The notes below the pieces were generated by a model. It saw only the letters and a list, made by a program, of their open reading frames with translations, had not been told where the DNA came from and did no database searches. Shown here piece after piece: positions 1-64,000 of a DNA stretch of 64,000 bases. The position numbers were made by a program, and so were the translations under genes. This stretch comes from Pseudoxanthomonas suwonensis. GTDB taxonomy: Bacteria; Pseudomonadota; Gammaproteobacteria; Xanthomonadales; Xanthomonadaceae. Location of the stretch: the NCBI GenBank assembly GCA_003240695.1, contig QFNC01000009.1, positions 31,471 through 95,470 on the forward strand, written 5' to 3'. Within the stretch, counting starts at the first letter, position 1; each line of letters begins with the position of its first letter.

Positions 1-257
1 GCCAGGCTTCGCCGCCATCGGCCAGGCGACTGTTTTCGGCCTCGTAGATCTGCGGCCCGTAGGTGCGGCCGTCGGCGTCGATGAACGGGCGGAACCAGTG
101 CTGGTTGGCTTCGCAAGCCACCGCGGCGATGCGCTGCGCGGTGACTGCCGAGCGGGTCTGCGTGCGCAGCAGCGGGCACGGATCGGCTGCAAACACGGGC
201 AATGCCATCAGCAGCAGCAGGACGGACGACAGCAGACGGCGCATCGGCGGATTCCTC

Positions 258-1406
258 TCAAGCATTCGGAGCCGCGCAGACTGCGGCAAGGTCGGTGTAG
301 CCGGGATGACTGCGCCCGGGCGCGCACACGATGCAATCCGGATCGGGTGGCAGGCGTAATTCGGAAAACCGCATCGCCAGGGCTTCCACTTGCAGCAGCC
401 GGCCGATCAGCGGTGTACCGATGCCCAGCATCAGCTTGATGGCCTCCGTGGCCTGCAGCAGGCCGATGATGCCCGGCAGCACGCCCAGCACGCCGGCCTC
501 GGCGCAGTTGGGGGCATCCTCCGGCGCGGGCGGCTCGGGAAACAGGCAGCGATAGCACGGCGCCACGCCGCGCTGCCGTCCGGCATCGAACACGCTGACC
601 TGGCCGGAAAAGCGCTGCACCGCGCCGTACACCAGCGGCTTGCCGAGCGCGACGCAGGCATCGTTCAACAGATAGCGCGCCGCGAAGTTGTCGGCGCCGT
701 CGATTACCACGTCGCTGCCATCCAGCAGGCGTTCCACGTTGTCGGCGTTCAGGCGTTCGCGGATCGGTTGCACCTCGCAGCGCGGATTCAGCGCCTGCAG
801 CCGTTGCTGTGCCGAAGCCACCTTGGCCATGCCGATGGCGGCATCCACGTGCAGGATCTGTCGCTGCAGGTTGCTGCGATCGACCACGTCGTCATCCACC
901 AGCCGCAGCATGCCCACGCCGGCCGCGGTCAGGTAGAACGCCACCGGCGACCCCAACCCGCCGGCCCCCAGCAGCAGCACGCGGGCGGACTGCAGGCGCC
1001 GCTGTCCGGCCAGTCCCACGTCCGGCAGGCGCATCTGCCGCGAATAGCGTTCGGCGAAGTCGGCATCCACATCGGCATCGCGCTGCACCGGCAGGCCGTC
1101 GGTGATCCAGCGAGTGGTGCCGCCGTCCACCGACGCCAATTGCGAATACCCCGCTGCCTGCAAGGCCTGTGCGACCTGCAGCGAACGCGCGCCGCGCTGG
1201 CAGATCAGCAGCAGGGCTTGGTCGCGCTGCGGCAGATGGGCAGCCGGATCGGCCAGCAGGTCGGCCATGTCGATGCCGCGGGCGCCATCGGCCATGCCGG
1301 CGGCGCGCTCACCGGATTCGCGCACATCCACCAGCACCGCACCGGCCTGCTGCCGCTGACGTGCCTGCGCCGGAGAGAGTTGTTCGATGGCCATGTGCGA
1401 ATTCAT
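258..1406 (-). CDS. moeB: Molybdopterin-synthase adenylyltransferase MoeB/ThiF with N-terminal rhodanese domain
   Basis: ThiF/MoeB Rossmann motif RYSRQ...LLLGAGGLGSP and C-terminal CxxC pairs. The N-terminal ~105 aa are a rhodanese domain (catalytic Cys in LICQRGARS). Start chosen at MNSHMAIEQ; the upstream extension in the track overlaps moeA. Homology only. Confidence 0.8.
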   Translation of the reverse strand: MNSHMAIEQLSPAQARQRQQAGAVLVDVRESGERAAGMADGARGIDMADLLADPAAHLPQRDQALLLICQRGARSLQVAQALQAAGYSQLASVDGGTTRWITDGLPVQRDADVDADFAERYSRQMRLPDVGLAGQRRLQSARVLLLGAGGLGSPVAFYLTAAGVGMLRLVDDDVVDRSNLQRQILHVDAAIGMAKVASAQQRLQALNPRCEVQPIRERLNADNVERLLDGSDVVIDGADNFAARYLLNDACVALGKPLVYGAVQRFSGQVSVFDAGRQRGVAPCYRCLFPEPPAPEDAPNCAEAGVLGVLPGIIGLLQATEAIKLMLGIGTPLIGRLLQVEALAMRFSELRLPPDPDCIVCAPGRSHPGYTDLAAVCAAPNA

Positions 1407-1450
1407 CCCGGGATTATGGCCCGCGCCGGGGGCAGCCGGGTGAGCGGCGA

Positions 1451-2668
1451 TCACAGCCGCAGCACGCGCACCGGAGTTCCGGCCGGATAATCGCGCGGGC
1501 CTTCGTCCAACACGATCAGTGCATTGCTGTCGGCGGCGGCACGCATGCGGTGCGAGCCGTCGGCCGGATCGGGCTGCACATGCAACACACCTTGGGCATC
1601 GCACTGCAGCCGGCCGCGCAGGAATTCCAGCCGTTCGTGGCGCTTGTGCCACGGCGTGGCCAGGCGCGCACTGAGAGGCGGTTCGCCGTCGCGGCAGTCC
1701 TGCAAGCCGTCCAGCAGGCGCCGCCCCAGCGTGGCCGCCGTGGCCAGTACCGAGACCGGATTGCCCGGCAGCCCCAGCACGCAGGCGCGACCCAGCGTGG
1801 CCAGCAGCACCGGCATGCCGGGCTTCATCCGCACCTTCCAGAAGTGCAGCCTGCCGTGCCGTTGCAGGATGGCCGGAATGTGATCCTTCTCACCTGCCGA
1901 TACCGCTCCGCAGGTGATGACCACATCGAAGCTGTCCGCTGCATCGCGCAGCGCGACAGCGGTGCGTTCGGCATCGTCGGGCAGGTTCGGCCAGGCCACC
2001 GGTTCGAGCCCTTGCGTGCGCAGCCAGCCCATCAGCTGCTCGCGATTGCTGTTGTAGATGCCGCCCGGCGGCAGCGTCAGGCCGGGCTCGATCAATTCAT
2101 CGCCGGTGGTGAACACCGCCACCGTGGGCCGTATCCGCACCGGCAAGGCCGGTAGGCCCAGCGCTGAAGCCAGTCCGATGCGCGCGGGCGTAAGACGGAT
2201 GCCGGCAGCCAGCACCGCATCGCCGGGCTGCACATCCTCGCCAGCGCGGCGAATGTTGGCGCCCAGCAATGGCGCTTGCAGCACCTGCACGCGGCCGCCT
2301 TCGACGCGCGTGTGTTCCTTCATCACCACCGTATCGGCACCGGTCGGGACGGACGCGCCAGTGGTGATGCGGAGGCACTGCCCCGCCTGTATGGATGCTT
2401 CGGCATCCACCACACCGGCAAAACGCTCGCCGGCCAAGGTCAGCACCGTCTCGCCATCGCCCAGATCGGCGTGCCGCAGCGCGAAACCGTCCATCGCGCT
2501 GTTGTCGAACGGCGGCAGCGCCAATCCAGCGATGACGGGCTCGGCCAGGACGCGGCCATGCGCACGTGCCAGGGTGACCGACTCGCTGCCCAAACGGTGT
2601 TGCGCTGCCACCCTGTCGATGATCGCTTCAGCTTCGGCGACAGCAATCCGGGTCGGGATGTCGGTCAT
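1451..2668 (-). CDS. moeA: Molybdopterin molybdotransferase MoeA
   Basis: 405 aa with characteristic MoeA motifs (PPFDNSAMDGFA, GGVSAGEKD). Overlaps mobA by 4 bp. Confidence 0.9.
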   Translation of the reverse strand: MTDIPTRIAVAEAEAIIDRVAAQHRLGSESVTLARAHGRVLAEPVIAGLALPPFDNSAMDGFALRHADLGDGETVLTLAGERFAGVVDAEASIQAGQCLRITTGASVPTGADTVVMKEHTRVEGGRVQVLQAPLLGANIRRAGEDVQPGDAVLAAGIRLTPARIGLASALGLPALPVRIRPTVAVFTTGDELIEPGLTLPPGGIYNSNREQLMGWLRTQGLEPVAWPNLPDDAERTAVALRDAADSFDVVITCGAVSAGEKDHIPAILQRHGRLHFWKVRMKPGMPVLLATLGRACVLGLPGNPVSVLATAATLGRRLLDGLQDCRDGEPPLSARLATPWHKRHERLEFLRGRLQCDAQGVLHVQPDPADGSHRMRAAADSNALIVLDEGPRDYPAGTPVRVLRL

Positions 2669-3246
2669 GGCAACTGCACTCCCGCGCCCCGCAAGTCCTG
2701 CGGCGTATTGAGATTGCCCAGCCGGAAGCCAGGAAACACAACCGCCTGCATGCCCATGTGCTGCTGCAGCGCCTGCACGGCCAAGCGGCGTTCAGCGATG
2801 GCCTGCGCCGCCGCAATGCGCAGCTCAGGTACCGGCCACAACGCCAGCAACGGCTGCGTGCCGTCGGCATCCACGACGAAGGCACCGGTACCGCCTGCGG
2901 CTGCCAGCGAGCGCAGCAGGCAATCGTTCACGTCCACCACATCCACCGGCACGGTCAGCAGCCACGGCGTGCGGGCAGCATCGGCGAGGGCATCCAGACC
3001 ACCCAGCGGGCCGAGCTGCGCATGCCGATCGGGCACGGCAGTCAGTCCGTGGGCCAGATAACGCTGCAGGTCGCGATTGGCGCTGACCAGCACCGCGTCC
3101 ACCTCCGGGCGCAATCGCCGCTGCAGGCGCAGCACCTGCGCCTCGCCATCGCGCTGCAGCCAAGCCTTGTCGATGCCACCCAGCCGCATGCCCTGCCCGC
3201 CTGCCAGGATACCCAGTGTCACTTGATCGGCAGGCAAATGCATCAA
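2665..3246 (-). CDS. mobA: Molybdenum cofactor guanylyltransferase MobA
   Basis: 193 aa with N-terminal [20 protein letters not shown] nucleotidyltransferase motif. Overlaps the der stop. Confidence 0.8.
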
Positions 3247-4646
3247 CGCTTCACGTGCCGCAGCAGGCGTCGCTTACGCGCCACCTGGCGGTCGGTCAAT
3301 TCGTTCTTCTTGTCCTTGTAGGGATTCTCGCCTTCCTTGAAGATGAAGCGCACCGGCGTGCCCACCAGCTTGAAGCGCTTGCGGAAGAAGTTTTCCAGAT
3401 AGCGGTGGTAGGTGTGGTTGAGCGTGCGCAGGCGGTTGCCGTGTACGATGAAAGTCGGCGGATTCTCGCCGCCGGGATGGGCGAAGCGCAGCTTGGCCAC
3501 GTGACCGCGCACGGTTGGCGGCGGGTTGGCGGCGTAGGCAGCTTCCAGCGCGCGGGTCACTTCCGCGGTGCCGAATTCGCGCGTGGCCGAGGCATGCGCC
3601 CTGTGGATCGCGCGGAACAACTCGCGCAGACCGGACCCGTGCTTGGCGCTGATGCGCACCGCCTGGGCCCAGTCCACGAACGCCAGCTTGCGGCCCAGCA
3701 GCGCCTCAGTCTGCTGGCGCTGGTAATCGCTCAGGCCATCCCACTTGTTCACCGCCACCACCAGCGCCCGGCCTGCATCCAACACCGCGCCCAGCACGCT
3801 GGCATCCTGCTCGGTCACGCCTTCGCCGGCGTCGATCAGGATCACCGCCACCTGGCACTGCTCGATCGCCTGCAGGGTCTTGACGATGGAGAACTTTTCC
3901 ACCGCCTCGTCCACTTTCGACTTGCGCCGCAGCCCGGCGGTGTCCACCAGCCGGTACTTGCGGCCGTCGCGCTCCAGGTCGGCGGCGATCGAATCGCGGG
4001 TCGTACCCGGCACCTCCGAGGCGATCATCCGTTCCTCGCCCAGCAGCCGGTTCACCAGTGTCGACTTGCCCACGTTCGGCCGACCGACGAAGGCGATGCG
4101 GATGCGCTCCGGATCGTCGTCCAGCGCTTCGCCCTGACCGATTTCCGGCAGCTGGTCCAGCACCTGCCGCAGCAGATCGTCGATGCCGCGGCGATGCGAT
4201 GCCGCCACGGCCACCGGATCGGCCAATCCGTAACGGCTGAATTCCGCCAATGCCGCCTGCGCATCGATGCCATCGGTCTTGTTCACCACCAGCAGGGTCG
4301 GCGCGGCCTTGCGCCGCAGCCAGGCGACGATGTCGTCGTCCAGTGCCGACGGGCCCTCGCGGCCATCCACCACCAGCAGCACCAGATCGGCCTCCTCGGC
4401 GGCAGCACGGGCCTGGCGTGCGGTGGCGCCGGGCAGGCCCTCGTCCTCGCCGGCGATGCCGCCGGTGTCGATCAGCACGAACGGTCGTTCCTCGTCCAGC
4501 CGGCACACGCCGTAATGCCGATCGCGGGTCACGCCGGGCTGGTCGTGCACCAGCGCGTCGCGGCTGCGGGTCAGCGCGTTGAATAAGGTGGATTTGCCCA
4601 CGTTGGGGCGGCCAACCAATGCGACGACGGGAAGCATTCCGAACAT
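3243..4646 (-). CDS. der: Ribosome-biogenesis GTPase Der (EngA), two GTPase domains
   Basis: Two G-domains (GRPNVGKST...DTGG; second [10 protein letters not shown]...DTAG) and a KH-like C-terminus. True start probably MLPVVALVG at 4637. Confidence 0.95.
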
Positions 4647-4719
4647 CCAGGACAGCCGACGACACAGCGCACGGCAAGGGCGCCAGCTTACCGCACTCGC
4701 CGCCTGAACCGGTCGTCGC

Positions 4720-5180
4720 TCAACTCCTCACGGGTCCTACAGCAGCATTGGTATCGAACAGGAACAACGTGACCGCTTGCGCACTGCCGCCGATTGTGCG
4801 GTAGAAATCCAGCGCATCCGTGTCGTCGTTGTCCGCAGGGACGAATGCGGCCAGCAGGCCGGATCGTGTTGCCGCATCCAGTGCTGCCTGGATCAGGCGA
4901 CGGCCGATGCCTTTGCGCTGGTGCACCGGATGCACCGCGATGTCGTAGATGAACAATTCGAAGCCATCCTGAGCAGTGACCGGCAACACAGAGCGCTCAG
5001 GCCGCCCGCTGGTTCGTCATCGGCGAATGCGCCGAACAGCCAGAACCGGTCATCGGCCAGCAATCGTGCCATCCGATCCGGTGTGCTGCCTTCGCCGTGT
5101 TCAAACGTTTCTGCCATCACGCGGGTGACGGCTGATGCCACTTCGGCATCCTGCATGCTCAGCCTGCGGACGTCGCGCAT
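4720..5180 (-). pseudogene. Frameshifted GNAT-family N-acetyltransferase (N-part 4893-5180, C-part 4720-4989)
   Basis: Two overlapping minus-strand ORFs in different frames together give a ~165-aa GNAT. The acetyl-CoA motif HQRKGIGRRL is in the C-fragment. Frame switches near 4975-4990 with no homopolymer. Confidence 0.5.
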
Positions 5181-5207
5181 CTTCCGGCTGAGCCTGCCAT
5201 GGCGTGC

Positions 5208-6395
5208 TTACTGCCCCACCCGCCAGGCGCTGAGGTCGCCGCCCGTGCTCTGCACCAGCAGGATGCCATCGGCCACCACCGGTGCGGCACGGATGGCGTC
5301 CTTGGCGGCACGGGTGCGCGCGGCGAACTGGCCGTCGGACAGGTTCAGCCAGTGCAGGTAGCCGTCGTAGTCGCCGACCACGGCATAGTCGCCCTGCACC
5401 GCCACGCCGGACAGGTTGCGCCGGGCCAGCGCCGGCTGCTGCCAGGAACCGCTGCCGCTGGTCTTGTCGATGCCCCACACCGTACCGTTGCGGTCGCTGG
5501 TGATGACCCGATCGGCCGACACACCCACGCGGCCCGGACCCCCATTGCCGCTCTCCCACAGCACCCGGCCGCTGGGGGCCTCGATGGCGACGGTGCTGTT
5601 CTTGTAGCTGCTCGCAAACAGCACCGGACCGTCCAGCGCCGGGGTGCCATCCACATCGGCCATGCGGTCCAGCTCGCTGCGGCCATCGGGCTGCGCCACG
5701 GCCTGTTCCCACAACGGACGACCATCGGCGATGGCGAATGCCTTCACCATGCCGTCGTCGCCACCGGAAAACACGTAACCCGGCCCCAGCACCACGCCAT
5801 CGTTGCCGCGCACGGTCAGTGCGGGCGGCGTCGAGTCGTTGAACCAGCGCCGCTCGCCGGAGTTGGCATCGAAGGCGCTGACGCGGCCGTCGTTGCTGCG
5901 CACGAACACCATGCCTTGGCCGATCACCGGCGCGGCGATCACTTCGTTGGGAACCTTGGCCGTCCATTTTTCCGTGCCTGTGGCCGCATCCAGCGCGATC
6001 ACGTCGCCTTCAAGACTGCCCACCACCACCAGACCATCGCCGGCTCCGGGCCCGCCGGACAGCGGCAGGTCGGAGCGGTACTGCCACAGGCGGGCACCGC
6101 TGTTCAGATCCAGCGCCTGCAACCCGCCGTGAACGGCGGCCGCATACACCTTGCCATCGGCCACCACCGGACCCTGCCGGGCGCCCAGCAGATCCTCGCC
6201 CTTGCCCACGCTGGTGCTCCACAGCCGGGTTGGGGTGGTGCTGGCGGCGAAATCGGTCAGCTCGGCCGGATCGGTCAGGCGCTCACCCTTGTCCTTGCCG
6301 CCGAACCAGCCCTTCACCGTGCCGCAGCCGGACATCGCCAAGCCACAGGCCAGCACCAGTGCCACGCGCGTGGCGGAAACGTTTGCAATGGACAT
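5208..6395 (-). CDS. bamB: Outer-membrane protein assembly factor BamB (PQQ-repeat lipoprotein)
   Basis: Lipobox LAMSGC and repeated PQQ/beta-propeller motifs (ALDxxTGxxxW). Conserved position between yfgM and der. Confidence 0.9.
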   Translation of the reverse strand: MSIANVSATRVALVLACGLAMSGCGTVKGWFGGKDKGERLTDPAELTDFAASTTPTRLWSTSVGKGEDLLGARQGPVVADGKVYAAAVHGGLQALDLNSGARLWQYRSDLPLSGGPGAGDGLVVVGSLEGDVIALDAATGTEKWTAKVPNEVIAAPVIGQGMVFVRSNDGRVSAFDANSGERRWFNDSTPPALTVRGNDGVVLGPGYVFSGGDDGMVKAFAIADGRPLWEQAVAQPDGRSELDRMADVDGTPALDGPVLFASSYKNSTVAIEAPSGRVLWESGNGGPGRVGVSADRVITSDRNGTVWGIDKTSGSGSWQQPALARRNLSGVAVQGDYAVVGDYDGYLHWLNLSDGQFAARTRAAKDAIRAAPVVADGILLVQSTGGDLSAWRVGQ

Positions 6396-6397
6396 CG

Positions 6398-7033
6398 TCA
6401 GCTCGCGGAATCGGGGGTGGCGGGCTTGCCGCCCGCTTCGGAAAGTTTCAATTCGACCAGGCGCCGCTGCGGCGCACCGACATCCAGCCGGGTCAGCGCT
6501 TTCGCATAGCTCTCGCGGGCCGCATCACGCTGGCCCAGTGCCAGCTGCGCATCGCCACGCACTTCCAGCGCTGCGGCATCGTCACCGGCGTTCTGCAGCA
6601 GGGTCAGGGCTTCCTGCGACTTGCCGGCATCGATCAGCAATCGGGCCAGCCGTTCGTCGATCACCCGCTGCAGGTCGCGCTGCTCGGCCGTGCGCGCCGT
6701 GCGCAGGGTGTCGATGGCGGCATCGCGCTGGCCGGCATCCAGCTGTGCCTTGGCCAGCTGCAACGCCCCCATCTGCGTATAGATGCCCTGCAGCTGCTGC
6801 AGCTGCGTCTTGGCCTTGACCAGATCCTTGGCCTGCAGGGCGGCATCGAGCGCATGGTATGCCTCGTTGGCCTGGAACTGCTTCTTCAGCCGATCGGCCT
6901 GCCACCACTGCCAGCCGGCGATCAGGCCCAGGCCGATCGCCACGCCGCCGATCAGGCCTGCACCGTTGGCACGCAACCAGCGGCGGACGCGTTCGCCCTG
7001 CTCGTGTTCGTCCAGCAAATCGTCGATCGCCAT
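6398..7033 (-). CDS. yfgM: YfgM-family membrane-anchored TPR-like protein (ancillary SecYEG/PpiD partner)
   Basis: N-terminal RRWLRANGAGLIGGVAIGLGLIAGWQWW anchor resembles E. coli YfgM. C-terminal TPR-like region. Sits directly upstream of bamB. Confidence 0.8.
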   Translation of the reverse strand: MAIDDLLDEHEQGERVRRWLRANGAGLIGGVAIGLGLIAGWQWWQADRLKKQFQANEAYHALDAALQAKDLVKAKTQLQQLQGIYTQMGALQLAKAQLDAGQRDAAIDTLRTARTAEQRDLQRVIDERLARLLIDAGKSQEALTLLQNAGDDAAALEVRGDAQLALGQRDAARESYAKALTRLDVGAPQRRLVELKLSEAGGKPATPDSAS

Positions 7034-7118
7034 ACTGTCTCGCGACCGGCGGCCGGTGCCGCCGGGATCAAGTGGTTGGGAATGCCGGAATCACGCCTGG
7101 CCTCAGGGCCCGGCGGAT

Positions 7119-7931
7119 TCACTGGGTCGCCGCGGCGACCGATCCGTCAGAGGATACCGTAAAGCGGGCCACGTTCGCGCGCAGGTATCGGTCCAGGTTC
7201 ACGGGCTGGCCGGCCCGCTCGACCGTGGCAGCGGCTGCATTGCCGATCACCACGCGTCCACCCTGCTGCAGAGCGAATGCGCGATCGGTGCCTGCCGGCA
7301 TCAGCTCCGAGGCAAGCACCTTGCCGTCGCTGGCGGTGATCTCCACCCAGCTGTCGCTGCTCAGTCGCAGACGCAGTCCATCGTCGGTTGCGGCCTGTGC
7401 GGGCGCACGCGTCGGGACTGGCGTGATCGATGCCACAAGCGGCGACGGCGGCTGGTGCGTCGATGGCGGCAGACCATGGCCGAGCGGTGCAGGCTCCAGC
7501 GGCACGGTCTGGCTCGACGCACCGGACTGCACGGCCTGGCGCTGCATCTGCACCCACACCGGCAACACGATCGCAACAGTGATCACGATGTAGATGAGAC
7601 GTCGCGACGCGCTTTCGGCAAAGCGCCGCATCGGCGGCGTGTAGGTGCGCGGTTGGAGTTCGGCCGGCTGCACGGGTGGCACGCCGGAGGCGTTCAGCAC
7701 CGGTTCCGTCAACAGGCCCAGCAGGCGCGCATAGCTGCGCAGCTGGCCGCGCACGTAGACCGGGGCGCCCAGTCGCGACCAGTCGTCGGCTTCCAGCGAC
7801 TGCACCACGCACAATGGCATTTTCAGCCGTTCGGCCACGTCGGACTGGCTCATCCCGGCGGCCTCGCGCGCCGTGCGCAGGCGCTTGCCGGCACCGACGA
7901 ATGCTTCGGGAATGGCGGATGGGTCGGTCAT
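7119..7931 (-). CDS. rodZ: Cytoskeleton protein RodZ (HTH/XRE N-terminus, single TM, Pro-rich periplasmic region)
   Basis: HTH (LRTAREAAGMSQSDVAERLKM), a TM segment (LIYIVITVAIVLPVWV), Pro/Ala-rich linker and a C-terminal DUF4115-like domain. Position after rlmN/pilF matches. Confidence 0.8.
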   Translation of the reverse strand: MTDPSAIPEAFVGAGKRLRTAREAAGMSQSDVAERLKMPLCVVQSLEADDWSRLGAPVYVRGQLRSYARLLGLLTEPVLNASGVPPVQPAELQPRTYTPPMRRFAESASRRLIYIVITVAIVLPVWVQMQRQAVQSGASSQTVPLEPAPLGHGLPPSTHQPPSPLVASITPVPTRAPAQAATDDGLRLRLSSDSWVEITASDGKVLASELMPAGTDRAFALQQGGRVVIGNAAAATVERAGQPVNLDRYLRANVARFTVSSDGSVAAATQ

Positions 7932-8729
7932 GGCGATGGCGAGTCCCCGGGGCGGCTTTCCCGTTGCGGAAAGCGGCTTTGCTTCATTTGAACATATTTC
8001 GCGGCCGCAGCGTGATCGCCCAGGCGGCGTTCGATTTCGGCGGCCTGGCTCAGCACGGCCGGCGTGGGTGGTGCAGCCGCCAGGCGGCGTTCGGAAAATG
8101 CGCGGGCGCCCAGGAAGTCGCCCTGCTTGAAGTGCAGTTCCGCCATCGCCTCCAGAGCGGACGGATGCTTCGGTGCCGCGTCCAGTGCCATGCGCAGATC
8201 GCGCTCGGCCCGTTCCAGCTGGCCGGCGGCGAGCGCGCAGGAACCGGCATTGGCCCGGGCATCGATGGGGGTGGCGTACAGCGGGTCACGCAATGCGGCA
8301 TCGAACTGCGCCAGCGACTCGGTTTCGCGGCCGTTGGAGCACAGCCACACGCCGTAGTTGTTCAACATCGCACCACGCTGCGGCGCCAGTTCCACTGCCT
8401 TGGCGTAGTGGCCACCGGCAACGGCGTCGTTCCCCAGCCGTGCATTGGCGAAGGCCAGCACCGTGTAGGCCTCGGCGGAATTGGGATCGGTTTTCAGCGC
8501 AACATTGGCTTGGTGGATGGCCTCGTCGAATTGCCCGGCACGCAGCCGCTGTTCGGCAACCACGGCCTGTTGACGTGCCGCGTAACGCTTTTCCGCAGCC
8601 TTGTCAGTCTTGAAATCGTAATCGCGCTGCGGGATGTCGTCACCCTTGCGGGTGTAGTCGGGACGGATGAAGGTCAGGCGCGAGCAGGCCGTGGTGGCCA
8701 TGGCCACCAGCAGCAGCGCGACGATGGCG

Positions 8730-8743
<14 letters not shown>
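7928..8743 (-). CDS. pilF: Type IV pilus biogenesis/stability TPR lipoprotein PilF (PilW)
   Basis: Lipobox TTAC with multiple TPR repeats. Located between rlmN and rodZ, as in Xanthomonadaceae and Pseudomonas. Confidence 0.8.
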
Positions 8744-9959
<1,216 letters not shown>

Positions 9960-9962
9960 GGG

Positions 9963-10388
9963 TCAGCGGTTGTACACGTCGGTAGCGGGGAAGAAATAGG
10001 CCACTTCGATGGCGGCGTTTTCCAGCGAATCCGAACCGTGCACGGCGTTGGCGTCGATGCTGTCGGCAAAGTCGGCGCGGATGGTGCCGGCGGCGGCCTC
10101 CTTCGGATTGGTGGCGCCCATCAGCTCGCGGTTCTTGGCCACGGCGCCCTCGCCTTCCAGCACCTGGATCATCACCGGGCCGGAAATCATGAAGTTGACC
10201 AGCGCGCCGAAGAACGGACGCTCGCGGTGCACGGCGTAGAAGCCTTCGGCTTCTGACTTGGACAGCTGCTTCAGCTTCGCGGCTACGACCTTCAGGCCGG
10301 CCTTTTCGAAACGCGAGTAGATGTCGCCGATGACGTTCTTGGCAACGGCATCGGGCTTGATGATCGACAGGGTGCGCTCCAGCGCCAT
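9963..10388 (-). CDS. ndk: Nucleoside diphosphate kinase
   Basis: 141 aa with canonical NDK motifs ([20 protein letters not shown]). Confidence 0.95.
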
Positions 10389-10534
10389 GGATGAGGTCTC
10401 CGGGAAGGCGGGCGACCCGACAAGGGGGCAGCCCGATGGTAACAGAAAACCCGTGCAAGAAACACGGGCTTAGCCGACATGGCTGCAGTGATTCTAGCGG
10501 ATCGCACACGCGATCTACACATGCCGCAGCAGGT

Positions 10535-10563
10535 TTGACAGCACCATGGCAGGCGCCTAGAAT
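10535..10563 (+). promoter_or_regulatory. Near-consensus sigma70 promoter for tetR: TTGACA-N17-TAGAAT
   Basis: TTGACA at 10535-10540, a 17-nt spacer, then TAGAAT at 10558-10563. Predicted TSS ~10570, 26 nt upstream of the ATG at 10596. Confidence 0.6.
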
Positions 10564-10595
10564 CAAACGGTTGCTTGATACGGGCGCTTGATCCC

Positions 10596-11228
10596 ATGAC
10601 GATCGCTCAATTCTCCACCAAGGACCGCATTCTCGGAGCGGCGGAAGAGTTGTTCGCGTTGAAGGGCTTCGCTGGCGCTTCGCTGCGCGAGGTGACCAGC
10701 CGTGCCGACGTGAACATCGCCGCGGTCAATTACCATTTCGGCAGTAAGGAAAACCTGATCAACGAGGTGTTCCGGCGGCGCATGGACGGCATGAGCCGGC
10801 AACGGCTGGCGCTGCTGGCCCAGGCATTGCAGCAGGCCCCGGGCGATCTGGAACCGATCATCGCCGCCTTCGTGCAACCGGCGCTGGACATTGCCCAGGA
10901 CCGCAACGGCGGAGCCGCGTTCGTGCGGGTCATCGCGCGTGCGTATGCCGAAAACAACGACAGCCTGCGCCGCTTCTTGTCCGAGCAGTACGGGCATGTG
11001 CAGCGCGAATTCGCCAAGGCCATCCAGACCTGCCTGCCGCAGCTGGGCAAGGAACAGCTGTACTGGCGCTTGGACTTCCTGTCCGGCGCATTGACCTATG
11101 CCATGGCCGATTTCGGCATGATCAAGCGTCCCGCCGACGTCAGCGAGGACGTGCATCGGATCAAGGCCGGGCGCGAGCTGATCCGCTTCACACTGGCCGG
11201 GTTTCTGGCCACCGAGCCGCAGGGATGA
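10596..11228 (+). CDS. TetR-family transcriptional regulator (PsrA-like, probable regulator of the downstream fad operon)
   Basis: N-terminal TetR HTH (RILGAAEELFALKGFAGASLREVTSRADVNIAAVNYHFGSKE). The track start at 10575 is a TTG; the ATG at 10596 fits the promoter. Confidence 0.85.
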   Translation: MTIAQFSTKDRILGAAEELFALKGFAGASLREVTSRADVNIAAVNYHFGSKENLINEVFRRRMDGMSRQRLALLAQALQQAPGDLEPIIAAFVQPALDIAQDRNGGAAFVRVIARAYAENNDSLRRFLSEQYGHVQREFAKAIQTCLPQLGKEQLYWRLDFLSGALTYAMADFGMIKRPADVSEDVHRIKAGRELIRFTLAGFLATEPQG

Positions 11229-11286
11229 GCCAGGACGGTGTCCGAACGATTTCATCATTTATCTGTAAAACAGGAACTTGTAGAAC

Positions 11287-13659
11287 ATGTCGAATGCAGT
11301 ACTTGTAAGACGTGCCGCCGTGCTCGGTGCTGGCGTGATGGGCGCGCAGATCGCGGCGCACCTGACCAATGCCGGCGTGGACACCGTGCTCTTTGACCTG
11401 CCGGCGAAGGACGGCGACCCCAACGGCGTGGTGAACAAGGCCATCGCCAACCTAAGCAAGCTGTCCCCCGCGCCGCTGGCCAGCAAGTCGCTGGCGGCCG
11501 CCATCACCCCGGCCAACTACGACACCGGCCTGGAGCAGCTGCGCCACTGCGACCTGATCATCGAGGCGATCGCCGAACGGATGGACTGGAAGCAGGATCT
11601 GTACCGCAAAATCGCCGACTTCGTGCCCGAGCATGCAATTCTGGCCAGCAACACATCCGGCTTGGGAATCAACAAGTTGTCGGATGTTCTTCCTGAGAAA
11701 CTTCAACCCCGATTCTGCGGGGTTCACTTCTTCAATCCGCCGCGCTACATGCATCTGGCGGAACTGATTCCTGCCCGTCGCACCGACCCGGCAGTGCTGG
11801 AAGGGCTGGAGACCTTCCTGACCAGCACCCTCGGCAAGGGCGTGGTGTACGCGCGCGACACGCCAAATTTCATCGGCAACCGCATCGGCGTGTTCTCGAT
11901 CCTGGCCACAATGCACCACACCGATGCGTTCGGACTGGGCTTCGATACGGTGGATGCGCTGACCGGCCCGGCGATCGGCCGGCCCAAATCCGCCACTTAC
12001 CGCACCGCCGACGTGGTCGGGCTGGACACCATGGCCCATGTCATCAAGACCATGGCCGACACCCTGCCCAACGACCCCTGGCACCGCTATTTCCAGGCGC
12101 CGAAATGGCTGACCGCGCTGATCGAGAAGGGCGCACTGGGCCAGAAGACCGGCGCCGGCATCTACAGCAAGCGCGGCAAGGACATCGGGGTGCTGGACCT
12201 GCAGGCGCAGGATTACCGGCCCAGCCAGCAGGACGTCGATCCGGAAGTCGGCGCGATCCTGAAGGAAAAGGATCCGGCCAAGAAGTTCGCCGCGCTGCGC
12301 GCCAGCCAGCACCCACAGGCGCAGTTCCTGTGGGCGGTGTTCCGCGACCTGTTCCACTACAGCGCCTACCACCTGGCCGACATCGCCGAAACCGCCCGCG
12401 ACGTGGATCTGGCCATCCGCTGGGGTTACGGCTGGTCGCTGGGGCCGTTCGAGACTTGGCAGGCCGCCGGCTGGAAGCAGGTGGCCGACTGGATCGCCGA
12501 GGACATCGTGGCCGGCAAGGCCATGAGCAGCGAACCCCTGCCCGACTGGGTGTTCGATGGCCGTGACGGCGTGCACGCGGCCGATGGCAGCTACAGCCCC
12601 GGCAAGAATGCCAAGCTGCCCCGCTCCGCCCTGCCGGTGTACAAGCGCCAGCGCTTTCCCGATCCGCTGCTGGGCGAACGCGCCGATCCGGGCGAAACGG
12701 TGTTCGAGAACGACGGCCTGCGCATGTGGCACGACGGCGACGACGTGGCCGTGGTCAGCTTCAAGACCAAGATGCACACCGTGAACGACGCGGTCATCGA
12801 CGGCCTGCAGGACGCCGTGGCCCGTGCCGAGCGCGGTTTCAAGGGTCTGGTGGTGTGGCAGCACAAGGAACCGTTCTCGGCCGGCGCCGACCTGTCCGGT
12901 GCGCTGGGCCTGCTGCAGGCCGGAAAAATGGATGCCTTCGAAGCCATGGTGGCCAATTTCCAGAATGCCAGCCAGGCGATCAAGTACGCGCTGGTGCCGG
13001 TGGTGACCGCGGTGCGCGGCCTGGCGTTGGGCGGCGGCTGCGAATTCCAGATGCACAGCGCCAGGACCGTGGCCGGACTGGAAAGCTACATCGGACTGGT
13101 GGAAGCCGGCGTGGGCCTGCTTCCGGCCGGTGGCGGCCTGAAGGAACTGGCGGTACGTGCTTCCGAGGCCGCCGGCGCCAATGGTCCGGTGTTCGACGAA
13201 CTGAAGAAGGTGTTCGAGACCGTGGCGATGGCCAAGGTGTCCACCTCGGCGGTGGAAGCGAAGGAGCTGGGCCTGCTGCGTCCGCAGGACACGGTGGTGT
13301 TCAACGCCTACGAACTGCTGCACATCGCCAAGGGCCAGGCCACGATGCTGGCCGACGCCGGCTACCGGCCGCCGCGGCCGGCGCGCCAGATCCGTGTGGC
13401 AGGCGACGTGGGCATCGCCACCTTCAAGATGCTGCTGGTCAACATGCGCGAAGGCCGTTTCATCAGTCCTTATGACGAGGAAATCGCCACCCGGATCGCA
13501 ACCGTGCTGTGCGGCGGCAATGTCGACCGCAACAGCATCGTCGACGAGGACTGGCTGCTGGCACTGGAGCGCAAGCACTTCGTGGAACTGGCGCAGCAGC
13601 CGAAAACCCAGGAACGCGTGGCGCACATGCTGAAGACCGGCAAGCCGCTGCGCAACTGA
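11287..13659 (+). CDS. fadB: Multifunctional fatty-acid oxidation protein (3-hydroxyacyl-CoA dehydrogenase N-terminal + enoyl-CoA hydratase C-terminal; FadN/FadB-like)
   Basis: 790 aa. N-terminal NAD-binding motif (AAVLGAGVMGAQIA) with the 3HCDH signature. C-terminal crotonase fold. Confidence 0.9.
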   Translation: MSNAVLVRRAAVLGAGVMGAQIAAHLTNAGVDTVLFDLPAKDGDPNGVVNKAIANLSKLSPAPLASKSLAAAITPANYDTGLEQLRHCDLIIEAIAERMDWKQDLYRKIADFVPEHAILASNTSGLGINKLSDVLPEKLQPRFCGVHFFNPPRYMHLAELIPARRTDPAVLEGLETFLTSTLGKGVVYARDTPNFIGNRIGVFSILATMHHTDAFGLGFDTVDALTGPAIGRPKSATYRTADVVGLDTMAHVIKTMADTLPNDPWHRYFQAPKWLTALIEKGALGQKTGAGIYSKRGKDIGVLDLQAQDYRPSQQDVDPEVGAILKEKDPAKKFAALRASQHPQAQFLWAVFRDLFHYSAYHLADIAETARDVDLAIRWGYGWSLGPFETWQAAGWKQVADWIAEDIVAGKAMSSEPLPDWVFDGRDGVHAADGSYSPGKNAKLPRSALPVYKRQRFPDPLLGERADPGETVFENDGLRMWHDGDDVAVVSFKTKMHTVNDAVIDGLQDAVARAERGFKGLVVWQHKEPFSAGADLSGALGLLQAGKMDAFEAMVANFQNASQAIKYALVPVVTAVRGLALGGGCEFQMHSARTVAGLESYIGLVEAGVGLLPAGGGLKELAVRASEAAGANGPVFDELKKVFETVAMAKVSTSAVEAKELGLLRPQDTVVFNAYELLHIAKGQATMLADAGYRPPRPARQIRVAGDVGIATFKMLLVNMREGRFISPYDEEIATRIATVLCGGNVDRNSIVDEDWLLALERKHFVELAQQPKTQERVAHMLKTGKPLRN

Positions 13660-13679
13660 TCGACGACGAGGACATCATC

Positions 13680-14885
13680 ATGAACAAGCAAATCCAAGAC
13701 GCCTACATCGTCGCCGCTACCCGCACCCCGGTCGGCAAGGCACCCAAGGGCGTGTTCCGCAACACCCGTCCCGACGACCTGCTGGCCCACGTGCTGAAGG
13801 CCGTCGTGGCACAGGCCCCGGGCATCGACGTGAACCGCATCGAGGACGCGGTGATCGGCTGCGCCATGCCCGAAGGCGAGCAAGGCATGAACGTGGCCCG
13901 CATCGGCGTGCTGCTGGCCGGGCTGCCGCACACCGTGGCCGCGCAGACCATCAACCGCTTCTGCTCGTCCGGGCTGCAGGCCGTGGCCTTGGCCGCGGAC
14001 CAGATCCGGCTGGGCACGGCCGACCTGGTGCTGGCCGGCGGCACCGAAAGCATGAGCATGGTGCCGATGATGGGCCATCACCCATCGCTGTCGCCGGAGG
14101 TGTTCAACGCCGGCCACGACGCCATCGCGCTGGGCATGGGCATCACCGCCGAAAACGTGGCCGAACAGTGGAAGGTGACCCGCGAGGAGCAGGATGCCTT
14201 CGCGCTGGCCTCGCACCAGAAGGCACTGAAGGCGATCGCCGATGGCGCGTTCCGCAGCGAAATCAGCCCGTACGAAGTGGTCTCGCACCAACCCGATCTG
14301 GCCGGCAACGTGGTGCGCCTGCGCCAGCTGCTGGTGGAAAACGACGAAGGCCCGCGTGCCGACACCACCCTGGAAGGCCTGGCCAAACTGCGGCCGGTGT
14401 TCCGCAACGGCCAGTTCGGCGGTACCGTCACCGCCGGCAATTCGTCGCAGATGAGCGACGGCGCCGCAGCCGTTCTGCTCGCCTCCGAGCAGGCGATCAA
14501 GGACTACGGCCTGACCCCGCTGGCGCGCTTCGTCAGCTTCTCGGTGGCGGGCGTGAAGCCGGAGATCATGGGCATCGGTCCGATCGAGGCCATCCCCAAG
14601 GCTCTGAAGCACGCCGGACTGAGCAAGGACCAGATCGACTGGATCGAACTCAATGAAGCCTTCGCCGCGCAGGCGCTGGCGGTGATCAAGGACAGCCAGC
14701 TGGATCCGGCCAAGGTGAACCCGCTGGGTGGCGCGATTGCCTTGGGCCATCCGCTGGGCGCCACCGGCGCGGTGCGCACCGCGACCATCGTGCACGGCCT
14801 GCGCAACCGCCAGCAGAAGTACGGAATGGTGACCATGTGCATCGGCACCGGCATGGGCGCGGCGGGGATTTTCGAAGCACTGTGA
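13680..14885 (+). CDS. fadA: 3-ketoacyl-CoA thiolase (acetyl-CoA C-acyltransferase)
   Basis: Thiolase motifs (NRFCSSGLQAV, C-terminal CIGTGMGAA). ATG at 13680 lies 21 nt after the fadB stop. The upstream extension in the track is out of context. Confidence 0.9.
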   Translation: MNKQIQDAYIVAATRTPVGKAPKGVFRNTRPDDLLAHVLKAVVAQAPGIDVNRIEDAVIGCAMPEGEQGMNVARIGVLLAGLPHTVAAQTINRFCSSGLQAVALAADQIRLGTADLVLAGGTESMSMVPMMGHHPSLSPEVFNAGHDAIALGMGITAENVAEQWKVTREEQDAFALASHQKALKAIADGAFRSEISPYEVVSHQPDLAGNVVRLRQLLVENDEGPRADTTLEGLAKLRPVFRNGQFGGTVTAGNSSQMSDGAAAVLLASEQAIKDYGLTPLARFVSFSVAGVKPEIMGIGPIEAIPKALKHAGLSKDQIDWIELNEAFAAQALAVIKDSQLDPAKVNPLGGAIALGHPLGATGAVRTATIVHGLRNRQQKYGMVTMCIGTGMGAAGIFEAL

Positions 14886-14911
14886 GCGGTACCGATACTG
14901 CATGACGAGAG

Positions 14912-14938
14912 AAACGGCCCGCATGGGCCGTTTTTTTT
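14912..14938. terminator. Rho-independent terminator (ACGGCCC-GCAT-GGGCCGT + T8) between fadA and the convergent feo operon
   Basis: Perfect 7-bp stem with a 4-nt loop followed by TTTTTTTT on the plus strand. Confidence 0.8.
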
Positions 14939-14973
14939 CCGTATCGGATCGCCGAAATCCGGCCAGTCCGGAT

Positions 14974-15207
14974 TCAGCCGCAACCGTTGCAGCCGCCGCA
15001 CCCTGCGCTTGCTGCGGCTGCTGGAGCCAGGCGACGCCCCATCTGCTGCAGCCAGCCGGGGCGGTTCGGCCGCAGCAACCATGCCGCCACGCGCAGCCTC
15101 AACGCACGTGCGGCGCGCGGAAAACGGCTTCGAAACACGAATGCCGCACTGGCGATGACCGCCACCGCGATCACCATGTATTGCAGGAACAGGGACGTGT
15201 CCATCAT
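14974..15207 (-). CDS. FeoB-associated Cys-rich small membrane protein (77 aa), hidden inside a long spurious ORF
   Basis: C-terminal 77 codons of track ORF 14974-16833: MMDTSLFLQYMVIAVAVIASAAFVF...AAASAGCGGCNGCG. One N-terminal TM helix and a C-terminal CGGCxGC motif are typical of the FeoB-associated Cys-rich family. ATG overlaps the feoB stop (ATGATGG/TGA). Confidence 0.6.
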   Translation of the reverse strand: MMDTSLFLQYMVIAVAVIASAAFVFRSRFPRAARALRLRVAAWLLRPNRPGWLQQMGRRLAPAAAASAGCGGCNGCG

Positions 15208-17078
15208 CCGGCGCCCAGTGCCATGGCCACGCGGTAGGTGATGAACGCGGCGAGATAGGCCATGCCAAACAGATAACCGGTGGCGATGGCCACCTGCTTC
15301 CACGAATGCGTTTCGCGCCGGATGGTGGCCAGGGTGGAAATGCACTGCGGCGCGTAGATGAACCACACCAGCAGCGACAAGGCGGTGGCCAGCGACCAGT
15401 CGGCGGCCAGGATCGGTTTCAGCGCCTCGGTGGCGGCGGCCTCGTCGGTCACCGACAGGGCATACACCGTGGCCAGCGATGACACTGCCACTTCGCGCGC
15501 GGCCATGCCCGGCACCAGCGCGATGCTGATCTGCCAGTTGAATCCCAGTGGTGCAAAGACTGCAGCCAGTACGTGACCGATGCGGCCGGCGAAGCTGTAA
15601 TCGATGGCCGGTCCGGTGAAATCCGGCGGCGGCGCGGGGAATGTCAGCAGAAACCACAGCAGCACGGTCAGCGCCAGAATGATGCCACCCACGCGCTTGA
15701 GGAAGATCATCGCCCGCTCCCACAGGCCGATCAGCAGATCGCGCGGATGCGGCACGCGGTACGAGGGCAATTCCAGCAGCAGCAAGTGCTCGCTCCGGTC
15801 GCGCCGCCACAGTTTCATCATCCACGACACCAGCAGGGCGCTGACGATGCCGGCCATGTACAGCCCGAACAGCACCAGGCCCTGCAGATTCAAGATTCCG
15901 GCGACCTGTCGCTGCGGGATGAAGGCGCCGATCAGCAGTGCGTACACCGGCAGCCGCGCCGAGCAGGTCATCAGCGGCGCCACCAGGATGGTGGCCAGGC
16001 GGTCGCGGGGATCGTGGATGGAGCGTGTGGCCATGATGCCGGGCACCGCGCACGCGAAACTGGACAGCAGCGGAATGAACGACCGTCCGGACAATCCCGC
16101 ACTGGCCATCAACCGGTCCAGCAGGAATGCAGCACGCGGCAGATAACCGCTTTCCTCCAACGCCAGAATGAAGGCGAACAGGATCAGGATCTGCGGCAGG
16201 AAGATCACCACCCCGCCCAACCCTGCGATCACCCCATCCACCAGCAGGCTTTGCAAAGGCCCCTCGGGCAGCCAACTGCCCACCTGACCACCCAGCCAGC
16301 CGGTTCCGGCCTCGATCAGGTCCATCAGCGGCGTGGCCCAGGCGAACACCGCCTGGAAGATCAGGAACATCACCACAGCCAGCGCCAGAATGCCGACGAC
16401 CGGATGCAGCAGCCAGCGGTCCAGGGCATCGTCGATGCGCGACGCTTCGGCAGGCGTGGACACGGCCAATGCCATCAGCCGGCGTGTTTCGGCATGCAGA
16501 TCCATTGGCGATGCCGCTTCTCCGGGCTGCGGCAGCGGCAACGTGCGTGCCCGCTCCAGCTGCTGTTCGATGCACTCGATCAGCGCCTGCGCGCCGCCGC
16601 TGCGCACGGCCACGGTCTCCACCACCGGCATGCCCAGTTCGCGCTGCAGCAATGCGGCATCGATGCGGATGCCGCGGCGTTCGGCCACGTCGGCCTGGTT
16701 CAGCGCCACCACCATCGGCCGGCCGAGCGCGCGCAACTCCAGCACGAAACGCAGGTGCAGGCGCAGGTTGGTGGCATCCACCACGCACACCAGCAGGTCC
16801 GGGACCGGTTCGCCGGGATAGAAGCCGCGGCACACGTCGCGTGCGATGGCTTCCTCCAGGCTGGCCGGCTGCAGGCTGTACGCACCGGGCAGATCCAGCA
16901 CCGCATAACTGCGGCCGGACGCTGTCTGCAGGCGGCCTTCCTTGCGCTCCACGGTCACGCCGGTGTAGTTGGCCACCTTCTGCCGGCTGCCGGTCAACTG
17001 GTTGAACAGCGCCGTCTTGCCGCTGTTGGGATTGCCGATCAGGGCCAGCCTGGGCACGGGTGAGACATCCGCCGTCAC
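15204..17078 (-). CDS. feoB: Ferrous iron transporter FeoB (N-terminal G-protein + membrane permease)
   Basis: G-domain GNPNSGKTALFNQLTG...DLPG, then a polytopic membrane domain, 624 aa. Confidence 0.95.
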   Translation of the reverse strand: MTADVSPVPRLALIGNPNSGKTALFNQLTGSRQKVANYTGVTVERKEGRLQTASGRSYAVLDLPGAYSLQPASLEEAIARDVCRGFYPGEPVPDLLVCVVDATNLRLHLRFVLELRALGRPMVVALNQADVAERRGIRIDAALLQRELGMPVVETVAVRSGGAQALIECIEQQLERARTLPLPQPGEAASPMDLHAETRRLMALAVSTPAEASRIDDALDRWLLHPVVGILALAVVMFLIFQAVFAWATPLMDLIEAGTGWLGGQVGSWLPEGPLQSLLVDGVIAGLGGVVIFLPQILILFAFILALEESGYLPRAAFLLDRLMASAGLSGRSFIPLLSSFACAVPGIMATRSIHDPRDRLATILVAPLMTCSARLPVYALLIGAFIPQRQVAGILNLQGLVLFGLYMAGIVSALLVSWMMKLWRRDRSEHLLLLELPSYRVPHPRDLLIGLWERAMIFLKRVGGIILALTVLLWFLLTFPAPPPDFTGPAIDYSFAGRIGHVLAAVFAPLGFNWQISIALVPGMAAREVAVSSLATVYALSVTDEAAATEALKPILAADWSLATALSLLVWFIYAPQCISTLATIRRETHSWKQVAIATGYLFGMAYLAAFITYRVAMALGAG

Positions 17079-17327
17079 GACCCGTCTCCGATGTCCAGCG
17101 TCACCTGCACGCGCGCCGCTTCGCTGCGCCGCAACGCGAACCGCGTGTTGCCGATCTGCACCAGCAAGGGTTCCGCCCCGAACGGTCCGGCGGCGGTCAC
17201 CTTCACGGATTCGCCGGCAACGAACCCCAGTTCGCCCAGACGGCGGGCGATGCCGTCGTTGTCGCCGGTGGCGGTCACCTCATCCACGATGGCCGGACGG
17301 TGGCGAGGAAGCTCGGTCAGGTTCACG
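17075..17327 (-). CDS. feoA: Ferrous iron transport protein FeoA (GTG start)
   Basis: C-terminal ~84 codons of the over-extended track ORF 17075-18655 have a FeoA SH3-like sequence (LTELPRHRPAIVDEV...IGNTRFALRRSEAARVQV). GTG at 17325-17327. Overlaps the feoB start. Confidence 0.75.
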
Positions 17328-17365
17328 TCGCGCGGAAAATAGGAATGGTTCTCAATTGTAGCACC
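17328..17365 (-). promoter_or_regulatory. AT-rich island upstream of feoA: candidate promoter / degenerate Fur box
   Basis: GCTACAATTGAGAACCATTCCTATTTTCC (minus-strand sense) is the only AT-rich patch in a ~70% GC context, directly 5' of feoA. The hexamer pattern GAGAAC/CATTCC/TATTTT is loosely Fur-box-like. fur is encoded in the window. Confidence 0.35.
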
Positions 17366-17414
17366 ACCGTGCCCTGCATGAGTTGCGGGTGCCACGGCGT
17401 TTATGATGGGTCGA

Positions 17415-18220
17415 TGACCGATCGCATCCTGCCCTCCGCCCTGCGCGACAGCCTGCAACTGGACCTTGCCGACCAGGTCGCCACGTTGCGGCTGAATCGC
17501 CCGCAGCTGCACAACGCCTTCGACGATGGACTGATCGATGCCCTGACCGGCTGCCTGCAACGTCTGGGCGCGGATGCCGACATCAGGGCGGTGGTGCTGG
17601 CCGGCAACGGCGCGTCGTTTTCCGCTGGCGCCGATCTGCACTGGATGCAGCGCATGGCCGCGGCAGACGAAGCCGAAAACCGTCGCGATGCGCTTGCGCT
17701 GGCCCGGTTGATGCGGGTGCTGGATGAACTGCCCAAACCCACCGTTGCCCGCGTGCATGGTGCAGCGTTCGGCGGCGGCGTGGGCCTGATCGCCTGCTGC
17801 GACATCGCCATCGGCGTGCCCGAAGCCCGGTTCGGCCTGACCGAAGCCCGACTGGGCCTGCTGCCGGCGGTGATTTCGCCCTACGTGATCCGCGCCATCG
17901 GCAGCCGCAGCGCGCGCCGCTACTTCGCCACGGCAGAGCGCTTCGACGCATCCGAAGCCCTGCGCATCGGCCTGCTGCATCAGGTGGTGGATGCCGCACA
18001 GCTGGATGCCGCCGTGCAGCGACAGCTCGATCTGCTGCGCAAGGCCGGGCCGCTGGCCACTGCAAGTGCCAAGCAACTCGTGCGCGATGTGCTCGCCCAT
18101 GCTGACACCGATCGCCATGATGCCGACAACGCTGCGTTGATCGCGCGCCTGCGCGTTTCGCCTGAGGGACAGGAAGGCATCGGCGCGTTCCTTGAGAAGC
18201 GGCCCGCGGCGTGGCAATAG
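17415..18220 (+). CDS. liuC: Enoyl-CoA hydratase family, probable methylglutaconyl-CoA hydratase
   Basis: Crotonase fold (AGNGASFSAGADL...FGGGVGL). Context: followed by MCCase alpha and HMG-CoA lyase. Confidence 0.7.
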
Positions 18221-18256
18221 AATGAATCCGACCCAATCCCTCGCATCGCCATCGCC

Positions 18257-18793
18257 ATGACCACCGAAACCTACCGCATCGACATCAACCGCACCAAGAT
18301 CGTCCTGTCCGTCATCGTCCTGTTCGCGCTGGCAATAGGCTCGATATGGATGTGGATGCGCGGCCCTTCTCCGGATGCCGTGTTTCCGTTGCACCGCAGC
18401 CCCACAGCGCATCTGATCACGAGCATCTGCGGTGTCGTGTTCGGGATCGGCTTCGGTGCCCTCGGGCTGCGCAGGCTGATGACCAGCGAACCACCCTTGA
18501 TGCTCAACCCGCAGGCCTTGTACATGAACATCGACGGCTTCCGAATCCCCTGGACCGACATCGAGGCGATCGAGTCGGTCGAGCACGACGCCGGGCCGGG
18601 CTATGTCGTGCGGCTGAAGAATCCGCAGAAGTTCCTGGACGAGCATGCCGATCATCGCAACGCCCGTGCGCTGAAGGAAGCCAACTGGACGCTCGGTACG
18701 CCCATCGTGTTCTACATTTCCGGATTGAACATGGACCGGGAGAAGTTCGAGCGCGTGGCTACCGGATACATGGCTCGCGCCGCCAACGAGTGA
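18257..18793 (+). CDS. Hypothetical small membrane protein (2 predicted TM) inserted between liuC and liuD
   Basis: 178 aa. TM1 is IVLSVIVLFALAIGSIWMW and TM2 is LITSICGVVFGIGFGALGL. No recognisable family. Somewhat lower GC than its neighbours. Confidence 0.5.
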   Translation: MTTETYRIDINRTKIVLSVIVLFALAIGSIWMWMRGPSPDAVFPLHRSPTAHLITSICGVVFGIGFGALGLRRLMTSEPPLMLNPQALYMNIDGFRIPWTDIEAIESVEHDAGPGYVVRLKNPQKFLDEHADHRNARALKEANWTLGTPIVFYISGLNMDREKFERVATGYMARAANE

Positions 18794-18795
18794 AC

Positions 18796-20820
18796 ATGTT
18801 CGCCTCCATCCTCATCGCCAACCGCGGCGAAATCGCCTGCCGCATCATCCGCACCTGTCGCCGGCTGGGCATCCGCACCATCGCGGTGTACTCGCAGGCC
18901 GATGCCGATGCACAGCACGTGCGCCTGGCCGATGCGGCCTACCCCATCGGTGGGCCACGCCCGCAGGACAGCTACCTGCGCGGCGATGCGATCCTGCAGG
19001 CCGCCCGGGACAGCGGCGCGCAGGCCATCCATCCCGGTTACGGATTCCTCAGCGAAAACGCCGACTTTGCCGAGGCGGTCGAAGCCGCCGGCCTGGTGTT
19101 CATCGGACCAAGCTCCGCCAGCATGCGCGCGATGGGCAGCAAGGCCGGCGCCAAGGAACTGATGGCCGCCGCCGGCGTGCCGGTGGTGCCGGGCTACACC
19201 GGCCAGGACCAGTCGCTGGCCACGCTGCAGCGCGAGGCCGACCGCATCGGCTACCCGTTGATGATCAAGGCCGCGCACGGTGGAGGCGGCAAGGGCATGC
19301 GCATCGTGCGCGAGGCAGCCGAATTCGCGGCGAACCTGGAAAGCTGCCAGCGCGAGGCCGCCAACGCCTTCGGCCGCGACCGGGTGCTGCTGGAACGCTA
19401 CATCGAGCAGCCGCGCCACATCGAGATCCAGATCTTCGGCGACCATCACGGCGGCCTAATCCATCTGAACGAGCGCGAATGCTCGGCGCAACGGCGCTAC
19501 CAGAAGGTGCTGGAGGAATCCCCTTCCCCGTTCCTCACCCCCGAACTGCGCCAGGCCATGGGCGCGGCCGGCGTGCTGGCGGGCCAGGCGATCGACTACG
19601 CCAATGCCGGTACGGTGGAATTCATCGTCGGCCAGGACGGCCGGTTCTATTTGATGGAAATCAACACCCGCTTGCAGGTGGAACATCCGGTCACCGAGCT
19701 GGTGTCCGGCCTGGATCTGGTGGAATGGCAGCTGCGCGTGGCCGCGGGGGAACCACTGCCGCTGCGGCAGGAGCAGATCGCGCAGCACGGCCATGCCATC
19801 GAAGTGCGCCTGTATGCCGAAGACCCGGAAGCCGGCTTCCTGCCCGGTTCGGGCGTGCTGACCCGGCTGCGGCTGCCGCAGCCGTCCGCACACGTACGCG
19901 TGGATGCCGGCGTGATGGAAGGCGACACGGTCAGCATCTTCTACGATCCGATGATCGCCAAGCTCATCGTGCACGACGCTGACCGGCCACGCGCCCTGGC
20001 ACGCCTGCGCGAGGCGCTGATGCACACCGAGGTGCAGGGGCCGAAATCGAACATCGCCTTCCTGGAACGCCTGGTGCGGCACCCGGCAGTCGTGGAAGGC
20101 CGCATCGACACCGGGTTTCTCGACCGCCATCCGGACCTGGGCGCAGCCGATGCCGCGGAAGCCGGTATCGATGCACGCGTTGCCGCAGCGGCCGTGGTGC
20201 AGCTGCTGCGCCAGGAAGCCATGCAGGCTGCCACCGCTGCACAGTCGGACGATCCGATCTCGCCGTGGCGCCTGGCCGATGGCTGGCGCCTGAGCGGTGA
20301 AGGCCGGCGGCAGCTGGCTTTCGAGATCGGCAGGCGCGTGGTGAACCTGCAGGCAGCGGGCAGCAACGGACGCTATCGGCTGCACGCGGACGGCCGCGAC
20401 GTCCAGGTGGATGGCGCACATCTGGCCGACGGCTGGCTTGGCCTGCGCATGGATGGCGTGGCCCGACGGTTTCGCGTGGGTGGCGACGACGATACCCTGA
20501 TCGTGCACGATGGCGAGCGGCGTCTGCTGCTGCATCCGCGCCCGGTGTACAAGCCTGCGGCACAGGCCGTGGCTGGAGGCGATGATCGGATCACCGCACC
20601 GATGCCCGGACGAGTGGTGGTGGTGAAGGTCCAGCCGGGTGATACTGTCGGCATTGGCCAGGAACTGCTGGTGCTGGAGGCGATGAAGATGGAATTGAGC
20701 CTGAAATCCCCACGCGACGGCATCGTGGCCGAGGTGCGTGCAGCCGAGGGCGATTTCGCGGATGCGGATGCGGCGCTGGTGCTGCTGGAACAGCCGAATC
20801 ACGCAGGAGACGCCCCATGA
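18796..20820 (+). CDS. liuD: Methylcrotonyl-CoA carboxylase alpha subunit (biotin carboxylase + biotinyl domain)
   Basis: ATP-grasp biotin-carboxylase domain (MFASILIANRGEIACRIIRT...), C-terminal biotinyl motif EAMKME. ATG at 18796 is in frame within track ORF 18346-20820. Confidence 0.85.
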   Translation: MFASILIANRGEIACRIIRTCRRLGIRTIAVYSQADADAQHVRLADAAYPIGGPRPQDSYLRGDAILQAARDSGAQAIHPGYGFLSENADFAEAVEAAGLVFIGPSSASMRAMGSKAGAKELMAAAGVPVVPGYTGQDQSLATLQREADRIGYPLMIKAAHGGGGKGMRIVREAAEFAANLESCQREAANAFGRDRVLLERYIEQPRHIEIQIFGDHHGGLIHLNERECSAQRRYQKVLEESPSPFLTPELRQAMGAAGVLAGQAIDYANAGTVEFIVGQDGRFYLMEINTRLQVEHPVTELVSGLDLVEWQLRVAAGEPLPLRQEQIAQHGHAIEVRLYAEDPEAGFLPGSGVLTRLRLPQPSAHVRVDAGVMEGDTVSIFYDPMIAKLIVHDADRPRALARLREALMHTEVQGPKSNIAFLERLVRHPAVVEGRIDTGFLDRHPDLGAADAAEAGIDARVAAAAVVQLLRQEAMQAATAAQSDDPISPWRLADGWRLSGEGRRQLAFEIGRRVVNLQAAGSNGRYRLHADGRDVQVDGAHLADGWLGLRMDGVARRFRVGGDDDTLIVHDGERRLLLHPRPVYKPAAQAVAGGDDRITAPMPGRVVVVKVQPGDTVGIGQELLVLEAMKMELSLKSPRDGIVAEVRAAEGDFADADAALVLLEQPNHAGDAP

Positions 20821-21710
20821 TCGACCACGTCCACATCGTCGAAGTCGCCCCGCGCGACGGCCTGCAGAACGTGTCGGCCACGGTTCCGGCGGCGGTGAAG
20901 GTCGAACTGATCGACCGCCTCGGTGCCTGCGGTCTTCGGACTATCGAGGCGACCAGTTTCGTCAGCCCGAAGTGGGTGCCGCAACTGGCCGATGCCGCCG
21001 AGGTGTATGCCGGCATCCGCAAGCTGCGCGACGTGCGCTATCCGGTGCTGGTCCCCAATCTGCAGGGCTATCAGCGTGCTCGTGCGGCCGGCGCGTCCGA
21101 CGTCGCCGTGTTCACCGCCGCCTCGGAAACCTTCAACCAGCGCAACACCAATGCCGGCATCGACGAATCGATCAGTCGTTTCCGGCCGGTGCTGGATGCC
21201 GCCAAGGCCGACGGCGTGTCGGTGCGCGGTTACGTGTCCACCGTGCTGGGCTGTCCTTACCAGGGCGCGGTGGCGGTCGGCGACGTGGTGCGCGTGGCGA
21301 AGGCCCTGTTCGATCTGGGTTGCAGCGACATCTCGCTGGGCGACACCATCGGCGTCGGCACCCCGCGCCAGGCAGCCGCGATGTTGCGCGCCGTGGCGAC
21401 CGAAGTGCCGATGCGAGCCTTGGCCGTGCATTTCCACGACACCTGGGGCCAGGCACTGGCCAACATCCTGGCCTGTCTGGACGAGGGCGTGCGCGCCGTG
21501 GACTGCAGCGTGGCCGGCACCGGTGGTTGCCCGTATGCGAAGGGTGCATCGGGCAATGTCGCCACCGAGGACGTGGTGTACATGCTGCATGGCATGGGCA
21601 TGGGCACCGGCGTCGATCTGTCGGCACTGGCACAGACCGGGCAATGGCTCAGCGAAACACTGGGGCGTGCCAATGGCAGTCGCACCGGTATGGCCATGGC
21701 TGCCGCATGA
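20817..21710 (+). CDS. liuE: Hydroxymethylglutaryl-CoA lyase
   Basis: HMGL-like TIM-barrel motifs (VEVAPRDGLQN, HFHDTWGQALAN). Overlaps the liuD stop. Confidence 0.9.
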   Translation: MIDHVHIVEVAPRDGLQNVSATVPAAVKVELIDRLGACGLRTIEATSFVSPKWVPQLADAAEVYAGIRKLRDVRYPVLVPNLQGYQRARAAGASDVAVFTAASETFNQRNTNAGIDESISRFRPVLDAAKADGVSVRGYVSTVLGCPYQGAVAVGDVVRVAKALFDLGCSDISLGDTIGVGTPRQAAAMLRAVATEVPMRALAVHFHDTWGQALANILACLDEGVRAVDCSVAGTGGCPYAKGASGNVATEDVVYMLHGMGMGTGVDLSALAQTGQWLSETLGRANGSRTGMAMAAA

Positions 21711-24280
21711 GCAAGGCGCCGATCGATGCGGCTGCGGCGCGCCGGCAATTGCTGCTGTCGCTGCGCCAAGGCGCACGCGATCCGTCCCTGCCCGGCGCCC
21801 TCCGCCAGCAGCTGCGCGCAGCTGCCCGCCAGTTGCGCCGCGAACGTCTGGCCGTGCGGGACGAACGGCGGCGCTATGCCGCCCTGTTCCATGCGGTGCC
21901 TGACCCGATCAGCATCATCGCTGCCGATGGCACGCTGCTGGACGTGAATGCCGCCACCATGCAGGCCTACCAGCGTCCGCGCAGCGAACTGGTGGGACAG
22001 CATCTGCACGTGCTCAACCCTGACCTTCCGCGCGACCACATGCGTCCGGTACTCGATCGTCTCCGCCAGGGCGGCAGCCACGTGGTTGAAACCACCAACC
22101 TGCGTGCCGACGGCAACCGGTTTCCGGTCGAAGTGCATTCCGCATGGCTCGATTGGCATGGGCAGCGGGCGGTGATTGCCGTGGCCCGCGACCTGAGCAT
22201 GCGACAGCAGGCCGACCTGCGCTTCCGGCAGGTGTTCGAAGCCATCGACAAGGGCATGGTGGCACGGGGAATCGACGGGTCCGCCTCGTACGCCAACGCG
22301 GCTGCCTTGCGTATCCTCGGCGCGCCCGCAGACCAGGATCTGACTGCGTATCTCTCCCAGTCCGACTGGAGTTTTCTGGACGAACGCGGCAAGCCCATCG
22401 CCGAGGAGAATTCGCCGCCCGTGCGCGCCCTGCGCACCGGCCAGATCATTCCGAGCACCGTGTACGGCCTGGTCCATCGTCCCAGCAAGCGTCTGCGGTG
22501 GCTGTCGACCACCACGGTGCCAGTCTTCACTCCGGGCAGCCACAAGCCGCACCAGGTGATCTGGATGTTCAGCGACGTGACCGCGCTGAAGCGCGACAGC
22601 GCGCTGTTCGACCGTGCCCAGGCGCTGGCCCACATCGGCGGCTGGGAATGGGAGCCGGGCAGCGATGCGCTGTATCTGACCGAGGAATCGGGCCGCATCC
22701 TCGGCCAGCCGCAGCGACCGGCCAGCATGCAGGCGTTCCTGGCGTGCCTGCGCAAACCCGATGCGGAGCGCCTGCACGAGGCGTTGCAGGTGGCCGCCAG
22801 CCATGGCGTGGGCATTGATCTGGAACTGCAGGGCCTGCGCGGCGATGGCCGATCGTTCTGGATCCGCATCCTCGGCCAGCCCGACGCGACCGACGCCGGC
22901 ATGCACCGCATCGCCGGCACCCTGCAGGACATCCTCGAAGGCAAGCAGGCCGAACAGACCCTGCGCATCCAGGCCCGCACCGATCCGCTGACCGGGTTGC
23001 TGAACCGCGATGCCATCCTGCGCGAACTGCACGTGCGCCTGCAGGACAGTGCCAGCTGCCGGCTGGCGGTGCTGTACATCGATCTGGACCGGTTCAAGAC
23101 CGTCAACGACGTGCTCGGCCACGGGGCCGGCGACACCTTGCTGTACAGCGCGGCGCAGCGCATCGTCGATGCCGTGGGCAACGAGGGACTGGTGGCGCGG
23201 CTGGGCGGCGACGAATTCTTGGTGGTCTGCAACCACGGCGACGATGCCGCCCGCCCGGAACGTCTGGCCGACGCGGTGCTGAACGGCTTCCGCGACAGCT
23301 TCCGTTTCGGCAGGGAGGAGTTTCCGGTCACCGCCAGCATCGGCATCGCCAGGGCACCCGAGCACGCCATGCAGGCGCAAACGCTGATCCAGAATGCCGA
23401 TGCCGCGATGTACGCCAGCAAGCGCCGCATGCGCAATGGCTGGATGGTCTACCAGCCTGACATGGCCCATGACCAGCACCAGTCGCTGCAGATGGAAACG
23501 CATCTGCGGCACGCCGTGGAAAACGACGAATTCCATCTGGTGTACCAGCCGCAGGTCGATCTGCGCAGCGGCCGCACCAACGGTGCCGAGGCGCTGATCC
23601 GCTGGCGCAATCGCAAGCTGGGCGAGATGCGCCCCGACCACTTCATCGCCCTCGCCGAAAGCAACGGTGACATCGTGCACATCGGCAACTGGGTGCTGCG
23701 CGCCGCCTGCAGGCAGATCGCTGCCTGGCGCGCAGCCGGTCTGGGCCAGGTGCGGATTGCGGTCAACGTGTCGTATCGTCAGTTCCTGGCGGCCGATTTG
23801 CCGGCCATCGTGCAGGAGCTGCTGCACCAGTTCGATCTGCCAGGCGAAGCACTGGAACTCGAATTCACCGAACGCACGCTGATCGAGGATGCACCGGAAA
23901 CCCTGCAGGCGTTCAAGCGGTTGCGGGCGATGGGCATCGCGCTGGCCATCGACGATTTCGGCGAAGGCTACAGTGCCCTGAACTATTTGCGCCGACTGCC
24001 GATCCAGGGGCTGAAACTGAGCAGCCTGTTCGTGCAGGGCATCCCGGCGAACCGGTCGGACATGGCGGTGTGCAAGGCTGTGGCCAGCATCGCGGACAGC
24101 CTGGAATTGGATCTGGTTGCCGAAGGCATCGAAACCGAGGAGCAGCGGCAGCATCTTCTGGATCTCGGTGTTCGCAAGGGTCAGGGCTTCCTGTTCTCGC
24201 CAGGTTTGCTGGCCGACGACTTCGCGCAGCGCCTGCTGGACGAGGCCGTTGCCGTCGCGGCACAGGCGCAGGCCGGCTGA
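21707..24280 (+). CDS. Cytoplasmic PAS-PAS-GGDEF-EAL c-di-GMP turnover protein
   Basis: 857 aa. Two or three PAS/PAC regions are followed by a GGDEF domain with intact RLGGDEF and an EAL domain with intact EALIRW, DDFGEGYS and EGIETEE. ATG at 21707 overlaps the liuE stop (ATGA). The upstream part of track ORF 20738-24280 is the same frame read through liuE. Confidence 0.9.
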   Translation: MSKAPIDAAAARRQLLLSLRQGARDPSLPGALRQQLRAAARQLRRERLAVRDERRRYAALFHAVPDPISIIAADGTLLDVNAATMQAYQRPRSELVGQHLHVLNPDLPRDHMRPVLDRLRQGGSHVVETTNLRADGNRFPVEVHSAWLDWHGQRAVIAVARDLSMRQQADLRFRQVFEAIDKGMVARGIDGSASYANAAALRILGAPADQDLTAYLSQSDWSFLDERGKPIAEENSPPVRALRTGQIIPSTVYGLVHRPSKRLRWLSTTTVPVFTPGSHKPHQVIWMFSDVTALKRDSALFDRAQALAHIGGWEWEPGSDALYLTEESGRILGQPQRPASMQAFLACLRKPDAERLHEALQVAASHGVGIDLELQGLRGDGRSFWIRILGQPDATDAGMHRIAGTLQDILEGKQAEQTLRIQARTDPLTGLLNRDAILRELHVRLQDSASCRLAVLYIDLDRFKTVNDVLGHGAGDTLLYSAAQRIVDAVGNEGLVARLGGDEFLVVCNHGDDAARPERLADAVLNGFRDSFRFGREEFPVTASIGIARAPEHAMQAQTLIQNADAAMYASKRRMRNGWMVYQPDMAHDQHQSLQMETHLRHAVENDEFHLVYQPQVDLRSGRTNGAEALIRWRNRKLGEMRPDHFIALAESNGDIVHIGNWVLRAACRQIAAWRAAGLGQVRIAVNVSYRQFLAADLPAIVQELLHQFDLPGEALELEFTERTLIEDAPETLQAFKRLRAMGIALAIDDFGEGYSALNYLRRLPIQGLKLSSLFVQGIPANRSDMAVCKAVASIADSLELDLVAEGIETEEQRQHLLDLGVRKGQGFLFSPGLLADDFAQRLLDEAVAVAAQAQAG

Positions 24281-24777
24281 TGGCCGATCCGGCGACGCCA
24301 TGGCGGATCCGCCCCATCCGCAGCGACGACGATGCCGCCATCGCCGCGATCATTCGCACGGTGATGCCCGAATTCGGTGCCGGTGGCTGCGGATTCGCCA
24401 TACACGATGCCGAAGTGGACGGCATGGCTGCCGCCTATGCGCAGCCGCGCCATGCCTACTTCGTCCTGGAACGCGACAGCCGCGTGCTGGGTGGCGGCGG
24501 CATCGCACCGCTGGCGGGCGGCGATGCGGACATTTGCGAGCTGCGCAAGATGTACTTCCTGCCCGAGGCGCGCGGACTGGGTGCCGGCAGCGCGATGATG
24601 CAGCACTGCCTGCAGGCGGCGCGCGCAACCGGCTTCGTCCGCTGTTACCTGGAAACGCTGAGCGGCATGGATGCGGCGATGCGCCTGTACGAACGCAGCG
24701 GCTTCCTGCGCATCGATGGTCCGATGGGTGCGACCGGGCACGGTGGCTGCAACACCTTCTACCTGCGCGCGCTGTAG
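24280..24777 (+). CDS. GNAT-family N-acetyltransferase
   Basis: 165 aa with acetyl-CoA motif (ARGLGAGSAMMQHCLQAA). ATG overlaps the upstream stop (TGATGG). Confidence 0.8.
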   Translation: MADPATPWRIRPIRSDDDAAIAAIIRTVMPEFGAGGCGFAIHDAEVDGMAAAYAQPRHAYFVLERDSRVLGGGGIAPLAGGDADICELRKMYFLPEARGLGAGSAMMQHCLQAARATGFVRCYLETLSGMDAAMRLYERSGFLRIDGPMGATGHGGCNTFYLRAL

Positions 24778-24829
24778 CGCTGGACAGCACAGCCGTACGC
24801 TAGAATCCCGCTTTTCCGCGGAGAATTCC

Positions 24830-25600
24830 ATGCAACTGCGCGATGTGCGAGCGGTGATCACCGGTGGCGTGTCCGGACTGGGCCTGGCAGTGGCCCGGCA
24901 TCTGGTGGCCCATGGCGGCCGGGTGGCGCTGTTCGACATCAATGCCGACAAGGGCGCCGCGGCGGTAGCCGAACTGGGCGAGGCGCATGCGCACTTCTTC
25001 GCCACCGATGTCACCAGCGAGGCCGACGTGGCCGCCAACGCCCAGGCCGCCCGCGACGTGATGGGCAGCATAACCGTGTGCGTGAACTGCGCCGGCATCC
25101 TCGGCGCCGGACGCGTGCTGGGCAAGACCGGCCCGATGGCGCTGATGCAGTTCCAGACCACGGTGCTGGTGAATCTGGTCGGCAGTTTCAACGTGGCCAA
25201 GGCCTGTGCCGATGCGATGCAACACAATCCGCCCGGCATCGATGGCGAGCGCGGCGTGATCGTCAACACCGCCTCGATCGCCGGTTACGAAGGCCAGATC
25301 GGACAGGCCGCCTATTCCGCCAGCAAGGCCGGCATCATCGGCATGACCCTGCCGATGGCCCGGGAACTGGCCCGCTTCGGCATCCGCGTCAACACCATCG
25401 CGCCGGGCATCTTCCTGACCCCGATGGCCGAAGGCATGCCCGAGGACGTGCAGGCGGCGCTGGCGGCATCGATTCCTTTCCCGTCGCGGCTGGGTGACCC
25501 GGCGCAGTTCGCCGACCTGGTCGGCTACATCGCGCAGAACACCTACATCAACGGCGAAACCATCCGCCTGGACGGTGCCACGCGCCTGTCGCCGAAGTAA
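24830..25600 (+). CDS. Short-chain dehydrogenase, 3-hydroxyacyl-CoA dehydrogenase type-2 (HSD17B10/FadB2x-like)
   Basis: TGGVSGLG Rossmann motif and catalytic YSASK. High similarity to 3-hydroxy-2-methylbutyryl-CoA dehydrogenases. Confidence 0.85.
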   Translation: MQLRDVRAVITGGVSGLGLAVARHLVAHGGRVALFDINADKGAAAVAELGEAHAHFFATDVTSEADVAANAQAARDVMGSITVCVNCAGILGAGRVLGKTGPMALMQFQTTVLVNLVGSFNVAKACADAMQHNPPGIDGERGVIVNTASIAGYEGQIGQAAYSASKAGIIGMTLPMARELARFGIRVNTIAPGIFLTPMAEGMPEDVQAALAASIPFPSRLGDPAQFADLVGYIAQNTYINGETIRLDGATRLSPK

Positions 25601-25633
25601 CCCGACACTCCATTCCCGCATCCGGATTCCGCA

Positions 25634-26200
25634 ATGAAGGCTTACGATATCAAGAAAGGCAACGTGGTCGAACACGCCGCCGGCGTGTACCAGATCCGCG
25701 ACATCGAGCGCAGTTCGCCGCAAGGCCGCGGCGGCAACGTCCGTTACCGCTTCACCATGTACTCGGTGCCCGGCGGCAACAAGCTGGATGCCAGTTTCGA
25801 CGGCGACGACGACCTGAAGGAAGTCGACATGGCCCGCCGTCAGGCCAGTTTTTCATACAAGGACGGCGAGGCCTTCGTGTTCATGGACGACGAGGATTTC
25901 ACCCCCTACACGCTCGATGCTGACACCATCGGCGATGCGGCCGGCTACATCACCGACGGCTTGGGCGGCTGCTATGTGCAGCTGATCGACGACGCCCCGG
26001 TGGCCCTGCAGCTGCCGCAGTCGGTGGTGCTGGAAATCGTCGACACCCCACCGGAGCTGAAGGGCGGCACCGCCACCAAGCGCCCGAAGCCGGCGCGGCT
26101 GAATACCGGCATCGAAATCCAGGTGCCGGAATACATCGCCAACGGCGAACGGGTATGGGTGAACACCACCACCGGCGAGTTCGGCGGGCGCGCGGATTGA
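25634..26200 (+). CDS. efpL: Elongation factor P-like protein EfpL (YeiP)
   Basis: 188 aa. Strong similarity to E. coli YeiP across the whole length, including the C-terminal [11 protein letters not shown]...GRAD. Confidence 0.9.
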
Positions 26201-26249
26201 GTCGAATCGGCGGGTCCGGGGGCGATGAATCTCATCGGCCGATCCGGAT

Positions 26250-27635
26250 TCAATCGAACAGCTTGCCTGGATTCATCACGCCGTTCGGATCGAAGACCCC
26301 CTTCACCTCACGCATCAACGCGATTTCCGCAGCGCTGCGGGTGCCCTGCAGGTAAGGCTTCTTCACCAAGCCGATGCCGTGCTCGGCGGAAATGCTGCCG
26401 CCGTGGCGCTGCAGGGCCTCGCTGAGCAGTTCGGTCACGCGTTCGCAGTCGCGCACGAAATCGGCCTGCGGCAGTTCCGCCGGTTTCAGCACGTTGATGT
26501 GCAGGTTGCCGTCGCCGATGTGGCCGAACCACACCACCTCGAACTGCGGGTATTCGCGCGCAAGCAGTGCCTGCGCGTCCTCCAGCAGCGCCGGCATCGC
26601 CGACAGGCGAACCGACACGTCGTTCTTGTATGGCAGGTGCGGCGCCAATGCTTCGGTGATGCCTTCGCGCAGCCGCCACAGCTGCGCCGCCTGCGCATCG
26701 CTCTGGCTGATCGCGCCATCCAGCACGAGACCCTGCTCCACGCAGGCTTCGAATGCCGACAACGCGGCGGCTTCGTCGCTATCCACAGCTGCGTCAAAAT
26801 CGGCAATCGCGTAGAAGGGATAGTCCTCGGCGAACGGCGCCTGCCCGCCATGCGCCAGCACGTGCCGCAGCGCGCGGTCGGTGAAGAATTCGAAGGCCTG
26901 CAGCGACAGCCGCGTGCGCAACTGCGCGAACACCTGCAAGACCGAGACGAAATCCGGCAAGGCCAGCAGCAGCGTGCGTGCCGGCGGTGCCGGATCGGTC
27001 AGGCGCACGCTAGCCGCGACCACGATACCCAGTGTCCCTTCGGAGGCGATGGCCAGATGGCGGAAGTCGTAGCCGCTGGAGTTCTTGATCAAACCCCGAT
27101 TCAATTCCAGCACCTCGCCGGAACCGGTGACCAGGGTCAGTCCGGCGATCCATTCGCGGGTGTTTCCGTAGCGCAGCACGCGGATGCCGCCGGCGTTGGT
27201 GGCGATGTTGCCGCCGAGGGTGCAGGACCCGCGCGAGGCGAAATCGACCGGGTACTGCAGGCCATGTTCGCGCGCCGCCTGCTGCAACGCTTCCAGGGTG
27301 ATGCCGGCCTGCACGGTCAGGGTGCGATCGACGGGATCAAACTCCAGCACGCGGTTCAGTTTCTGCAGACTCACGACCAGTTCGCCATTCGCAGCCACGG
27401 CACCGCCGGACAATCCGGTACGTCCACCGGACGGCACCAAGCCGACATGGTGTTCATTGGCCCAATGCACGATGCCGACCACCTCCTCCACGCTGGCCGG
27501 AAAGGCCACTGCCAGCGGTGCCGGCGCCCAGCGACGGGTCCAGTCGCGCCCGTGGAATTCGAGATCGCCCGGATCCGTCGACACCCGCAGCGATGGCAGG
27601 CGATGGCGCAGGTCGTCCAGGCGGGGATCGGTCAT
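26250..27635 (-). CDS. FAD-linked oxidase (GlcD/D-lactate dehydrogenase family); probable D-2-hydroxyglutarate dehydrogenase
   Basis: N-terminal FAD-binding PCMH domain (VVGIVHWANEHHVGLVPSGGRTGLSGGAV) and a C-terminal FAD-oxidase_C domain. Start MTDPRLD at 27635. The 917-aa track ORF is this gene fused to the antisense of serA. Divergent from serA. Confidence 0.85.
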   Translation of the reverse strand: MTDPRLDDLRHRLPSLRVSTDPGDLEFHGRDWTRRWAPAPLAVAFPASVEEVVGIVHWANEHHVGLVPSGGRTGLSGGAVAANGELVVSLQKLNRVLEFDPVDRTLTVQAGITLEALQQAAREHGLQYPVDFASRGSCTLGGNIATNAGGIRVLRYGNTREWIAGLTLVTGSGEVLELNRGLIKNSSGYDFRHLAIASEGTLGIVVAASVRLTDPAPPARTLLLALPDFVSVLQVFAQLRTRLSLQAFEFFTDRALRHVLAHGGQAPFAEDYPFYAIADFDAAVDSDEAAALSAFEACVEQGLVLDGAISQSDAQAAQLWRLREGITEALAPHLPYKNDVSVRLSAMPALLEDAQALLAREYPQFEVVWFGHIGDGNLHINVLKPAELPQADFVRDCERVTELLSEALQRHGGSISAEHGIGLVKKPYLQGTRSAAEIALMREVKGVFDPNGVMNPGKLFD

Positions 27636-27737
27636 CGGGATGTCGGCGTGCGGGGGCGAGCCACAGCCTACCCCACCCTGCCACCGCGCACACCGGCGAG
27701 AGGGCACAATGCATGTCCCCGCGTTCCGGAGCCGGCA

Positions 27738-28976
27738 TTGGCCCCCGTCACCTCGTTCCCCAAATCCGACATCCGCGTGCTGCTGCTGGAAGGCATCAGC
27801 ACCAGCGCGGTCGATGCCTTCCGCGCCACCGGTTACAGCCAGATCCGCACCTTCGACAAGTCGCCGCCGCCGGAGCAGCTGCGCCAGGAACTGGCCGAGG
27901 CGCATCTGCTCGGCATCCGCTCGCGCACGCAATTGACCGCCGAGCTGCTGGACGAGGCCCGCAAGCTGATCGCGGTGGGCTGCTTCTGCATCGGCACCAA
28001 CCAGGTCGATCTGGAAGCGGCACGGCTGCGCGGCGTGCCTGTGTTCAATGCACCGTATTCCAACACCCGCAGCGTGGCCGAACTGGTCATCGCCGAGGCC
28101 GTCCTGCTGATGCGCGGCATCCCGGCGAAATCGATGCAATGCCATCGCGGTGGCTGGTCGAAGTCGGCTGCCGGCAGCCACGAGGTGCGCGGCAAGACCA
28201 TCGGCATCGTCGGCTACGGCCACATCGGCACCCAGGTCGGCGTGCTGGCCGAAGCCTTGGGCATGCAGGTGTTGTTCCACGACGTGGAAACCAAGCTGTC
28301 GCTGGGCAACGCGCGATCCGCGGCCGACCTGGGCGAGCTGCTGGCCCGCAGCGACATCGTGACCCTGCACGTGCCGGAAACCCCGGCCACGCGGATGATG
28401 ATCGGCGCGGCGCAGTTCGCGGCGATGAAACCCGGGGTGCAGTTCATCAATGCCTCGCGCGGCACCGTGGTCGACATCGATGCGCTCACGGCCGCGCTGC
28501 AGTCTGGACACGTGGCGGGCGCGGCCGTCGACGTGTTCCCGGTGGAGCCGCAGGGCAATGCCGATGCGTTCGTCTCGCCGTTGTGCGGCATGGACAACGT
28601 GATCCTGACCCCGCACGTCGGCGGCAGCACGCTGGAAGCGCAGGACAACATCGGCCTGGAAGTGGCCACCAAGCTGATCCGCTATTCGGACAACGGCAGC
28701 ACCCTGTCGGCGGTCAATTTCCCCGAGGTCACCCTGCCCGAGCACCGCGGCAGCCACCGCTTCCTGCACATCCACCGCAACGTGCCCGGCGTGCTGTCGC
28801 GGATCAACGACATCTTTTCCAGCGCCGGCATCAACATCGACGGCCAGTACCTGCGCACCGACGCGCAGGTCGGTTACGTGGTGATCGATGCCGCTTCCGA
28901 CCACGCCCAGGCCACCCGGCTGCGGGAGCGGCTGGCGGCGATCGAGGGAACCCTGCGCACGCGGGTGCTGTACTGA
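27738..28976 (+). CDS. serA: D-3-phosphoglycerate dehydrogenase SerA (with C-terminal ACT domain), TTG start
   Basis: Aligns end-to-end with E. coli SerA (MAPVTSFPKSDIRVLLLEGIS vs MAKVSLEKDKIKFLLVEGVHQ) and has a C-terminal ACT domain. No in-frame ATG exists; the TTG at 27738 fits the alignment. Confidence 0.9.
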   Translation: MAPVTSFPKSDIRVLLLEGISTSAVDAFRATGYSQIRTFDKSPPPEQLRQELAEAHLLGIRSRTQLTAELLDEARKLIAVGCFCIGTNQVDLEAARLRGVPVFNAPYSNTRSVAELVIAEAVLLMRGIPAKSMQCHRGGWSKSAAGSHEVRGKTIGIVGYGHIGTQVGVLAEALGMQVLFHDVETKLSLGNARSAADLGELLARSDIVTLHVPETPATRMMIGAAQFAAMKPGVQFINASRGTVVDIDALTAALQSGHVAGAAVDVFPVEPQGNADAFVSPLCGMDNVILTPHVGGSTLEAQDNIGLEVATKLIRYSDNGSTLSAVNFPEVTLPEHRGSHRFLHIHRNVPGVLSRINDIFSSAGINIDGQYLRTDAQVGYVVIDAASDHAQATRLRERLAAIEGTLRTRVLY

Positions 28977-29008
28977 CCGCCCCGGTTTCCGACGAACGGC
29001 CACTCCAT

Positions 29009-29044
29009 CCTTTCATGTAAGCGTTAGCATGCTTACATGAAAGG
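29009..29044. promoter_or_regulatory. Perfect 14-bp inverted repeat (CCTTTCATGTAAGC-N8-GCTTACATGAAAGG) enclosing the start codon of the first gene of the psp/flotillin cluster
   Basis: Read directly from the sequence. The right arm contains the ATG at 29037-29039. There is no flanking T-run, so it is not a canonical terminator. Confidence 0.6.
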
Positions 29045-29681
29045 CGATCACCCACTCAGCCCCTCCACCCTGCACCAGCGCGCCTACCGCGAACGCATGC
29101 GCGAGGCCGGCCTGGTGAAGAAGGATGTGTGGATCCTGCCCGAATACGCCGAGGAGCTGGCCGGCATCGAAAAGGCGATGCGAGAATCCGGGCATGCGCT
29201 GTCCGTCTCGCATGCCCACACCGGTCCGCAGACGGCCTGGACCCTGGCCGCCATCGCCGACGCCATTGCCGCCACCGGCGCGGCGCGCAGCGGCTCGATC
29301 ACGCCGGAATGGATCGAAGGGGCCGATCCCAGCCTGCGGCTGCAGATGCACGACCACGGCGATCTGTCGGTGTTCGTGGCGGTCGGCCACCAGCAGATCG
29401 TGGTCGAGGCCTACCTGTGGCCAGTCAGCCATGTGGCCGACCCGGCCGCGTTCGATGCGCACGTGCTGACCACCCACAAGCTGTTGCCGCTGTCCACGGT
29501 CGGCATCGAGAACATCGGTGGCGTGCCCGGCTACACCATGTTCGGTTCGCTGGATGCGCAGTCCAGCCTGGCCAGCGTGCTGTTCGAGGTCCAAACCCTG
29601 GCCGACAACGTGCTGGATGCCAGCGAAGCCTGGCTGGACTACCTGAAACCCGAACATCGCCTCGCGGAGACAGCGGCATGA
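29037..29681 (+). CDS. Hypothetical protein, possibly YjfI/DUF2170-like (PspA-associated), with ~55-aa charged N-terminal extension
   Basis: 214 aa. The C-terminal 150 aa loosely resemble the YjfI family that precedes yjfJ (a PspA homologue) in enterobacteria. The assignment is tentative and rests partly on context, since a PspA-like gene follows and is translationally coupled. Confidence 0.5.
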   Translation: MKGDHPLSPSTLHQRAYRERMREAGLVKKDVWILPEYAEELAGIEKAMRESGHALSVSHAHTGPQTAWTLAAIADAIAATGAARSGSITPEWIEGADPSLRLQMHDHGDLSVFVAVGHQQIVVEAYLWPVSHVADPAAFDAHVLTTHKLLPLSTVGIENIGGVPGYTMFGSLDAQSSLASVLFEVQTLADNVLDASEAWLDYLKPEHRLAETAA

Positions 29682-30364
29682 GCCCGTTCAAGGATCTGCT
29701 CAAGCGCATGCAGGAGAGCATGGACGAGCTGGGCGACACCCTGTCGGGCACCAGCACGGCCGAACGCCTGCTGGATGCCGACATCCGGCAGCTGGATGCC
29801 CAGCTGCACGGCTGGCGTGGCGAAGCCGCCAGTCTCAAGGCGCGGCGCATCACCAGCGGCGAACGGCTGCGCGAACACGGCGCGCGTATCCGCCAACTCG
29901 AAGCCGATGCGCTGGATGCCCTGCGTGCGCGTCGCAAGACGGCCGCACGCGAACTGGCCGAAGGGATCGCCGCTGCGCAGGCGGCGAAGGCCGGGGAAAA
30001 GACCCGTCTGGACGATCTGCAAGCACACGAGAAGGCACTGCTGCATGTGATCGAACAGGGCGAATCGAAGCTGCGCCGGCTCAAGCACCAACTGGACACG
30101 TTGCGGGCCAGCGAAAGCCTGCAGCGGGCACAGGCCGCGGTAGCCAAACGCCAGCCCGATGCCGCACCGCATCCCGAATCGGCGGTGGCATCGGCGCAGC
30201 GGGTGCGGCAGCGCCGCACCCCGGGTAGCACCTCCTCCCCACGCACGGTGGCCAGCGCGAAGCCTCCGGCAGAGGCGATACTGGACAGGCTGGCAGCGCG
30301 TTTGGGCGCCGCCGATTCCGCCGCATCGCCACCCGCTCGCAAGCTCGCCAGGAGACGTTCATGA
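29678..30364 (+). CDS. PspA/IM30/Vipp1-family (ESCRT-III-like) coiled-coil protein, YjfJ-like
   Basis: 228 aa. N-terminal ~150 aa predicted as continuous amphipathic coiled coil with PspA-like heptads (LLDADIRQLDAQL...LKARR...). C-terminal low-complexity tail. ATG overlaps the upstream stop (ATGA). RBS GGAGA. Confidence 0.55.
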   Translation: MSPFKDLLKRMQESMDELGDTLSGTSTAERLLDADIRQLDAQLHGWRGEAASLKARRITSGERLREHGARIRQLEADALDALRARRKTAARELAEGIAAAQAAKAGEKTRLDDLQAHEKALLHVIEQGESKLRRLKHQLDTLRASESLQRAQAAVAKRQPDAAPHPESAVASAQRVRQRRTPGSTSSPRTVASAKPPAEAILDRLAARLGAADSAASPPARKLARRRS

Positions 30365-30999
30365 CCGAATTCCTGACCACCGCCCTCACCTTCCCCACCC
30401 TGGTCTGGAGCGTGCTGTTCGCGTTCTGCCTGTTCTACTGGATGCTGGCGGCCACCGGCCTGGTGGACATCGACCTCGACGTGGCCGATGCCAGCCTGTC
30501 GTTCGACACCGACGTGGGCGAAACCGGTGCCTCGGCGGGCATGCTGGCACGATTCGGGCTGGGTGGCGTGCCACTGATGCTGGCGCTTGTCATCCTCGCG
30601 TTCGTCAGCTGGGTCATCACCTATTTCGTGCATCTGCTGGTGCTGGCGGCACTGCCGGACATGCTGCGCTGGATCCTGGGCGCAGTCACGGCCGTCGGTG
30701 CCGTGATCCCCGGGGTGCTGGTGGCATCGCTGGTGCTGCGGCCGTTGCGCAAGCTGATCGCGAAACTGCGTCCACCGGTGCAGCCCTCGCTGCTCGGTCG
30801 GGTCGGCACCGTCACCACGCCAACGGTCGACGACACCCATGGCATGGCCGCATTCGACGACGGCGGCGCGGGACTCATCCTGCAGGTCCGCGCCCGCCCA
30901 CCGGACACCTTCAACCGCGGCGACCGGGTCGTGCTGCTGGAATACCAGACCGGCGACAATAGCTACCGCGTGATGTCCGAAGACCGCTTCAACCGCTGA
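30361..30999 (+). CDS. YqiJ/NfeD-like inner-membrane protein (3 TM + C-terminal OB-fold)
   Basis: Three N-terminal TM helices, then a C-terminal beta-rich segment (GRVGTVTTPTVDDTHGMAAFDDGGAGLILQVRARPP...RVVLLEY) typical of NfeD/YqiJ OB domains. Precedes a flotillin, as in the yqiJ-yqiK pair. ATGA overlap with the upstream gene. Confidence 0.65.
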   Translation: MTEFLTTALTFPTLVWSVLFAFCLFYWMLAATGLVDIDLDVADASLSFDTDVGETGASAGMLARFGLGGVPLMLALVILAFVSWVITYFVHLLVLAALPDMLRWILGAVTAVGAVIPGVLVASLVLRPLRKLIAKLRPPVQPSLLGRVGTVTTPTVDDTHGMAAFDDGGAGLILQVRARPPDTFNRGDRVVLLEYQTGDNSYRVMSEDRFNR

Positions 31000-31031
31000 A
31001 CCACCACACGTCAGTACAGGAGTCCTCCGAA

Positions 31032-32969
31032 ATGTCGCTTTCCATGCTTATTCCGGGCCTGATCGGCCTCGCGGCCCTGGTGGTCGTGGTGTTCGGTCTG
31101 ATCGGCCTGTTCAAGGCGTTCTACGTCAAGGTCGAACAGGGCACGGCCCTGATCGTGAACGACCTGAGCGCCACGCCGAAGGTGCATTTCACCGGCGCGC
31201 TGATCATCCCGGTGCTGTACAAGGCCGAAGTGATGCGCATCAGCCTGATCACGCTGCAGGTGGACCGCCGCGGCAAGGAAGGGCTGATCTGCAAGGACAA
31301 CATGCGTGCCGACATCACCGTGGCCTACTACCTGCGGGTGAACGAAACCCCGGCCGACGTGCTGAAGGTGGCCAAGGCGGTGGGCGTGGACCGCGCCTCC
31401 GACAAGGACGCGGTGGACGAGCTCTTCAACGCCAAGTTCTCCGAAGCGCTGAAGACGGTGGGCAAGAAGTTCGAGTTCATCGAGCTGTTCGAGCAGCGCG
31501 AGCAGTTCCGCGACGAGATCGTCAAGGTGATCGGCAAGGATCTGAACGGTTACGTGCTGGAGGACGTGGCCATCGACTACCTGGAGCAGACCCCGAAGTC
31601 GCTGCTGGATCCGAGCAACATCCTCGACTCCGAGGGCATCCGAAAGATCACCCAGCTCACCGCAGCGCAGAACATCATTACCAACGAGCTGGAACAGAAC
31701 GAGCGCCTGGCCATCACCAAGAAGAACGTGGAAACCCGCGAGGCGACGCTGGCGCTGGAACGCCAGCAGGCCGAGGCCGAGGCGCGGCAGAAGCGCGAGA
31801 TCGAGAGCATCCAGGCACGCGAAGGCGCCGAAACCGAGAAGGTGCGCGAGGAACAGCGCTTGCTGGCAGAAAGCGCGCGACTGGAAACCGAGGAGAAGGT
31901 GCAGATCCGCGACCAGGAACGCCAGCGCCAGGTGGAAATCGCCGAGAAGAACCGCCTGCGTGCGGTCAGCATCGAGGCCGAACGGGTGAACCGCGCGGCG
32001 AAGATGGAAGCGGTGACCACCGACCGCGAGGTGAAGCTGCAGGAGGTCGAACGCGACAAGGCTGTGGAACAGGGCGTGATGGACGTGGCCAACATCACCC
32101 GCGAGCGCGTGGCGATCGACAAGACCGTGGCGATGGAAGAGGAGCGCATCAACGAGGTGCGCGAGGTGTCCGCCGCCGACCGCGCCAAGCAGGTGCGGGT
32201 GCTGGAAGCCGAAGCCGCCGCGCAGGAAACGCTGGTGAAGGAAATCAAGTCGGCCGAGGCCGGCGAGGCCGCCGCCAAGCACCGTGCGGTGGAAATGACC
32301 ACGCTGGCGCAGGCCGAGCTGGAAGCCGCCGGTCGCCAGGCCGATGCCAAGAAGGTGTTGGCCGAAGGCATCAAGGCCGAAAAGGCGGCCATCGGACTGG
32401 CCGAAGCGCGGGTGATCGAGGCCAAGGCCGACGCCAATTACAAGCAGGGCAATGCCGACGCGCGCGTTCTGGCCGAGCGCTTGGCCGCCGAGGCCGAGGG
32501 CGAAGCCAAGCTGGGCCAGGCACGCGCCAGCGCCGCCGAGGCGATGGGCAGCGCCGAAGCCTCCGCAGTGGGCAAGCGCATGGCCGCCGAAGCGGAGGGC
32601 CTGAACGCCAAGTTCGATGCCATGGACAAGATGAGCGACTCTGCACGCAGCCACGAGGAATTCCGCATGGCGCTGGACACCAGCCTGGAGCAGGCACTGG
32701 CCACCATCGAAGCGGGCAAGGTGGTGTCGAAGGAGAATGCCGAGGTCATCGCCACCGCGCTGCGCAATGCGCGCATCGATCTGGTGGGCGGCGAAGGCGG
32801 CATGTTCGACGCGCTCAGCCGCGCGATCGCGTTGGGCCGCTCGGTGGAAGGCTTTGCCGGCAAGAGCCCGATCGTGCAGGAGCTGCTGGACAAGTACCTG
32901 GGCGTGAAGCAGCCCTCCACCGATGCCACGCTGGCGCTGGGTCGGGATGCGGCGGATGCGAACGGCTGA
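31032..32969 (+). CDS. Flotillin-family SPFH/band-7 protein (YqiK/FloT-like)
   Basis: 645 aa. N-terminal TM, SPFH domain, then a long EA-rich coiled coil (EAEARQKREIESIQAREGAETEK...) typical of flotillins. Confidence 0.9.
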   Translation: MSLSMLIPGLIGLAALVVVVFGLIGLFKAFYVKVEQGTALIVNDLSATPKVHFTGALIIPVLYKAEVMRISLITLQVDRRGKEGLICKDNMRADITVAYYLRVNETPADVLKVAKAVGVDRASDKDAVDELFNAKFSEALKTVGKKFEFIELFEQREQFRDEIVKVIGKDLNGYVLEDVAIDYLEQTPKSLLDPSNILDSEGIRKITQLTAAQNIITNELEQNERLAITKKNVETREATLALERQQAEAEARQKREIESIQAREGAETEKVREEQRLLAESARLETEEKVQIRDQERQRQVEIAEKNRLRAVSIEAERVNRAAKMEAVTTDREVKLQEVERDKAVEQGVMDVANITRERVAIDKTVAMEEERINEVREVSAADRAKQVRVLEAEAAAQETLVKEIKSAEAGEAAAKHRAVEMTTLAQAELEAAGRQADAKKVLAEGIKAEKAAIGLAEARVIEAKADANYKQGNADARVLAERLAAEAEGEAKLGQARASAAEAMGSAEASAVGKRMAAEAEGLNAKFDAMDKMSDSARSHEEFRMALDTSLEQALATIEAGKVVSKENAEVIATALRNARIDLVGGEGGMFDALSRAIALGRSVEGFAGKSPIVQELLDKYLGVKQPSTDATLALGRDAADANG

Positions 32970-32983
32970 CAATGCCGCTGCGT

Positions 32984-33009
32984 GGCCGGCGATGACCGCA
33001 TCGCCGGCC
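32984..33009. promoter_or_regulatory. Perfect 10-bp stem hairpin (GGCCGGCGAT-GACCGC-ATCGCCGGCC) between the flotillin and giant-ATPase genes
   Basis: Lies 15 nt after the flotillin stop and 42 nt before the next ATG. No T-run. Possible attenuator or RNA-processing site. Confidence 0.45.
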
Positions 33010-33050
33010 GTGTCCGTTGCACGATCCGCCCTGCGCTGGAGTGATTCCCG

Positions 33051-36000
33051 ATGACCGATGCCACCGACACCACTGCCGTCGCCGCAGCACCTGCATCAAA
33101 CACAGTCAATCAGGCCGTGGCCGAGGGCGGTGCCTACGAGGTGCTGCGCAAGCGGCTCACCGGTTTCGGCGGGCAGCTGCAGGCCATCGCGGATGATCTG
33201 AACGCGCGCCGCCTGCAGGAGTTCGGCGACAGCCGCATGGCGCTGGCCGGCCGCTTCCGCATCCGCACCGAGCACAACTGCGTGGGCCGCGACATCGTGC
33301 AGGTCGGCGATCTGCTGGTGTTCGGCTTCAACGTGTTCATGGGCCTGAAGAAGACCACCACGATTGCGGACGTGTTCGGCCTGTACCGCATGGTTGAGGT
33401 GAGCGACGGCTACGACGTGGAACCGGTGGACATCGCCGGCAGCTTCCTGTCCGATCCCGGTTTCGTGCGTGATTTCGACGAGCTGTACGCCTACTACAAG
33501 CATGCGCGCCTGCTGCAGCTGATCGTGCTGGACAGCAAGTTGATGGCCGCCTTCCAGATCGGCGAGCGTAGCACCGACGTGCGCGTGTTCCGCTGGTCGC
33601 TGGCCAGCAGCGGCGAGATCAGCTACATCGATGCCCGCGGCGAACGCGACATCGCCCTGCCCCCGCCGTTCGATTTCGAGTGGCAGCGCGCCACCCGCGA
33701 GATGGAAGTCAGCGGCCGCCATCCGCATCTCAACATCCTCGACACCCTGTTCGTGGAAACCCTGGGCGGCGATCTCACCGTCAAGGTCGAGAACAACACC
33801 GAGACCGGCAGGGGCATCTACAGCGAACCGGTGGAGGACAGCACCCAGTCCATCGACGATGCGCGCTTCGAATTCGCGCAGGTCGGTTCGCTGATCCTGT
33901 TGAAGATCCTGCCCTACCGCGAAAGCCAGTGGCGCGGGCTGGTGTACAACACCATCACCCGCAAGGTGCAGCGCATCGATGCCATCGTGCAGGCCTGCGT
34001 GCAGTTGCCGGAAGACCACGGCATCATCTTCCCGGGCGGCTACTACCTGCAGAACGGCGACCACAAGGCCTTCGACGCGGCCATGGCCGGCATGCAGTTC
34101 AAGCGCGCGATCCGCTCGCCCAACGGCGAGGACGTGCTGTACATCTTCTACGACCGCGACTCCGGGCTGGCCGCGCTGTTCGTGTACAACATGATCCAGC
34201 GCCAGCTGCAGAACCCGGTGTTCGCGCACGGCTATGCGCGGCTGGCCGACGGCCGCATGGTGCTGTTTCACGACGAAACCGGCGACCCCACCCGCGTGCA
34301 CCAGATGCAGGTGTGGATCACCCCGTTCGCCAGTGACGAATTCGCCGCGGCGCGGCCGCCCAGTGGCAGTTTCATGGGCAGGCTGGGCAATGCCGAACTG
34401 GTGCGTGGCATCTCCAACGTGTACGACCTGGTCCGCCAGATCGGCAACACCGACGTCTCCGCCAGGCGCTACGAACTGCTGACCCATCAGACCCGGCAGC
34501 TGTTCGACCAGCACCACTGGATCGACGACGACCATTGCAGCGGCCTGCGCAGCCTGCTGCACGAGGTGGCCGCCACCGGCGAATCGGTGCTGGACGAATT
34601 CGAGAAGGTGCAGAGCATCCGCGCGCAGTCGGACGCGGCCATGCAATCGGCACAGATCGAACAGCGCAAACTGCTCGGCCGTCTGCAGCCGGATTCGTGG
34701 AGCCGCATCCAGGAATACGTGGAAGCGCTGAATGCGCTCTCCCGCCAGCGTGGGCATCTGCTCACCATCCGCGATTACCGCTACATCGACACCGCTGCCA
34801 TCGATGCCATGGCCGAGGCGCTGCAGGAAGCGCACACGCGCATCGGCTCGGCCACCGGTGCCTTCCTGGCCGGCGACAAGGCCCTGCTGCCGTTCAACGA
34901 ACAGCTCCAGCAACTGGACCAGACCGCGCAGAAGGCGGAGACGGCCAGACAACTGAGCGAGCAACTGCAGGCGATGCAGACGATGTCCAGCGACTTGGAC
35001 ATGCTGTCGGAATTGATGGCCTCGCTGCCGGTGGACGATGCTACCCAGCGCACCCGCGTGGTGGATGCCATCTCCAATCTGTACGCACGCCTGAACCAGG
35101 CGCGCGCACGTGCCGACCAGCGCCGCAAGTCGCTCGGCTCCAGCGAGGCGGTGGCGCAGTTCGGTGCGCAGTTCGGCCTGTTTTCCCAGTCCATCACCAG
35201 TGCGCTGGGCATGGCGACCACGCCGGAGCGCGCCGACGAGCAGCTGGCACGGCTGCTGGTGCAGCTGGAGGAGCTGGAGGGACAGTTCGGCGAACACGAG
35301 CAGTTCCTCGTCGACATCCTCGGCAAGCGCGAGGAACTGCTGGAAACCTTCGAGGCGCACAAGCAGGCGCTGCTCGACGATCGTCAGCGCAAGGCGCAGT
35401 CGGTGCTGGATGCCGCCAACCGCATTCTCGACGGCCTGGGCAAGCGCACCGAACGTTTCGATCAGCCCGACGAGCTGAATGCCTTCTTCGCCGGCGACCC
35501 GCTGATCCTGAAACTGCGCGAGCTGGCCACGCGGCTGCGGGAACTGAAGGATCCGGTGAAAGCCGACGCGGTCGAAGCGCGCCTGAAAGGCGTGCGCGAC
35601 CAGTCCGTGCGCGTGCTGCGCGACCGCAGCGAGCTGTTCGAGGACGGTGGCAGCGTGATCCGCATGGGTCGGCATCGCTTCAGCGTGAACACGCAGCCGC
35701 TGGACCTCACCCTGCTGCCGCGCGAAGACCACCTGGCCGTGCATCTCACCGGCACCGATTACCTGCAGCCGCTGCGCGATGCCACGCTGGACGAATTGCG
35801 CGCCTTCTGGCAAGTGACGCTGGATTCGGAATCGCCCCAGGTGTACCGCGGCGAATACCTGGCCTGGCAGGTGTTGCGGGCCGCCGAACACGGCAACGAT
35901 GGCTGGAGCCGCGATGCGTTGCTGCATCTGCTGGCCGACCCCGAACAGCTGGCGGCGCGGGTGCGCGAGTTCGCCGCGCCGCGCTATCGGGAAGGTTACG

Positions 36001-38408
36001 AAAAAGGCATCCACGACCACGATGCCGTGCTGATCCTGCAGGCGGCCGTGCCGCTGCAGCAGGTCGCGGGCGCACTGGTGCACCCAGCGGCTGCGCGTGC
36101 GCTGGCATTGCTCGCGTGGTCGGCGCATCCGCGGCTGCAGGCGACCTGGCGCGAACGGATCCGCAACGCGCATGCCCTGCGCACGCTGTTCGGCAGCAGC
36201 GACGCCCTTCAGGCCGCGCAAGCCGACATCGCCCATGCCATCGCCGCATTCGGCGAACGCGAAGCGCTGGCCGACGGCGTGGCATCGGCGCAACAGGCCA
36301 CCGAGTACCTGTCCGACGCGCTGCAGCAGGCCGATGGCCGCTTCGCATTCACCCGACAAGCCGGGCAGTTGCTGGAGACACTGCGGCAGCAGCTGCAGCA
36401 GGCCGGACTGGGCGAAAGCATGTCGCTGGCGCTGCAGCCGGACCTGCCGCTGGTCGAACGCTGGCAGTGGCTGCTGCACTGGCTGACGGCATTGACCAGG
36501 CAACCCGCGCATGCGGCGCTGGCGCGTTTCGTGCCTGAAGCCGCCGCATTGGCATTGCTGGGCGACACCCTACCCCACGACCTGCGCGACATCACGCTGG
36601 ATGCCACGGTCACCGGCCTGCTGGGCGAGCATCCGCGCATCGCCGGCGGCAGCCTGCCGTTGGCCATCGACGACTTCCTGCCGCGCCTGCATGACCACGC
36701 ACATCGCTTCGTGCCGGCCTTCCACCGTTACCAGCAGCAACGCCAGCAGGTGATCGCCCAGCAACGCGATGCCCTGCGACTGGGCGAGTATCAGGCCAGG
36801 CCACTGACTTCGTTCGTGCGCAACCGGCTGATCAACGACGTTTACCTGCCCATCATCGGCGACAACCTGGCCAAGCAGATGGGCACGGTGGGCGAATCCA
36901 AGCGCAGCGACCTGATGGGCATGCTGATGCTCATTTCGCCGCCCGGTTACGGCAAGACCACGTTGATGGAATACGTGGCCAACCGGCTGGGTCTGGTCTT
37001 CATGAAAATCAACGGTCCGGCACTGGGCCACGACGTGCGCTCGCTGGACCCGGCCCAGGCACCGGACGCCACCTCGCGGCAGGAGCTGGAAAAACTGAAT
37101 CTGGCGCTGGAGATGGGCAACAACGTGATGCTGTACGTGGACGACATCCAGCACACCCATCCGGAATTCCTGCAGAAATTCATCTCGCTCACCGACGGCA
37201 CCCGCCGCATCGAAGGCGTGTGGCAGGGGCGCACGAAAACCTACGACCTGCGCGGGCGCAAGTTCGCGGTGGTGATGGCCGGCAACCCGTATACCGAGTC
37301 GGGCGAGGTGTTCAAGATTCCCGACATGCTGGCCAACCGCGCCGACATCTACAACCTCGGCGACGTGCTGGGCGGCATGGAGGACGCCTTCCTGCTCAGC
37401 TACATCGAGAACAGCCTGACCGCCAACCCGGTGCTGGCGCCTCTGGCCACCCGCGACCTGGCCGACCTGTACCTGCTGGTGGACAGGGCGCTGGGCAAGG
37501 AGGTCTCCACCAATGCGCTGAAACATGCCTACAGTGCCGCGGAAATCAACGAGATCACCGCCGTTCTGCAACGCATGATCGCGGTGCGCGAGGTGGTGTA
37601 CCGGGTCAACCAGCAGTACATCGCCAGTGCCGCGCAGGCTGACAAGTACCGCACCGAGCCGGCCTTCAAGCTGCAGGGCAGCTACCGCAACATGAACAAG
37701 CTGGCCGAGAAGATCTCGCCGGTGATGAACGATGCCGAGCTGCAACAGCTGATCAACGACCACTACCAGGGCGAATCGCAGCTGCTGACCACCGGCGCGG
37801 AGGAAAACCTCCTGAAACTGGGGGAATTGCGCGGCACCCTGACCGAAGCGCAGCGCGCCCGCTGGCAGCAGATCAAGGCCGACTTCCTGCGCAACAAGGC
37901 GATGGGAGCGGACGATGCGGACGTGGGGGGCCGCGTGATCGCACAGCTGGCCGACATCGCCGGTGGTCTGCAATCGCTGCGTGCCGAACCGAAAACCACC
38001 GTGACCGCGCCGGAGCCAGTTGCGCCGCCGCCGTGGCAGGATCTGCTGCAGGCGTTGCAGGCACTGCGCGTTCCGCAGGCGGCGCCCGCTCCCGCCGTGC
38101 CGCCGGCGCCGTCTCCCGAACCGCGCGAGTGGACCGTGACCGCCCCCGGCCTGACCGACGCCCTGCGCGAGGGCCTGTCGCCGTTGCTGGACACGCTGGC
38201 CAGCAGCGGCCAACAACAGCAGCAAGTGCAACTGGCTTTGGGGCGTCTTGCCGACGCCCTGCGCGACTCCGCGCAGCAGCAGCCGACCGTCATCGTGCAC
38301 GAAGACGCCGGCACGACGCCGCGCAAGCGCCGACCCAAGCCGGAAAAGCTGAAAAAACTGGACGAACAACTGGACATGATCGATTTCCACCGGAAACCGG
38401 CGGAATGA
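33051..38408 (+). CDS. Giant (1785 aa) protein: ~1290-aa N-terminal helical/coiled-coil region + MoxR/AAA_5-like AAA+ ATPase core + Pro-rich linker and basic tail
   Basis: Uninterrupted ORF with normal codon bias and RBS GGAG. Walker A SPPGYGKTTL (~aa 1299), Walker B VMLYVDDIQ, sensor-1-like VVMAGNPYTESG and ANRADIYNL (the MoxR NP...LDRF pattern). C-terminal APEPVAPPPW...PAPSPEP linker and RKRRPKPEKLKKL tail. No match to a characterised protein recalled. Confidence 0.8.
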   Translation: MTDATDTTAVAAAPASNTVNQAVAEGGAYEVLRKRLTGFGGQLQAIADDLNARRLQEFGDSRMALAGRFRIRTEHNCVGRDIVQVGDLLVFGFNVFMGLKKTTTIADVFGLYRMVEVSDGYDVEPVDIAGSFLSDPGFVRDFDELYAYYKHARLLQLIVLDSKLMAAFQIGERSTDVRVFRWSLASSGEISYIDARGERDIALPPPFDFEWQRATREMEVSGRHPHLNILDTLFVETLGGDLTVKVENNTETGRGIYSEPVEDSTQSIDDARFEFAQVGSLILLKILPYRESQWRGLVYNTITRKVQRIDAIVQACVQLPEDHGIIFPGGYYLQNGDHKAFDAAMAGMQFKRAIRSPNGEDVLYIFYDRDSGLAALFVYNMIQRQLQNPVFAHGYARLADGRMVLFHDETGDPTRVHQMQVWITPFASDEFAAARPPSGSFMGRLGNAELVRGISNVYDLVRQIGNTDVSARRYELLTHQTRQLFDQHHWIDDDHCSGLRSLLHEVAATGESVLDEFEKVQSIRAQSDAAMQSAQIEQRKLLGRLQPDSWSRIQEYVEALNALSRQRGHLLTIRDYRYIDTAAIDAMAEALQEAHTRIGSATGAFLAGDKALLPFNEQLQQLDQTAQKAETARQLSEQLQAMQTMSSDLDMLSELMASLPVDDATQRTRVVDAISNLYARLNQARARADQRRKSLGSSEAVAQFGAQFGLFSQSITSALGMATTPERADEQLARLLVQLEELEGQFGEHEQFLVDILGKREELLETFEAHKQALLDDRQRKAQSVLDAANRILDGLGKRTERFDQPDELNAFFAGDPLILKLRELATRLRELKDPVKADAVEARLKGVRDQSVRVLRDRSELFEDGGSVIRMGRHRFSVNTQPLDLTLLPREDHLAVHLTGTDYLQPLRDATLDELRAFWQVTLDSESPQVYRGEYLAWQVLRAAEHGNDGWSRDALLHLLADPEQLAARVREFAAPRYREGYEKGIHDHDAVLILQAAVPLQQVAGALVHPAAARALALLAWSAHPRLQATWRERIRNAHALRTLFGSSDALQAAQADIAHAIAAFGEREALADGVASAQQATEYLSDALQQADGRFAFTRQAGQLLETLRQQLQQAGLGESMSLALQPDLPLVERWQWLLHWLTALTRQPAHAALARFVPEAAALALLGDTLPHDLRDITLDATVTGLLGEHPRIAGGSLPLAIDDFLPRLHDHAHRFVPAFHRYQQQRQQVIAQQRDALRLGEYQARPLTSFVRNRLINDVYLPIIGDNLAKQMGTVGESKRSDLMGMLMLISPPGYGKTTLMEYVANRLGLVFMKINGPALGHDVRSLDPAQAPDATSRQELEKLNLALEMGNNVMLYVDDIQHTHPEFLQKFISLTDGTRRIEGVWQGRTKTYDLRGRKFAVVMAGNPYTESGEVFKIPDMLANRADIYNLGDVLGGMEDAFLLSYIENSLTANPVLAPLATRDLADLYLLVDRALGKEVSTNALKHAYSAAEINEITAVLQRMIAVREVVYRVNQQYIASAAQADKYRTEPAFKLQGSYRNMNKLAEKISPVMNDAELQQLINDHYQGESQLLTTGAEENLLKLGELRGTLTEAQRARWQQIKADFLRNKAMGADDADVGGRVIAQLADIAGGLQSLRAEPKTTVTAPEPVAPPPWQDLLQALQALRVPQAAPAPAVPPAPSPEPREWTVTAPGLTDALREGLSPLLDTLASSGQQQQQVQLALGRLADALRDSAQQQPTVIVHEDAGTTPRKRRPKPEKLKKLDEQLDMIDFHRKPAE

Positions 38409-38427
38409 CGCGTGGCCATCGCCAGCC

Positions 38428-39120
38428 ATGCCGGACAGCGCGCGCATGACCGATGCACGGACCGATGCGGATGCCGGAACACTCGCCGACCAGGCGGTGC
38501 TGGCAGCCACCACCGCCCAGGCCGATGTTCTACAACTGCACGCGCCCACCGAGCGCATGCTGGCACTGCTGCGCGACATCCGCACGGTGCTGCTGTCCAC
38601 CGACCCGGCCGCATTGCGGCGCAGCGTGGGTCTGTTCGGACGGCTGCTGGGCAACGACATCGACCTTGCCGCCGAAGCCGGCCAGCTGCGCGAGCAGGCT
38701 GGCGTGCTGGTGCAACAGGCCCGCGGCATCCTGCAGCAGTCGCAGCAGTATCTGGATTCCATGCATCGGCACATCGTCAGCATGGAGCAGGCGCAGACCC
38801 GACTGCAGCACGCGCATGCCGCACTGGCGCAGGCGGTGCCATCCGATGGCCACGCGCCGCCCTCGCGACGCGCCGATCACCTGCTGCAGTTGCTGGCCAC
38901 CACCGACCTCAGCGCCCGGCAGTTGCGGATCTCGGCCGACCATCACGCGCGACTGCACGCGCGATTCGGCATGATGGCCGATACGCTGCTGCCCTTGCTG
39001 ACGCAAACGGCCATCATCGAGAAGGCGCAGCACGGCGCGCCGGTCCATCGCCAGACGCTGGGCGAGCTGGATGCGCTGGAAAGCCTCATCATCACCGAAT
39101 CCACCCAGGAGCCGCCATGA
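38428..39120 (+). CDS. Hypothetical 230-aa soluble helical protein, translationally coupled to telA
   Basis: Sensible amino-acid composition. The alternative frame (track 38412-40205 N-part) is Arg/Ala garbage. Stop overlaps the telA ATG (ATGA). Confidence 0.5.
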   Translation: MPDSARMTDARTDADAGTLADQAVLAATTAQADVLQLHAPTERMLALLRDIRTVLLSTDPAALRRSVGLFGRLLGNDIDLAAEAGQLREQAGVLVQQARGILQQSQQYLDSMHRHIVSMEQAQTRLQHAHAALAQAVPSDGHAPPSRRADHLLQLLATTDLSARQLRISADHHARLHARFGMMADTLLPLLTQTAIIEKAQHGAPVHRQTLGELDALESLIITESTQEPP

Positions 39121-40205
39121 CCACACCGAGCGACGGACCACTGATCACCGCACAGGCCCTGCCCGATGCCACCGCGCTGGTGCAGCTGGGCCTGACCAAT
39201 GCCGACATGCCGGCCATCGTGCAGGCCGGCAAGGGACTGCAGGATCTCTCGCCCACCGCACTGCAGGGCTATGGCCGCGATGCCGCCGCCAGGACCAACA
39301 GTTTCTCGACCCAGCTGCTGGACAAGGTGCGCAACAGCGATCTGGATGCCTCCGGCGACAAGCTGGGCGAGGTGGTGAAGATCGCCCGCAGCCTGAATCT
39401 GCAGAGCTTCGCCGAGCGTTCGAAGGTGCCGCTGCTGGGCCCGTTGATCGACCGGATGAAGGCCACCCGCGACGACCTGATCCAGAAGTACAGCAGCACC
39501 AACAGCCAGATCGACCAGCTGATGCGCGAGGTCGGCCAGACCCAAGCCACCCAGGCGCAGCGAGTGAAGGAATACGACCAGATGCACGGCATCGTGCGCG
39601 AGGAACACCGCGATCTGGGCATCCACGTGGCTGCCGGGCGCATGCGCCTGGCCGAACTGCAACAGGAAATCGCCACGCTGGACGGCCGCGACGATCCGGC
39701 ATCGCGGCTGCGCCGGTCCGAACTGGACACCGCGATCCGCCTGCTGGACAAGCGCGTGTCGGACCTGCACGTGCTGCAGCACGCCACCGAACAGACCCTG
39801 CCGATGATCCGCCTGATCCAGGCCAACGCGATCCAGCTGATCGAAAAATTCAGTGCCGTGCGCGACGTGACCCTGCCGATGTGGCGGCACCAGTTCGCCA
39901 TCCAACTGTCGCTGGCGGACCAGAAGAATGCGGTGCAACTGGCCAATGCCATCGACGATGCCAGCAACGCGCTGATGCGCCGCAATGCCGAACTGATGCA
40001 CCAGACGTCGGTGGAGACGGCCAAGGCCAACCAGCGCTCGGTGCTCGACATCGACACGCTGCGCACGGTCAACGACACATTGATCCGCACGGTCGAGGAA
40101 GTGCGGACCATCCACCGCGATGGCATGCAGCAGCGGCAGCAGACTGAACGCGACATCCAGCAGATGCGCGAACAGCTGCAGCAGCAGCTCGATACCCGCA
40201 CCTGA
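39117..40205 (+). CDS. telA: TelA/KlaA-family toxic-anion-resistance-like protein
   Basis: 362 aa. TelA-like motifs (DQLMREVGQTQATQAQRVKEYDQM, TLPMIRLIQANAIQLIEKFSAV...WRHQFAIQLSLADQ). ATG at 39117 within the longer track frame. Confidence 0.75.
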   Translation: MTTPSDGPLITAQALPDATALVQLGLTNADMPAIVQAGKGLQDLSPTALQGYGRDAAARTNSFSTQLLDKVRNSDLDASGDKLGEVVKIARSLNLQSFAERSKVPLLGPLIDRMKATRDDLIQKYSSTNSQIDQLMREVGQTQATQAQRVKEYDQMHGIVREEHRDLGIHVAAGRMRLAELQQEIATLDGRDDPASRLRRSELDTAIRLLDKRVSDLHVLQHATEQTLPMIRLIQANAIQLIEKFSAVRDVTLPMWRHQFAIQLSLADQKNAVQLANAIDDASNALMRRNAELMHQTSVETAKANQRSVLDIDTLRTVNDTLIRTVEEVRTIHRDGMQQRQQTERDIQQMREQLQQQLDTRT

Positions 40206-40233
40206 AGCCACCGCCCTGTCAGCCCGACGCGCT

Positions 40234-40775
40234 TCAGCCGCTGCGGGCCAGCCAACGCCGGGCCATGCGCCGCAGCGAGACATCGGCCGTGGCATCGTCC
40301 GCCAGCTCGGCGATGTCGCACCAAGCCAGCGCATGCGATTCGGCGCTGACCGCGAATGCCTCGCTGCCGGTGGCCTGCACCACGAAGCGCACATCGTGAT
40401 GCCAATGCCCGGGCACATCGCCACGCTCGGGAATCCAGTGCCGGTCCAGATCGAAGATGGCCGGCTCCACCTGCAGGTCGGACAGTCCGGATTCCTCCAG
40501 CGCCTCGCGCAGCGCCACTGCGGCCAGGTCCATGTCGCCATCGGCATGACCGCCGGGCTGCAGCCAGCGATCCAGCTTGCGATGGTGGGTGAGCAGCGTG
40601 CGCCGGCCATCGCCACTGACCAGCCAAGCCGAACCGGTGAAGTGGCCGCGCAGGCGCTCGCGGGTGAAGGCATGGTGGCCTTCGTCCAGCAATGCCAGGT
40701 AGTCGTTCGCCAGTTCAGCCTGATCCGGCAGGGCGCTGGCATGGATGTGCAAAGCGCATTCGAGCGTGGTCGGCA
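40234..40775 (-). CDS. NUDIX hydrolase
   Basis: Nudix box (GGHADGDMDLAAVALREALEESG). Start MPTTLECALH at 40775. The upstream part of the track ORF is read-through. Confidence 0.7.
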
Positions 40776-40933
40776 TGGGATCGGTCTTCCTGGCAACGGC
40801 ATGGATGGTGCAAAGCAGCAACCCCGTGGCGACTGTCACATGTGCGCCATCGTCTTGTGCTGGGGCATGCGGACAGTTTAAGGTCACGCGGTTGCGGCCA
40901 ACGGACCGCCTGTTCCGTTCCGGGGAGACCTTC

Positions 40934-42478
40934 ATGCTGTTCCAGCGCGTCAAATCACTCGACAAGATTCTCGAAACCGCCGAAAGGAAGTCGCTCAAGC
41001 GGCAACTGGGCGCATTCCAGCTGACCATGCTGGGCATCGGCGCGGTGATCGGCACCGGCATCTTTGTGCTGACCGCCGAAGCCGGCCAGAAAGCCGGCCC
41101 GGCCATGATGGTGGCGTTCATCATCGCGGCGGTCGTGTGCGCACTGGCGGCGCTGGCCTACTCCGAACTGGCCTCGATGGTCCCGGTGTCCGGGTCGGCC
41201 TATACCTACACCTACGGGGTGATGGGCGAGTCGCTGGCCTGGGTGGTGGGCTGGGCGCTGGTACTGGAGTACGCGGTGGCTGCCGGTGCGGTGTCGGTGG
41301 GCTGGTCCGGATACATGAATGGCCTTCTGACGAGCGCCGGAATCGGATTGCCCGCGGCGCTGAAAACCGGTCCCCTGGATGGCGGCGCCTTCAACCTGCT
41401 GGCCTTCCTGATCGCGCTTGTCGTCACCGGACTGCTGGTGATCGGAACGTCGAAGTCGGCCAAGGTGAATGCCGTGCTGGTGTTGATCAAGGTGATTGCC
41501 CTGACGGTTTTCATCGCCATTGCGGTTCCGGCCGCGCAGGACAGCAACTTCGAACCCTTCTTCCCCACCGGTTGGGGCAGCCCGATGGGCGGCGTCGGCG
41601 TGCTGGGTGCCGCCGCTTCCATCTTCTTCGCGTACGTCGGCTTCGACGCGGTGTCCACCGCTGCGGAGGAAACCAAGAACCCGAACCGCAACATCCCCAT
41701 CGGCCTGATCGGCTCGCTGGGCATCTGCTCGATCTTCTACCTGTTCGTCGGCTACGGCGCGGTCGGCGCCATCGGTGCACAGCCGATGATGGACGCGAAC
41801 GGCATGGCGTTGCATCCCGGCACCCCGGAACTGGCGGCGGCGTGTGCCGCCAACAATCCAAATGCGCTGGTCTGCAGCAAGGAGCCGCTGGCCCACGTGC
41901 TGCGCATGATGGGCTTCGCCGGCTGGGGCAATGCCATCGGCCTGGCGGCCGCACTGGCATTGCCGTCGGTGATCCTGATGATGCTGTACGGCCAGACCCG
42001 CATCTTCTTCACCATGTCGCGCGACGGGCTGCTGCCGGACGCCTTGTCGAAGGTGCACCCGAGGTGGCACACGCCGCATGTGGTGACGTTGCTCACGGGT
42101 GCATTCGTGTCGCTGTTCGCCGCTCTGTTCCCGGTGGGCATTCTCGCCGACATCTCCAACTCCGGCACGCTGTTCGCCTTCATCGCGGTGGCCATCGCGG
42201 TGCTGGTGCTGCGCAAGAAGGAACCGAACCGTCATCGCCCGTTCCGCACGCCGATGGCATGGCTGGTGTGTCCGTTGGCCATCGCCGGCTGTCTGCTGCT
42301 GTTCTTTAATCTGTCGATCTACACGCTGGCGATGTTCGTCGGTTGGACCGTGGTGGGGCTGATCATCTACGCCGCCTATGGTTACCGCAACAGCGAGCTG
42401 GCGCGCGGCCTCACCGGGCCGGAGGGTGGTCCGACGATTCCGCCGGAGCCGCCCTTTCATGAAGGACCCCAGGCCTGA
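40934..42478 (+). CDS. APC-family amino-acid permease (cationic amino-acid transporter-like)
   Basis: ~12 TM segments with APC N-terminal motif (LTMLGIGAVIGTGIFVLTAEA). ATG at 40934. Confidence 0.9.
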   Translation: MLFQRVKSLDKILETAERKSLKRQLGAFQLTMLGIGAVIGTGIFVLTAEAGQKAGPAMMVAFIIAAVVCALAALAYSELASMVPVSGSAYTYTYGVMGESLAWVVGWALVLEYAVAAGAVSVGWSGYMNGLLTSAGIGLPAALKTGPLDGGAFNLLAFLIALVVTGLLVIGTSKSAKVNAVLVLIKVIALTVFIAIAVPAAQDSNFEPFFPTGWGSPMGGVGVLGAAASIFFAYVGFDAVSTAAEETKNPNRNIPIGLIGSLGICSIFYLFVGYGAVGAIGAQPMMDANGMALHPGTPELAAACAANNPNALVCSKEPLAHVLRMMGFAGWGNAIGLAAALALPSVILMMLYGQTRIFFTMSRDGLLPDALSKVHPRWHTPHVVTLLTGAFVSLFAALFPVGILADISNSGTLFAFIAVAIAVLVLRKKEPNRHRPFRTPMAWLVCPLAIAGCLLLFFNLSIYTLAMFVGWTVVGLIIYAAYGYRNSELARGLTGPEGGPTIPPEPPFHEGPQA

Positions 42479-42613
42479 CCCCAGACCACCGGCCGGGTCA
42501 TTCCGTCACCAGCGGCAGTTCCGGTTTGCCGCTGGTGGCGGTGCAATCACCGCCGCAACGCTCTGACACACGGCGCTGTACCTTGCCGACACGCGCTGCC
42601 GTACACTCGCGGC

Positions 42614-43261
42614 ATGAGCACCGCACCATCCGTTTCGATACCAGACCTGGCCGCACTGGCCCACCGCGCCCGCGACCTGGTCGCCGCGGTCACCGAACTG
42701 TCCAACCGCGGCTGGACACCGGCCACCAGCAGCAATTTCTCGCTGCGCCTGGATGATCGCCACGCCGCCATCACCGTGTCCGGCAAGGACAAGGGCCGGC
42801 TGACCGAGGCGGACATCATGGTGGTCGATTTCGATGGCCATGCAGTCGGCAGCAATCATCGTCCTTCCGCGGAAACGCTGCTGCACACGCAGCTGTACCG
42901 GCGTTTTCCCGAGATCGGCTGCGTGCTGCACACCCATTCGGTCACGCAGACGGTGGCCTCGCGTCTGTTCGCCGCACAGGGGCATGTGCGCTTCGACGGC
43001 TACGAACTGCAGAAGGCGTTCGCCGGCAACAGCACCCATGAAGGCAGCATGGACGTGCCGGTGCTCCCCAATACCCAGGACATGCCCGAACTGGCGGCAC
43101 GGGTGGACGCCGTCCTGGATCGGCAGTGCCTGTGGGGTTATCTGATCGACGGTCACGGGCTGTATGCCTGGGGCCGCGACCTGGCCGAAGCCCGCCGCCA
43201 CCTGGAGGCCTTCGATTTCCTGCTGAATTGCGAACTGCAACTGAGGATGCTGCAACGATGA
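42614..43261 (+). CDS. mtnB: Methylthioribulose-1-phosphate dehydratase (class II aldolase family)
   Basis: Class-II aldolase/adducin fold with His cluster (LHTHS). Followed by mtnD and mtnC. Confidence 0.85.
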
Positions 43262-43815
43262 GCCGCCTGCGCCTGTTCAACGACACCGACCCCGGCACCG
43301 TGCTGCTGGATACCCGCGATCACGCCACGATGGCGCGCGAACTGGCCACGCTGGGCGTGCGCTTCGAGCAATGGCCCGTGAATCCGGCTGTGCAGGCGGG
43401 CGACGCCCCGGAGTCCATCCTGGACGCCTACCGCGGCGAGGTGGACCGGCTGGTGGCCGAAAACGGCTTCCGCAGCGTGGACGTGGTCAGCATCGCGCCG
43501 GACAACCCGAAGCGCGAGGACATGCGCGCGAAGTTCCTCGACGAACACGCGCACAAGGAAGATGAAGTGCGGTTTTTCGTGGCCGGTTCCGGCATGTTCA
43601 CCCTGCACGTGGGCGACAAGGTGTATGAAGTGCTGTGCGAGGCCGGCGACCTGATCTCGGTGCCCGACGGCACCACGCACTGGTTCGACATGGGTCCGCA
43701 GCCCAGTTTCGTGGCAATCCGTTTCTTCACCGAACCCGATGGCTGGGTCGGCCATTTCACCGGCACCGACATCGCCAAGCAATTCCCGCGCTACGAACCC
43801 GGATCGGCCGGCTGA
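43258..43815 (+). CDS. mtnD: Acireductone dioxygenase (ARD)
   Basis: Cupin ARD motifs ([23 protein letters not shown]). ATG overlaps the mtnB stop. Confidence 0.9.
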
Positions 43816-44531
43816 TGCTGCCCGTCATCCTGACCGACATCGAGGGCACCACCAGCAGCATTTCCTTCGTCAAGGACGTGCTGTTCCCGTATGCGCGCCG
43901 CGCCCTGCCCGACTTCGTGCGTGAGCATGGCGACGAACCCGAGGTGCGCGCGCTGCTGGATGCCGTGGCCACGGAACACGGCGCGGTGTGCGACGACGAC
44001 ACCATCGTGGAGATCCTGCAGGGCTGGATCGACCAGGACCGCAAGCACACGGTGCTGAAGGCGCTGCAGGGGATGATCTGGGAAGCCGGCTATCGCGGCG
44101 GCGACTTCACCGCGCACGTGTATGCCGACGTGCCCGGTGCGCTGCGGACCTGGCGTGCCGCCGGCCATCGGTTGGCGGTGTATTCCTCCGGCTCGGTGCC
44201 GGCGCAACGGCTGTTCTTCGGAAAGTCGGACGCGGGCGATCTGCTGCCGCTGTTTTCGGCCTTCTTCGACACCGAAACCGGCCCCAAGCGCGAGGCCGAC
44301 AGCTACCGGCGCATCGCCGCTGCACTGGGCGTGGATGCCGGCGACGTGCTGTTCCTGTCGGACGTCGTGGCCGAACTGGACGCCGCGCGCGAGGCCGGCA
44401 TGCACACCGTGCTGCTGGACCGGCTCGACGACTACCCACAGCCGCGTCTGGACGATGACGCCACCCACGGGCATGCACGCGTGGAATCCTTCGCGCAGAT
44501 CGACCTGGCGACAGGCACTCCCACGGACTGA
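43815..44531 (+). CDS. mtnC: Enolase-phosphatase E1 (HAD family)
   Basis: N-terminal [23 protein letters not shown] signature and HAD motifs. ATG overlaps the mtnD stop. Confidence 0.9.
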
Positions 44532-44533
44532 TC

Positions 44534-45589
44534 ATGCTTCTGTCCCGCGCCAGCCTCCGGGTCGTCATCGCAGGATGGGTCGGGCTGATGCTGATCGCCG
44601 GGTGGGCGATGGCCAACGAGGAGTCGTCGGTGCATGACTGGATGCCCGACTGGCTGCAGCTGGCCGACGACACGCCGGAACTGATCCAGTTCCAGCACGG
44701 CGGCACCGATGCGCTGTTCGGCATTCCATTGGCCGAAGTGGCGGACGATCTGCTGTTGGAGCAGATCGATGCCTTGCAGCTGCAGCGCCCCGGGCATGTC
44801 GATCTGTATGCCATCGGCGTGGCCGGCGATGCCAACGAAGCGGTGTTCGCCAACGAGGTGCATCATTTCGCTGCCCTGATGACGCATCGTTTCGGCGCCC
44901 ACGGCCGCACCCTGACGCTGATGAACCGCAGCCGCGACCGCCAGCGCCGCGAACAGCTGCCGATGCCGCAGGCACACCTGACCAATCTGCGTGCCGCACT
45001 GCAAGGCGTGGGCCAGCGGATGGATCCAGCCGAGGATCTGCTTCTGCTGTACCTGACCATGCACGGCACCGACGATCCCCTGCTGCATCTGCAACTGGCC
45101 GACGGCAGCCGCCAGACCTGGTCGCCGCAGGAGTTGCGCGATGCGCTGGACGATGCCGGCATCCGCAACCGCATTGTGGTGCTGTCGGCCTGCTATTCGG
45201 GCGGATTCGAGCCGGAACTGGCGAACGACCACACCTTGCTGATCACCGCGGCGCGTGCCGATCGCCCGTCGTTCGGCTGCGGCGTGGAATCGACCATCAC
45301 CTGGTTCGGGCGCGGCTGGCTGCTGGAAGGGCTGTCGCGGCATGTCGATCCGGTGCAGGCCTTCCGCCATGCCGATCGCCGCATCCGTCACTGGGAAACG
45401 CTGCACAACGAGGAACGCTCGCATCCGCAGCTGTGGCTGGGCAAGGCGATCAAGGCGACACTGGCGGCCTGGCAGGCACGCTTGCAACCCGGCCCCGCGC
45501 CGCTGTACTGGTATCCGCTGGACGATCCGGACACGCCGGATGCAGCCGAGGTACTTCCGGCTGCCGCACCGAAATTGCCGAAACGCTGA
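44534..45589 (+). CDS. Peptidase C13 (legumain/caspase-fold) family protein with N-terminal signal/TM
   Basis: Catalytic His-Gly (LTMHGTDD) and Cys (VLSACYSGGF) dyad in C13 spacing, plus an N-terminal hydrophobic segment. Starts 3 nt after the mtnC stop. Confidence 0.7.
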   Translation: MLLSRASLRVVIAGWVGLMLIAGWAMANEESSVHDWMPDWLQLADDTPELIQFQHGGTDALFGIPLAEVADDLLLEQIDALQLQRPGHVDLYAIGVAGDANEAVFANEVHHFAALMTHRFGAHGRTLTLMNRSRDRQRREQLPMPQAHLTNLRAALQGVGQRMDPAEDLLLLYLTMHGTDDPLLHLQLADGSRQTWSPQELRDALDDAGIRNRIVVLSACYSGGFEPELANDHTLLITAARADRPSFGCGVESTITWFGRGWLLEGLSRHVDPVQAFRHADRRIRHWETLHNEERSHPQLWLGKAIKATLAAWQARLQPGPAPLYWYPLDDPDTPDAAEVLPAAAPKLPKR

Positions 45590-45598
45590 TCGCCCCGG

Positions 45599-47638
45599 TC
45601 AGGGCTTTGCGGGCAGCGCGTAATCGATCTGGTAGGCAGGCGGCTCGCCCCCCGGTCCCGTCAGGTAATGCGTCATCCACTGCATCATCCGCAGCGAGTA
45701 GTCGTAGCGGGAGGCGGCGCGGGCATTGCCGTGGCCTTCGCCCGGATACAGCACCAGCCGCACCGGCGCCTTGCCGGCCAGTTTCAGGTAGCGGTACAGC
45801 ATGTACGACTGCATCACCGGCACCCGCGGGTCGGCTTCGCCATGCAGGATCAGGGTGGGCGTGCGCGACTTGTGCGCATGGGTGATCGGGCTTTGCTGGC
45901 GGAACAGCTCCGGGTTTTCCCAGGGCCAGCTGCCCATGTGGACCAGATGCTGCTCCCAGGGAATGTCGCCGGTGGTGACCAGACTGGCCTGGTCCGAGAT
46001 GCCCACGAACATCACCGAGGCGGCGAACCGCTCGCTGTAGTACGTAGCACCCCAGGCACTGGCATAGCCGCCGTAGGAACCGCCGGTGATGCCGACCCTG
46101 GCCTTGTCTACCAGCCCGCGCTCGACCAGGTGATCAACGCCATCCACCACGTCATCGAATTCGCCCATCCCCGGCTTGCCGAAACCGAGTTTGGAAAAGG
46201 CCACCCCACGCCCGGTGCTGCTGCGGTAATTGGGCAGGAAGGCGGCGAATCCGCGTGCCGCGGCCACTTGCACCGGCTGCGAATAGGCGGTGAGCCAGCC
46301 GTTGGAAAAATGCGATTCCGGACCGCCGTGCACCACGGTGACCAACGGCACCCGCGCACTGCCTTTGTGATCCAGCGGCAGCAGCAACAGGCCTTCGATC
46401 TGCAGGCCGTCGCGCGCGGCGTAGCGCACCACCTCCTGACGCGCCAGACCCACATCGCGCAACCACGGGTTGCTGTCGGTCAGCTTGCGCGGCGCGCTGC
46501 CGCCGGCAGGCAGCACGAAGGCCTCGTTCGGATGCGATGGCGTGTTGCCGAGCAGGGCGACATCGCCCTGATTCGACAGACTCAGCCCGGTCCAGATCGC
46601 GCTGCCCGCTGCCACCAGCGTGCGCTCGCCGCTGCCGTCCACGCCCACTTCGCCCAGTCGCGCTTCCACGCCCTCATGGCTGATGAACAGCAGATGCCGC
46701 GGATCGCGCCACTGCAGTGCCACCACATGGCCTTCCAGTCCCGGCAGCAGATCGCGCTGCACGCCACCGGCCTTGCCGACCACGACCAGTCGGCCCTGCT
46801 GCGCATCGTGTTCGTCTTCGGCGGAGATGTAGGCCAGCTGCGCGCCGTCGCTGCTCCAGGTCAGCGAACCCAGCTTGCCCGGATTGTCGACCTGCCCCAG
46901 CGTTTTGCCGTCCAGCCCGACGATGCGCACGCGGGTGAACACCAGCATGTCGTCGGTCAGTTGTCGCGGTGCCACCGCCAGTGCCAGGCGATCCCCGGCC
47001 GGGCTCCAGGCCAGCGCCTGCACGCTGCCCGCCACGGCTAGCTTGCGAGGCTCCGACGGCGCATCGCCCACATCCCGCACATCGGCGATCCACGGCTGCA
47101 CGGCGCGCCAGTCCTCCTCGTACACCTTCTGCGTAAAGCCCTGTTTCCTCAGTGCCTTGAACTCGTCGCTGTCCGGCTCCTGCGCCAGCAATGCCACACG
47201 CCGGCCATCCGGCGACAGGCTGAACGCGGTGATGTCGCTTTTCAGCTTCGCCAGCACCCGCGATTCGCCGCCATGCAGCGGAATGCGGTACAGGGCGCGC
47301 GTGTCGTCGCCCTGGCGCTTGGCCAGATAGGCGATGCCCTGCCCGTCCGGCAGCCAGGCCAGCGCGTTCACGTTGACCTTGCCGGTCACGAAGGCGCGGC
47401 TGTTGCCGCCATTGGCATCGATCACGTGCAACTCCGTCCATGCAGGGCCGTCGTCGTCGCTGCCGATGCTGCGCGGAACCGACAGCACGTAGGCCACCTG
47501 CCGCCCGTCCGGGCTGATTTCCGCCTGCGACACGGTGCGCAGTGTTGCCAGCTGCTCCAGCGTCATGCCCTTCTGCGCATGCAGCACACCGGACAGGGCA
47601 AGCAGCAGCATGATCAGCAACGCGCGCAGCATCGGCAT
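45599..47638 (-). CDS. S9 prolyl-oligopeptidase-family serine peptidase (beta-propeller + alpha/beta-hydrolase), secreted
   Basis: Signal peptide, propeller repeats, catalytic GGSYGGY with downstream Asp/His. Start MPMLRAL at 47638. Confidence 0.9.
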   Translation of the reverse strand: MPMLRALLIMLLLALSGVLHAQKGMTLEQLATLRTVSQAEISPDGRQVAYVLSVPRSIGSDDDGPAWTELHVIDANGGNSRAFVTGKVNVNALAWLPDGQGIAYLAKRQGDDTRALYRIPLHGGESRVLAKLKSDITAFSLSPDGRRVALLAQEPDSDEFKALRKQGFTQKVYEEDWRAVQPWIADVRDVGDAPSEPRKLAVAGSVQALAWSPAGDRLALAVAPRQLTDDMLVFTRVRIVGLDGKTLGQVDNPGKLGSLTWSSDGAQLAYISAEDEHDAQQGRLVVVGKAGGVQRDLLPGLEGHVVALQWRDPRHLLFISHEGVEARLGEVGVDGSGERTLVAAGSAIWTGLSLSNQGDVALLGNTPSHPNEAFVLPAGGSAPRKLTDSNPWLRDVGLARQEVVRYAARDGLQIEGLLLLPLDHKGSARVPLVTVVHGGPESHFSNGWLTAYSQPVQVAAARGFAAFLPNYRSSTGRGVAFSKLGFGKPGMGEFDDVVDGVDHLVERGLVDKARVGITGGSYGGYASAWGATYYSERFAASVMFVGISDQASLVTTGDIPWEQHLVHMGSWPWENPELFRQQSPITHAHKSRTPTLILHGEADPRVPVMQSYMLYRYLKLAGKAPVRLVLYPGEGHGNARAASRYDYSLRMMQWMTHYLTGPGGEPPAYQIDYALPAKP

Positions 47639-47781
47639 CGGTTTTCCCCTGTTTGCGGACCAAGATCGCGTCACTGTGCCGGCGAATGCCGCGCATCGCA
47701 AGCGCGGCTGACCTGCGGCATGCACACGACACCGTCACCGGCCGCTGCGTAGAAAGGACGCATTTCCCCAAGGAGTGAACC

Positions 47782-48297
47782 ATGAGTATCGACAAGAACG
47801 AACTGAAGCAGGGTTTCTGGAAGGCGCTGGACAGCGACCGCACCGTGATGCTGGGTACCACCCGCGTGCACGCGCGGCCGATGACCGGACTGATCGAAAA
47901 CGGCAATGGCCCGGTGTGGTTCTTCACTGCCGACGACAATGCGATCGTGCAGTCGTTCAAGCGCGGCGGCAAGCCCGAAGTGGCGGTGTTCACCTTCGCT
48001 TCGAAGGACCACCAGCTGTTTGCCACCGTCGGCGGCACGCTGGTCGTCGACAACGACCCGGCCGTCATCGATCGGCTGTGGAATCCGTTCGTCGCGGCTT
48101 GGTACGAAGGCGGCAAGGACGACCCCAAGCTGCGCCTGCTGCGTTTCGACGCCGATGCCGCCGAGATCTGGATGAATGCCAACAGCCTGTTCGCCGGCAT
48201 CAAGATGCTGGTCGGCATCGACCCGAAATCGGATTACCGCGACCACACCGCGATGGTGAAATTGGGATCGGCGCGGCGGAAGAAGACGTCCGGCTGA
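47782..48297 (+). CDS. Pyridoxamine 5'-phosphate oxidase-like FMN-binding protein (general stress protein 26 family)
   Basis: 171 aa with PNPOx-like split-barrel motifs (DRTVMLGT...VWFFT). Confidence 0.8.
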   Translation: MSIDKNELKQGFWKALDSDRTVMLGTTRVHARPMTGLIENGNGPVWFFTADDNAIVQSFKRGGKPEVAVFTFASKDHQLFATVGGTLVVDNDPAVIDRLWNPFVAAWYEGGKDDPKLRLLRFDADAAEIWMNANSLFAGIKMLVGIDPKSDYRDHTAMVKLGSARRKKTSG

Positions 48298-48375
48298 GCC
48301 AGTCCGGCCGAATGCGTTCCAGAACACGAAGCGGAGCACCCGGCTCCGCTTCACATCCTCCACGATGACATCGCC

Positions 48376-51174
48376 TCAGAAGGCGACCTGCCAGCTGACC
48401 TGACCCTGCAACCCGTTGCGGCCGGCTTCGTTGCGGCTGTCGATGCCGAAGCGCAGCAGGCCCTTGCGATGGAAATCGGCATCCACCCCGAAGCCGAACA
48501 CCGTCGCATCGCGCGCCAGTGGCTGGCCCATGATCGGCGACCACAGGTCCAGTGCATTGAAGCGGGCATTGATGTCGGCGCCGGATTGCGACAACGTGCG
48601 CTGCCATTCGACACGGCCGTACCAGCGCAGATCGGAACTGTTCCAGGTCCAGTCACGATTGAAGCGCATGCCCAGCAGCGCCTGCGTGGCCCGCATGGTC
48701 GATGCATCGGCGGTCAGGCCGAAGCCGATCAGGTCGTTCTCGGAAAAACCGCCGCGATCCAGCTGCAGCGCATGCATGCCGACGTACGGGGTGATGCCGG
48801 CCTGCCCGACCGTCCAGCGCCGCCCGGCCTGCAGATCGACGGCCGTGTACTGGTCGGCGTAGTCCGAACCGGCCCGGAAGCTCTCCGCACCCAGCAGCAG
48901 ATCGCGCTGCGCATGCCGCTCGATGCGGCCCTGCGCGATGCGACCCAGCAGGTAGTTCGACCCGACATTCCAACTGGCATACAGCTGCGCGTCGGTCTGG
49001 CGGGTCTGCTCGCGGTCGAAGCGGCTGGTCAACCAGGTGTCGGTCCGCGTCTGGCCGAACGCGGCACCGACGGTGAGCGCATCGCCCAGGCGCACGTCCT
49101 GGCCCATGGTCCAGCCACTGGCATTCACGTCGAAGCCGCCGCGGCTCTGGCGCTGGCTATCGATGTGATCGGCCCAGGCACCGGCCAGTCGCGGATCGTC
49201 CTTGCGTTCGTCCAGGCGGTTCTCCAGCGCATGACGGCTGCTTTCGGCGGCCATGCTGGCGTACAGCGTGTCGTGGCCGTGCAACTGCCCCGACAGGCTG
49301 TCCAGCGTCTGTTCCGCAACCGATGCCGATGCCGAGCGCTGGATCGCGCCCGCACCCTGCAGGAAACCGCTGCCGACTGCCGTGCCGGCGTCGATCGCGC
49401 CGAATGCGCCTTCCACCCGCTGCGCAGCGGACATCGCCGCCGGGGTGAACCCGAAGGACGCCGCGGTGGCCGTCACGTCCAGTCGGGTGATGTCCATGAA
49501 CACGCTGGTGGGATCGTAGCCCAGCGTGGCGGTGAGGAACACGCCCGGCGCTTGGGTCAGGCTTCCGAATTGTCCGTTGCGGCCGCCGGCGGCGGTCAGC
49601 ACGGTTTCGCGATTCGATCGCGTATAGCCTTGCGCGATGCCGGTCACCTGCAATTCGCCGGCCAGCGTGGCCGTGCCGGTGATGGCCAGCGGCGAACCGA
49701 CCTGGAAGGCCAGCCGCCCGCTGCCGTTCTGGATGAAGTTGCCCTGGATGGCCTTGTTCCCGGGCGCGCCACCCACCTGGAAGGTGCCCGAATTGGTGAC
49801 CGATCCACCTGCCCCGCCGCCTGTCTGCAGGACCGCGCCGGAACTGATCGTTGCCGCGCCCGGCACGCTGCCCGCAAACGCCAGCGTGCCGCCCTGCACC
49901 GAGGTGGCGCCGGTGTACGTGGCTGCACCGGTCAGGCTGAGCTTGCCCGCGCCGGATTTGGTCAAGCCGCCCGCGCCAGCGATGTCGTTGCCCCAGACCG
50001 AGTCGGCGCCGCGCGTGTCCACCGACACGTTGCCCCAATCGAACCTGGCCGGGCCGTTGATCGCCCTGCCGATGTCCAGCAGGCCGTAGCCGAACACCGC
50101 ATCCGGGCCGGGGTCTCCCAGATCCTTGGCCGTGCCCAGCAGCGTCTGCCGCACCAGGTCGTTGTTGAAATAGGGATACTTCTGCCACACCAGCGCCGCC
50201 GCGCCGGACACCAGTGGCGCCGCCAGCGAGGTGCCCTGGTACTGCCAGTAGCTGGGGCTCTGACTGGTGTCGTCGGTGCCGGTCACGATCACCTTGCCCG
50301 GCGCCACCAGGCAGTAGCGCATGGCATAGCCGCAGCGGTTGGAGTAGCCGGCGATCTGGGTGGGATTGTCGGTGTCCAGTGCCGCGACGGTCAGCCAGCC
50401 GCGCTCCAGATCGGCCGCCGGCATCGAGCCGCCGGTGCCGGGCTGGCTGGGCAATGCCGCCATGTCGGTGGGATTGGGACGCGATTCGTTGCCGGTGGCG
50501 AACACCACCAGCCCGTCGTTGTTGAAGATGAAACGCCGGTATTCGCCTGCGATCGGCGCAGTGGCGGCCGGATTGTTCCAGTACAGGCCGCCCCACGAAT
50601 TGTTCATGATGCGCACGCCGCGACTGATCAGGTCGTTGTGCACCGGCTCCAGGCCCAGCGCTCCATCCACCTCGTTGCCGTCGCCGCTGCCGTCGTCTTC
50701 CGGCGGCTTGTCGGAAATGATGCGGGCCGACACGATGCTGGCGCCCGGCGCCACTCCGCCCGGCCACGTGCCGAAGGCGGTACCGGCCGCGATCTGCGCC
50801 ACAGCAGTGCCATGGCCGACCACGTCATCCTTGTTCACGTTGTTCTTGGCCGGATCCACGTACACCAGATTGGCCTTTACCCGCGGCGACAGCGCCGGAT
50901 GGTTGCGCATCACCCCGCTGTCCACGAAGCCGATGGTCACGCCGGCACCGGTCAAGCCTGCGGCCTTGGCCGGCGCGGCATTGGTCAATTCCAGATGCTT
51001 GCTGTAGGCCGGATTGGGCGGCTGCACCAGCGGCGGCGGTGCCGAGGGCGGCGGATCGGGCGGACGCACGACATTGCCGCCACCACCGCCACCACCGCAG
51101 GCGGACAGGACAGCCATGGCCAGCAGGCTCAGGCCCCGTGTGGCGCCATCGGCGCGGGTGCAGGTACTACGCAT
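48376..51174 (-). CDS. Autotransporter subtilisin-like (S8) serine protease with C-terminal beta-barrel
   Basis: Signal/lipobox LLAMAVLSAC with Gly/Pro-rich linker. S8 catalytic D (GFVDSGV), H (HGTAVAQ) and S (GTSLAAP). A Gly-rich beta-helix passenger and a C-terminal autotransporter barrel ending ...QVSWQVAF. Confidence 0.9.
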   Translation of the reverse strand: MRSTCTRADGATRGLSLLAMAVLSACGGGGGGGNVVRPPDPPPSAPPPLVQPPNPAYSKHLELTNAAPAKAAGLTGAGVTIGFVDSGVMRNHPALSPRVKANLVYVDPAKNNVNKDDVVGHGTAVAQIAAGTAFGTWPGGVAPGASIVSARIISDKPPEDDGSGDGNEVDGALGLEPVHNDLISRGVRIMNNSWGGLYWNNPAATAPIAGEYRRFIFNNDGLVVFATGNESRPNPTDMAALPSQPGTGGSMPAADLERGWLTVAALDTDNPTQIAGYSNRCGYAMRYCLVAPGKVIVTGTDDTSQSPSYWQYQGTSLAAPLVSGAAALVWQKYPYFNNDLVRQTLLGTAKDLGDPGPDAVFGYGLLDIGRAINGPARFDWGNVSVDTRGADSVWGNDIAGAGGLTKSGAGKLSLTGAATYTGATSVQGGTLAFAGSVPGAATISSGAVLQTGGGAGGSVTNSGTFQVGGAPGNKAIQGNFIQNGSGRLAFQVGSPLAITGTATLAGELQVTGIAQGYTRSNRETVLTAAGGRNGQFGSLTQAPGVFLTATLGYDPTSVFMDITRLDVTATAASFGFTPAAMSAAQRVEGAFGAIDAGTAVGSGFLQGAGAIQRSASASVAEQTLDSLSGQLHGHDTLYASMAAESSRHALENRLDERKDDPRLAGAWADHIDSQRQSRGGFDVNASGWTMGQDVRLGDALTVGAAFGQTRTDTWLTSRFDREQTRQTDAQLYASWNVGSNYLLGRIAQGRIERHAQRDLLLGAESFRAGSDYADQYTAVDLQAGRRWTVGQAGITPYVGMHALQLDRGGFSENDLIGFGLTADASTMRATQALLGMRFNRDWTWNSSDLRWYGRVEWQRTLSQSGADINARFNALDLWSPIMGQPLARDATVFGFGVDADFHRKGLLRFGIDSRNEAGRNGLQGQVSWQVAF

Positions 51175-51365
51175 CGGATGTTCTCCCCGGGCCCCGACCA
51201 TCGGGCCGTGCACCGCAATGGGAGCACAAGCCGGTGACGGACACAATGCGCAATCCCGACCCGTTCAGCGCAGCGCGAACACCGTCACGAACCCTGCGCG
51301 GACTGCGCACTGGCCGGTCCGGGCGATAATGGCCTTCTGCCCCCTTCTCGATCCGGAGACACGTC

Positions 51366-52541
51366 ATGAGCGACATCGTCATCCTCGGTGCCAAGCGCAC
51401 CCCCATCGGCTCCATGCTGGGCCAGTTCACCGGCGTCGCCACACCCGTGCTCGGCACGGCGGCCATCGCCGGCGCCCTGGAACACGCCGGCATCGCCGCC
51501 GACCGGGTGGATGAAGTCATCATGGGCTGCGTGCTGCCGGCCGGCCTCGGCCAGGCTCCTGCCCGCCAGGCCGCGCGTGCGGCCGGCATTCCCGACGCCG
51601 CCGGTGCCACCACCATCAACAAGGTGTGCGGCTCGGGCATGAAGTCGATCATGCTGGCCCACGACATCATCCGGGCCGGCTCGGCCAAGGTGGTGGTGGC
51701 CGGCGGCATGGAATCGATGACCAATGCGCCGCATCTTCTCAACGGCTCTCGCACCGGCATCCGCTACGGCAGCGCGGAGTTCCTCGACCACATGGCGTTC
51801 GACGGCCTCACCGATCCCTACGAAGGCAAGGCCATGGGCGTGTTCGGCGATGCCGCCGTGGCCAAGTACGGCTTCACCCGCGAGCAGGTCGATGCCTACT
51901 CCACCGAAAGCGTGCGCCGGGCCCAGCAGGCGATTGCCGATGGCGCTTTCAAGGCGGAAATCGTCCCGGTCACGGTGAAGGGTCGCAAGGGCGAGGTGGT
52001 GGTCGACAGCGACGAGGAACCGGGCAAGATCGACATCGCGAAGATTCCCGGCCTGCGCGCCGCCTTCGGCAAGGATGGCGTGCTCACCGCCGCCTCGTCG
52101 TCGAAGATTTCCGATGGTGCCGCGGCGGTGGTGGTGATGTCGGCCGATGAGGCCTCGAAGATCGATGCCCTGCCGCTGGCCCGCATCGTCGCCCATGCCA
52201 CGCATTCGCAGGCACCGGAGTGGTTCACCACCGCGCCGGTCAGGGCGATCGTCAACGTGCTGGACAAGGCAGGATGGGCCGCCGGCGATGTGGACCTGTA
52301 CGAAATCAACGAAGCCTTTTCGTTAGTGGCGATGGCACCCATCCATGACCTCGGCATCCGTCACGACAAGGTCAATGTCAATGGCGGCGCCGTCGCGCTG
52401 GGACATCCCATCGGCGCCAGCGGTGCGCGTCTGGTGGTCACGCTGCTCCACGCCTTGCAGGCACGCGGCGGCAGGCGCGGCGTCGCATCGCTGTGCATCG
52501 GCGGTGGCGAAGCCACGGCAATCGCGTTAGAACTTTGCTAA
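51366..52541 (+). CDS. Acetyl-CoA C-acetyltransferase (thiolase II)
   Basis: Thiolase motifs (NKVCGSGMKS, GHPIGASGAR, CIGGGEA). Confidence 0.9.
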   Translation: MSDIVILGAKRTPIGSMLGQFTGVATPVLGTAAIAGALEHAGIAADRVDEVIMGCVLPAGLGQAPARQAARAAGIPDAAGATTINKVCGSGMKSIMLAHDIIRAGSAKVVVAGGMESMTNAPHLLNGSRTGIRYGSAEFLDHMAFDGLTDPYEGKAMGVFGDAAVAKYGFTREQVDAYSTESVRRAQQAIADGAFKAEIVPVTVKGRKGEVVVDSDEEPGKIDIAKIPGLRAAFGKDGVLTAASSSKISDGAAAVVVMSADEASKIDALPLARIVAHATHSQAPEWFTTAPVRAIVNVLDKAGWAAGDVDLYEINEAFSLVAMAPIHDLGIRHDKVNVNGGAVALGHPIGASGARLVVTLLHALQARGGRRGVASLCIGGGEATAIALELC

Positions 52542-52600
52542 ATCGCTAAACGGCAACGAAAGGTTGTCGCCGGCTTAACGGAAAATTTTCAAACACCCGC

Positions 52601-52652
52601 TTGACACGCGCAACCAGCTTGTCATCATGTTGTCGACGCGCATTCATGCGCG
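52601..52652 (+). promoter_or_regulatory. Candidate promoter (TTGACA-N16-CATCAT) followed by a perfect 16-bp palindrome CGCGCATTCATGCGCG upstream of the Ala-rich lipoprotein gene
   Basis: TTGACA at 52601-52606 and the palindrome at 52637-52652. Start codon at 52689 with RBS GAGGAA. Confidence 0.45.
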
Positions 52653-52688
52653 TTGTCCCAAAATCCAATTTCTGACGAGGAAACAACC

Positions 52689-53066
52689 ATGACCATCAAC
52701 AAGGCGCTGCTCGCCCTGGCTCTGGGCTTCGCCCTGACCGCGTGCACCAACCAGCAGCAGGCCGCCGACTCGGCCGCCGAAGCTGCCGAAGCTGCCGGCG
52801 AAGCGCAGGAAGCTGCGAACAACGCCGCGATGACCGGCGATGCCGCCGCTACCGAAGCTGCCCAGGCTGCTGCCGACACGGCCGCCATGGCTGCCGGTAC
52901 CGCCGCCACCTCGGCTGACGCCGCTGCCGCCGCTGGCGACGTGACCGCCGCCGACGACGCCGCCGATGCTGCCGAGCAGTCGGCCGACGCCGCCGAGCAG
53001 GCCCAGGACGCTGCCGAAGAAGCTGCTGCTTCGGCCGACGCTCCGACCAACAACAACGGCATGTAA
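52689..53066 (+). CDS. Alanine-rich low-complexity lipoprotein (125 aa)
   Basis: Signal peptide with lipobox LTAC. The mature part is ~55% Ala with AAEAA/AADxA repeats. RBS GAGGAA. Terminator downstream. Confidence 0.7.
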   Translation: MTINKALLALALGFALTACTNQQQAADSAAEAAEAAGEAQEAANNAAMTGDAAATEAAQAAADTAAMAAGTAATSADAAAAAGDVTAADDAADAAEQSADAAEQAQDAAEEAAASADAPTNNNGM

Positions 53067-53087
53067 TCCAGGCCTGTTGCTGTAACC

Positions 53088-53123
53088 AAGGCCGCCGGTA
53101 TTTCGATGCCGGCGGCCTTTTGC
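53088..53123 (+). terminator. Rho-independent terminator after the first Ala-rich lipoprotein gene
   Basis: AAGGCCGCCGG-loop-CCGGCGGCCTT followed by TTGC. Confidence 0.65.
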
Positions 53124-53184
53124 TAGCAGCACTGCCGGGCCAACGCAACCCGTTGTCGTTCTCCTATCCCATCTCCAGGAAATC

Positions 53185-53622
53185 ATGACGATGAACATCA
53201 AACTCGCCACGCTTGCCGCCACCAGCCTGCTGGCCCTGGCTGCCTGCAATTCGCCTACCGCCGAACAGAAGGCCGACGAAGCCGCTGCCGCCGCCGACCA
53301 GGCTGGCCAGGAAGCGGCCGTCGCCGCCGAAACCGCCGGTGACGCCGCTGCCTCGGCTGCCAACGCCGCCGGCGATGCCGCCGTTGCCGCCGGCGATGCT
53401 GCCGTGGCCGGTGCCGCCGCTGCTGCCGGCACCGCCGCCGCTGCCGTGGATGCCGCCGCCGATCCGGTTCAGGCCGCCTACGAGGAAGGCAAGGCCGGTG
53501 CCGCCGACGCCCTGAGCACTGCCGCCCAGAACGTGGGCAACGCTGCCCAGAACGCTGCCGGCGAACTGAAGCAGGAAGCCGCCGAAGCCAAGGCCACCGC
53601 CGACGCCGAGAAGAAGGACTGA
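53185..53622 (+). CDS. Alanine-rich low-complexity lipoprotein paralogue (145 aa)
   Basis: Lipobox LAAC. Same biased composition as the upstream gene. Terminator hairpin AAGGCCCGC-TTCG-GCGGGCCTT at 53653-53684. Confidence 0.7.
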   Translation: MTMNIKLATLAATSLLALAACNSPTAEQKADEAAAAADQAGQEAAVAAETAGDAAASAANAAGDAAVAAGDAAVAGAAAAAGTAAAAVDAAADPVQAAYEEGKAGAADALSTAAQNVGNAAQNAAGELKQEAAEAKATADAEKKD

Positions 53623-53751
53623 TCCTTCATCCGCATCGTGTGATGCTTCAGCTAAGGCCCGCTTCGGCGGGCCTTTGTCTTTGCCGATGTCCAGCGACCC
53701 GGCACCGCTTGGCGCTATGCTTGCGGACCGTCATCCAGTCCAACGGTCGTC

Positions 53752-55359
53752 ATGCCCGTTCTCCCCAGCCACGTCGACTCCCGCTCTGCCGAATTCGGCG
53801 CCAACCGCGACTGGCATCGCCGGTTGAGCGATCACCTGCACGACACATTGGCGCAAATCGCATTGGGCGGTGGCGATGCCGCGATGGCCAAGCACGTGCA
53901 ACGCGGCAAGCTGCCTGCCCGCGAGCGCATCACGGCGCTGCTGGATCCCGGCTCGCCGTTCCTGGAACTGAATGCGCTGGCCGCCCACGGCCTGTACGAC
54001 GATGCGGCCCCGGCAGCCGGCATCGTCACCGGCATCGGCCGCGTGCATGGCCAGGAAGTGTTGGTGGTGGCCAACGACGCCACCGTGAAGGGCGGCACCT
54101 ACTTCCCGATGACGGTGAAGAAGCACCTGCGCGCACAGGACGTGGCGATGGAGAACCGCTTGCCCTGCATCTACCTGGTGGATTCCGGCGGCGCGTTCCT
54201 GCCGCTGCAGGACGAGGTGTTTCCCGACCGCGAACACTTCGGCCGCATCTTCTACAACCAGGCGCGGATGAGCGCGGCCGGCATCCCGCAGGTGGCGGTG
54301 GTGATGGGCAGCTGCACCGCGGGCGGCGCCTATGTGCCGGCAATGTGCGACGAAAGCGTGATCGTGCGCGGACAGGGCACGATTTTCCTGGGCGGCCCGC
54401 CGCTGGTGAAGGCTGCCACCGGCGAGGTGGTGGATGCCGAAACCCTGGGCGGTGCCGACGTGCACACCCGCATTTCCGGAGTGGCCGACCATTTCGCCGA
54501 GGACGACCGCCACGCGCTGCAGATCGCCCGCGACATCGCCCGCCACTTCAATCGCGGCAAGCGATTGCCGGTCACCACGCAGCCGGTGCGCGAACCACTG
54601 TATCCGGCCGAGGAGCTGTACGGCATCGTGCCGCAGGACGCGCGCCGGCCGTTCGACATCCGCGAAGTCATCGCCCGCATCGTGGACGGCAGCGATTTCG
54701 CCGAATTCAAGGCCCGCTACGGCAAGACCCTGGTCTGCGGCTTCGCCCACATCCACGGCTATCCGGTCGGCATCGTCGCCAACAACGGCATCCTGTTTTC
54801 CGAGTCGGCGCTCAAGGGCGCGCATTTCATCGAACTGTGCAACCAACGCGGCATCCCGCTGGTGTTCCTGCAGAACATCACCGGGTTCATGGTCGGCAAG
54901 AAGTACGAGCAGGCCGGCATCGCGAAGGACGGGGCGAAGATGGTGACCGCGGTGGCCTGTTCGTCCGTGCCCAAGTTCACCGTGGTGATCGGCGGCAGTT
55001 TCGGCGCCGGCAACTACGCGATGTGCGGACGTGCCTACGGCGGCCGATTCCTGTGGATGTGGCCGAATGCCCGCATCAGCGTGATGGGCGGCGAACAGGC
55101 CGCCAGCGTGCTGGCCACGGTGCGCCGCGACGGCATCGAGGCCAAGGGCGGCCATTGGAGCGCCGAGGGCGAAGCAGCCTTCAAGCAGCCGATCCAGCAG
55201 CAGTACGAGGAGCAGGGGCATCCCTACTACGCATCGGCGCGGCTGTGGGACGACGGCATCATCGATCCGACCGACACCCGCCGCGTGCTGGGACTGGGCC
55301 TGTCGGCAGCGTTGAACGCGCCGATCGAACCGGCGCGCTTTGGCGTATTCCGGATGTAG
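53752..55359 (+). CDS. liuB: Methylcrotonyl-CoA carboxylase carboxyltransferase (beta) subunit
   Basis: 535 aa. AccD/PCCB-like N- and C-terminal carboxyltransferase halves with high similarity to MCCase beta ([26 protein letters not shown]). Confidence 0.9.
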
Positions 55360-55476
55360 CGGCACGCGTGGACCGCGGAATGTGACTGATTGCGCGCTTT
55401 CCGCCGCGATCGACCCAGCCATTCTGCGGCGTGATAGGCTCGGCGTTCCCCCGTCCGCGCAGCTCCCGGAGCGATC

Positions 55477-56055
55477 ATGGCCATCTTCAACAACCCGCAA
55501 CCTGCACCCCGCAAGGACAAGGATTCCCTGCCCTCGTTCGCCGCCGGCACCGAACCGGTCAATGACGCCCGCGACGTGCCCACGGCCGATTTCGCGCCGC
55601 TGACCTCGCCGCCGCTGGGCATGCGTCCCGGCCCAGCAACGTCATCGCAGCCGCAGCCCACCGGCAAACCCGTCGCCAAGGAATCGGTGATCGCCGCCGA
55701 TTTGACCATCGAGGGCAAGATCGAAGGCACCGGGCACGTGCGCATCGCCGGTCGCTTCAAGGGCGACGTGAACGTGCAGGGCGACCTGACCATCGAGAAA
55801 GGCGCCAAGCTGTCCGGCGGCGTGCGCGCCAGCAAGGTCAACGTGGGCGGCGAGCTGGAAGGCAACATCGAATCGGCCTCGCGCGTGGAACTGTTCGAAT
55901 CCGGTGCCATCAGCGGCGATCTGAAAGCCGACACGCTGATCGTGGCCGCCGGCTCGCGCATCCGCGGCCACGTGGAATGCGGCTGGGCCGATGCCGCATC
56001 CGGCAGCTCCGGCAAGAAGACCGACGATGCCACGCCGGAGAGCGACGCCGCGTGA
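55477..56055 (+). CDS. Bactofilin-family cytoskeletal protein
   Basis: Disordered Pro-rich N-terminus, then beta-helical bactofilin repeats (IEGKIEGTGHVRIAGRFKGDVNVQGDLTIEKGAKLSGGVRASKVNVGGELEGNIES). Confidence 0.85.
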   Translation: MAIFNNPQPAPRKDKDSLPSFAAGTEPVNDARDVPTADFAPLTSPPLGMRPGPATSSQPQPTGKPVAKESVIAADLTIEGKIEGTGHVRIAGRFKGDVNVQGDLTIEKGAKLSGGVRASKVNVGGELEGNIESASRVELFESGAISGDLKADTLIVAAGSRIRGHVECGWADAASGSSGKKTDDATPESDAA

Positions 56056-56414
56056 GCAGTGCCCGCGCGAGCACGGCCGGTTCCACCCGCGCCTGCCCGC
56101 ACTGCAAGGCCACGATCCTGCAAAGCGCCGCGGTCTGCCCCAACTGCCGCGGCCACCTGCGCTACGACTCGGCCGCCGTGGCTGGCCAGTCCACCGCCGC
56201 CTCCACGCCACTGCGCGTGGAAGGCACGGTGCGGCATCCCGGCGGCACCGGCGCGCTGGAATACACCATGCTGCTGACCATCCGCAACCAGCGTGGCGAG
56301 GAAGTGGCCCGCCAGCTGGTGGGCGTGGGCGCCATGCACGCCGGCGAGCAGCGCACCTTCACCCTGTCGGTGGAGCTGTTCGACGGCAAGCCGTCCACGC
56401 TGGCCCGCAAGTAA
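56052..56414 (+). CDS. Hypothetical zinc-ribbon protein (CPHC...CPNC) coupled to bactofilin, GTG start
   Basis: GTG overlaps the bactofilin stop. Two CxxC pairs near the N-terminus followed by a ~70-aa domain. Weak support. Confidence 0.45.
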   Translation: MSSARASTAGSTRACPHCKATILQSAAVCPNCRGHLRYDSAAVAGQSTAASTPLRVEGTVRHPGGTGALEYTMLLTIRNQRGEEVARQLVGVGAMHAGEQRTFTLSVELFDGKPSTLARK

Positions 56415-56425
56415 CGCAGCGCCTC

Positions 56426-56833
56426 TCAGCCCGGTCGCTTGCTGCGCCGCACGTACAGCACCAGCGCGTGTTCCTCGATCACGTAGCCGTGCTCGGCGGC
56501 GATCTGCTTCTGCAGCTCCTCGATCGCATCGCTGTGGAATTCGATCACCTTGCCGGTATCCAGATCGACCATGTGATCGTGATGATCCCCCCGGTCCAGC
56601 TCGTACACGGCCTGGCCGCCCTCGAAATTGTGCTTCAGCACCAGTCCCGCGCTTTCGAACTGGGTCAGCACCCGATACACCGTGGCCAGCCCGATCTCGT
56701 CGCCCGCATCCAGCAGGTTGCGATAGATATCTTCCGCGGTCAGGTGCTGGTCGGTGGTTTCCAGCAGCTGCAGCACGCGCATGCGCGGATGGGTGACTTT
56801 CAACCCGGCGTTGCGCAGGTCCTGCGATTCCAC
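56426..56833 (-). CDS. fur: Ferric uptake regulator Fur (GTG start)
   Basis: Aligns with E. coli Fur (LKVTHPRMRVLQLL...GLATVYRVLTQFESAGLV...HHDHMVDLDTGKVIEF). RBS GGAGG 7 nt before the GTG at 56831-56833. The track ORF is N-terminally over-extended. Confidence 0.9.
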   Translation of the reverse strand: MESQDLRNAGLKVTHPRMRVLQLLETTDQHLTAEDIYRNLLDAGDEIGLATVYRVLTQFESAGLVLKHNFEGGQAVYELDRGDHHDHMVDLDTGKVIEFHSDAIEELQKQIAAEHGYVIEEHALVLYVRRSKRPG

Positions 56834-56946
56834 GATGGATGCCTCCCGGACGGCGGTTGCGCAGACAATCGGCGATGAATCGCCATCACGGCCGCAAGCC
56901 GCGACCAGCGCCCGGAGTGTATCATTCACGCTTTGCACTGCCCTCC

Positions 56947-57354
56947 ATGCCCATGCGCCGCATCCTGCTCATTGCCCTCGTCGCCGCCTGCACCAGCGCC
57001 TGCGGGGTGCTGTACCGCCAGCCGATCTACCAGGGCAATCTGGTGGAAAAGACCGCCGTGGACCAGCTGCAGGCCGGCATGAGCAAGCGCCAGGTGATGG
57101 GTTTGATGGGTACGCCGTCGGTGGCCGACCCGTTCCACCAGAGCCGCTGGGACTACACCGCCACCCAACGCACTGGCCGGGTGGGTGCCACCGAAATGAA
57201 AACCTTTACCCTGTGGTTCGAAGGCGACGCGCTGAGCCGCTGGGAAGGCGACTACTTCCCCGAGCAGGACCAGGAACTGGCCCAGAACGCCAACCGCCAG
57301 TTCGGCCCCAATCTGGCCCGCGACAAGGACAAGAAGCGCCGTCGCAGCCGCTGA
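56947..57354 (+). CDS. bamE: Outer-membrane protein assembly factor BamE (SmpA/OmlA lipoprotein)
   Basis: Lipobox ACTSAC and BamE fold motifs (QGNLVEKTAVDQLQAGMSKRQVMGLMGTP). Divergent from fur (the classic fur-omlA pair). Confidence 0.85.
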   Translation: MPMRRILLIALVAACTSACGVLYRQPIYQGNLVEKTAVDQLQAGMSKRQVMGLMGTPSVADPFHQSRWDYTATQRTGRVGATEMKTFTLWFEGDALSRWEGDYFPEQDQELAQNANRQFGPNLARDKDKKRRRSR

Positions 57355-57361
57355 GCAGGAT

Positions 57362-57637
57362 TCACGCCTTCGGTGCGTTCTGCGCGGCACGTGCTGCCGC
57401 ACGCTCGCGCCGCGCCTGCTTCGGATCGATCCGCAGCGGCAGCAGCAGTTCCAGCCGGTCGCCATCCTGCAGCACGTGAGCCGGCGGCACCCGCTCGCCG
57501 AACACCGCGTGGCCCTGCACGCCGTCCAGCGGCAAGGTGCAGGCCTGCAGCGCATCGTGCACGCTGGCGCCCGCGGGAAGATCCAGCCACTGCTGCTCGA
57601 AACACCGCCGTTCGGCGCGGATCAGCAGCACGCGCAC
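57362..57637 (-). CDS. RnfH-family ubiquitin-like protein (RatB/YfjF-like)
   Basis: 91 aa. Located immediately downstream of ratA, as in E. coli yfjG-yfjF. Confidence 0.7.
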   Translation of the reverse strand: MRVLLIRAERRCFEQQWLDLPAGASVHDALQACTLPLDGVQGHAVFGERVPPAHVLQDGDRLELLLPLRIDPKQARRERAAARAAQNAPKA

Positions 57638-57640
57638 GGC

Positions 57641-58066
57641 TCAGCGTCCGTCGGCCACGCGGATGAAATCGTCCACCATGCGGTCGGCCAAGGTCTGCAT
57701 GCCCAGCAGCAGCGCCGGGGCCAGCAACCGGCTTTGCGGCTCGAACTCCAAGTGCAGCGACACCTTGCAGGCCGACTCGTCCAGCGCATGGAAGGTCCAG
57801 CGACCATCCAGGCGCCGGAACGGGCCGTCGCGCAGCTGCATGTCGATGTGGTGCGGCGGCGACAGGCGGTTTTCGGTGGTGAACCAGGTGCGCAGCCCGG
57901 CCACGCCCAGGTCCAGCCGGGCCAGTACGCGGTCCGCATCGCGCTGCAGCACCTGCGCGCCGTGGCACCAGTCGAAGCGGCGCGGGTAGGATTCGATGTC
58001 GTCGACCAGCGCGAACATGCGGCCTGCGGCGTGTTCGACCAGTGCGCTGCGTTGGATGGTGGGCAC
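57641..58066 (-). CDS. ratA: Ribosome-association toxin RatA (SRPBCC/polyketide-cyclase fold), GTG start
   Basis: Aligns with E. coli RatA ([28 protein letters not shown]...). Divergent from smpB. Confidence 0.85.
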
Positions 58067-58130
58067 GGCGGTAGCGGTTCCGATGGCCGCGGCCCTCGCG
58101 CCGGACGCGCGCATGCGGGACAATGGCCGG

Positions 58131-58625
58131 ATGAGCAAGAAGGCATCCAAGGATAAAGCAAACGGCGGCGGCACGATCGCGCTGAACAAGCGGGCCCGCC
58201 ACGATTACCATCTGGACGAACGGGTGGAAGCCGGCATCGCCCTGCAGGGCTGGGAACTGAAGGCGATCCGTGCCGGGCGCGCCAACATCGGCGAAAGCTA
58301 TGCGGTGGTACGCAACGGCGAACTGTTCCTGTTCGGCGCGCAGATCACCCCGCTGATTTCAGCTTCCACCCACGTGCTGGCCGACGAGCGCCGCACCCGC
58401 AAGCTGCTGCTGCACCGGCGCGAGATCGACCAGCTGATCGGCCGGGTGCAGCGCGACGGCTACACGCTGATCCCCACCGCGCTGTACTGGAAAGGCAACA
58501 AGGTGAAGGCCGAGCTGGCGCTGGCCCGCGGCAAGCAGTCCCACGACAAGCGCGAGGCCAGCAAGGAACGCGACTGGAACCGCGAGAAGCAGCGCCTGCT
58601 GCGACGTCACAACAAGGACGCCTGA
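58131..58625 (+). CDS. smpB: SsrA-binding protein SmpB
   Basis: Near-identical motifs to E. coli SmpB ([26 protein letters not shown]-terminal basic tail). Confidence 0.95.
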
Positions 58626-60898
58626 GCCGATTCCTCGCCCGTCGGCGGCGGATCGGGCAGCGAGAACACGAAGCGAGCGCCCTGCCCCGGTGCCGATTCG
58701 GCACGGATGCTGCCGCCATGCCGCTCCACGATGCGCCGCACCGACGCCAGACCGATGCCGTGCCCCTCGAACTGCGCCTGGTCGTGCAGGCGCTGGAATG
58801 GCCGGAACAGCTTGTTGGCGTAGGCCGGATCGAATCCGGTGCCATTGTCGGTCAGGGCGAAACTGGGTACTTCGGCATTGACCAGCGGCTGCAGGCTGAT
58901 CCGGGCCGGATCGGCATCGCGGGTGAATTTCCAGGCGTTGTCCAGCAGATTCTGCAGCAGATTGCGCAGCAGCGCGCGATCGGCGTAGACCTGCATGCCC
59001 GGAGCGATCGACACCAGCACCTGCCGCTGCGGGTCCTGTTCGCGCAGTTCAGCGACGATGTCCTGGGCAATCGCACTCAGGTCCACCCATTCGCGATGCA
59101 GATCGCCGCGCCCCAGCCGCGAGATGGTCAGCAGTGCATCGATCAGCTCGCTCATCCGCGCCGCAGCCGCACGGATGCGGGCCAGATAGCCGCGTCCGGT
59201 GGCATCCAGCTGGCCGGCGTGGCGACTGTCCAGGATCTGGCTGAAACCGTCGATCGCGCGCAACGGTGCCCGCAAGTCGTGCGAGATGGTGTAACTGAAG
59301 GATTCCAGTTCCTTGTTGGCCAGCAACAGTTCGCGGGTGCGCAGTTGCACGCGCGTCTCCAGCGACCGGTTCAGGGCGTGGATACGGGCTTCGGCGCGCA
59401 CCCGTTCGCTCACGTCCTCCACCTGCACCAGACTGGTCACTTCAGAAGCCGGATCGCCCGGCATCGGCGCGAAGGTCAGCTGCACGGTGCGCAGCGAGCC
59501 ATCGGCATGGCGCAAGTCGCAGGTCATCCGGTGCACGCCCTCGCCCAGCGCCTGGCGCTGACCGGTGGCGAGCAGGCCGGCCGGATCGTCATCCACCAGC
59601 AATCGCGCGAACGGCAGCCTGTGCAGCTGCCCGTCGTCCATGCCGGTGATCCGAGACAGCGCGGGATTGGAGTCCATCACCCGGCCTTCCTTGTCCAGCA
59701 GGGCCTTGCCGATCGCCGAATAATGCATCGAGTTGCGGAAGCGCTGCTCGCTGCGCCGGAAGGATTCGGTCATGCGGCTGGCCATGGCCTCCGCCTGCGC
59801 ACGCGTCCGTGCCAGACTGAGAATGACCAGGAATAGCAGCAACGATGCCAGCGATCCCACCAGGATCGTGGTCCCCAGCCCGGGAATGGCACTGCTCAAC
59901 ACCGCGCGCGAGGGCGACTGGAAGTCAACGCGCCATTCGCGGCCATACGCCTGCACGGGGATGCTATGGGTGAACGCCGGGGCATCCCGATCGCCATCCG
60001 CCAGCACGGATCGGAAGGCGGGATCGGCGTAGATCATCTGCTCGTGTGCCGGTCCGACATCCACCACGCGAAGGATCATCGGTTTCGGCAAGGATCGCTG
60101 CACGCGCTGCACGAAGACGTCGGCATGGAAGGGCACATACACCCAGCCGCGCAGGCGTGCGCGCCGGGCGGCCGTGTCGGGCGGCACGTGCGCGTCGGAA
60201 TACACCGGCGAATACAGCAGCATCCCGGCGCGGTGCGCAGCGCCTGCATCCTGCACCAGATCGACCACGCCTGACAGGGTGGGAAGGCCCGTGTCGCGTG
60301 CCGCCTGCATCGCCTGGCGACGCAGCGGCTCGCTGTACATGTCGTACCCCAGCGCGATGCGATTGGCCGGCGTCGCCGGGTCCAGGAACACGATGGGCCC
60401 GTAAGCTGCGCGCTCGCCGGCCGGAACCACGCGCCACAACGGCAGTTCGCCTGCGCGGGTCATGCTGGCATCCAGGCGACGCAGGGCGGACCCGGAGTCG
60501 GCATAGGCGGCATAGCCCAGGCCGATCATCGAGGGAAACTGGCTTTCGATCTGCAAGCCGTCCGCGTAAGCCGTCCATTGCGCGCGACTGGGCTGCTCGA
60601 CCGAGCTGAACAGTGCCACGCCACCGCGGGTGATCAGTTCGATGTGGAACAGGCGCTGGCGGACCTGCGCTGCCACGGCTTCCGCATTGACCACGAATTC
60701 GCGCTGGCGCTCGCGCAGCTCGCGATCGGTCACCGAGGTCACGTACAGCGCCAGGATCGCCAGGCACGCCAGCAGTGCGACCATCGCCAGCGCGTACACG
60801 CGCCAGCTGCTTCTGGGCAAGGCAGCACGCTGGAGCACGGAATCGGCGGGCGCGGGGGACAGCATGTCCGCAAGCATAGCGGGCAACCGCACCGGCAT
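58607..60898 (-). CDS. Sensor histidine kinase with periplasmic CHASE-like domain, PAS domain, HisKA and HATPase_c (orphan)
   Basis: Two TM segments flank a ~280-aa periplasmic domain. PAS region. H-box [18 protein letters not shown]1/G2 boxes ([24 protein letters not shown]). 3' end overlaps smpB by 19 bp, convergent. Confidence 0.85.
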
Positions 60899-60987
60899 GA
60901 ACTGCAGCCCACCGTGCTTGCACATGCACTTGCAATGCAACTGCCCGAACCTATACTTCGAACCATCAGCGCTGTTTCAGGCTTCCC

Positions 60988-61341
60988 GGGGGTGCACTGG
61001 CTTCGACGGGGGTTGCGAAATTGCCTGGTGCATGCCGAGGGGGCAGCTTTCCTCGTTAATCCAGCGGCAAACAATCAGACGCCAACGACGACGTCTACGC
61101 TCTGGCCGCTTAAGGCCTAGCCCCGAACCCACTTGTGCCTGTGCTCGTGGATGTAGGGTCATCATCACAGGATGGATGCTGGCGGCGACCCGTCAACCGG
61201 CATCGAGACCAAAGCGGGTATGGATGACGGTGTGCCTCGCACGTTGTGTTGCCGCCATCCGAGATCGAACAACGGGCTAAGCATGTAGGACCGGGGATGG
61301 AGTGCCTTCGGACGGCGGTTCGATTCCGCCCACCTCCACCA
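60988..61341 (+). ncRNA. ssrA: tmRNA (ssrA); predicted tag peptide ANDDVYALAA
   Basis: 5' GGGGGUGCACUGGCUUCGACGGGGGUUGCGAAA aligns with E. coli tmRNA. The 3' tRNA-like end is GGUUCGAUUCCGCCCACCUCCACCA. The tag ORF GCCAACGACGACGTCTACGCTCTGGCCGCTTAA is at 61081-61113. Not represented in the ORF track. Confidence 0.9.
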
Positions 61342-61348
61342 AAATTGA

Positions 61349-61379
61349 AACCCCAACCGTTCTCGGTTGGGGTTTTTTC
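61349..61379 (+). terminator. Rho-independent terminator of ssrA
   Basis: CCCCAACCG-TTCTC-GGTTGGGG followed by TTTTTT. Confidence 0.85.
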
Positions 61380-61769
61380 TTGCCTGATCGCGCCGGTTCC
61401 CGCGTGTTCTTGGGGGTTCCTGCGGAAGCCTGCGGACTTCGCCAGCCGGCTGAATTGGCCGATCCGAGCCACATTTCGCTCTCTCCTAGCCATTCCTCGC
61501 TCCGACCTCGCTCCCAGGAACTGGCCCGAAGTCCGCAAAGGCCACAAACTAGCTCCATATAGATCAACAAGTTACGCGCGGACGAATCAAGCGGTTGGAT
61601 TGCGGCATTGGTTGGCGGAGGGACAACCTGGCCGCCGCCCCTCCGTTCCAATACAAGAGCGGTCGCCTTACCTCGCCTGCCCATGAATCCGCGCGAACGG
61701 ATTCTGCGCGACATGCCTGGTAGTGACGTCTTGCACGGTGCCAGGTCACCTCCAGACCGATGCCCAAAA

Positions 61770-61823
61770 TTGCGTCACACCACCATTTTGGTATAATCTA
61801 TAACGCAATGTAGTATCTATAAC
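61770..61823 (+). promoter_or_regulatory. AT-rich chrB promoter: TTGCGT-N16-TATAAT with two 9-bp direct repeats ATCTATAAC (19-bp period)
   Basis: -35 at 61770-61775 and -10 TATAAT at 61792-61797. Repeats at 61796-61804 and 61815-61823. RBS AAGGAG at 61845-61850. Confidence 0.55.
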
Positions 61824-61856
61824 ATAATACGCCGCCAATCGACCAAGGAGCCTTCC

Positions 61857-62801
61857 GTGAGCCTTCTCGCTCTTTTCGTCAGCCTGCCCACCAAGGCATC
61901 GACCGGCCGCATGCGCGTCTGGCGCTCCGTCAAGGCGCTGGGCTGCGCGACGCTGCGGGATGGGGTTTATCTGCTGCCTGACTCGGCCGATAGCGCTACG
62001 GCGCTGGATGAAGTGGCGGCGCAGTCGGTCGAGGCCGGGGGCAGCGGCGAGGTCTATCGTCTGTCGGAGTGTGAGGAAGGCCAGGAGGCCACCCTGCGCG
62101 CCCTGTTCGACCGCGGCGAGGAGTACGCCGGCATCGCCGAGGAGATCAAAGAACTCGGGCGGAGCCTAGCATCCCTGGATGGCGCCGCCGCCGCGCGCAA
62201 GCTCCAGCCACTCGTGCGCCGCTTCGAGCACGTGGCGCGCATCGATTTCTTCCCCGGCGAGGCGCAGCGGCAGACCTTGAGCCTGCTCGACGACCTGCGC
62301 GATGCGCTCACCCGCCGGCTTTCTCCCGACGAGCCGACCCCTCGGCAGGCTGACATTCCGCGACTGGAGCGCGCCGACTATCGGGGCCGTGTCTGGGCCA
62401 CGCGGGCCCGTCCGTGGGTCGACCGGCTCGCCTCGGCCTGGCTGATCCGCCGGTTTATCGACCCGAAGGCCAGCATCGTCTGGCTGGCGAGTCCCGCCGA
62501 CTGCAAAGCCGATTGGCTTGGCTTCGATTTCGACGGTGCGACGTTCAGCCACGTCGGTACCAAGGTCACCTTCGAGACGCTGCTGGCGAGTTTTGGCCTG
62601 GAGGATGACCCAGCGCTGACGCGCCTGGGCGAACTGGTGCATTGCCTGGACGTGGGCGGGCTGCCGGTATGTGAAGCGCCGGGCATCGAGCAGCTGCTCG
62701 CGGGCCTGAGAGCATCCGAATCCGACGACGACGCGTTGCTCGTTCGCGCGTGCGAAGTTTTTGATTGGCTGTTGAAGAGTTACGAGGAAAAAACAACGTG
62801 A
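61857..62801 (+). CDS. chrB: Chromate resistance regulatory protein ChrB (GTG start)
   Basis: 314 aa. ChrB-family N- and C-terminal domains (VWRSVKALGCATLRDGVYLLPD; rhodanese-like C-terminus WLIRRFIDP). Immediately upstream of chrA. Confidence 0.85.
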   Translation: MSLLALFVSLPTKASTGRMRVWRSVKALGCATLRDGVYLLPDSADSATALDEVAAQSVEAGGSGEVYRLSECEEGQEATLRALFDRGEEYAGIAEEIKELGRSLASLDGAAAARKLQPLVRRFEHVARIDFFPGEAQRQTLSLLDDLRDALTRRLSPDEPTPRQADIPRLERADYRGRVWATRARPWVDRLASAWLIRRFIDPKASIVWLASPADCKADWLGFDFDGATFSHVGTKVTFETLLASFGLEDDPALTRLGELVHCLDVGGLPVCEAPGIEQLLAGLRASESDDDALLVRACEVFDWLLKSYEEKTT

Positions 62802-64000
62802 ACGACCTGATCAGTCCTCAGACGGATGCTACGACTGAAGCCGTCCCTCCAGCGATGAACTACCCGCAGCTCTTCGTGCGTTTTCTCAAGTTCGGCTTGC
62901 TCGCATGGGGCGGGCCTGTAGCTCAGATCGCCATGTTGCGCCGCGAGCTCGTGGACGAGGAACGCTGGATCTCCAGCAAACGCTTCAACAAGCTGCTTGC
63001 GGTAATGCAAGTGCTGCCCGGACCCGAAGCACACGAAATATGCGTTCATTTGGGTATCCGAGCGAAGGGGCGGCTGGGGGGCGTACTGGCGGGACTCGGG
63101 TTCATGCTTCCCGGATTCTTGCTGATGTTCGCGCTGTCTTGGTTGTACTTCCAGATTGAACTTGTGGGTACCTCGCTGGGCGCGGCATTCCTTGGCGTGC
63201 AGGCGGCCGTGATCGCCCTGATCGTGCGTGCCGTGCACCGCATCGGCGAGCACATCCTGCTCGATCGCTGGTTGTGGGCCATTGCCATCGTTTGCGCGCT
63301 GGCAGCCATGGGTCGTGTCGACTTCTGGATCACCCTGCCGGCGGGCGGCCTTGTGTACGCCCTGCTCGTGCTGAATCATCGGGCCTTGGCACTCCTGGTG
63401 ACACTGGCGGCGGTGGCGCTGGCCGCGGCCATAGCTTTGTGGGCTGCGCCGACAGCGAAGCTGGTGGAAACGGTCGTTCAGGGCCAGGCTTCGGTGCTGC
63501 TCATCTTCGTGTCGGGCCTGAAGGCGGGCTTGCTCACCTTCGGCGGCGCCTACACGGCGATTCCGTTCGTTCGCAACGACGCCGTCGGGCGCGGATGGAT
63601 GACGGATGGGCAGTTCCTGGACGGATTGGCGCTTTCAGGTGTGCTACCGGCCCCCCTCATCATCTTCGCCACGTTCGTCGGCTATGTGGCGGGAGGACCG
63701 GTCGGGGCGGTGGCCATGACGGTCGGTGTCTTTCTTCCGGCCTTTGCGTTCTCGTTGATTTTCTACGACCGGCTGGAGGCGGTTGTGGAGAACAAACGGC
63801 TGCACGCCTTTCTGGACGGTGTCGCTGCCGGCGTAGTCGGCCTGATCGGCGCAACCACCATCGACCTAGCGCAGGTCACTGCCAATCGTGTTCCATCGCT
63901 GACGGTGGGCATGTCGATCTTCGCCGCAGCCTTGGCATTCCTTTATGCCTGGAAGAACAAGCTCAACGTCGTCGTCGTGATCCTCGCGGCGGGATTGACC
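62797..64000 (+). CDS. chrA: Chromate ion transporter ChrA (CHR family), 3'-truncated by the window end; GTG start
   Basis: Hand translation from the GTG at 62797 gives VNDLISPQTDA...FLKFGLLAWGGPVAQIAMLRRELVDEERWISSKRFNKLL...VLPGPEAH... with continuous TM helices to position 64000 and no stop. Not in the ORF track because it has no stop codon within the window. Overlaps the chrB stop (GTGA). Confidence 0.9.

Follow-up and report, generated by a model that had tools for sequence, protein, structure and literature searches.

Background

To our knowledge, the inputs of most GGDEF/EAL proteins are unknown, and finding these inputs is the main open problem of c-di-GMP signalling. RpfR of Burkholderia and Cronobacter, the BDSF receptor encoded next to the crotonase RpfF, sets one precedent: its c-di-GMP phosphodiesterase is under the control of a fatty-acid ligand. 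In Vibrio cholerae, the two genes nspS and mbaA form a unit in which a GGDEF-EAL protein is encoded together with the protein that supplies its input, and this unit is a precedent for an input that comes from the operon context. DosP (PdeO), encoded in the dosCP operon of E. coli, MorA of Pseudomonas aeruginosa, and the liuRABCDE genes of the latter species are the other described systems to which the present locus may be compared.

The locus lies in a window of 64 kb, the whole stretch of Pseudoxanthomonas suwonensis DNA that was analysed. Here, homologues of liuC, liuD and liuE are followed by a gene for an 857-aa protein with PAS, GGDEF and EAL domains (the c-di-GMP gene). Within its known family, this protein is nothing out of the ordinary; its genomic context is conserved and unreported, and a search of the literature found no paper describing a linkage of liuE and the c-di-GMP gene.

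Results

The gene string

The string and the region preceding it consist of the following features (window coordinates).

17327..17413, no strand: divergent feoA/liuC intergenic region, with a Fur-box-like site at about 17337..17362 and a -10-like TATGAT at 17402..17407
17414..18220, plus strand: liuC-like enoyl-CoA hydratase of the methylglutaconyl-CoA hydratase type (268 aa), with which the transcription unit begins (Pfam ECH_1, E = 7e-49)
18257..18793, plus strand: STM3941-family small membrane protein, 178 aa (NCBIfam NF041635, 62 bits; cut-off 40)
18796..20820, plus strand: liuD, methylcrotonyl-CoA carboxylase alpha (biotin) subunit, 674 aa (Pfam biotin carboxylase domains, BT_MCC_alpha, Biotin_lipoyl)
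20817..21710, plus strand: liuE, hydroxymethylglutaryl-CoA lyase, 297 aa (NCBIfam NF004283, 432 bits, cut-off 246; Pfam HMGL-like)
21707..24280, plus strand: predicted soluble c-di-GMP turnover protein, 857 aa (Pfam PAS, GGDEF, EAL; full-length orthologues about 60% identical)
24280..24777, plus strand: GNAT acetyltransferase, 165 aa (Pfam Acetyltransf_1)
24830..25600, plus strand: type II (HSD10/HADH2-like) 3-hydroxyacyl-CoA dehydrogenase of the SDR family, 256 aa (PDB 4o5o, 1u7t)
25634..26200, plus strand: efpL (yeiP), a paralogue of elongation factor P, with which the same-strand string ends (NCBIfam TIGR02178, 283 bits; cut-off 264)

Upstream of liuC, feoA and feoB are located on the opposite strand and are divergently oriented. 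A consensus scan of the feoA/liuC intergenic region called no sigma-70 promoter; in related loci, the motifs AAATGGGAATTGTTCTCA and GCTATCAT are conserved upstream of liuC. The best NCBIfam matches of liuC (crotonase family and gamma-carboxygeranoyl-CoA hydratase) are both under the cut-off. Its position is conserved among the relatives, as is that of efpL after the SDR gene, and the slot between liuC and liuD is variable, relatives holding other genes there. The liuE protein matches, with 100% identity, one from a MAG that bears the name Pseudoxanthomonas suwonensis. No relative of the GNAT was found among solved structures. The SDR is matched over residues 2-255 by PDB 4o5o (E = 2e-79) and human 1u7t (E = 1.5e-72), and by this full-length similarity, which does not specify the substrate, it is an HSD10-type 3-hydroxyacyl-CoA dehydrogenase; acyl-CoA catabolic genes are thus predicted on both sides of the c-di-GMP gene.

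An earlier note on this DNA, made from the sequence alone, described a leucine-catabolic operon extended by the PAS-GGDEF-EAL, GNAT and SDR genes. Its gene identities, including that of the HMG-CoA lyase, agree with Pfam and NCBIfam. The operon is retained as far as liuC, liuD and liuE are concerned, the three homologues being adjacent and on one strand, but the full operon is not present. None of liuA, liuB and liuR lies within the liuCDE unit, which has feoAB upstream; liuB is at 53752..55359, about 33 kb from liuCDE, and the window yielded no liuA, the ORFs scanned including no acyl-CoA dehydrogenase and no MerR regulator. Moreover, the SDR gene is not an extension, since it belongs with the GNAT gene and efpL to an older backbone that is found without the c-di-GMP gene.

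The junction of liuE and the c-di-GMP gene

The stop/start overlaps at both ends of the c-di-GMP gene, reported previously, are present in the sequence. The ATG within the terminal ATGA of liuE (...GCCGC-ATGA) at 21707 opens a frame of 858 codons (857 aa) ending with TGA at 24278-24280, and TGATG at 24278-24282 is a 1-nt overlap of this stop with the start of the 165-aa GNAT gene (24280). The liuD/liuE junction is likewise an ATGA overlap, at 20817. The SDR gene starts at 24830, after a spacer of 52 nt (24778..24829) whose length had been given correctly; the heading of the earlier note, in which all these genes had overlapping start and stop codons, therefore fails for the GNAT/SDR junction.

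A separate promoter and terminator between liuE and the c-di-GMP gene, which would have spoken against coupling, did not appear: no promoter-like or terminator-like site was detected in a scan of the junction, and the two genes leave no intergenic space. Across relatives, the 3' end of liuE shows no drop in synonymous variation, and so gives no sign of a conserved internal promoter. Shine-Dalgarno pairing before the c-di-GMP gene is weak (-2.9 kcal/mol, compared with -7.4 for liuE and -6.6 for the SDR gene), and a comparison of this pairing across species gave no discrimination.

To place the junction in context, the locus was compared with those of 80 related species (Luteimonas, Lysobacter, Pseudoxanthomonas, Thermomonas and others). 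liuE is directly upstream of the c-di-GMP gene in 76 of the 80 species loci. The 4-nt overlap (ATGA or GTGA) is kept in 63 of these 76, and gaps of 1-39 nt are found in the other 13. Gene-sized insertions are present between liuC and liuD in 42 of 72 loci, between liuD and liuE in 24 of 73, and between the c-di-GMP gene and the SDR gene in 39 of 75, compared with none of 76 between liuE and the c-di-GMP gene, which is the most conserved junction of the whole cluster in about 76 species. A single 4-nt overlap is commonplace in operons; what exceeds chance here is the conservation of the overlap together with the lack of insertions, and not the overlap itself.

The maintenance of this junction in about 76 related species indicates that the pairing is real and that the two genes are probably co-expressed. 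Considering also that no spacer and no promoter-like or terminator-like site separates them, co-transcription and translational coupling of the c-di-GMP gene with liuE are well supported as predictions from sequence. The proposal that the c-di-GMP gene is coupled inside a branched-chain acyl-CoA catabolic operon is thus upheld with respect to the embedding, the overlap and the conserved junction, and has to be restricted with respect to the operon, which is partial.

Further downstream, 36 of about 79 loci have the GNAT gene after the c-di-GMP gene, with an overlapping junction in 27 of the 36, and the SDR gene keeps its place throughout the relatives and outgroups. Three outgroup genomes keep liuE...SDR-efpL without the c-di-GMP gene. 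In these, the slot between liuE and the SDR gene is filled by a DUF4189 gene (Stenotrophomonas acidaminiphila), by a hydrolase gene and a TetR gene on the other strand ([Pseudomonas] boreopolis), or by GNAT genes, with the GNAT orthologue directly after liuE (Luteibacter). Therefore, the c-di-GMP gene is dispensable for the pathway. Conversely, in two Pseudoxanthomonas MAGs (L023 and L068) the c-di-GMP gene stands directly behind feoA without liuCDE, and this retention after the loss of liuCDE indicates that its function is not strictly tied to the pathway. In one further locus (L045), no match to liuC, liuD or liuE was found upstream of the c-di-GMP gene.

Domains and catalytic residues of the 857-aa protein

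The protein consists of an N-terminal helical hairpin, three PAS domains, a GGDEF domain and an EAL domain, in that order.

21872..22207, plus strand: PAS1, aa 56-167, the most conserved sensor domain (Pfam PAS/PAS_9/PAS_4; AF2 model)
22247..22582, plus strand: PAS2, aa 181-292, with the lowest conservation of the three (the AF2 model shows a PAS fold, strands 183-290)
22601..22936, plus strand: PAS3, aa 299-410, PAS_3 type (Pfam PAS_3; AF2; PDB 3mr0, E = 1.5e-7)
22976..23437, plus strand: GGDEF domain, aa 424-577 (Pfam E = 1e-38)
23501..24202, plus strand: EAL domain, aa 599-832 (Pfam E = 4e-66)

The mean identity to the window residue is 0.46 in PAS2. In the GGDEF domain, the active site R498-x-GGDEF (aa 500-504) is invariant in 81 orthologues, and so are the residues corresponding to the Mg2+/GTP ligands D327, N335 and D344 of PleD (D459-L-D461-R-F-K-x-V-N467-D468); the D of the next GH-x-x-GD stretch is nearly invariant (at least 90% of orthologues). 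The domain has an intact active site and no RxxD I-site. In the EAL domain, the EAL motif (aa 628-630) is intact, and the catalytic and metal-binding set E628, R632, N687, E719, E722, D749, D750, K770, E806 and Q826 is invariant in the same 81 orthologues. Loop 6 reads DDFGEGYSA, compared with DFG(T/A)GYSS, with an invariant Glu where Thr or Ala is expected. The earlier description of both motifs as intact is thus extended to the catalytic residues throughout the orthologues, and both domains look catalytically competent. Because both active sites are intact, the net direction, synthesis or hydrolysis, is not readable from the sequence. The closest solved GGDEF-EAL chains are MorA 4rnh and 5m3c (318 and 305 bits), and the nearest named families and solved relatives (DibA, PRK10060, DosP and MorA) are phosphodiesterases or dual enzymes.

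Discussion

Proposed explanation and alternatives

The explanation that we favour, with moderate confidence, is that the gene was placed in an older string, is read and translated with liuCDE, and yields an enzyme that follows the leucine/isovalerate pathway in its level and is mainly a phosphodiesterase. In the Luteimonas/Lysobacter/Pseudoxanthomonas/Thermomonas group, this older string would be liuC-liuD-liuE-(GNAT)-3-hydroxyacyl-CoA dehydrogenase-efpL. The c-di-GMP gene would be transcribed with liuCDE from a promoter region common to the divergent feoAB, and translated by termination and reinitiation at the ATGA junction with liuE. With shared transcription and reinitiation, the amount of enzyme would follow the expression of the distal leucine/isovalerate pathway. 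The product is predicted to be a soluble cytoplasmic c-di-GMP sensor enzyme with competent GGDEF and EAL domains, and its activity would then be set by whatever the PAS domains sense. By analogy with the nearest relatives that have been characterised (MorA, DosP, PdeR/YciR and DibA), we infer that the protein is mainly active as a phosphodiesterase and that its GGDEF domain binds GTP. Switching on branched-chain acyl-CoA catabolism would then lower c-di-GMP and favour motile or dispersed behaviour.

The context may also be accidental: the gene would have landed in a permissive slot behind liuE in the ancestor of the clade and be expressed by liu read-through, bearing no functional relation to leucine catabolism, the junction being kept as overlapping genes are hard to separate. 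GGDEF/EAL genes are abundant and turn up in a wide range of genomic surroundings, unrelated genes fill the same slot in the three outgroup genomes, other slots of the cluster also take unrelated genes (the STM3941-family gene, a glyoxalase gene, another GNAT gene), and the gene persists in the two MAGs without liuCDE. An overlap is indeed hard to break without damage to a gene, so that part of the junction conservation may be inertia. However, no insertion and an exact overlap in 63 of 76 loci, over several genera, are found while the flanking junctions have been repeatedly remodelled, and the gene has overlapping junctions on both flanks, with liuE and with the GNAT gene. Moreover, the 13 species with a short gap in place of the overlap show that the junction is able to change, and adjacency was kept nonetheless. 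We consider such an accident possible but rather doubtful.

Other explanations concern what the PAS domains sense. That the protein is a dedicated sensor, which reads the leucine/iso-branched acyl-CoA flux or an intermediate (as a PAS ligand, or through contact with liu enzymes or the GNAT) and turns it into c-di-GMP turnover, appears unlikely to us. An oxygen or redox sensor, whose PAS1 binds heme or flavin as in FixL, DosP, AxPDEA1 or NifL and whose link to liu would be the respiratory demand of acyl-CoA oxidation and not a metabolite, seems similarly improbable. PAS1 loosely resembles the FixL heme-PAS, its best solved relatives by sequence (E = 3e-13 to 3e-8), and H111, at the start (N-cap) of the F-alpha helix in the AF2 model, is conserved in 80 of 81 orthologues; in the HMMER alignments, however, the FixL proximal histidine (His194/His200) pairs with M112, one residue past H111. 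In the alignment, PAS1 has a deletion of 4-5 residues where FixL carries its FG loop, which holds the distal Arg (BjFixL R220) and the propionate ligands, and most orthologues have Tyr at the residue paired with BjFixL His214. A Foldseek search with the sensor region returned full-length DosP first, followed by LOV-PAS kinases, PpsR, NifL and MmoS, but such fold matches are generic for tandem PAS domains, and the N-terminal 423 aa have no DosP heme-PAS match among PDB sequences. Less probable still is a sensor of the RpfR kind. Here the ligand of a PAS domain would be an acyl compound derived from leucine (isovalerate itself, one of the acyl-CoA intermediates, or an iso-branched fatty acid of the DSF family), and its binding would switch the output of the EAL and GGDEF domains, tying the supply of precursors for iso-fatty acids and DSF to c-di-GMP. 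This possibility is consistent with the PAS-GGDEF-EAL order, with the linked crotonase-family gene liuC, with the acyl-CoA enzymes on both sides, and with leucine being the precursor of the 11-methyl DSF signal in Xanthomonas (PMC4542539). Against it, the same 423 aa match no solved fatty-acid-binding (BDSF-type) PAS in the PDB at E ≤ 1, and there is no RpfF-interaction domain, the N-terminus being the poorly conserved helical hairpin of the AF2 model.

The finding remains at present one of conserved gene order, in an enzyme family that is ordinary in other respects. In about 76 species of several genera, a single orthologous group stays fixed to the last leucine-breakdown gene, and a concrete, testable expectation follows: the enzyme level should rise with leucine/isovalerate catabolism, and a deletion should alter c-di-GMP-dependent behaviour specifically then. 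Were a pathway intermediate the PAS ligand as well, the locus would clearly illustrate how a central catabolic route can feed directly into the control of a second messenger; in the Lysobacteraceae, a metabolic sensor would link the decision between motile and sessile life to the amount of isovaleryl-CoA supplied as primer for iso-fatty acids and DSF-type signals.

Comparison with known systems

DosP, like the 857-aa protein, is a soluble tandem-PAS-GGDEF-EAL protein whose gene shares an operon with that of a partner relevant to its function; besides being the top Foldseek match of the sensor region, it strongly matches the catalytic half in sequence (E = 8e-68). It differs in that it has two PAS domains, of which PAS-A is proven to carry heme, and that its GGDEF is degenerate, whereas the 857-aa protein has three PAS domains, no demonstrable heme-ligand pattern and an intact GGDEF. 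The operon partner of DosP is a cyclase, and that of the 857-aa protein is a catabolic enzyme. MorA and the 'diguanylate cyclase' 5m3c share with it two intact catalytic motifs, as in dual-function enzymes; MorA, in contrast, is a large membrane protein with other sensor modules and no known linkage to catabolic genes.

RpfR has the same domain order and is likewise linked to a crotonase-superfamily gene. There is, however, no detectable sequence relationship between the PAS domains, and the RpfF-interaction domain is absent here; the neighbour of RpfR is a signal synthase, whereas liuC is a catabolic hydratase in a carboxylase/lyase pathway. In nspS-mbaA, the periplasmic ligand-binding partner contacts MbaA directly, whereas the partners here are cytoplasmic enzymes that are not known to interact with the 857-aa protein. 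Compared with liuRABCDE of Pseudomonas aeruginosa, the liuC, liuD and liuE homologues are in the same order, with liuD and liuE overlapping; the present unit is without liuR, liuA and liuB, has feoAB divergent upstream and liuB 33 kb off, and runs on into the c-di-GMP gene, the GNAT gene, the HSD10-type dehydrogenase gene and efpL.

Organization of the gene string

The c-di-GMP gene, which encodes the 857-aa PAS-PAS-PAS-GGDEF-EAL protein, lies in the following string, with feoA, feoB and a DUF6587 gene upstream of liuC on the opposite strand:

17414..18220 (+) liuC, methylglutaconyl-CoA hydratase type
18257..18793 (+) STM3941-family gene (178 aa), between liuC and liuD
18796..20820 (+) liuD, MCC alpha subunit
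20817..21710 (+) liuE, HMG-CoA lyase, ending in ...GCCGC-ATGA
21707..24280 (+) c-di-GMP gene, 857 codons, ATG at 21707, stop at 24278-24280
24280..24777 (+) GNAT gene, 165 aa
24830..25600 (+) SDR gene, 256 aa
25634..26200 (+) efpL/yeiP, directly after the SDR gene and followed by a convergent FAD-linked oxidase gene
53752..55359 liuB, adjoining a bactofilin gene

The junctions described in an earlier note are confirmed: liuE and the c-di-GMP gene overlap in ATGA, the ATG of the GNAT gene shares the A of the TGA of the c-di-GMP gene, and the SDR gene begins 52 nt after the GNAT gene. The liuD/liuE junction is an ATGA overlap too. Pfam assigns HMGL-like to LiuE, PAS/PAS_9/PAS_4/PAS_3, GGDEF and EAL to the c-di-GMP protein, Acetyltransf_1 to the GNAT and adh_short to the SDR. 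LiuE scores 432 bits against the NCBIfam HMG-CoA lyase model (cut-off 246), and a MAG under the name Pseudoxanthomonas suwonensis encodes a protein with 100% identity to LiuE; the exact c-di-GMP protein occurs elsewhere in one short Logan contig only. The SDR belongs to the type II (HSD10/HADH2-like) 3-hydroxyacyl-CoA dehydrogenases (4o5o, E = 2e-79; human 1u7t, E = 1.5e-72) and liuC, liuD and liuE lie upstream; therefore, acyl-CoA catabolic genes stand on both sides of the c-di-GMP gene. The GC content is even throughout the cluster region, and no riboswitch or other RNA element is found within the cluster with Rfam.

The same note had placed the gene in a leucine-catabolic operon. This stands as far as liuC, liuD and liuE are present, but liuB is distant, and neither an isovaleryl-CoA dehydrogenase nor a MerR-type LiuR is found among the window ORFs scanned; the string is thus not a complete liu operon. 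Here the distance from liuC down to liuB and the bactofilin gene (53752..56055) is about 36 kb, whereas in most relatives the latter two genes are just upstream of DUF6587-feoB-feoA, within about 5 kb of liuC (e.g., 431..2865 in L002, a locus from a related genome). Therefore, a rearrangement parted the genes for both MCC subunits.

Conservation of the junction

A profile built on the N-terminal sensor region, the part specific to the orthologues, was scanned across one genome per species. Relatives were found in 486 species, and the best 80 were examined; Xanthomonas proper and Lysobacter enzymogenes fall outside this comparison. Full-length orthologues of about 60% identity are plentiful in Luteimonas, Pseudoxanthomonas and Lysobacter. 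The called genes of Luteimonas sp. R10 and Pseudoxanthomonas sp. SL93 both read feoAB(-) / liuC ... liuD ... liuE / PAS-GGDEF-EAL / SDR / efpL, and in both the liuE junction overlaps by 4 nt.

Among the best 80 of the 486 species, liuE is directly 5' of the c-di-GMP gene in 76, and 63 of these 76 have the 4-nt overlap (ATGA or GTGA), the remainder having gaps of 1-39 nt. Gene-sized insertions in the same 80 are found between liuC and liuD (42/72), between liuD and liuE (24/73) and between the c-di-GMP gene and the SDR gene (39/75), and in none of 76 cases between liuE and the c-di-GMP gene. An orthologue of the window GNAT follows the c-di-GMP gene in 36 of these loci, with an overlapping junction in 27. 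On these counts, the liuE/c-di-GMP junction is the most stable feature of the entire cluster, conserved well above what one ordinary operon overlap implies.

Insertions are tolerated across the cluster except at this junction. The slots between liuC and liuD and between liuD and liuE hold small genes that vary by species (18257..18793 in the window; 6072..6473 in L003 and 8614..9078 in L002, both from related genomes), such as the STM3941-family gene in the window, a glyoxalase gene in Pseudoxanthomonas SL93 and another GNAT gene in Luteimonas R10.

Outgroups and probable insertion of the c-di-GMP gene

Three outgroup genomes have the liuE...SDR-efpL backbone without the c-di-GMP gene. The order is liuC-liuE-DUF4189-SDR-efpL in Stenotrophomonas acidaminiphila, liuC-liuE followed by a hydrolase gene plus a TetR gene on the opposite strand and then SDR-efpL in [Pseudomonas] boreopolis, and liuD-liuE-GNAT-GNAT-GNAT-SDR-efpL in Luteibacter. 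The first Luteibacter GNAT, an uncalled ORF (9037..9504 of locus L085), is orthologous to the window GNAT at 68% identity. The simplest reading of these gene orders is that the c-di-GMP gene entered between liuE and the GNAT gene in an ancestor of the group of Luteimonas, Lysobacter and Pseudoxanthomonas; the alternative to later insertion is that the outgroups lost it. In a MAG labelled Dokdonella, the c-di-GMP gene follows liuE after 30 nt. Two Pseudoxanthomonas MAGs have it immediately behind feoA and lack liuCDE; neither the c-di-GMP gene nor liuCDE is strictly dependent on the other.

The HSD10-type dehydrogenase gene and efpL (24830..26200 in the window; L002-L089 among the related loci) stay side by side in virtually every relative and outgroup; among 71, just 4 have a gap of more than 300 nt. 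Since EfpL is reportedly regulated via lysine acylation (bioRxiv 10.1101/2024.04.15.589488) and its gene has a fixed place by genes for acyl-CoA enzymes and a GNAT, the position of efpL may be meaningful.

Transcription and translation

The liuE/c-di-GMP junction contains no intergenic DNA. A consensus scan of 17000..26500 gave no promoter-like site and only intragenic terminator-like matches. At the codon level (74 sequences), synonymous variability in the last 30 liuE codons is no lower than in the rest of the gene, which gives no indication of a conserved internal promoter. Shine-Dalgarno pairing in the window is weak for the c-di-GMP gene (-2.9 kcal/mol, versus -7.4 for liuE), which fits termination-reinitiation; across species, in this GC-rich material, such energies do not set the coupled gene apart from those around it. 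Overall, these observations strongly suggest that the c-di-GMP gene is co-transcribed and translationally coupled with liuE. Its proposed co-expression with the liu genes is well supported by comparative genomics, at the level of sequence.

Upstream of liuC, the relatives share a Fur-box-like sequence, AAATGGGAATTGTTCTCA, and a -10-like sequence, GCTATCAT. The window -10-like TATGAT (17402..17407) ends about 6-7 nt 5' of the liuC ATG, a spacing (17402..17416) as expected for a leaderless transcript; in the relatives, 25-45 nt separate the -10-like motif from the liuC start codon. The short spacing may be genome-specific, or the liuC start codon may differ. The Fur-box-like sequence (17337..17362), conserved in relatives, lies inside the shared feoA/liuC intergenic region, and a fur gene is present at 56426..56968 (-). 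Control of feoAB by iron could carry over to the divergent liuC promoter.

Protein architecture and catalysis

Residues 1-423 were modelled with AlphaFold from a 45-sequence alignment (mean pLDDT 82.9); in the model, a hairpin of helices (aa 4-63) precedes three PAS folds (68-162, 183-290 and 310-408). Measured against the window residue, the orthologues have their greatest mean identity in GGDEF (0.68) and EAL (0.67), followed by PAS1 (0.61), PAS3 (0.56), PAS2 (0.46) and the N- and C-terminal tails (0.21).

The GGDEF (aa 500-504) and EAL (aa 628-630) motifs are intact, as had been claimed. Every residue required for catalysis is invariant across 81 sequences, both for the cyclase (R-x-GGDEF and D-x-D-x-F-K-x-x-N-D) and for the phosphodiesterase (E628, R632, N687, E719, E722, D749, D750, K770, E806 and Q826). 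The GGDEF region has no RxxD inhibitory site. The catalytic half is nearest to 5m3c and MorA, with DosP next, and the best NCBIfam models are those of the phosphodiesterases DibA, PRK10060 and DosP, all under cut-off. Because its nearest relatives and models are MorA, DosP, DibA and PRK10060, a net phosphodiesterase with a GTP-binding GGDEF domain is favoured by analogy.

Sensor input

Two kinds of input may be considered. PAS1 may sense heme or redox state, as FixL heme domains are its best solved relatives in sequence (E = 3e-13 to 3e-8) and H111 is kept in 80 of 81 orthologues. However, the FixL proximal histidine pairs with M112, one residue after H111, the FG loop that carries the distal arginine in FixL is missing from PAS1, and the equivalent of BjFixL His214 is mostly Tyr. 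Foldseek of the sensor model places DosP at the top, followed by LOV-PAS kinases, PpsR, NifL and MmoS; matches of this kind are generic for tandem PAS domains, and no ligand is deduced from them.

Alternatively, the PAS region may sense an acyl metabolite, a reading drawn only from context, with RpfR as a precedent of a fatty-acid-binding PAS-GGDEF-EAL protein. In Xanthomonas, the iso-branched DSF signal has leucine as its precursor (PMC4542539). Against this reading, comparison of the PAS region with solved chains showed no sequence relationship to a PAS domain that binds fatty acids.

Other features of the window

A (+) string at 29028..40205 encodes a DUF2170 protein, a PspA/IM30-like protein, two proteins without Pfam match (256 and 668 aa), a 1787-aa DUF3686/AAA ATPase and TelA, and resembles a conserved cluster associated with stress or the membrane. 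The tmRNA gene (60988..61341, +; Rfam, 189 bits) is about 2.4 kb from smpB (57990..58625, +); a CHASE-PAS histidine kinase gene (58607..60976, -) lies in the interval. Long ORFs in 26250..29020 (917 aa on the - strand, 865 aa on the + strand) were rejected as high-GC artefacts; the real genes there are a GlcD-like FAD oxidase gene (-, ~26250..27700) and a serA-like 2-hydroxyacid dehydrogenase gene with an ACT domain (+, ~27.7..28.98 kb).

Comparison with known systems

Databases annotate the c-di-GMP protein as "EAL domain-containing protein". LchP of Lysobacter enzymogenes was rejected as an orthologue: it is a different, membrane-bound protein, its anchoring being apparent because its cytoplasmic fragment is distinct from the full protein (PMC6182147). 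The named GGDEF-EAL proteins of Xanthomonas oryzae (XOC_1633 and the GEdpX series) could not be matched, as the published reviews and mutant panels give no neighbourhood data and a search for flanking locus tags was negative. The literature searched holds nothing relevant that links c-di-GMP, GGDEF or EAL to leucine catabolism, methylcrotonyl-CoA or HMG-CoA lyase, and Xanthomonadales are absent from a 2016 regulon paper. Within the PAS-GGDEF-EAL class, the c-di-GMP protein itself is ordinary, and no result is at odds with current understanding; the conserved operon position of its gene is, within the literature searched, previously undescribed.

Follow-up and report, generated by a model that had tools for sequence, protein, structure and literature searches.

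A Lysobacteraceae Form of the bac Membrane-Stress Operon: a PspA-Flotillin-Giant-ATPase Cluster Joined to a KlaA-TelA Pair

Closest Described Systems

In Pseudomonas aeruginosa, the genes PA3732 to PA3729 have been known as the bac cluster since 2008; osmotic shock induces PA3731, and a mutant in this gene has biofilm and virulence defects (PMC2587700). The cluster was enlarged in 2024 to the six genes bacABCDEF ("biofilm-associated cluster," PA3732-PA3727, or PA14_16140-16200), which RT-PCR demonstrated to be cotranscribed from bacA through bacF (PMC10948618). The same study showed that BacA acts negatively on its operon: in a bacA mutant, BacB to BacF overaccumulated 6- to 13-fold (PMC10948618). 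Two of its members have been identified as a short NfeD protein (PA14_16160) and the SPFH protein PaFlo3 (PA14_16180), though biofilm differed by only about 20% when paFlo3, the gene for this flotillin, was deleted (PMC13086221). Ravi, Anantharaman et al. (mSystems, 2024) described an operon class uniting a CesT/Tir(YjfI)-PspA pair with a band-7/flotillin protein, an AAA+ ATPase, and a YqiJ/YuaF protein. Also noted there are operons reduced to flotillin and YqiJ, with or without the ATPase, and a PLD gene that may be present or not, and an analogy to ESCRT-III/Vps4, with ESCRT-like, ATP-dependent remodeling, is already proposed (PMC11237479). Escherichia coli carries related genes as yqiJK (NfeD-like protein and flotillin) and yjfIJ (DUF2170 protein and PspA paralogue).

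How does the cluster from Pseudoxanthomonas suwonensis, located in a window of 64,000 nucleotides (the whole stretch of DNA analyzed), compare with these systems? The order of its first four genes, g1 to g4, is that of the P. aeruginosa bac genes: BacA (DUF2170), BacB (PspA-like), BacC (short NfeD/YqiJ-like), and BacD/PaFlo3 (SPFH/flotillin). The fifth gene, g5, would correspond to bacE by position only, the assignment of BacE as the giant ATPase being drawn by analogy from seven other Pseudomonas-group loci. In the Pseudomonas-group loci, a giant DUF3686 ATPase likewise directly follows the flotillin, and paired sequence boxes (described below) also lie upstream of g1. However, rhomboid and PLD-like genes come after the ATPase there, whereas the window has KlaA and TelA. 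All five components and domain descriptions of Ravi et al. match g1 to g5, but the available text of their article is without mention of KlaA or TelA ("TelA" occurs 0 times) or of the DNA-binding-like N-terminal module of the YjfI-type protein and its operator (PMC11237479). As for E. coli, g3 and g4 are homologous to YqiJ and YqiK, and g1 and g2 fall into the YjfI and YjfJ families, but the two E. coli operons are separate loci, both lacking a giant ATPase.

The cluster is a Lysobacteraceae form of the described bac/PspA-flotillin-giant-ATPase membrane-stress operon, plus a KlaA-TelA pair. The initial annotation had regarded it as undescribed, which the naming of bac in 2008 (PMC2587700), its extension to bacABCDEF in 2024 (PMC10948618), and the operon class of Ravi et al. 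(PMC11237479) contradict.

Organization of the Cluster

Seven intact open reading frames, g1 to g7, occupy the plus strand from 29037 to 40205. Junctions g1/g2, g2/g3, and g6/g7 are 4-bp ATGA overlaps, while the remaining gaps measure 32 nt (g3/g4), 81 nt (g4/g5), and 19 nt (g5/g6). Upstream lies serA (2-Hacid_dh and ACT domains), which stops at 28976, and a convergent NUDIX gene lies downstream. A scan inside the cluster found no sigma-70-like promoter and no plus-strand terminator-like site. The g4-g5 gap does hold a G+C-rich hairpin on the plus strand (32984-33009), with an 11-bp perfect stem, no U-tract, and a fold z-score of only -1.8, which might reduce expression of the genes farther downstream.

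The cluster is probably one operon built from three known modules. The core (g3 to g5) consists of a YqiJ-like protein with three transmembrane (TM) segments, a flotillin of the YqiK type, and a DUF3686-family AAA+ ATPase, giant and soluble. The 5' add-on (g1-g2) is a YjfI/BacA-YjfJ/BacB pair, that is, a CesT-like chaperone and a PspA-family protein, and the 3' add-on (g6-g7) is a KlaA-TelA pair, a lineage-specific addition in Lysobacteraceae. Much of the initial annotation stands: the set of seven genes, the order in which they lie, and the distances between them agree exactly with the ORF calls and junction measurements, both flanking genes are present, and its family labels are borne out by Pfam for g1, g2, g5, and g7 and by profile comparison for g3 and g4. 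The membrane-scaffold or envelope-stress function it suggested is a sensible reading.

g1 and Its Upstream Boxes

The product of g1 (29037-29681, plus strand) is BacA/YjfI-like and joins a basic N-terminal module to a DUF2170 (CesT/Tir-like chaperone) domain (Pfam E value, 8.5e-43). Residues 67 to 205 match the BacA structure, PDB 8q8o (E value, 2e-33). Against the NCBIfam BacA model, g1 scores 231 bits, short of the cutoff of 300, and by this measure does not qualify as an equivalog. The N-terminal module, of about 45 amino acids, is lacking in the 133-residue E. coli YjfI. Among 29 g1 homologues, this module matched the N terminus of the NCBIfam BacA model in all 29, the plasmid repression protein UrfF in 26, and the Pfam MazE-like family in 15, the latter two below their curated cutoffs. 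These subthreshold similarities, along with co-occurrence with the boxes described next, suggest that the module is probably DNA binding.

Two operator-like boxes, TTTCATGTAA (29011-29020) and TTACATGAAA (29033-29042), make up an unstranded feature at 29009-29044. They lie in a perfect 14-nt inverted repeat (29009-29022 and 29031-29044) that runs across the start codon of g1. Within the whole window, TTACATGTAA with at most one mismatch occurs 2 times versus 0.08 expected, both at 29009-29044. The initial annotation had the cluster begin at 29009, the first base of this repeat. Of 29 related loci in which g1 carries the N-terminal extension, 28 have boxes matching T[TC]ACATGT[AG]A upstream of this gene, mostly paired and about 22 nt apart. 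Paired boxes are absent from 12/12 loci whose g1 is without it (a lone box is present in locus L050), and loci that have no g1 have no such boxes near g3.

What kind of promoter do the boxes accompany? In three related loci (L005, L007, and L037), the layout is TTGACA or TTGACG, a 17- to 18-nt spacer containing box 1, TAxxxT, 6 to 7 nt, and ATG. By analogy with these, TAGCAT (29025-29030, plus strand), 6 nt 5' of the g1 ATG, is a putative -10 hexamer and the g1 mRNA would be leaderless; no Shine-Dalgarno sequence precedes g1, and the -35 element in the window is weak. The boxes would then adjoin or fall inside a promoter of the sigma-70 type. For P. aeruginosa bacA, a sigma-54 site has been put forward, but the sigma-54 consensus is absent at this locus. 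Taken together, the repressor-like module and the TTACATGTAA-like boxes at the promoter and start codon point to autorepression by g1 from a sigma-70-type, rather than sigma-54, promoter.

g2 to g5: PspA-Like Protein, Flotillin Module, and Giant ATPase

The g2 protein (29678-30364, plus strand) belongs to the PspA/IM30 family, YjfJ/BacB type, within the ESCRT-III superfamily. Its assignment to PspA/IM30 in the initial annotation passes a profile check, with an E value of 3.5e-18 and 66.5 bits against a Pfam PspA_IM30 cutoff of 33.9, and its C-terminal VLxRL motif is common to E. coli YjfJ. Next comes g3 (30361-30999, plus strand), a three-TM YqiJ/YuaF-like (short NfeD-like) membrane protein. 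It has nothing above threshold in Pfam (YqiJ_N, E value 0.14), and its family profile aligns with E. coli YqiJ at 93% hhalign probability (E value, 3e-7; 141 columns). The flotillin g4 (31032-32969, plus strand) is of the YqiK type, with a TM segment, an SPFH domain, and a long coiled coil. Its sequence found no match in Pfam or the PDB, and its family profile aligns with E. coli YqiK at 99.8% (E value, 7e-28; 393 columns).

The giant ATPase g5 (33051-38408, plus strand; 1,785 amino acids) has more than 4,900 homologues, or 1,336 representatives at 50% clustering. According to the initial annotation, its only recognizable part was the AAA+ core. That core (about 36897-37370), 3' of a helical middle part, is upheld by both Pfam AAA_5 and AAA, each above its cutoff, but Pfam also identifies DUF3686 (residues 43-489, 33177-34517; E value, 7e-195) and DUF7902 (residues 610-694, 34878-35132). 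Invariant residues among 31 diverse homologues include the Walker A GYGKT (1299-1303), the Walker B DD (1364-1365), N1412, and R1430.

The KlaA-TelA Pair

The initial annotation had left g6 (38428-39120, plus strand) as hypothetical. It finds no match in Pfam, but its family aligns with plasmid KlaA (hhalign, 98.4%; E value, 7e-15; 186 columns), making it a KlaA homologue and a distant TelA paralogue. g7 (39117-40205, plus strand) is a TelA/KlaB-family "toxic anion resistance" protein (Pfam TelA E value, 4e-69), whose closest plasmid relatives, at 42 to 47% identity, are found in klaA-telA-klaC operons. Together, g6 and g7 therefore form a klaA-telA pair like that of IncP plasmids. The gene order and overlapping stop/start of the IncP kilA operon (klaA-klaB/telA-klaC/telB) are kept; however, the window is without a KlaC/TelB gene, and its pair is chromosomal and joined to the end of a flotillin-ATPase operon.

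Co-occurrence and Mobility

The best matches to the window's ATPase gave 80 related loci, a choice that biases co-occurrence fractions towards close relatives; 72 comparable genomes were used for the counts. The ATPase adjoins YqiJ-like and flotillin genes in 72/72 loci, while the dyad of PspA and chaperone (g1-g2) lies near it in 41/72 and is never split (41/41). TelA is near the ATPase in 15/72 loci, all from Lysobacteraceae, g6 is only ever found with g7 (14 loci), and only 5 loci have the complete seven-gene set. Other 3' modules beside the ATPase are rhomboid (10 loci) and PLD-like (15 loci) genes. The constant partner of the ATPase is thus the flotillin module, not PspA, which weakens the earlier view of a PspA homologue hard-wired to the giant ATPase. 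The cluster had also been judged chromosomal rather than mobile. Its housekeeping flanks agree with this, but they are shared by none of the 80 related loci, and a Deinococcus flotillin gene is 75 to 78% identical at the protein level, from which it follows that the cassette moves between genomes.

Alternative Explanations

Could g5 be a dedicated Vps4-like ATPase that disassembles a PspA (ESCRT-III) polymer, with the flotillin and TelA as accessories? This model of the initial annotation is improbable, though it has its attractions. PspA_IM30 and AAA+ proteins are encoded in a single, tightly coupled operon, the dyad accompanies the ATPase in those 41 loci, and a 2025 review knows of no Vps4-like ATPase for bacterial PspA (PMC7619361); Ravi et al. 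make the same analogy (PMC11237479). A PDB profile search even ranks classical-clade AAA proteins first (Rix7, NVL, and p97), over the Walker A half. Nevertheless, 31/72 loci, including Deinococcus, have the ATPase, flotillin, and YqiJ with no PspA nearby, and the C-terminal motif of g2 is also found in YjfJ, whose operon is without such an ATPase. Pfam finds no MIT domain in g5, and motifs read by eye show no aromatic pore-loop motif and a sensor-1/arginine region, NPxxExGxxxxIPDxLxNR, with a single conserved arginine, as in MoxR proteins. Two AlphaFold models were both poor (pLDDT, 56 to 57); the fold of a low-confidence model weakly matches NorQ/CbbQ (both of them MoxR proteins), RuvB, and MCM, not Vps4 or p97, and classical-clade AAA proteins are absent among the 50 fold matches listed. 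The core of g5 looks MoxR-like rather than Vps4-like, and the ATPase is not demonstrably of the Vps4 type. As in Vps4/ESCRT-III and FtsH/HflKC, an AAA+ ATPase is encoded with ESCRT-III-superfamily and SPFH proteins, but g5 has no MIT domain, protease domain, or TM segment and is not demonstrably of the classical clade. The comparison may be one of functional analogy only, not family membership.

Two other proposals deserve mention. A mobile conflict system (antiphage or abortive infection), in which the ATPase senses an insult and triggers PspA, KlaA/TelA "kil," rhomboid, and PLD effectors, is less likely still. It would account for the swapping of 3' modules (KlaA-TelA, rhomboid, PLD) between loci, the varied chromosomal contexts, the protein identity between Deinococcus and Lysobacteraceae, and the klaA-telA relatives on conjugative plasmids. 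Unregulated kilA genes are lethal to the host, and phage inhibition has been connected with ter/tel loci. PADLOC defense models, however, produced only a P-loop-level match, the flanks are housekeeping with no integrase or other defense genes seen there, the core proteins are scaffolds rather than toxins, and in P. aeruginosa the operon reacts to osmotic shock and to growth as a biofilm (PMC2587700). It is very unlikely that g5 is a "DNA repair ATPase" with incidental membrane-gene neighbors, even though NCBI and UniRef so name most homologues, the Pfam text for DUF3686 reads "ATPase involved in DNA repair," and g5 weakly resembles RuvB at the P-loop level. Domain searches of g5 gave no nuclease, helicase, or DNA-binding domain, and DUF3686 goes without mention in the literature searched; moreover, two membrane-protein genes lie beside g5 in 72/72 loci, and g5 is translationally coupled within a membrane-protein operon.

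Proposed Mechanism and Significance

How might a three-module membrane-stress operon work? g1 would be bifunctional, its basic N-terminal module binding the paired TTACATGTAA-like boxes over the promoter (here also the start codon) and repressing the operon, and its DUF2170 domain holding the PspA-like g2 in chaperone-client fashion. Membrane stress would send g2 to the membrane, altering the state of g1 and lifting repression. There, g3 and g4 may form an SPFH/flotillin assembly that recruits g2; in Bacillus subtilis, an SPFH protein (YdjI) has been shown to recruit PspA (PMC8581546). The ATPase could spend ATP on assembling, remodeling, or dismantling the scaffolds, on which its N-terminal DUF3686/coiled-coil part would dock. 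PspA and KlaA/TelA would be its optional clients or effectors, and the flotillin module its constant partner. New here are the repressor-like basic N-terminal module of g1 and the paired TTACATGTAA-like boxes at the g1 promoter.

Gene content and layout

The cluster consists of seven plus-strand genes, each an intact open reading frame (ORF) supported by homology: g1 (29037-29681), g2 (29678-30364), g3 (30361-30999), g4 (31032-32969), g5 (33051-38408), g6 (38428-39120), and g7 (39117-40205). In order, they encode a BacA/YjfI-like protein, a PspA-like protein, a YqiJ-like protein, a flotillin, a giant ATPase of 1785 aa, a KlaA-like protein, and TelA. In the window, the g1/g2, g2/g3, and g6/g7 junctions read as ATGA overlaps of 4 bp, and gaps of 32, 81, and 19 nt lie at g3/g4, g4/g5, and g5/g6, so that the gene order and spacing of the initial annotation were recovered as given. 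The same is true of its flanks, which are serA upstream of g1 on the plus strand (stop at 28976) and a convergent NUDIX gene 3' of g7; no further plus-strand gene follows g7 in the downstream flank. Scans for sigma-70-like promoters and for plus-strand terminator-like sites found neither inside the cluster, and 26000-43000 contains no Rfam element. From the overlaps, the short gaps, and the absence of a plus-strand terminator-like site, g1 to g7 are predicted to form one transcription unit. The g4-g5 gap, which in the window holds a perfect 11-bp G+C-rich hairpin with no U-tract (32984-33009), varies in length across related loci, between about 100 bp and over 3 kb.

The G+C content of the window is about 66-67% and therefore produces many spurious ORFs. 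At 26250-28976, where a FAD-linked oxidase gene (minus strand, about 26250-27650) is divergent from serA on the plus strand, ORFs of 917 and 865 aa are high-G+C artefacts. There is a local dip at 10001-12000 (0.624 versus about 0.67 elsewhere in the window). A tmRNA gene with the tag peptide ANDDVYALAA occupies 60988-61341, and over 60-64 kb the G+C content falls from about 0.67 to 0.63-0.64; one possible reading of this low-G+C stretch is an island that has integrated at ssrA.

Relation to a published operon class

Although the cluster was initially called undescribed, its operon class is already in print (PMC2587700, PMC10948618, PMC11237479). In Pseudomonas aeruginosa, PA3732-PA3729 form the "bac" cluster; a PA3731 mutant is defective in biofilm formation, swarming, and virulence, and the PA3731 protein is induced by osmotic shock (PMC2587700). 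Wallart et al. in 2024 extended the cluster to bacABCDEF, bridged every junction by RT-PCR, solved the structure of BacA, proposed a sigma-54 site for bacA, and found BacB-F over-accumulated 6- to 13-fold in a bacA mutant (PMC10948618). According to a 2026 paper, the product of PA14_16160 is a short NfeD and PA14_16180 encodes the SPFH protein PaFlo3; the deletion phenotype was marginal, and the patchy distribution suggests horizontal transfer (PMC13086221). Ravi et al. in 2024 described the operon class in terms that fit g1-g5 exactly, noted that shorter flotillin-YqiJ(-ATPase) forms exist and that a PLD gene is optional, and proposed ESCRT-like, ATP-dependent remodeling; the Vps4 analogy for the operon class is also already theirs (PMC11237479).

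Window genes g1-g4 correspond to the first four bac genes. The arrangement that marks the bac class, a DUF2170 gene followed directly by a PspA_IM30 gene, is found here with a 4-bp overlap. What is new over the known class is the KlaA-TelA extension and the shifted, leaderless-type promoter. Ravi et al. nowhere use the term "TelA" (PMC11237479); a TelA-flotillin-ATPase link might be mentioned in the 2012 Ter/TelA paper of Anantharaman et al.

The scaffold proteins

To briefly describe the first four products, g1 carries a DUF2170 (CesT/Tir-like) domain (Pfam, E 8.5e-43), and a PDB sequence search matches its residues 67-205 to the P. aeruginosa BacA crystal structure 8q8o (E 2e-33). The PspA/IM30 identity first proposed for the gene at 29678 holds up well, with g2 matching PspA_IM30 at E 3.5e-18 and 66.5 bits (curated cut-off, 33.9). 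As single sequences, g3, g4, and g6 have no Pfam match. With hhalign, the g3 family aligns with Escherichia coli YqiJ (93%, E 3e-7, 141 columns) as a 3TM YqiJ/YuaF-like protein and the g4 family with E. coli YqiK (99.8%, E 7e-28, 393 columns) as a TM-SPFH-coiled-coil flotillin, in agreement with the earlier NfeD/YqiJ-like and flotillin labels. Even with a profile, g4 has no relatives among the PDB sequences. Its AlphaFold model, built from an 18-sequence alignment, reached a pLDDT of 57 (below 50 in the SPFH region) and was unusable, so the flotillin identity rests on the alignment with YqiK. A MIM-like motif at the C terminus of g2 was considered as an ATPase docking site, but E. coli YjfJ has it too, in an operon with no such ATPase, so the motif was discarded as specific evidence.

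The giant ATPase

Pfam identifies three regions in g5: DUF3686 at residues 43-489 (E 7e-195), DUF7902 at residues 610-694 (E 6e-28), and AAA_5 plus AAA around residues 1292-1419, both above their cut-offs. The MoxR/AAA_5-type core noted initially is therefore present but is not the sole recognizable part of the protein. A beta-propeller fold has been claimed in the literature for the ATPase of the bac-type operon class. A sequence profile of the N-terminal 720 aa found no relative among solved structures in the PDB sequences, and no mention of DUF3686 was found in the literature searched.

To which branch of the AAA+ proteins does g5 belong? Its AAA+ fold is supported: Walker A G-Y-G-K-T (1299-1303), Walker B D1364-D1365, N1412, and R1430 are among the residues invariant in 31 aligned diverse homologues. 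Against the PDB, the family profile gave its best sequence matches to classical-clade AAA proteins (Rix7, NVL, p97), limited to the Walker A half. The sensor-1/arginine region, AGNPYTESGEVFKIPDMLANRAD, has one conserved arginine with MoxR-like spacing when the motif is read by eye. In the AlphaFold check suggested for the giant protein, the model of residues 1200-1650 was poor (pLDDT of 56); it predicts a beta-hairpin just ahead of the sensor-1 strand. Foldseek with this low-confidence model returned matches all at E >1e-3, taken as a weak hint only, with NorQ first and also CbbQ (both MoxR), RuvB, and MCM; no classical-clade AAA protein was among the 50 matches listed for this query. Taken together, motif and model would lean to MoxR. 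The AAA_5 match exceeds its threshold (28.0 bits versus 22), but a VWA domain, the typical MoxR partner, was not found by Pfam in any of the seven cluster proteins. Membership in the Vps4 group is not supported, and Pfam finds no MIT domain in g5.

The family is large: more than 4900 homologues were found, which reduce to 1336 representatives when clustered at 50%, and its members occur in Proteobacteria, Deinococcus, Actinobacteria, Myxococcota, and Acidobacteriota. Most are named "DNA repair ATPase." No domain, neighbor, or paper supporting a DNA-repair role for the family (PF12458) was found, so the label looks like an inherited annotation.

The KlaA-TelA pair

The last gene, g7, encodes TelA (Pfam, E 4e-69). 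Its neighbor g6, first listed as hypothetical, proves to be a KlaA homologue (hhalign against plasmid KlaA, 98.4%, E 7e-15, 186 columns). KlaA is itself distantly TelA-like (80% by hhalign); g6 aligns weakly with TelA directly (27%), and the connection runs via KlaA. Among plasmid proteins, those closest to g7 (42-47% identity) are encoded in klaA-telA-klaC operons, where the klaA/telA junction overlaps as it does here. Given these relatives and the KlaA match, g6-g7 is, by homology, a klaA-telA pair without klaC. As in the IncP-type kilA module, TelA is preceded by KlaA, but the third gene, klaC/telB, is absent after g7, where the convergent NUDIX gene lies.

A relationship of g6 to the gene in the rhomboid position of Pseudomonas loci was ruled out (hhalign, 0.3%). 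In most loci, iterated g6 profiles also matched inside the g5 3' end (e.g., 14545-14958 of the related locus L014), but these matches were artefactual, out-of-frame ORFs; the profile drifted because stop-to-stop ORFs overlap the conserved DNA of the g5 3' end. The only g6 matches retained were those of the first iteration that lie 3' of g5. In high-G+C DNA, searches of stop-to-stop ORFs are prone to such out-of-frame matches over conserved genes.

Gene neighborhoods across related loci

Which of these genes travel together? Six-frame ORFs from 80 genome loci with 10-kb flanks were searched with iterated profiles of g1-g7, and co-occurrence was counted in the 72 loci with enough flanking sequence; because close relatives of the window's ATPase are over-represented in this sample, the fractions serve as a guide only. 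The flotillin and YqiJ-like genes lie next to the ATPase gene in 72/72. The g1+g2 dyad does so in 41/72, is never split, and is divergently oriented in four loci (L056, L061, L069, and L074, from Cellvibrionaceae and Marinobacter), where g1 has no N-terminal module and there are no operator-like boxes. TelA adjoins the ATPase gene in 15/72, all Lysobacteraceae, and g6 was detected in 14 of these 15. All seven genes are present in five loci (L005, L007, L009, L013, and L037). The neighborhood check proposed at the outset thus upheld the link of flotillin and YqiJ to the ATPase but not a general association with PspA or TelA, and the notion that PspA is hard-wired to the giant AAA+ protein is weakened by the same counts.

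In TelA-less loci, either no gene occupies the position after the ATPase gene or it is taken by a rhomboid gene (10 loci), a PLD-like gene (15 loci), or both. Such rhomboid and/or PLD-like (HKD) genes follow the ATPase gene in Pseudomonas, Enterobacterales, and other loci (L014, 15220-16509; L025, 14892-15476), and in the Lysobacter metagenome-assembled genome L009, KlaA-TelA is followed by PLD (17133-17837). Deinococcus ficus carries g3-g4-g5 alone, Xanthomonas sacchari has g3-g7 within the trp region, and the serA/NUDIX flanks are shared by 0/80 loci. Between g4 and the flotillins of Deinococcus, identity is 75-78%. The differing flanks, this identity, and the variable modules therefore mark the unit as a modular cassette moving between genomes, with a fixed core of YqiJ-like protein, flotillin, and ATPase. 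In D. ficus (L001/L002, 1-9128), g3-g4-g5 adjoins an extracellular contractile injection system cluster, mostly on the opposite strand, with sheath, gp19-like tube, eCIS_core, and Pvc16_N genes.

A predicted autorepressor

How might the operon be controlled? A perfect 14-nt inverted repeat (29009-29022 / 29031-29044), whose first base is the start coordinate originally assigned to the cluster, carries TTTCATGTAA and TTACATGAAA in its arms. Matches to TTACATGTAA with at most one mismatch occur twice in 64 kb, both in the repeat arms (0.08 expected). Operator-like T[TC]ACATGT[AG]A boxes, mostly in pairs with a spacing of about 22 nt, precede g1 in 28/29 loci in which g1 has an N-terminal extension; paired boxes occur in none of 12 loci with an extension-less g1 (L050 has a single box), and no boxes lie near g3 in loci without g1. 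The extension, some 45-60 aa with the consensus SAHYQRxxRxRLREQGLVKKEVWILPE, matches the N terminus of the NCBIfam BacA model in 29/29 homologues and, below curated cut-offs, the plasmid repression protein UrfF in 26/29 and Pfam MazE-like in 15/29. The 8q8o BacA chain (146 aa) aligns only with the g1 DUF2170 domain (residues 67-205), leaving the extension outside, and the 206-position NCBIfam BacA model (NF050185) includes the conserved basic N-terminal module, so the crystallized chain appears to lack the likely DNA-binding part.

In most loci, a TTGAxx -35 hexamer follows directly after box 1, and the 17-18-nt spacer between this hexamer and a TAxxxT -10 is occupied by box 2. The clade to which the window belongs has these elements displaced by one turn: here it is box 1 that lies between the -35 and the -10, and the ATG, 6-7 nt beyond the -10, falls within box 2. 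The putative -10 of the window is TAGCAT (29025-29030); this arrangement, with no Shine-Dalgarno sequence before g1, suggests a leaderless g1 mRNA. If transcribed from upstream, the repeat would form a hairpin over the ATG (-25 kcal/mol, z -4.7). A sigma-54 site was proposed in P. aeruginosa, but the window has no TGGCAC-N5-TTGC-like site (≤3 mismatches) in 28701-29045, and none is conserved across loci; sigma-70-type hexamers flanked by boxes are present where it was sought.

The simplest reading of the published bacA-mutant de-repression, the boxes, and the N-terminal module is that g1 would both repress its own operon, by putative DNA binding, and chaperone g2. More generally, BacA-type proteins probably repress their own operons; the N-terminal module, previously unremarked, would act on the paired TTACATGTAA-like boxes located at a sigma-70-type promoter. 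The predicted autorepression offers a specific alternative to sigma-54 control as proposed for bacA.

What might the operon do?

The best reading of the whole, and one we hold to be reasonably probable, is a stress-inducible membrane-scaffold operon. In addition to the role proposed for g1, g3 and g4 would form a flotillin assembly that recruits g2, by analogy with B. subtilis, in which the SPFH protein YdjI is described as recruiting PspA (PMC8581546). The ATPase g5, whose constant partner is flotillin, would use ATP to drive assembly or disassembly, and KlaA/TelA may be lineage-specific extra clients or effectors. A bolder and rather speculative proposal is that DUF3686 giant AAA+ proteins are the missing bacterial ATP-driven scaffold remodelers, acting on SPFH cages and, where co-encoded, on PspA/ESCRT-III and KlaA/TelA polymers, in a unit that the chaperone-repressor g1 would switch on by sensing the state of its PspA client, free or membrane bound.

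Could g5 instead be a dedicated Vps4-like ATPase that takes PspA apart, as the initial annotation suggested? Its gene content and order stand, but this model is weakened to the point of being improbable, since 31/72 loci have no PspA, so that g5 does not strictly co-occur with an ESCRT-III gene, the MIT domain was not found, and the g2 motif is shared with YjfJ. A mobile conflict or defense system would fit the swappable modules and horizontal transfer, but PADLOC defense models give no real match, and we regard it as quite improbable. That g5 is a DNA repair ATPase, as labeled, is hardly credible for a name with no visible basis. We favor the membrane-scaffold operon.

Overall, the operon class is widespread and, in P. 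aeruginosa, linked to biofilm formation and virulence, while its largest protein carries a database label without visible support. Because its invariant partners are flotillin and YqiJ-like proteins rather than PspA, flotillin assemblies are the first ground on which to test the ATPase. A 2025 review states that bacterial PspA has no known Vps4-like ATPase (PMC7619361), and the operon is one of few direct test beds for PspA polymer disassembly without Vps4. Finally, KlaA-TelA can fill the slot of the rhomboid/PLD genes, which connects the TelA family, long enigmatic, with the membrane biology of flotillin and PspA.

Follow-up and report, generated by a model that had tools for sequence, protein, structure and literature searches.

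Paired CATG-centred boxes at the start of a bacA-like gene of Pseudoxanthomonas suwonensis: a predicted operator on a leaderless promoter

The bac (biofilm-associated cluster) operon of Pseudomonas aeruginosa comprises six genes, the first of which encodes BacA (PA3732/PA14_16140), described as a “possible regulator” of the operon (PMC10948618). In a bacA::Tn mutant of P. aeruginosa PA14 the levels of BacB-F were up 6- to 13-fold (PMC10948618); this mutant is an uncomplemented MAR2xT7 insertion, and read-out from the transposon could explain the rise. BacA has been purified as a dimer. An AF2 screen predicts that BacA interacts with BacB (PMC13092808), and a sigma54 promoter together with a chaperone-type mechanism based on protein-protein contacts has been proposed for bacA (PMC10948618). 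The literature that we searched contained no transcription start data for PA3732.

Here we analyzed a gene cluster of the same type that is located in a 64-kb stretch of P. suwonensis DNA, referred to below as the window. Its first gene starts inside a perfect palindrome, which a preliminary description of the window had presented as a strong candidate for the regulatory switch of the downstream genes.

The gene cluster and the palindrome at its start

The gene order of the window cluster matches that of the six-gene bac operon (PMC10948618). The cluster is located on the forward strand and opens with a bacA-like gene (29037-29681), whose 214-aa product consists of an N-terminal domain (N-domain) and a DUF2170/YjfI domain (residues 67-203; PF09938, 8.5e-43), and shares 47% identity with P. 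aeruginosa BacA. The bacA stop is overlapped by a bacB-like PspA/IM30 gene (29678-30364; PF04012; 34% identity to P. aeruginosa BacB), which is followed by a gene for a bacC-like membrane protein (30361-30999; 45% identity to P. aeruginosa BacC over its full length). The rest of the cluster (31032-40205, same strand) encodes a coiled-coil membrane protein of 645 aa (31032-32969), an ATPase of the DUF3686/AAA type of 1785 aa (33051-38408) and a TelA-like protein (~39132-40205). Because the first three products are homologous to BacA, BacB and BacC in the same order, we regard the cluster as a bac-type operon: a DUF2170 protein and a PspA-family protein are followed by homologs of BacC and BacD, as in P. 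aeruginosa.

Homologs of the window protein are annotated as “biofilm formation regulator BacA”. With the NF050185 BacA profile the window protein scores 231 bits (residues 10-205 aligned to positions 6-204 of the 206-position model), and the equivalog cutoff is 300 bits; it is therefore a homolog with the same architecture that falls outside the Pseudomonas equivalog. Its start codon, ATG 29037-29039, is preceded by an in-frame TAG at 29025-29027, and no start is possible between the two. Residues S10 to R22 are invariant in the homologs and so the start must lie upstream of them, and as all homologs begin at the equivalent ATG, position 29037 can be taken as fixed. The upstream neighbor, on the same strand, is a serA-like gene for D-3-phosphoglycerate dehydrogenase (27750-28976, start approximate; 2-Hacid_dh and ACT domains). 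The gap between its stop and the bacA ATG is 60 nt long and contains no terminator.

This gap holds most of a perfect inverted repeat at positions 29009-29044, formed by the 14-nt arms CCTTTCATGTAAGC (29009-29022) and GCTTACATGAAAGG (29031-29044) around the 8-nt sequence GTTAGCAT (29023-29030). The left arm begins 32 nt after the serA stop codon (28974-28976), and the right arm contains the ATG that opens the 214-codon ORF. The preliminary description had reported both the 14-bp repeat and the start codon buried in it, and the sequence bears it out on both points. The 64-kb window contains no second perfect interrupted inverted repeat whose arms reach 14 nt or more; first-order Markov simulations predict 0.017 such repeats per window, that is, ~0.02 by chance, and an analytic estimate for the AT-rich arm of the present one is ~0.001. 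The arms have a GC content of 43%, and that of the surrounding region is 45-50%, compared with 67% for the genome.

Conservation of the boxes and geometry of the bacA promoter

Scanning one genome per species with the protein as guide, we obtained 331 relatives, of which we examined the best 80 loci; to these we added five contigs of near relatives whose proteins are 93% and 74% identical. Two boxes of the type T[TC][TA]CATG[TA][AG]A are present at the start of bacA in nearly all 80 genome loci and the five added contigs, which come from Lysobacteraceae, Pseudomonas (including P. aeruginosa) and Rhodocyclaceae. In the window they are 10-bp units centred on CATG, 22 bp apart from centre to centre and separated by a 12-nt spacer. 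Box 1, TTTCATGTAA (29011-29020, no strand assigned), occupies the position of the -35/-10 spacer, a box position that is invariant across the family; its CATG precedes the ATG by 22-25 nt in 78 of 81 loci, with maximal information content there. Box 2, TTACATGAAA (29033-29042, likewise without strand), spans the predicted +1 and the start codon, and because it covers the start codon it also encodes Met-Lys. The sequence TTaCATGAaAG is kept at box 2 in clade A, all proteins of which begin with MK or MT.

The position of the second box differs between clades. It is located at +1 in the clade of the window and at about -45 in a sister clade that includes Pseudomonas. In the sister clade the boxes are found at about -45 and -22, so that both precede the predicted transcription start; a third box at about -68 is present in some genomes, and the periodicity is 22-24 bp. 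Each of these sister-clade boxes is a perfect 10-bp self-palindrome, TCACATGTGA. Self-palindromic boxes and three-box arrays fit binding by protein dimers and not a hairpin between boxes. We also considered covariation between box variants and the N-domain as a test of binding, but dropped it, as the two box types correspond to two phylogenetic clades; within Pseudomonas the boxes differ while the protein is unchanged.

What is conserved is the boxes and where they sit with respect to the promoter elements. The box sequence is kept across proteins that share just 47% identity, whereas the extension of the arms beyond the 10-bp boxes and the length of the loop are not: in the 74%-identical relatives that have serA upstream, the arms are 11 nt and the loop 13 nt long. 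Within each 6.6-kb locus the two-box pattern is confined to the bacA promoter. The serA gene is the upstream neighbor in the window and in loci L081-83 and L084-85 only; the 80 other loci keep the boxes, with serA absent from the 3 kb around them. It is thus bacA, and not serA, that the boxes accompany, and the dyad site is conserved in orthologous promoters regardless of the flanking genes. Inside the 64-kb window no additional copies of the half-site were found above chance, and hence no local regulon was detected there.

When anchored on the ATG, the bacA promoters follow a common layout of TTGACA, 17-18 nt, TAnnnT, 6-8 nt and the A of the ATG, with peaks of information content at the -35, the boxes, the -10 and the ATG. 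These promoter elements are consensus matches. In 67 of 79 loci a TAnnnT hexamer precedes the ATG by 6-8 nt, and in 46 of 79 a -35 at a spacing of 17-18 nt matches TTGACA in at least five of six positions. A Shine-Dalgarno (SD)-like motif was found in two of the 79 homologous loci, and none is present between -16 and -5 of the window ATG. The window has the predicted -10-like hexamer TAGCAT (29025-29030, forward strand) between the boxes, exactly 6 nt upstream of the ATG. Because an SD motif is absent and the conserved -10 spacing places +1 at the ATG, the bacA mRNA is predicted to be leaderless, with the A at 29037 as its first nucleotide. If so, the left arm of the palindrome would not be transcribed, and the bacA mRNA of the sister clade would contain neither box.

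The window and its closest relatives lack a -35 box; the corresponding sequence, ACTCCA, matches the consensus in two of six positions. The window promoter may therefore be weak or dependent on an activator. For the same reason a simple promoter scan called no promoter at the palindrome, and the promoter is recognized only by comparison with relatives. At the place where relatives have their -35, the window contains a second conserved cis-motif, CCGTTCGTCGGAA (28987-28999, reverse strand; -50 to -38 from the ATG), a region that includes CCGTTCGTCGG (28989-28999). This motif occurs once in the window, is kept in the nearest relatives (L081 and L084/85), and is found at about -65 to -55 in some 20 other loci.

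The P. aeruginosa bacA promoter has the same design. The protein that we retrieved is 206 aa long and contains the N-domain, and the sequence upstream of its start reads TTACATGTGA-gctg-TTGAAA-tc-TTACATGTGA-tctcg-TAGTGT-gagtcc-ATG, that is, two boxes, sigma70-type hexamers and 6 nt from the -10 to the ATG. Sigma54-like elements (TGGCAC-N5-TTGC, at most 3 of 10 mismatches) were detected neither within 100 nt before the window ATG nor within 100 nt before the full-length P. aeruginosa bacA start, and a scan of the entire window at three mismatches gave as many matches as expected by chance. The crystal structure 8q8o has a chain of 146 aa that represents the DUF2170 part only; it aligns to residues 67-205 of the window protein, and the N-domain of ~55 aa is absent from it. 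The crystallized construct appears to begin at the internal Met60. The 478-bp “intergenic-to-intergenic” PCR product of the operon study (PMC10948618) implies, we infer, the same short bacA annotation. A short annotation would account for the absence of the domain, the operator and the sigma70 promoter from the published description.

The boxes overlap the predicted -35, -10 and +1 elements as judged by consensus geometry, with the -35 missing in the window. We have high confidence that the palindrome is a real, conserved and functional cis-element. It is very probably the regulatory switch of the downstream cluster, as the preliminary description had suggested. The comparative data also favor that description's view of the repeat as an ideal dimeric operator in DNA: to judge from the sequence comparisons, the palindrome very probably acts at the DNA level as an operator on a leaderless promoter, and the predicted two-box operator would cover the entire 14+8+14 repeat (29009-29044, no strand assigned), with paired boxes in nearly all of the more than 80 bacA loci.

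Candidate readers of the boxes and rival explanations

The 66 residues that precede DUF2170 in the window protein have no Pfam coverage, yet they hold the most conserved stretch of the protein. The codons for the conserved N-domain (residues 1-57; 29037-29207, forward strand) encode a candidate operator-binding module, in which S10, R15, R18, R20, R22, G25, K28, K29, W32 and P35 are invariant among homologs. An AF2 model of the N-domain alone is of moderate confidence (pLDDT 71) and has a helix-extended-helix layout, with helices at residues 9-23 and 35-54 and the extended segment GLVKKDVWI in between. A Foldseek search of the PDB with this model returned no matches and hence no DNA-binding fold, and a PDB sequence search with the N-domain profile gave chance-level matches only. 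Among 27 members of the N-domain family, 25 match the MazE-like family PF11455 weakly (best E = 3e-4); the N-domain of the window scores 14.2-14.5 bits, below the Pfam gathering threshold of 22 bits. On this sequence evidence the N-domain appears to be remotely related to PF11455, through a transitive link and not by direct membership. Matches to NF041430, “plasmid repression protein F”, are also weak, and the window protein remains below its threshold. Protein F of the IncQ plasmid RSF1010 is a 68-aa autorepressor. Our literature search on DUF3018/PF11455 and UrfF yielded nothing usable on either family. In Escherichia coli YjfI the N-domain is missing, as are the boxes at its gene, and no MazF/PemK-like toxin gene is located beside bacA, where the downstream genes encode the PspA-like, membrane, AAA and TelA proteins.

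An exhaustive profile search with the N-domain retrieved 186 proteins, many of which are stand-alone basic proteins of 45-58 aa. Two stand-alone homologs exceed the PF11455 threshold, P0189 (22.7 bits) and P0251 (26.9 bits). Three others, P0195, P0197 and P0203, score 46-48 bits against the N-domain profile and are encoded on unrelated, phage-like contigs with GC contents of 29%, 45% and 54%. In all three cases an ACATGT-centred palindrome lies between the -35 and -10 hexamers of the homolog's own operon promoter, the promoters being TTGACA-taaaaagGACATGTCac-TATGAT, TTGCGT-tACATGTAAcgacctg-TATAAT and TTGCAG-taACATGTaactgatg-TATAAT; in two of the three contexts this ACATGT is unique within 2-3 kb. 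The box is thus present in three of nine stand-alone contexts, the available sequence around P0173, P0193, P0251, P0196, P0226 and P0229 containing none. Two marginal plasmid homologs each have one unique TTACTAGTAA palindrome just upstream. This association between the domain family and the boxes suggests that the N-domain of BacA is the probable binder of the boxes.

An alternative is that the operator is bound by a regulator encoded elsewhere, for example a YwnA-like Rrf2 repressor, and that BacA acts through protein contacts only. A metagenome scan for TTTCATGTAA-N9..15-TTACATGAAA yielded at least 120 loci. Among the matches listed, ten contain a bacA homolog, all with N13 or N14 spacers and the BacA ATG in the box, and 53 have an N9 spacer; a further class, on contigs of low GC that have short ORFs or none at the motif, was taken as chance. 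At least 35 distinct N9 sites, mainly on high-GC contigs, mark the leaderless start of a gene for a YwnA-like Rrf2 regulator. These Rrf2 genes start inside TTTCATGTAA-N9-TTACATGAAA, with the layout -35/box/-10/box known from bacA; they share with it the identical 10-bp half-sites, the leaderless ATG-AAA held in a box and the TAnnnT hexamer. The half-site is therefore not unique to BacA. The BacA N-domain, moreover, lacks a solved or confidently predicted DNA-binding fold, and the authors of the BacA paper favor the chaperone-type mechanism (PMC10948618).

Against this explanation, the spacer at the Rrf2 genes is N9, compared with N12-14 at bacA (12 nt in the window). This shift of 3-5 bp results in a different helical phase, so that the bacA boxes should not fit a rigid dimer of Rrf2. 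Neither the window nor any bacA locus within 3 kb contains an Rrf2 gene or the Rrf2-type motif, and the Rrf2 loci contain no N-domain ORF; the regulator is unrelated to BacA, and the two were never found together in the loci examined. The self-palindromic boxes of the sister clade, present in two or three copies at a periodicity of ~23 bp, indicate one small dimer per box, and the stand-alone N-domain homologs carry such boxes without a nearby Rrf2 gene. Taken at the level of sequence, the spacing, the lack of mutual neighbors and the box arrays argue that the two box systems are separate, and the shared half-site may be a convergence on the leaderless context ...TTAC|ATG AAA. We therefore regard a regulator encoded elsewhere as unlikely, although it is the strongest competitor of binding by BacA itself.

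The preliminary description had also proposed that the repeat acts in RNA, as a stem that occludes the start codon and any ribosome-binding site and that opens on heat or stress. Such a hairpin would sequester the ATG, be it near the 5' end of the bacA mRNA or in read-through transcripts from serA. The first part of the proposal stands insofar as the RNA would fold: the palindrome forms a 16-bp stem with a 4-nt loop, and a 104-nt segment that contains it has an MFE of -28.3 kcal/mol (z = -4.0). There is no ribosome-binding site to occlude, however, as follows from the scarcity of SD-like motifs in the family, and a translational gate does not agree with the predicted +1 at the A of the ATG, which leaves the left arm outside the transcript. 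It is also at odds with the sister clade and P. aeruginosa, where both boxes precede the predicted start, and with the conservation of the boxes rather than of the arm extension and loop length. A scan of 28700-29400 against Rfam (E<=10) gave no match on the palindrome and three chance-level matches elsewhere. Overall, control by an RNA hairpin is very improbable. Because the gap to serA is only 60 nt long and free of terminators, and the -35 is missing, read-through from serA is plausible; hairpin formation around the ATG in such transcripts is possible as a secondary effect in this genome.

That the palindrome would be a terminator or 3'-end stabilizer of serA can be dismissed as hardly credible, for although it is located 32 nt past the serA stop and is the sole strong hairpin of the intergenic region, the stem is AT-rich, no T-tract follows it (the sequence there is CGATCACCC), a terminator scan detected no site at 29009-29060 and the element is present at bacA in the 80 loci without serA, in agreement with the earlier statement that it is unlikely to be the serA terminator alone.

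A model of BacA autorepression and its comparison with known systems

The model that we consider best is autorepression by BacA at the DNA level through the two boxes; weighing the sequence evidence, we give it a probability of roughly 0.6. The two boxes would bracket the -10 and overlie both the start codon and the transcription start of the leaderless bacA-like gene, and a repressor bound to them would block RNA polymerase. BacA would be this repressor. Its N-domain of ~55 residues, related to MazE-like proteins, would read each box as a dimer, and the dimeric, T3SS-chaperone-like DUF2170 domain would link two such BacA units. The DUF2170 domain may also be where the inducing signal is received, for instance through contact with the PspA-like BacB. 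The higher BacB-F levels of the P. aeruginosa bacA mutant, subject to the possible read-out from its transposon, the purification of BacA as a dimer and the predicted BacA-BacB interaction speak for this model. A wider proposal, which we offer tentatively and hold to be somewhat less likely than not to be correct in full, is that BacA is an unrecognized one-component regulator in which a PF11455-related DNA-binding module is fused to a DUF2170 dimer, and which represses its own leaderless sigma70 promoter via ACATGT arrays until it is released on capturing BacB or another membrane-stress signal. If this holds, the BacA circuit would be a Psp-type control that replaces PspF/sigma54 in Pseudomonas and Lysobacteraceae, and, because the gene was annotated from an internal Met, the regulatory half of BacA would have escaped both the structure and the promoter model published for P. 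aeruginosa.

BacA, the “possible regulator” of a PspA operon associated with biofilm formation and virulence, had no known mechanism, and there is now a model that can be tested. It supplies an ACATGT-box operator, a sigma70 leaderless promoter and a candidate DNA-binding domain that is missing from the crystallized construct. It also defines a likely DNA target for the widespread small proteins related to PF11455 (45-58 aa) of phages and plasmids, and it provides one case in which an operator half-site doubles as the code for the start codon and the first Lys codon. An autorepressor operator located on its promoter is of an ordinary kind. The combination of an antitoxin-like module with a chaperone-like DUF2170 domain in the regulation of a PspA operon is an undescribed architecture, and the correction of the P. 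aeruginosa model is likewise undescribed.

The window cluster resembles the bac operon of P. aeruginosa in its gene order and in the identities of its BacA, BacB and BacC proteins (47%, 34% and 45%), and the P. aeruginosa bacA promoter in turn resembles those of the family in its two boxes, its sigma70-type hexamers and an ATG 6 nt past the -10. The window differs in that its promoter lacks a -35 box and its protein reaches 231 bits where the equivalog cutoff is 300, and the published work on P. aeruginosa bac deals with the DUF2170 part only and contains no N-terminal DNA-binding-type domain, operator or leaderless transcript. The Rrf2 (YwnA-like) autoregulated genes, despite identical half-sites, are set apart by their 9-nt spacer and by an unrelated regulator.

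Like the MazE-like/PF11455 antitoxins and the plasmid and phage repressors, BacA has a small N-terminal module and is encoded by the first gene of its operon. The likeness to antitoxins and plasmid repressors extends to short palindromes on the core promoter, two or three of them at intervals of about two helical turns, and that to antitoxins also to a C-terminal domain that would bind a partner which could modulate repression, resembling conditional cooperativity. Unlike type II antitoxins, BacA has no toxin gene; instead it has a T3SS-chaperone-like DUF2170 dimer and belongs to a PspA/flotillin/AAA membrane-stress cluster, and unlike the family members proper, the window protein falls below the thresholds of PF11455 and NF041430. 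Its C-terminal domain has the ExsC/CesT chaperone fold, which recalls partner switching of the ExsC type. With the Psp system of E. coli (PspF/sigma54, with PspA as anti-activator), bac shares an effector operon of the PspA family, the expression of which would be coupled to a PspA-binding protein. The bac genes differ from that system in having neither a bEBP nor a sigma54 promoter, and the control proposed for them is a repressor acting on an operator, not an activator sequestered by PspA.

Candidate operator boxes and the start of bacA

The right-hand candidate operator box of the window (29033-29042) is dual-coded, because its sequence, TTAC-ATG-AAA, also sets codons 1 and 2 of the bacA-like gene. 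The box sequence therefore dictates the first two residues throughout clade A, the clade of the window, in which all BacA proteins start with Met-Lys, or with Met-Thr where the box reads TTTCATGACA. The bacA promoters of eight homologous loci from Marilutibacter, Luteimonas and Alkalisalibacterium (L035-L040, L043 and L048) contain three boxes instead of two, located at about -68, -45 and -22 relative to the ATG with a periodicity of 22-24 bp; this arrangement suggests cooperative binding of multiple dimers.

A 214-codon ORF on the minus strand of the window (29013-29657) is a near-exact mirror of the bacA ORF, and many further long antisense ORFs are present throughout the window. Since such ORFs are usual in high-GC DNA, all of them, including 29013-29657, were rejected as evidence for genes.

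A second motif upstream of bacA promoters

Another motif, CCGTTCGTCGG, which has CCG-N5-CGG symmetry, is conserved 5' of bacA promoters from both clades and is locus-specific; the 64-kb window contains a single copy. It is located at about -65 to -55 in L023, L025, L030, L033, L045, L046, L051, L052, L054, L066-L069 and L076, and is inverted at about -72 in the Pseudomonas loci L072, L074, L077 and L078. In the window (28987-28999, where the minus strand reads CCGTTCGTCGGAA) and its sub-clade, the motif is also inverted and occupies positions -48 to -38, in place of the missing -35 box. This arrangement would be consistent with a class II activator site.

The gene model of Pseudomonas aeruginosa bacA

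P. aeruginosa BacA (locus L223, 1452-1503 and 1501-2121) comprises 206 aa in the current NCBI annotation; the crystallised chain (PDB 8q8o) comprises 146 aa and begins near the internal Met60. The PCR sizes given in the BacA paper imply the short gene model, and the published analysis seems to have covered neither the first 59 residues nor the true promoter. PA3732 is also reported to be targeted directly by RsmA (PMC4066749).

Related proteins and half-sites at other genes

Homologs of the BacA N-domain that occur as stand-alone proteins of 45-58 aa are encoded within phage-like runs of small genes (L209, 400-415 and 1680-1730; L213, 715-750; L215, 1215-1250). The contig encoding one of them, P0195 (29% GC), contains four to five ACATGT palindromes in 1.9 kb, against about 0.6 expected, several in intergenic, promoter-like places, as would be anticipated if a phage repressor acted at more than one operator. 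Marginal homologs on Enterobacteriaceae plasmids (small MOBQ, IncY) adjoin RelE/ParE toxin-antitoxin modules, and each has one unique TTACTAGTAA palindrome directly upstream (L224, 845-860; L225, 572-585), which shares 8 of its 10 positions with the BacA box.

Among L088-L203, at least 35 distinct metagenomic genes have their start within the palindrome TTTCATGTAA-N9-TTACATGAAA (e.g., L094, 2890-2918; L099, 3004-3032; L110, 4973-5001) and encode Rrf2-family (YwnA-like) regulators about 150 aa long. The palindrome spacer contains TAnnnT, with TTGAC 17 nt upstream of it, and these genes appear to be leaderless and autoregulated. They share their half-sites with bacA but differ from it in spacing.

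What the first reader, a model, noticed from the sequence alone, without database searches (positions are those of the whole stretch)
38428..40205. TelA-like protein translationally coupled to an uncharacterised 230-aa partner at the distal end of the cluster
TelA/KlaA proteins are poorly understood membrane-associated stress proteins usually found with ter genes or alone. Here the TelA homologue is the last gene of the PspA-flotillin-ATPase array. Its ATG overlaps the stop of a 230-aa helical protein with no recognisable family. The ORF track shows the TelA frame as a 597-aa ORF; the N-terminal ~235 codons are Arg/Ala-rich wrong-frame read-through, so the true gene pair is 38428-39120 plus 39117-40205.
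Basis: partly seen in the sequence, partly recalled or inferred. Interest (0 to 1): 0.55.

Follow-up and report, generated by a model that had tools for sequence, protein, structure and literature searches.

The report
KlaA-like/TelA pair on flotillin–ATPase operon
The "uncharacterised" partner is a fast-evolving relative of the plasmid protein KlaA (a shortened TelA paralogue), so the pair is a chromosomal klaA–telA module without its third gene, fixed to the end of a PspA–flotillin–AAA+ ATPase membrane-stress operon in a whole order of bacteria, which gives a testable clue to what TelA proteins do.

Summary
There are two genes, not one 597-aa product: a TelA (39117-40205, PF05816 E=4e-69) whose ATG overlaps the stop of an upstream helical protein in an ATGA. 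GC3 by frame, an independent gene call and over 60 genomes agree. The partner more likely starts at 38446 (224 aa) than at 38428.

"No recognisable family" is true only of direct Pfam/NCBIfam scans. Profile-profile comparison places the partner with plasmid KlaA (98.8%, E=8e-17, near full length). KlaA in turn matches TelA residues 45-259. The pair therefore resembles klaA–klaB(telA) of the RK2 kilA operon, but the membrane protein KlaC/TelB is absent.

All 65 related loci, all Lysobacterales, show YqiJ–flotillin–DUF3686 AAA+ ATPase–partner–TelA wherever the contig reaches. In seven other lineages the operon ends at the ATPase. Vibrionaceae attach a distant TelA behind a PLD-like gene, which points to a separate recruitment.

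The partner evolves about three times faster than TelA but is under purifying selection (dN/dS 0.24 vs 0.07).

Inferred, not shown: a soluble KlaA-like/TelA hetero-oligomer working with the flotillin/ATPase machinery in envelope stress. This is a new variant of a known kind, of moderate interest.

The parts
29037..29681 (+). YjfI-like protein (DUF2170; the CesT/Tir-like chaperone class of Ravi et al. 2024), first gene of the array
   Evidence: PF09938, E=8.5e-43. Its stop overlaps the PspA start by 4 nt. Present upstream in about 20 of the related loci.
29678..30364 (+). PspA/IM30 family protein (YjfJ type)
   Evidence: PF04012, E=3.5e-18. Called as 228 aa in the syntenic contig L072. 4-nt overlaps on both sides.
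30361..30999 (+). YqiJ/NfeD-like membrane protein with 3 hydrophobic segments
   Evidence: Only a weak YqiJ_N hit, E=0.14. Three TM-like segments. Conserved next to flotillin in all loci. The Hymenobacter counterpart is annotated DUF1449.
31032..32969 (+). Flotillin/SPFH-like protein with an N-terminal membrane anchor and a long Glu/Ala-rich coiled coil
   Evidence: No Pfam hit. It is 52% and 48% identical to proteins annotated 'SPFH domain-containing' and 'flotillin family'. One TM-like segment at residues 1-35.
33051..38408 (+). 1785-aa DUF3686 - DUF7902 - AAA+ ATPase (annotated 'DNA repair ATPase' in databases)
   Evidence: PF12458, E=7e-195; PF25472, E=6e-28; AAA_5/AAA at residues 1292-1419. 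66-74% identical in 60+ loci.
38446..39120 (+). KlaA-like partner, a shortened and divergent TelA paralogue (224 aa from Met7, or 230 aa if translation starts at 38428). Soluble and all-helical.
   Evidence: Coding GC3 pattern. Family of 57 representatives. hhalign to KlaA: 98.8%, E=7.8e-17. AF2 model pLDDT 87.4 with six helices. No TM segment. dN/dS 0.24. Start inferred.
38629..38658 (+). Most conserved motif of the partner family, G-[WFL]-[FLW]-G-R-L-[LI]-G-[RN]-D (GLFGRLLGND, residues 68-77 counted from 38428), spanning the end of helix 3 (60-73) and the start of helix 4 (76-89)
   Evidence: G68, G71, R72, L73 and G75 are at least 90% conserved and D77 is invariant across 52 sequences. This was the pattern used. 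Helix boundaries.
39107..39120 (+). Coupling junction: AGGAG Shine-Dalgarno (39107-39111) inside the partner's 3' end, then ATGA (39117-39120) shared by TelA's start and the partner's stop
   Evidence: Sequence. The ATGA overlap is conserved in 23 of 64 junctions, counting the window.
39117..40205 (+). TelA (KlaB-type toxic anion resistance family protein), 362 aa, soluble, last gene of the operon
   Evidence: PF05816, E=4e-69. 41-47% identical to plasmid KlaB/TelA proteins but only 28% to the Vibrio operon's TelA. No TM segment.

Best explanation
Positions 38446(38428)-39120 and 39117-40205 encode a pair of paralogous, soluble, all-helical proteins of the TelA superfamily. The first is a short, fast-evolving KlaA-like protein that corresponds to roughly the N-terminal three quarters of TelA. 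The second is a full-length TelA of the KlaB type. The pair is a chromosomal counterpart of klaA-klaB(telA) from the plasmid kilA operon. It lacks the membrane protein KlaC/TelB. In Lysobacterales it has been fixed as the last two genes of the (YjfI-PspA)-YqiJ-flotillin-DUF3686 AAA+ ATPase operon. SHOWN: the gene structure, the homology chain partner -> KlaA -> TelA, the conserved order, purifying selection, and the absence of KlaC. INFERRED: (1) the seven genes are one transcript, and the two proteins are produced in a fixed ratio through the stop/start overlap and the internal Shine-Dalgarno sequence; (2) they form a hetero-oligomer, as is common for coupled paralogues, and as fits the reported need for KlaA, KlaB and KlaC together in the RK2 phenotypes; (3) with no KlaC, the complex is brought to the membrane by the anchored flotillin/YqiJ scaffold and may be assembled or remodelled by the AAA+ ATPase, acting beside PspA in the response to envelope or membrane damage, with tellurite or antimicrobial tolerance as a read-out rather than the primary function. 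Confidence is about 0.9 for identity and architecture and about 0.4 for the mechanism.
For: Gene structure. TelA: PF05816, E=4e-69. Partner = KlaA-like: BLASTP to the IncHI2 KlaA-like protein, E=7e-6 over residues 17-193. hhalign of the strict partner family against KlaA: 98.8%, E=7.8e-17, 189 columns. KlaA against TelA: 95.2%, E=2.5e-8, KlaA 34-231 aligned to TelA 45-259. The weak direct partner/TelA match falls in the register this chain predicts. Eight of 52 family members hit Pfam TelA. P0049 is in both families' hit lists. The top BFVD structural matches are annotated TelA or tellurite-resistance proteins. KlaA/KlaB homology is published (PMC5696584). Plasmid relatives show KlaA-TelA-KlaC, with an ATGA overlap in the IncHI2 plasmid. 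Conservation: YqiJ-flotillin-ATPase-partner-TelA is colinear in all 65 Lysobacterales loci where the contig allows it. The partner/TelA ATGA overlap occurs at 23 of 64 junctions and an ATPase/partner ATGA in about 28 loci. Selection: dN/dS is 0.24 for the partner and 0.07 for TelA in 106 close pairs. Functional link to the operon: Vibrio and Photobacterium attach a distant TelA clade (28-30% identity) to the same operon. Solubility: the partner, TelA, KlaA and KlaB have no TM-like segments; the KlaC-like proteins have 2-4, YqiJ has 3 and flotillin has 1. Envelope-stress role of TelA: Listeria lmo1967 disruption gives 4-fold higher nisin and 2-fold higher tellurite susceptibility, and the gene is induced together with the PSP response (PMC12791056).
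Confidence: 0.6

Rival explanations
1. The pair is a self-contained kilA-like module (for example plasmid fertility inhibition, phage exclusion, or tellurite/toxic-anion tolerance) that happens to sit at the operon's 3' end and does not work with flotillin, PspA or the ATPase.
For: The closest TelA relatives outside the order are on conjugative plasmids in klaA-telA-klaC operons. A KlaA-like...TelA arrangement also occurs in a setting of small genes that looks like a mobile element. The operon lacks the pair in seven other lineages. The 40-66 nt gaps in Stenotrophomonas-type loci could hold promoters. FiwB fertility inhibition is assigned to KlaABC (PMC5696584).
Against: The position is fixed across all 65 loci from many genera, with no case of the pair elsewhere or of the operon without it inside this order. 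ATGA overlaps occur on both sides of the partner in many loci. An unrelated TelA clade was recruited to the same operon in Vibrionaceae. KlaC, reported as required for the plasmid phenotypes, is absent. No PADLOC defence model matches.
Confidence: 0.22
2. The partner mainly serves the AAA+ ATPase as an adaptor, substrate or regulator and does not partner TelA; its adjacency to TelA is secondary.
For: In about 28 loci the ATPase stop overlaps the partner's start in an ATGA. The partner's fast evolution (about 3 times TelA's rate) would suit an adaptor or regulatory subunit. In Vibrionaceae another protein (PLD-like) sits between the ATPase and TelA.
Against: The partner is homologous to KlaA, which pairs with TelA/KlaB on plasmids that have no such ATPase. 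The partner family was never found next to the ATPase without TelA.
Confidence: 0.1
3. The partner is a decaying, non-functional duplicate of TelA kept only because TelA's ribosome-binding site lies inside it.
For: There is no direct family hit. Median identity across loci is 28% against 67% for TelA. dN/dS approaches or exceeds 1 in some saturated or noisy comparisons.
Against: The reading frame is intact and 207-258 aa long in 62 of the 63 related loci with a readable junction; the exception is a frame switch in a MAG. dN/dS is 0.24 in close pairs and below 1 in 93% of them. There is a strongly conserved motif and a coding GC3 pattern. The AF2 model is confident, pLDDT 87.
Confidence: 0.04
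4. One long 597-aa protein is made from GTG 38412 through to 40205.
For: The open reading frame exists.
Against: Its first ~235 codons have a non-coding GC pattern, 0.83/0.77/0.46. Relatives have the partner in a different frame, often separated from TelA by 40-66 nt. An independent gene caller calls two genes. Long spurious ORFs are common in this 67% GC window.
Confidence: 0.01

Closest known systems
kilA (klaA-klaB/telA-klaC/telB) operon of IncP-alpha plasmid RK2/RP4 and its relatives on MOBH/MPF_F plasmids (IncHI2, Pseudomonas plasmids)
   Same: A short TelA paralogue (KlaA, 257-269 aa) lies immediately upstream of a full-length TelA (about 370 aa) on the same strand, with a 4-nt overlap in the IncHI2 example. 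Both proteins are soluble. The window's TelA is 41-47% identical to these KlaB proteins, and the partner's family matches KlaA at 98.8% by hhalign.
   Different: There is no KlaC/TelB membrane protein. The pair is chromosomal and embedded in a seven-gene PspA-flotillin-AAA+ operon rather than in a plasmid control region. The partner has diverged beyond direct Pfam detection and is shorter (224-230 aa). The plasmid phenotypes (Kil, tellurite resistance, FiwB fertility inhibition) are untested here.
CesT/Tir(YjfI)-PspA + YqiJ/YuaF + band-7/flotillin + 'novel AAA+ ATPase' operon described by Ravi et al. 2024 (PMC11237479)
   Same: The first five genes of the window's array match that description gene for gene. 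Variants in Pseudomonas pQBR103, Deinococcus, Streptomyces, Hymenobacter and others were seen here.
   Different: That paper does not contain the word TelA. The Lysobacterales version adds KlaA-like + TelA at the 3' end, and Vibrionaceae add PLD + TelA. The paper mentions the PLD but not the TelA.
xpaC-yaaN(telA) pair of Bacillota (Listeria lmo1966-lmo1967)
   Same: A TelA-family gene is preceded by a smaller partner gene in a putative two-gene operon. The pair is linked to tolerance of envelope-acting antimicrobials and is co-induced with the PSP response (PMC12791056).
   Different: [quoted passage not shown] It was not compared here. There is no flotillin/AAA+ context.
Vibrionaceae YqiJ-flotillin-DUF3686 ATPase-PLD-TelA operon (Vibrio campbellii, Photobacterium sp. 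GJ3)
   Same: The same ATPase operon ends in a TelA.
   Different: The gene between the ATPase and TelA is an HKD/PLD-like protein, not a KlaA-like one. Its TelA is only 28-30% identical to the window's, so it belongs to another TelA clade and was probably recruited separately.

Membership tests
TelA / toxic anion resistance family (PF05816), for 39117-40205 | Score above Pfam's gathering cut-off over the whole domain | tested here: met
   233.7 bits against a cut-off of 30, E=4e-69, residues 46-359 on profile positions 13-331 of 332.
TelA / toxic anion resistance family (PF05816), for 39117-40205 | Contributes to tolerance of tellurite or envelope-acting compounds | not testable with these tools
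   Needs MICs of deletion mutants. Only literature on Listeria TelA is available.
KlaA family (short TelA paralogue of kilA operons), for the partner | Sequence homology to KlaA over most of its length | tested here: met
   hhalign A3 vs A4: 98.8%, E=7.8e-17, 189 columns. BLASTP E=7e-6 over residues 17-193. P0049 is shared by both hit lists.
KlaA family (short TelA paralogue of kilA operons), for the partner | Direct match to the Pfam TelA model, as KlaA proteins have | tested here: not met
   The window protein has no hit even at E<=10. Plasmid KlaA-like proteins reach E=1e-6 to 5e-10, and 8 of 52 members of the partner's wider family reach it. The link is therefore transitive, through profiles.
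KlaA family (short TelA paralogue of kilA operons), for the partner | Encoded immediately upstream of telA/klaB on the same strand, about 210-270 aa, soluble | tested here: met
   Same layout on the plasmids.
kilA operon as a three-gene system (KlaA-KlaB-KlaC) | Presence of klaC/telB, the integral membrane component, downstream of telA | tested here: not met
   tblastn with two KlaC-like proteins finds nothing significant in the window or in any locus. A convergent NUDIX gene follows TelA. Plasmids with KlaA+KlaB but no KlaC are reported (PMC5696584).
kilA operon as a three-gene system (KlaA-KlaB-KlaC) | Host-lethal (Kil), tellurite-resistance or fertility-inhibition phenotype | not testable with these tools
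   Experimental only.
YjfI-PspA-YqiJ-flotillin-AAA+ operon (Ravi et al. 2024) | YjfI/DUF2170 and PspA dyad | tested here: met
   PF09938, E=8.5e-43, and PF04012, E=3.5e-18, with a 4-nt overlap.
YjfI-PspA-YqiJ-flotillin-AAA+ operon (Ravi et al. 2024) | [quoted passage not shown] | tested here: inconclusive
   Pfam thresholds are not reached (YqiJ_N E=0.14; no Band_7 hit). However, the TM pattern fits, and the proteins are 48-52% identical to annotated SPFH/flotillin proteins in the same operon position.
YjfI-PspA-YqiJ-flotillin-AAA+ operon (Ravi et al. 2024) | [quoted passage not shown] | tested here: met
   DUF3686 E=7e-195, DUF7902, and an AAA domain at 1292-1419. The beta-propeller fold itself was not modelled.

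The most novel reading that the evidence does not exclude
TelA-superfamily proteins are not anion-resistance factors as such. They are soluble client or effector subunits of a flotillin-scaffolded, AAA+-driven membrane-maintenance machine that works alongside PspA. The KlaA-like/TelA heteromer replaces the KlaC membrane anchor with flotillin/YqiJ. Two TelA clades were captured separately by the same operon (Lysobacterales with a KlaA-like partner, Vibrionaceae with a PLD-like one), which marks a real functional dependency. The partner's threefold faster evolution reflects a specificity or regulatory role.
Probability: 0.3. Interest if true: 0.65.

Novelty: new variant of a known kind. Interest (0 to 1): 0.4.

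Why it matters
By my own knowledge of the field (the original papers are not held), TelA/KlaA/KlaB proteins have been known for over thirty years from tellurite resistance, host killing and plasmid fertility inhibition, and they still have no mechanism. No related solved structure was found here. This analysis shows that a whole bacterial order, including the tractable opportunistic pathogen Stenotrophomonas maltophilia, keeps a KlaA-like/TelA pair attached to a PspA–flotillin–AAA+ ATPase operon, and that Vibrionaceae attach a different TelA to the same operon. That gives a concrete, testable hypothesis: TelA proteins act in membrane maintenance together with flotillin and an AAA+ ATPase. It also gives a natural KlaC-free system in which to test it. 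On the practical side, a family of about 57 sequence clusters now annotated as hypothetical can be labelled KlaA-like TelA paralogues.

Tried and rejected
1. Direct BLASTP of the partner against the adjacent TelA found nothing (E=39). The homology shows only through profiles and the KlaA intermediate.
2. A PDB sequence search with the partner family profile and with TelA found only coiled-coil noise and no solved relative.
4. The apparent 616-aa partner-TelA fusion in a Dyella MAG (L033) would have been Rosetta-stone evidence. It is rejected: the partner's C-terminus switches frame, and the normal frame stops just before TelA's ATG, so an indel or assembly error is likely.
5. The KlaC/TelB search found it absent.
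6. The PADLOC defence models gave only noise-level hits.
7. Promoter and terminator scans found nothing above shuffled expectation.
8. dN/dS across all pairs was rejected as saturated and biased by extreme GC3. It was redone on 106 close pairs.
9. The search for related loci with the 52-sequence alignment failed because no stretch was conserved enough. It was redone with 13 sequences.
10. The Anantharaman et al. 2012 Ter/TelA paper, Goncharoff et al. 1991 and Collins et al. 2010 are not held. I therefore cannot exclude that the first already notes a TelA-flotillin/AAA+ association.
11. A structure of TelA or of the complex was not attempted. The tool reports no interface metrics, and paired sequences taken from the loci are not accepted.
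Full report
OBSERVATION. The window is about 67% GC. At the reported coordinates there is a 230-aa ATG ORF (38428-39120), a 597-aa GTG ORF (38412-40205), and inside the latter a 362-aa reading from ATG 39117. The partner's stop and the downstream start share ATGA at 39117-39120, and an AGGAG lies 5 nt upstream of that ATG. The 362-aa protein is a full-length TelA: PF05816, E=4e-69, 233.7 bits against a cut-off of 30.

GC content by codon position settles the frame question. Over 38428-39116 the 230-aa frame reads 0.77/0.46/0.83, the same pattern as TelA (0.68/0.40/0.87) and the ATPase (0.70/0.42/0.86). The 597-aa frame reads 0.83/0.77/0.46. A gene caller run by others on a 98%-identical contig (L072) produced the same two genes with the same 4-nt overlap.

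One refinement concerns the start. The N-termini of the family align at Met7. A 61%-identical relative (L082) lacks the upstream ATG but keeps the Met7 context. So 38446 (224 aa) is the better-supported start.

WHAT THE PARTNER IS. Direct scans find nothing: Pfam at E<=10, NCBIfam at E<=1, PADLOC, and the PDB by sequence. The word-indexed protein search found only three close relatives. An exhaustive HMMER search with their alignment found 57 cluster representatives at E<=1e-3 and 22 at E<=1e-10, nearly all 200-270 aa and matched end to end. The family shares the motif G-[WFL]-[FLW]-G-R-L-[LI]-G-[RN]-D (residues 68-77) and a second conserved region around R148.

The lead came from plasmids. 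The window's TelA is 47% and 41% identical to TelA proteins on a Pseudomonas plasmid and an IncHI2 plasmid. In both, TelA is preceded by a 257-269-aa protein annotated 'protein KlaA' or 'toxic anion resistance protein' and followed by a third gene. In the IncHI2 plasmid the first two genes overlap by 4 nt. This is the layout of the RK2 kilA operon, klaA-klaB(telA)-klaC(telB); those gene names are from my own knowledge and from PMC5696584.

Five tests link the partner to KlaA and TelA:
- BLASTP of the partner against the IncHI2 KlaA-like protein gives E=7e-6 over residues 17-193.
- A profile of 13 strict partner-family members against a profile of 32 KlaA proteins, with no shared sequences, gives 98.8% probability, E=7.8e-17, over 189 aligned columns.
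- The KlaA profile against a TelA alignment gives 95.2%, E=2.5e-8, with KlaA 34-231 on TelA 45-259. The weak direct partner-TelA match (E=0.006) falls in exactly the register this chain predicts.
- Eight of 52 family members hit Pfam TelA by themselves. One protein, P0049, is found by both the partner profile and the KlaA query.
- The AlphaFold2 model is confident (pLDDT 87.4, pTM 0.76) and consists of six helices. Its best matches among predicted viral structures are annotated TelA or tellurite-resistance proteins, though with weak statistics: E=1.9e-3 and TM 0.34-0.57.

That KlaA and KlaB are homologous is already published (PMC5696584). The partner is therefore a divergent KlaA-type protein, a shortened TelA paralogue lacking roughly the last 100 residues. 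It is not a protein without a family.

CONTEXT AND CONSERVATION. Upstream on the same strand, with overlaps or gaps of at most 81 nt, lie:
- YjfI/DUF2170;
- PspA;
- a 3-TM YqiJ-like protein;
- a flotillin-like protein;
- a 1785-aa DUF3686-DUF7902-AAA+ ATPase.

These five genes are the operon described by Ravi et al. 2024 (PMC11237479), whose text never mentions TelA.

A pattern scan of one genome per species returned 65 loci, all Lysobacterales: Pseudoxanthomonas, Stenotrophomonas including S. maltophilia, Thermomonas, Luteimonas, Lysobacter, Dyella, Solimonas and others. Every locus whose contig extends far enough has YqiJ-flotillin-ATPase-partner-TelA in that order and orientation. YjfI-PspA is detected upstream in about 20 of them. 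The partner-stop/TelA-start ATGA is present at 23 of 64 junctions, and an ATGA between the ATPase and the partner in about 28 loci. Stenotrophomonas-type loci have gaps of 40-66 nt instead.

Outside this order, the operon ends at the ATPase with no KlaA or TelA. This holds in Pseudomonas pQBR103, Deinococcus, Streptomyces, Hymenobacter, Proteus, Halomonas and Nonomuraea. Vibrionaceae are the exception. In Vibrio campbellii and Photobacterium the ATPase is followed by a 234-aa HKD/PLD-like protein and then a TelA. That TelA is only 28-30% identical to the Lysobacterales TelA, which is closer to plasmid KlaB at 41-47%. This argues that two different TelA clades were attached to the same operon separately.

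No KlaC/TelB homologue is present in the window or in any locus. The partner, TelA, KlaA and KlaB have no TM-like segments, whereas the plasmid KlaC-like proteins have two to four.

EVOLUTIONARY RATE. The partner is less conserved than TelA in all 1,891 genome pairs. Median identity is 28% against 67%, and the Poisson-distance ratio is about 3. In 106 close pairs, dN/dS is 0.24 for the partner and 0.07 for TelA, and it is below 1 in 93% of pairs. The partner is a real gene under selection, but much less constrained than its neighbours.

HOW IT MOST LIKELY WORKS. Shown: two soluble paralogous helical proteins are encoded in a tightly packed, conserved pair at the end of a membrane-stress operon.

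Inferred:
- The pair is co-transcribed with the operon and made in a set ratio through the overlap and the internal Shine-Dalgarno sequence.
- The two proteins assemble into a hetero-oligomer.
- Lacking KlaC, they depend on the membrane-anchored flotillin/YqiJ scaffold and possibly on the AAA+ ATPase.
- They act beside PspA in envelope or membrane damage.

The last inference fits the published Listeria data: TelA disruption raises nisin and tellurite susceptibility, and the gene is induced with the PSP response (PMC12791056). My confidence is about 0.9 for identity and architecture and about 0.4 for the mechanism.

The main rival (0.22) is that the pair is an autonomous kilA-like module that merely sits at the operon end. 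Its plasmid relatives and its absence from most versions of the operon support that rival. Its complete fixation across an order, the overlaps on both sides, the missing KlaC and the second capture in Vibrionaceae speak against it.

COMPARISON AND NOVELTY. The gene pair is a member of a known kind (klaA-telA). It fails one defining feature of the three-gene kilA system, because it has no klaC. The five upstream genes are a known operon. What appears new in the literature I could read is the combination, its fixation throughout Lysobacterales, the parallel PLD-TelA variant in Vibrionaceae, and the recognition that a family of hypothetical proteins is KlaA-like. I could not read Anantharaman et al. 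2012, which surveyed TelA neighbourhoods, so prior description cannot be excluded.

VERDICT. This is a new variant of a known kind. Interest is 0.4: not very surprising to a specialist, but it gives the long-unexplained TelA family a concrete context that can be tested genetically.

Noticed in passing
window 38405-38449: The ATG overlapping the ATPase stop (GAATGA) opens a 14-codon mini-ORF. Its TGA overlaps the partner's Met7 ATG (GCATGACC), making a possible stop/start relay from the ATPase to the partner. It is kept in frame in relatives at 98%, 88% and 61% identity; the 61% relative has 10 codons after a 12-nt deletion. Both ATGAs are explained by the coding sequence, and the frame match has about a 1-in-3 chance per lineage, so this is not significant.
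   Followed up: partly
L079 14846-16624 (Vibrio campbellii) and L081 14764-16644 (Photobacterium sp. GJ3): In Vibrionaceae the same YqiJ-flotillin-DUF3686 ATPase operon is followed by a 234-aa HKD/PLD-like protein and then a distant TelA (28% identical to the window's). This TelA attachment is not mentioned in the PSP survey paper.
   Followed up: partly
L033 9887-11737 (Dyella sp. MAG): The partner and TelA read as one 616-aa ORF. The partner's C-terminal part has switched frame, and the normal frame ends just before TelA's ATG. This is probably an indel or assembly error, not a natural fusion.
   Followed up: yes
window 30361-30999 and 31032-32969: The YqiJ-like and flotillin-like proteins miss Pfam thresholds (YqiJ_N E=0.14; no Band_7/flotillin hit). 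The flotillin-like protein is 48-52% identical to proteins annotated SPFH/flotillin in the same operon position elsewhere, and the YqiJ-like protein is 22-37% identical to its counterparts there. The profiles seem to under-detect this clade.
   Followed up: partly
window 33051-38408; L073-L081: The DUF3686 protein is annotated 'DNA repair ATPase' in databases. In all 9 lineages examined outside Lysobacterales, and in all 65 Lysobacterales loci where the contig reaches, it sits directly after flotillin, almost always preceded by a YqiJ-like membrane protein. No DNA-repair genes were seen nearby. The name looks unsupported by context.
   Followed up: partly
L073 998-14202 (Pseudomonas fluorescens pQBR103): One array joins yjfI-pspA-rhomboid-DUF2491-DUF350-DUF1190-glutathionylspermidine synthase with YqiJ-SPFH-DUF3686 ATPase. 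Both operon classes of Ravi et al. therefore lie head to tail on a megaplasmid.
   Followed up: no
L068 4943-8640 (ENA metagenome scaffold): P0049, a KlaA-like protein that bridges the partner and KlaA families, is separated from its TelA by two small genes (94 and 114 aa) and followed by a 366-aa gene. The region is full of short genes and looks like a mobile element. This is a third layout of the KlaA/TelA pairing.
   Followed up: no
whole window; L072, L082-L084: The window's species is absent from the one-genome-per-species collection: the best partner match there is 40% identical, although the search pattern fits the window. Relatives at 98%, 88% and 61% identity exist only in Logan read-archive assemblies, so this is an unrepresented Lysobacterales lineage.
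   Followed up: no
window 33096-36512 (-), 36570-38783 (-), 34535-36538 (+) and others: Very long ORFs (up to 1138 aa) lie antisense to, or out of frame with, the ATPase gene, and an 865-aa ORF over-extends the SerA-like gene at 26379-28976. These are typical high-GC artefacts of the same kind as the 597-aa ORF.
   Followed up: no
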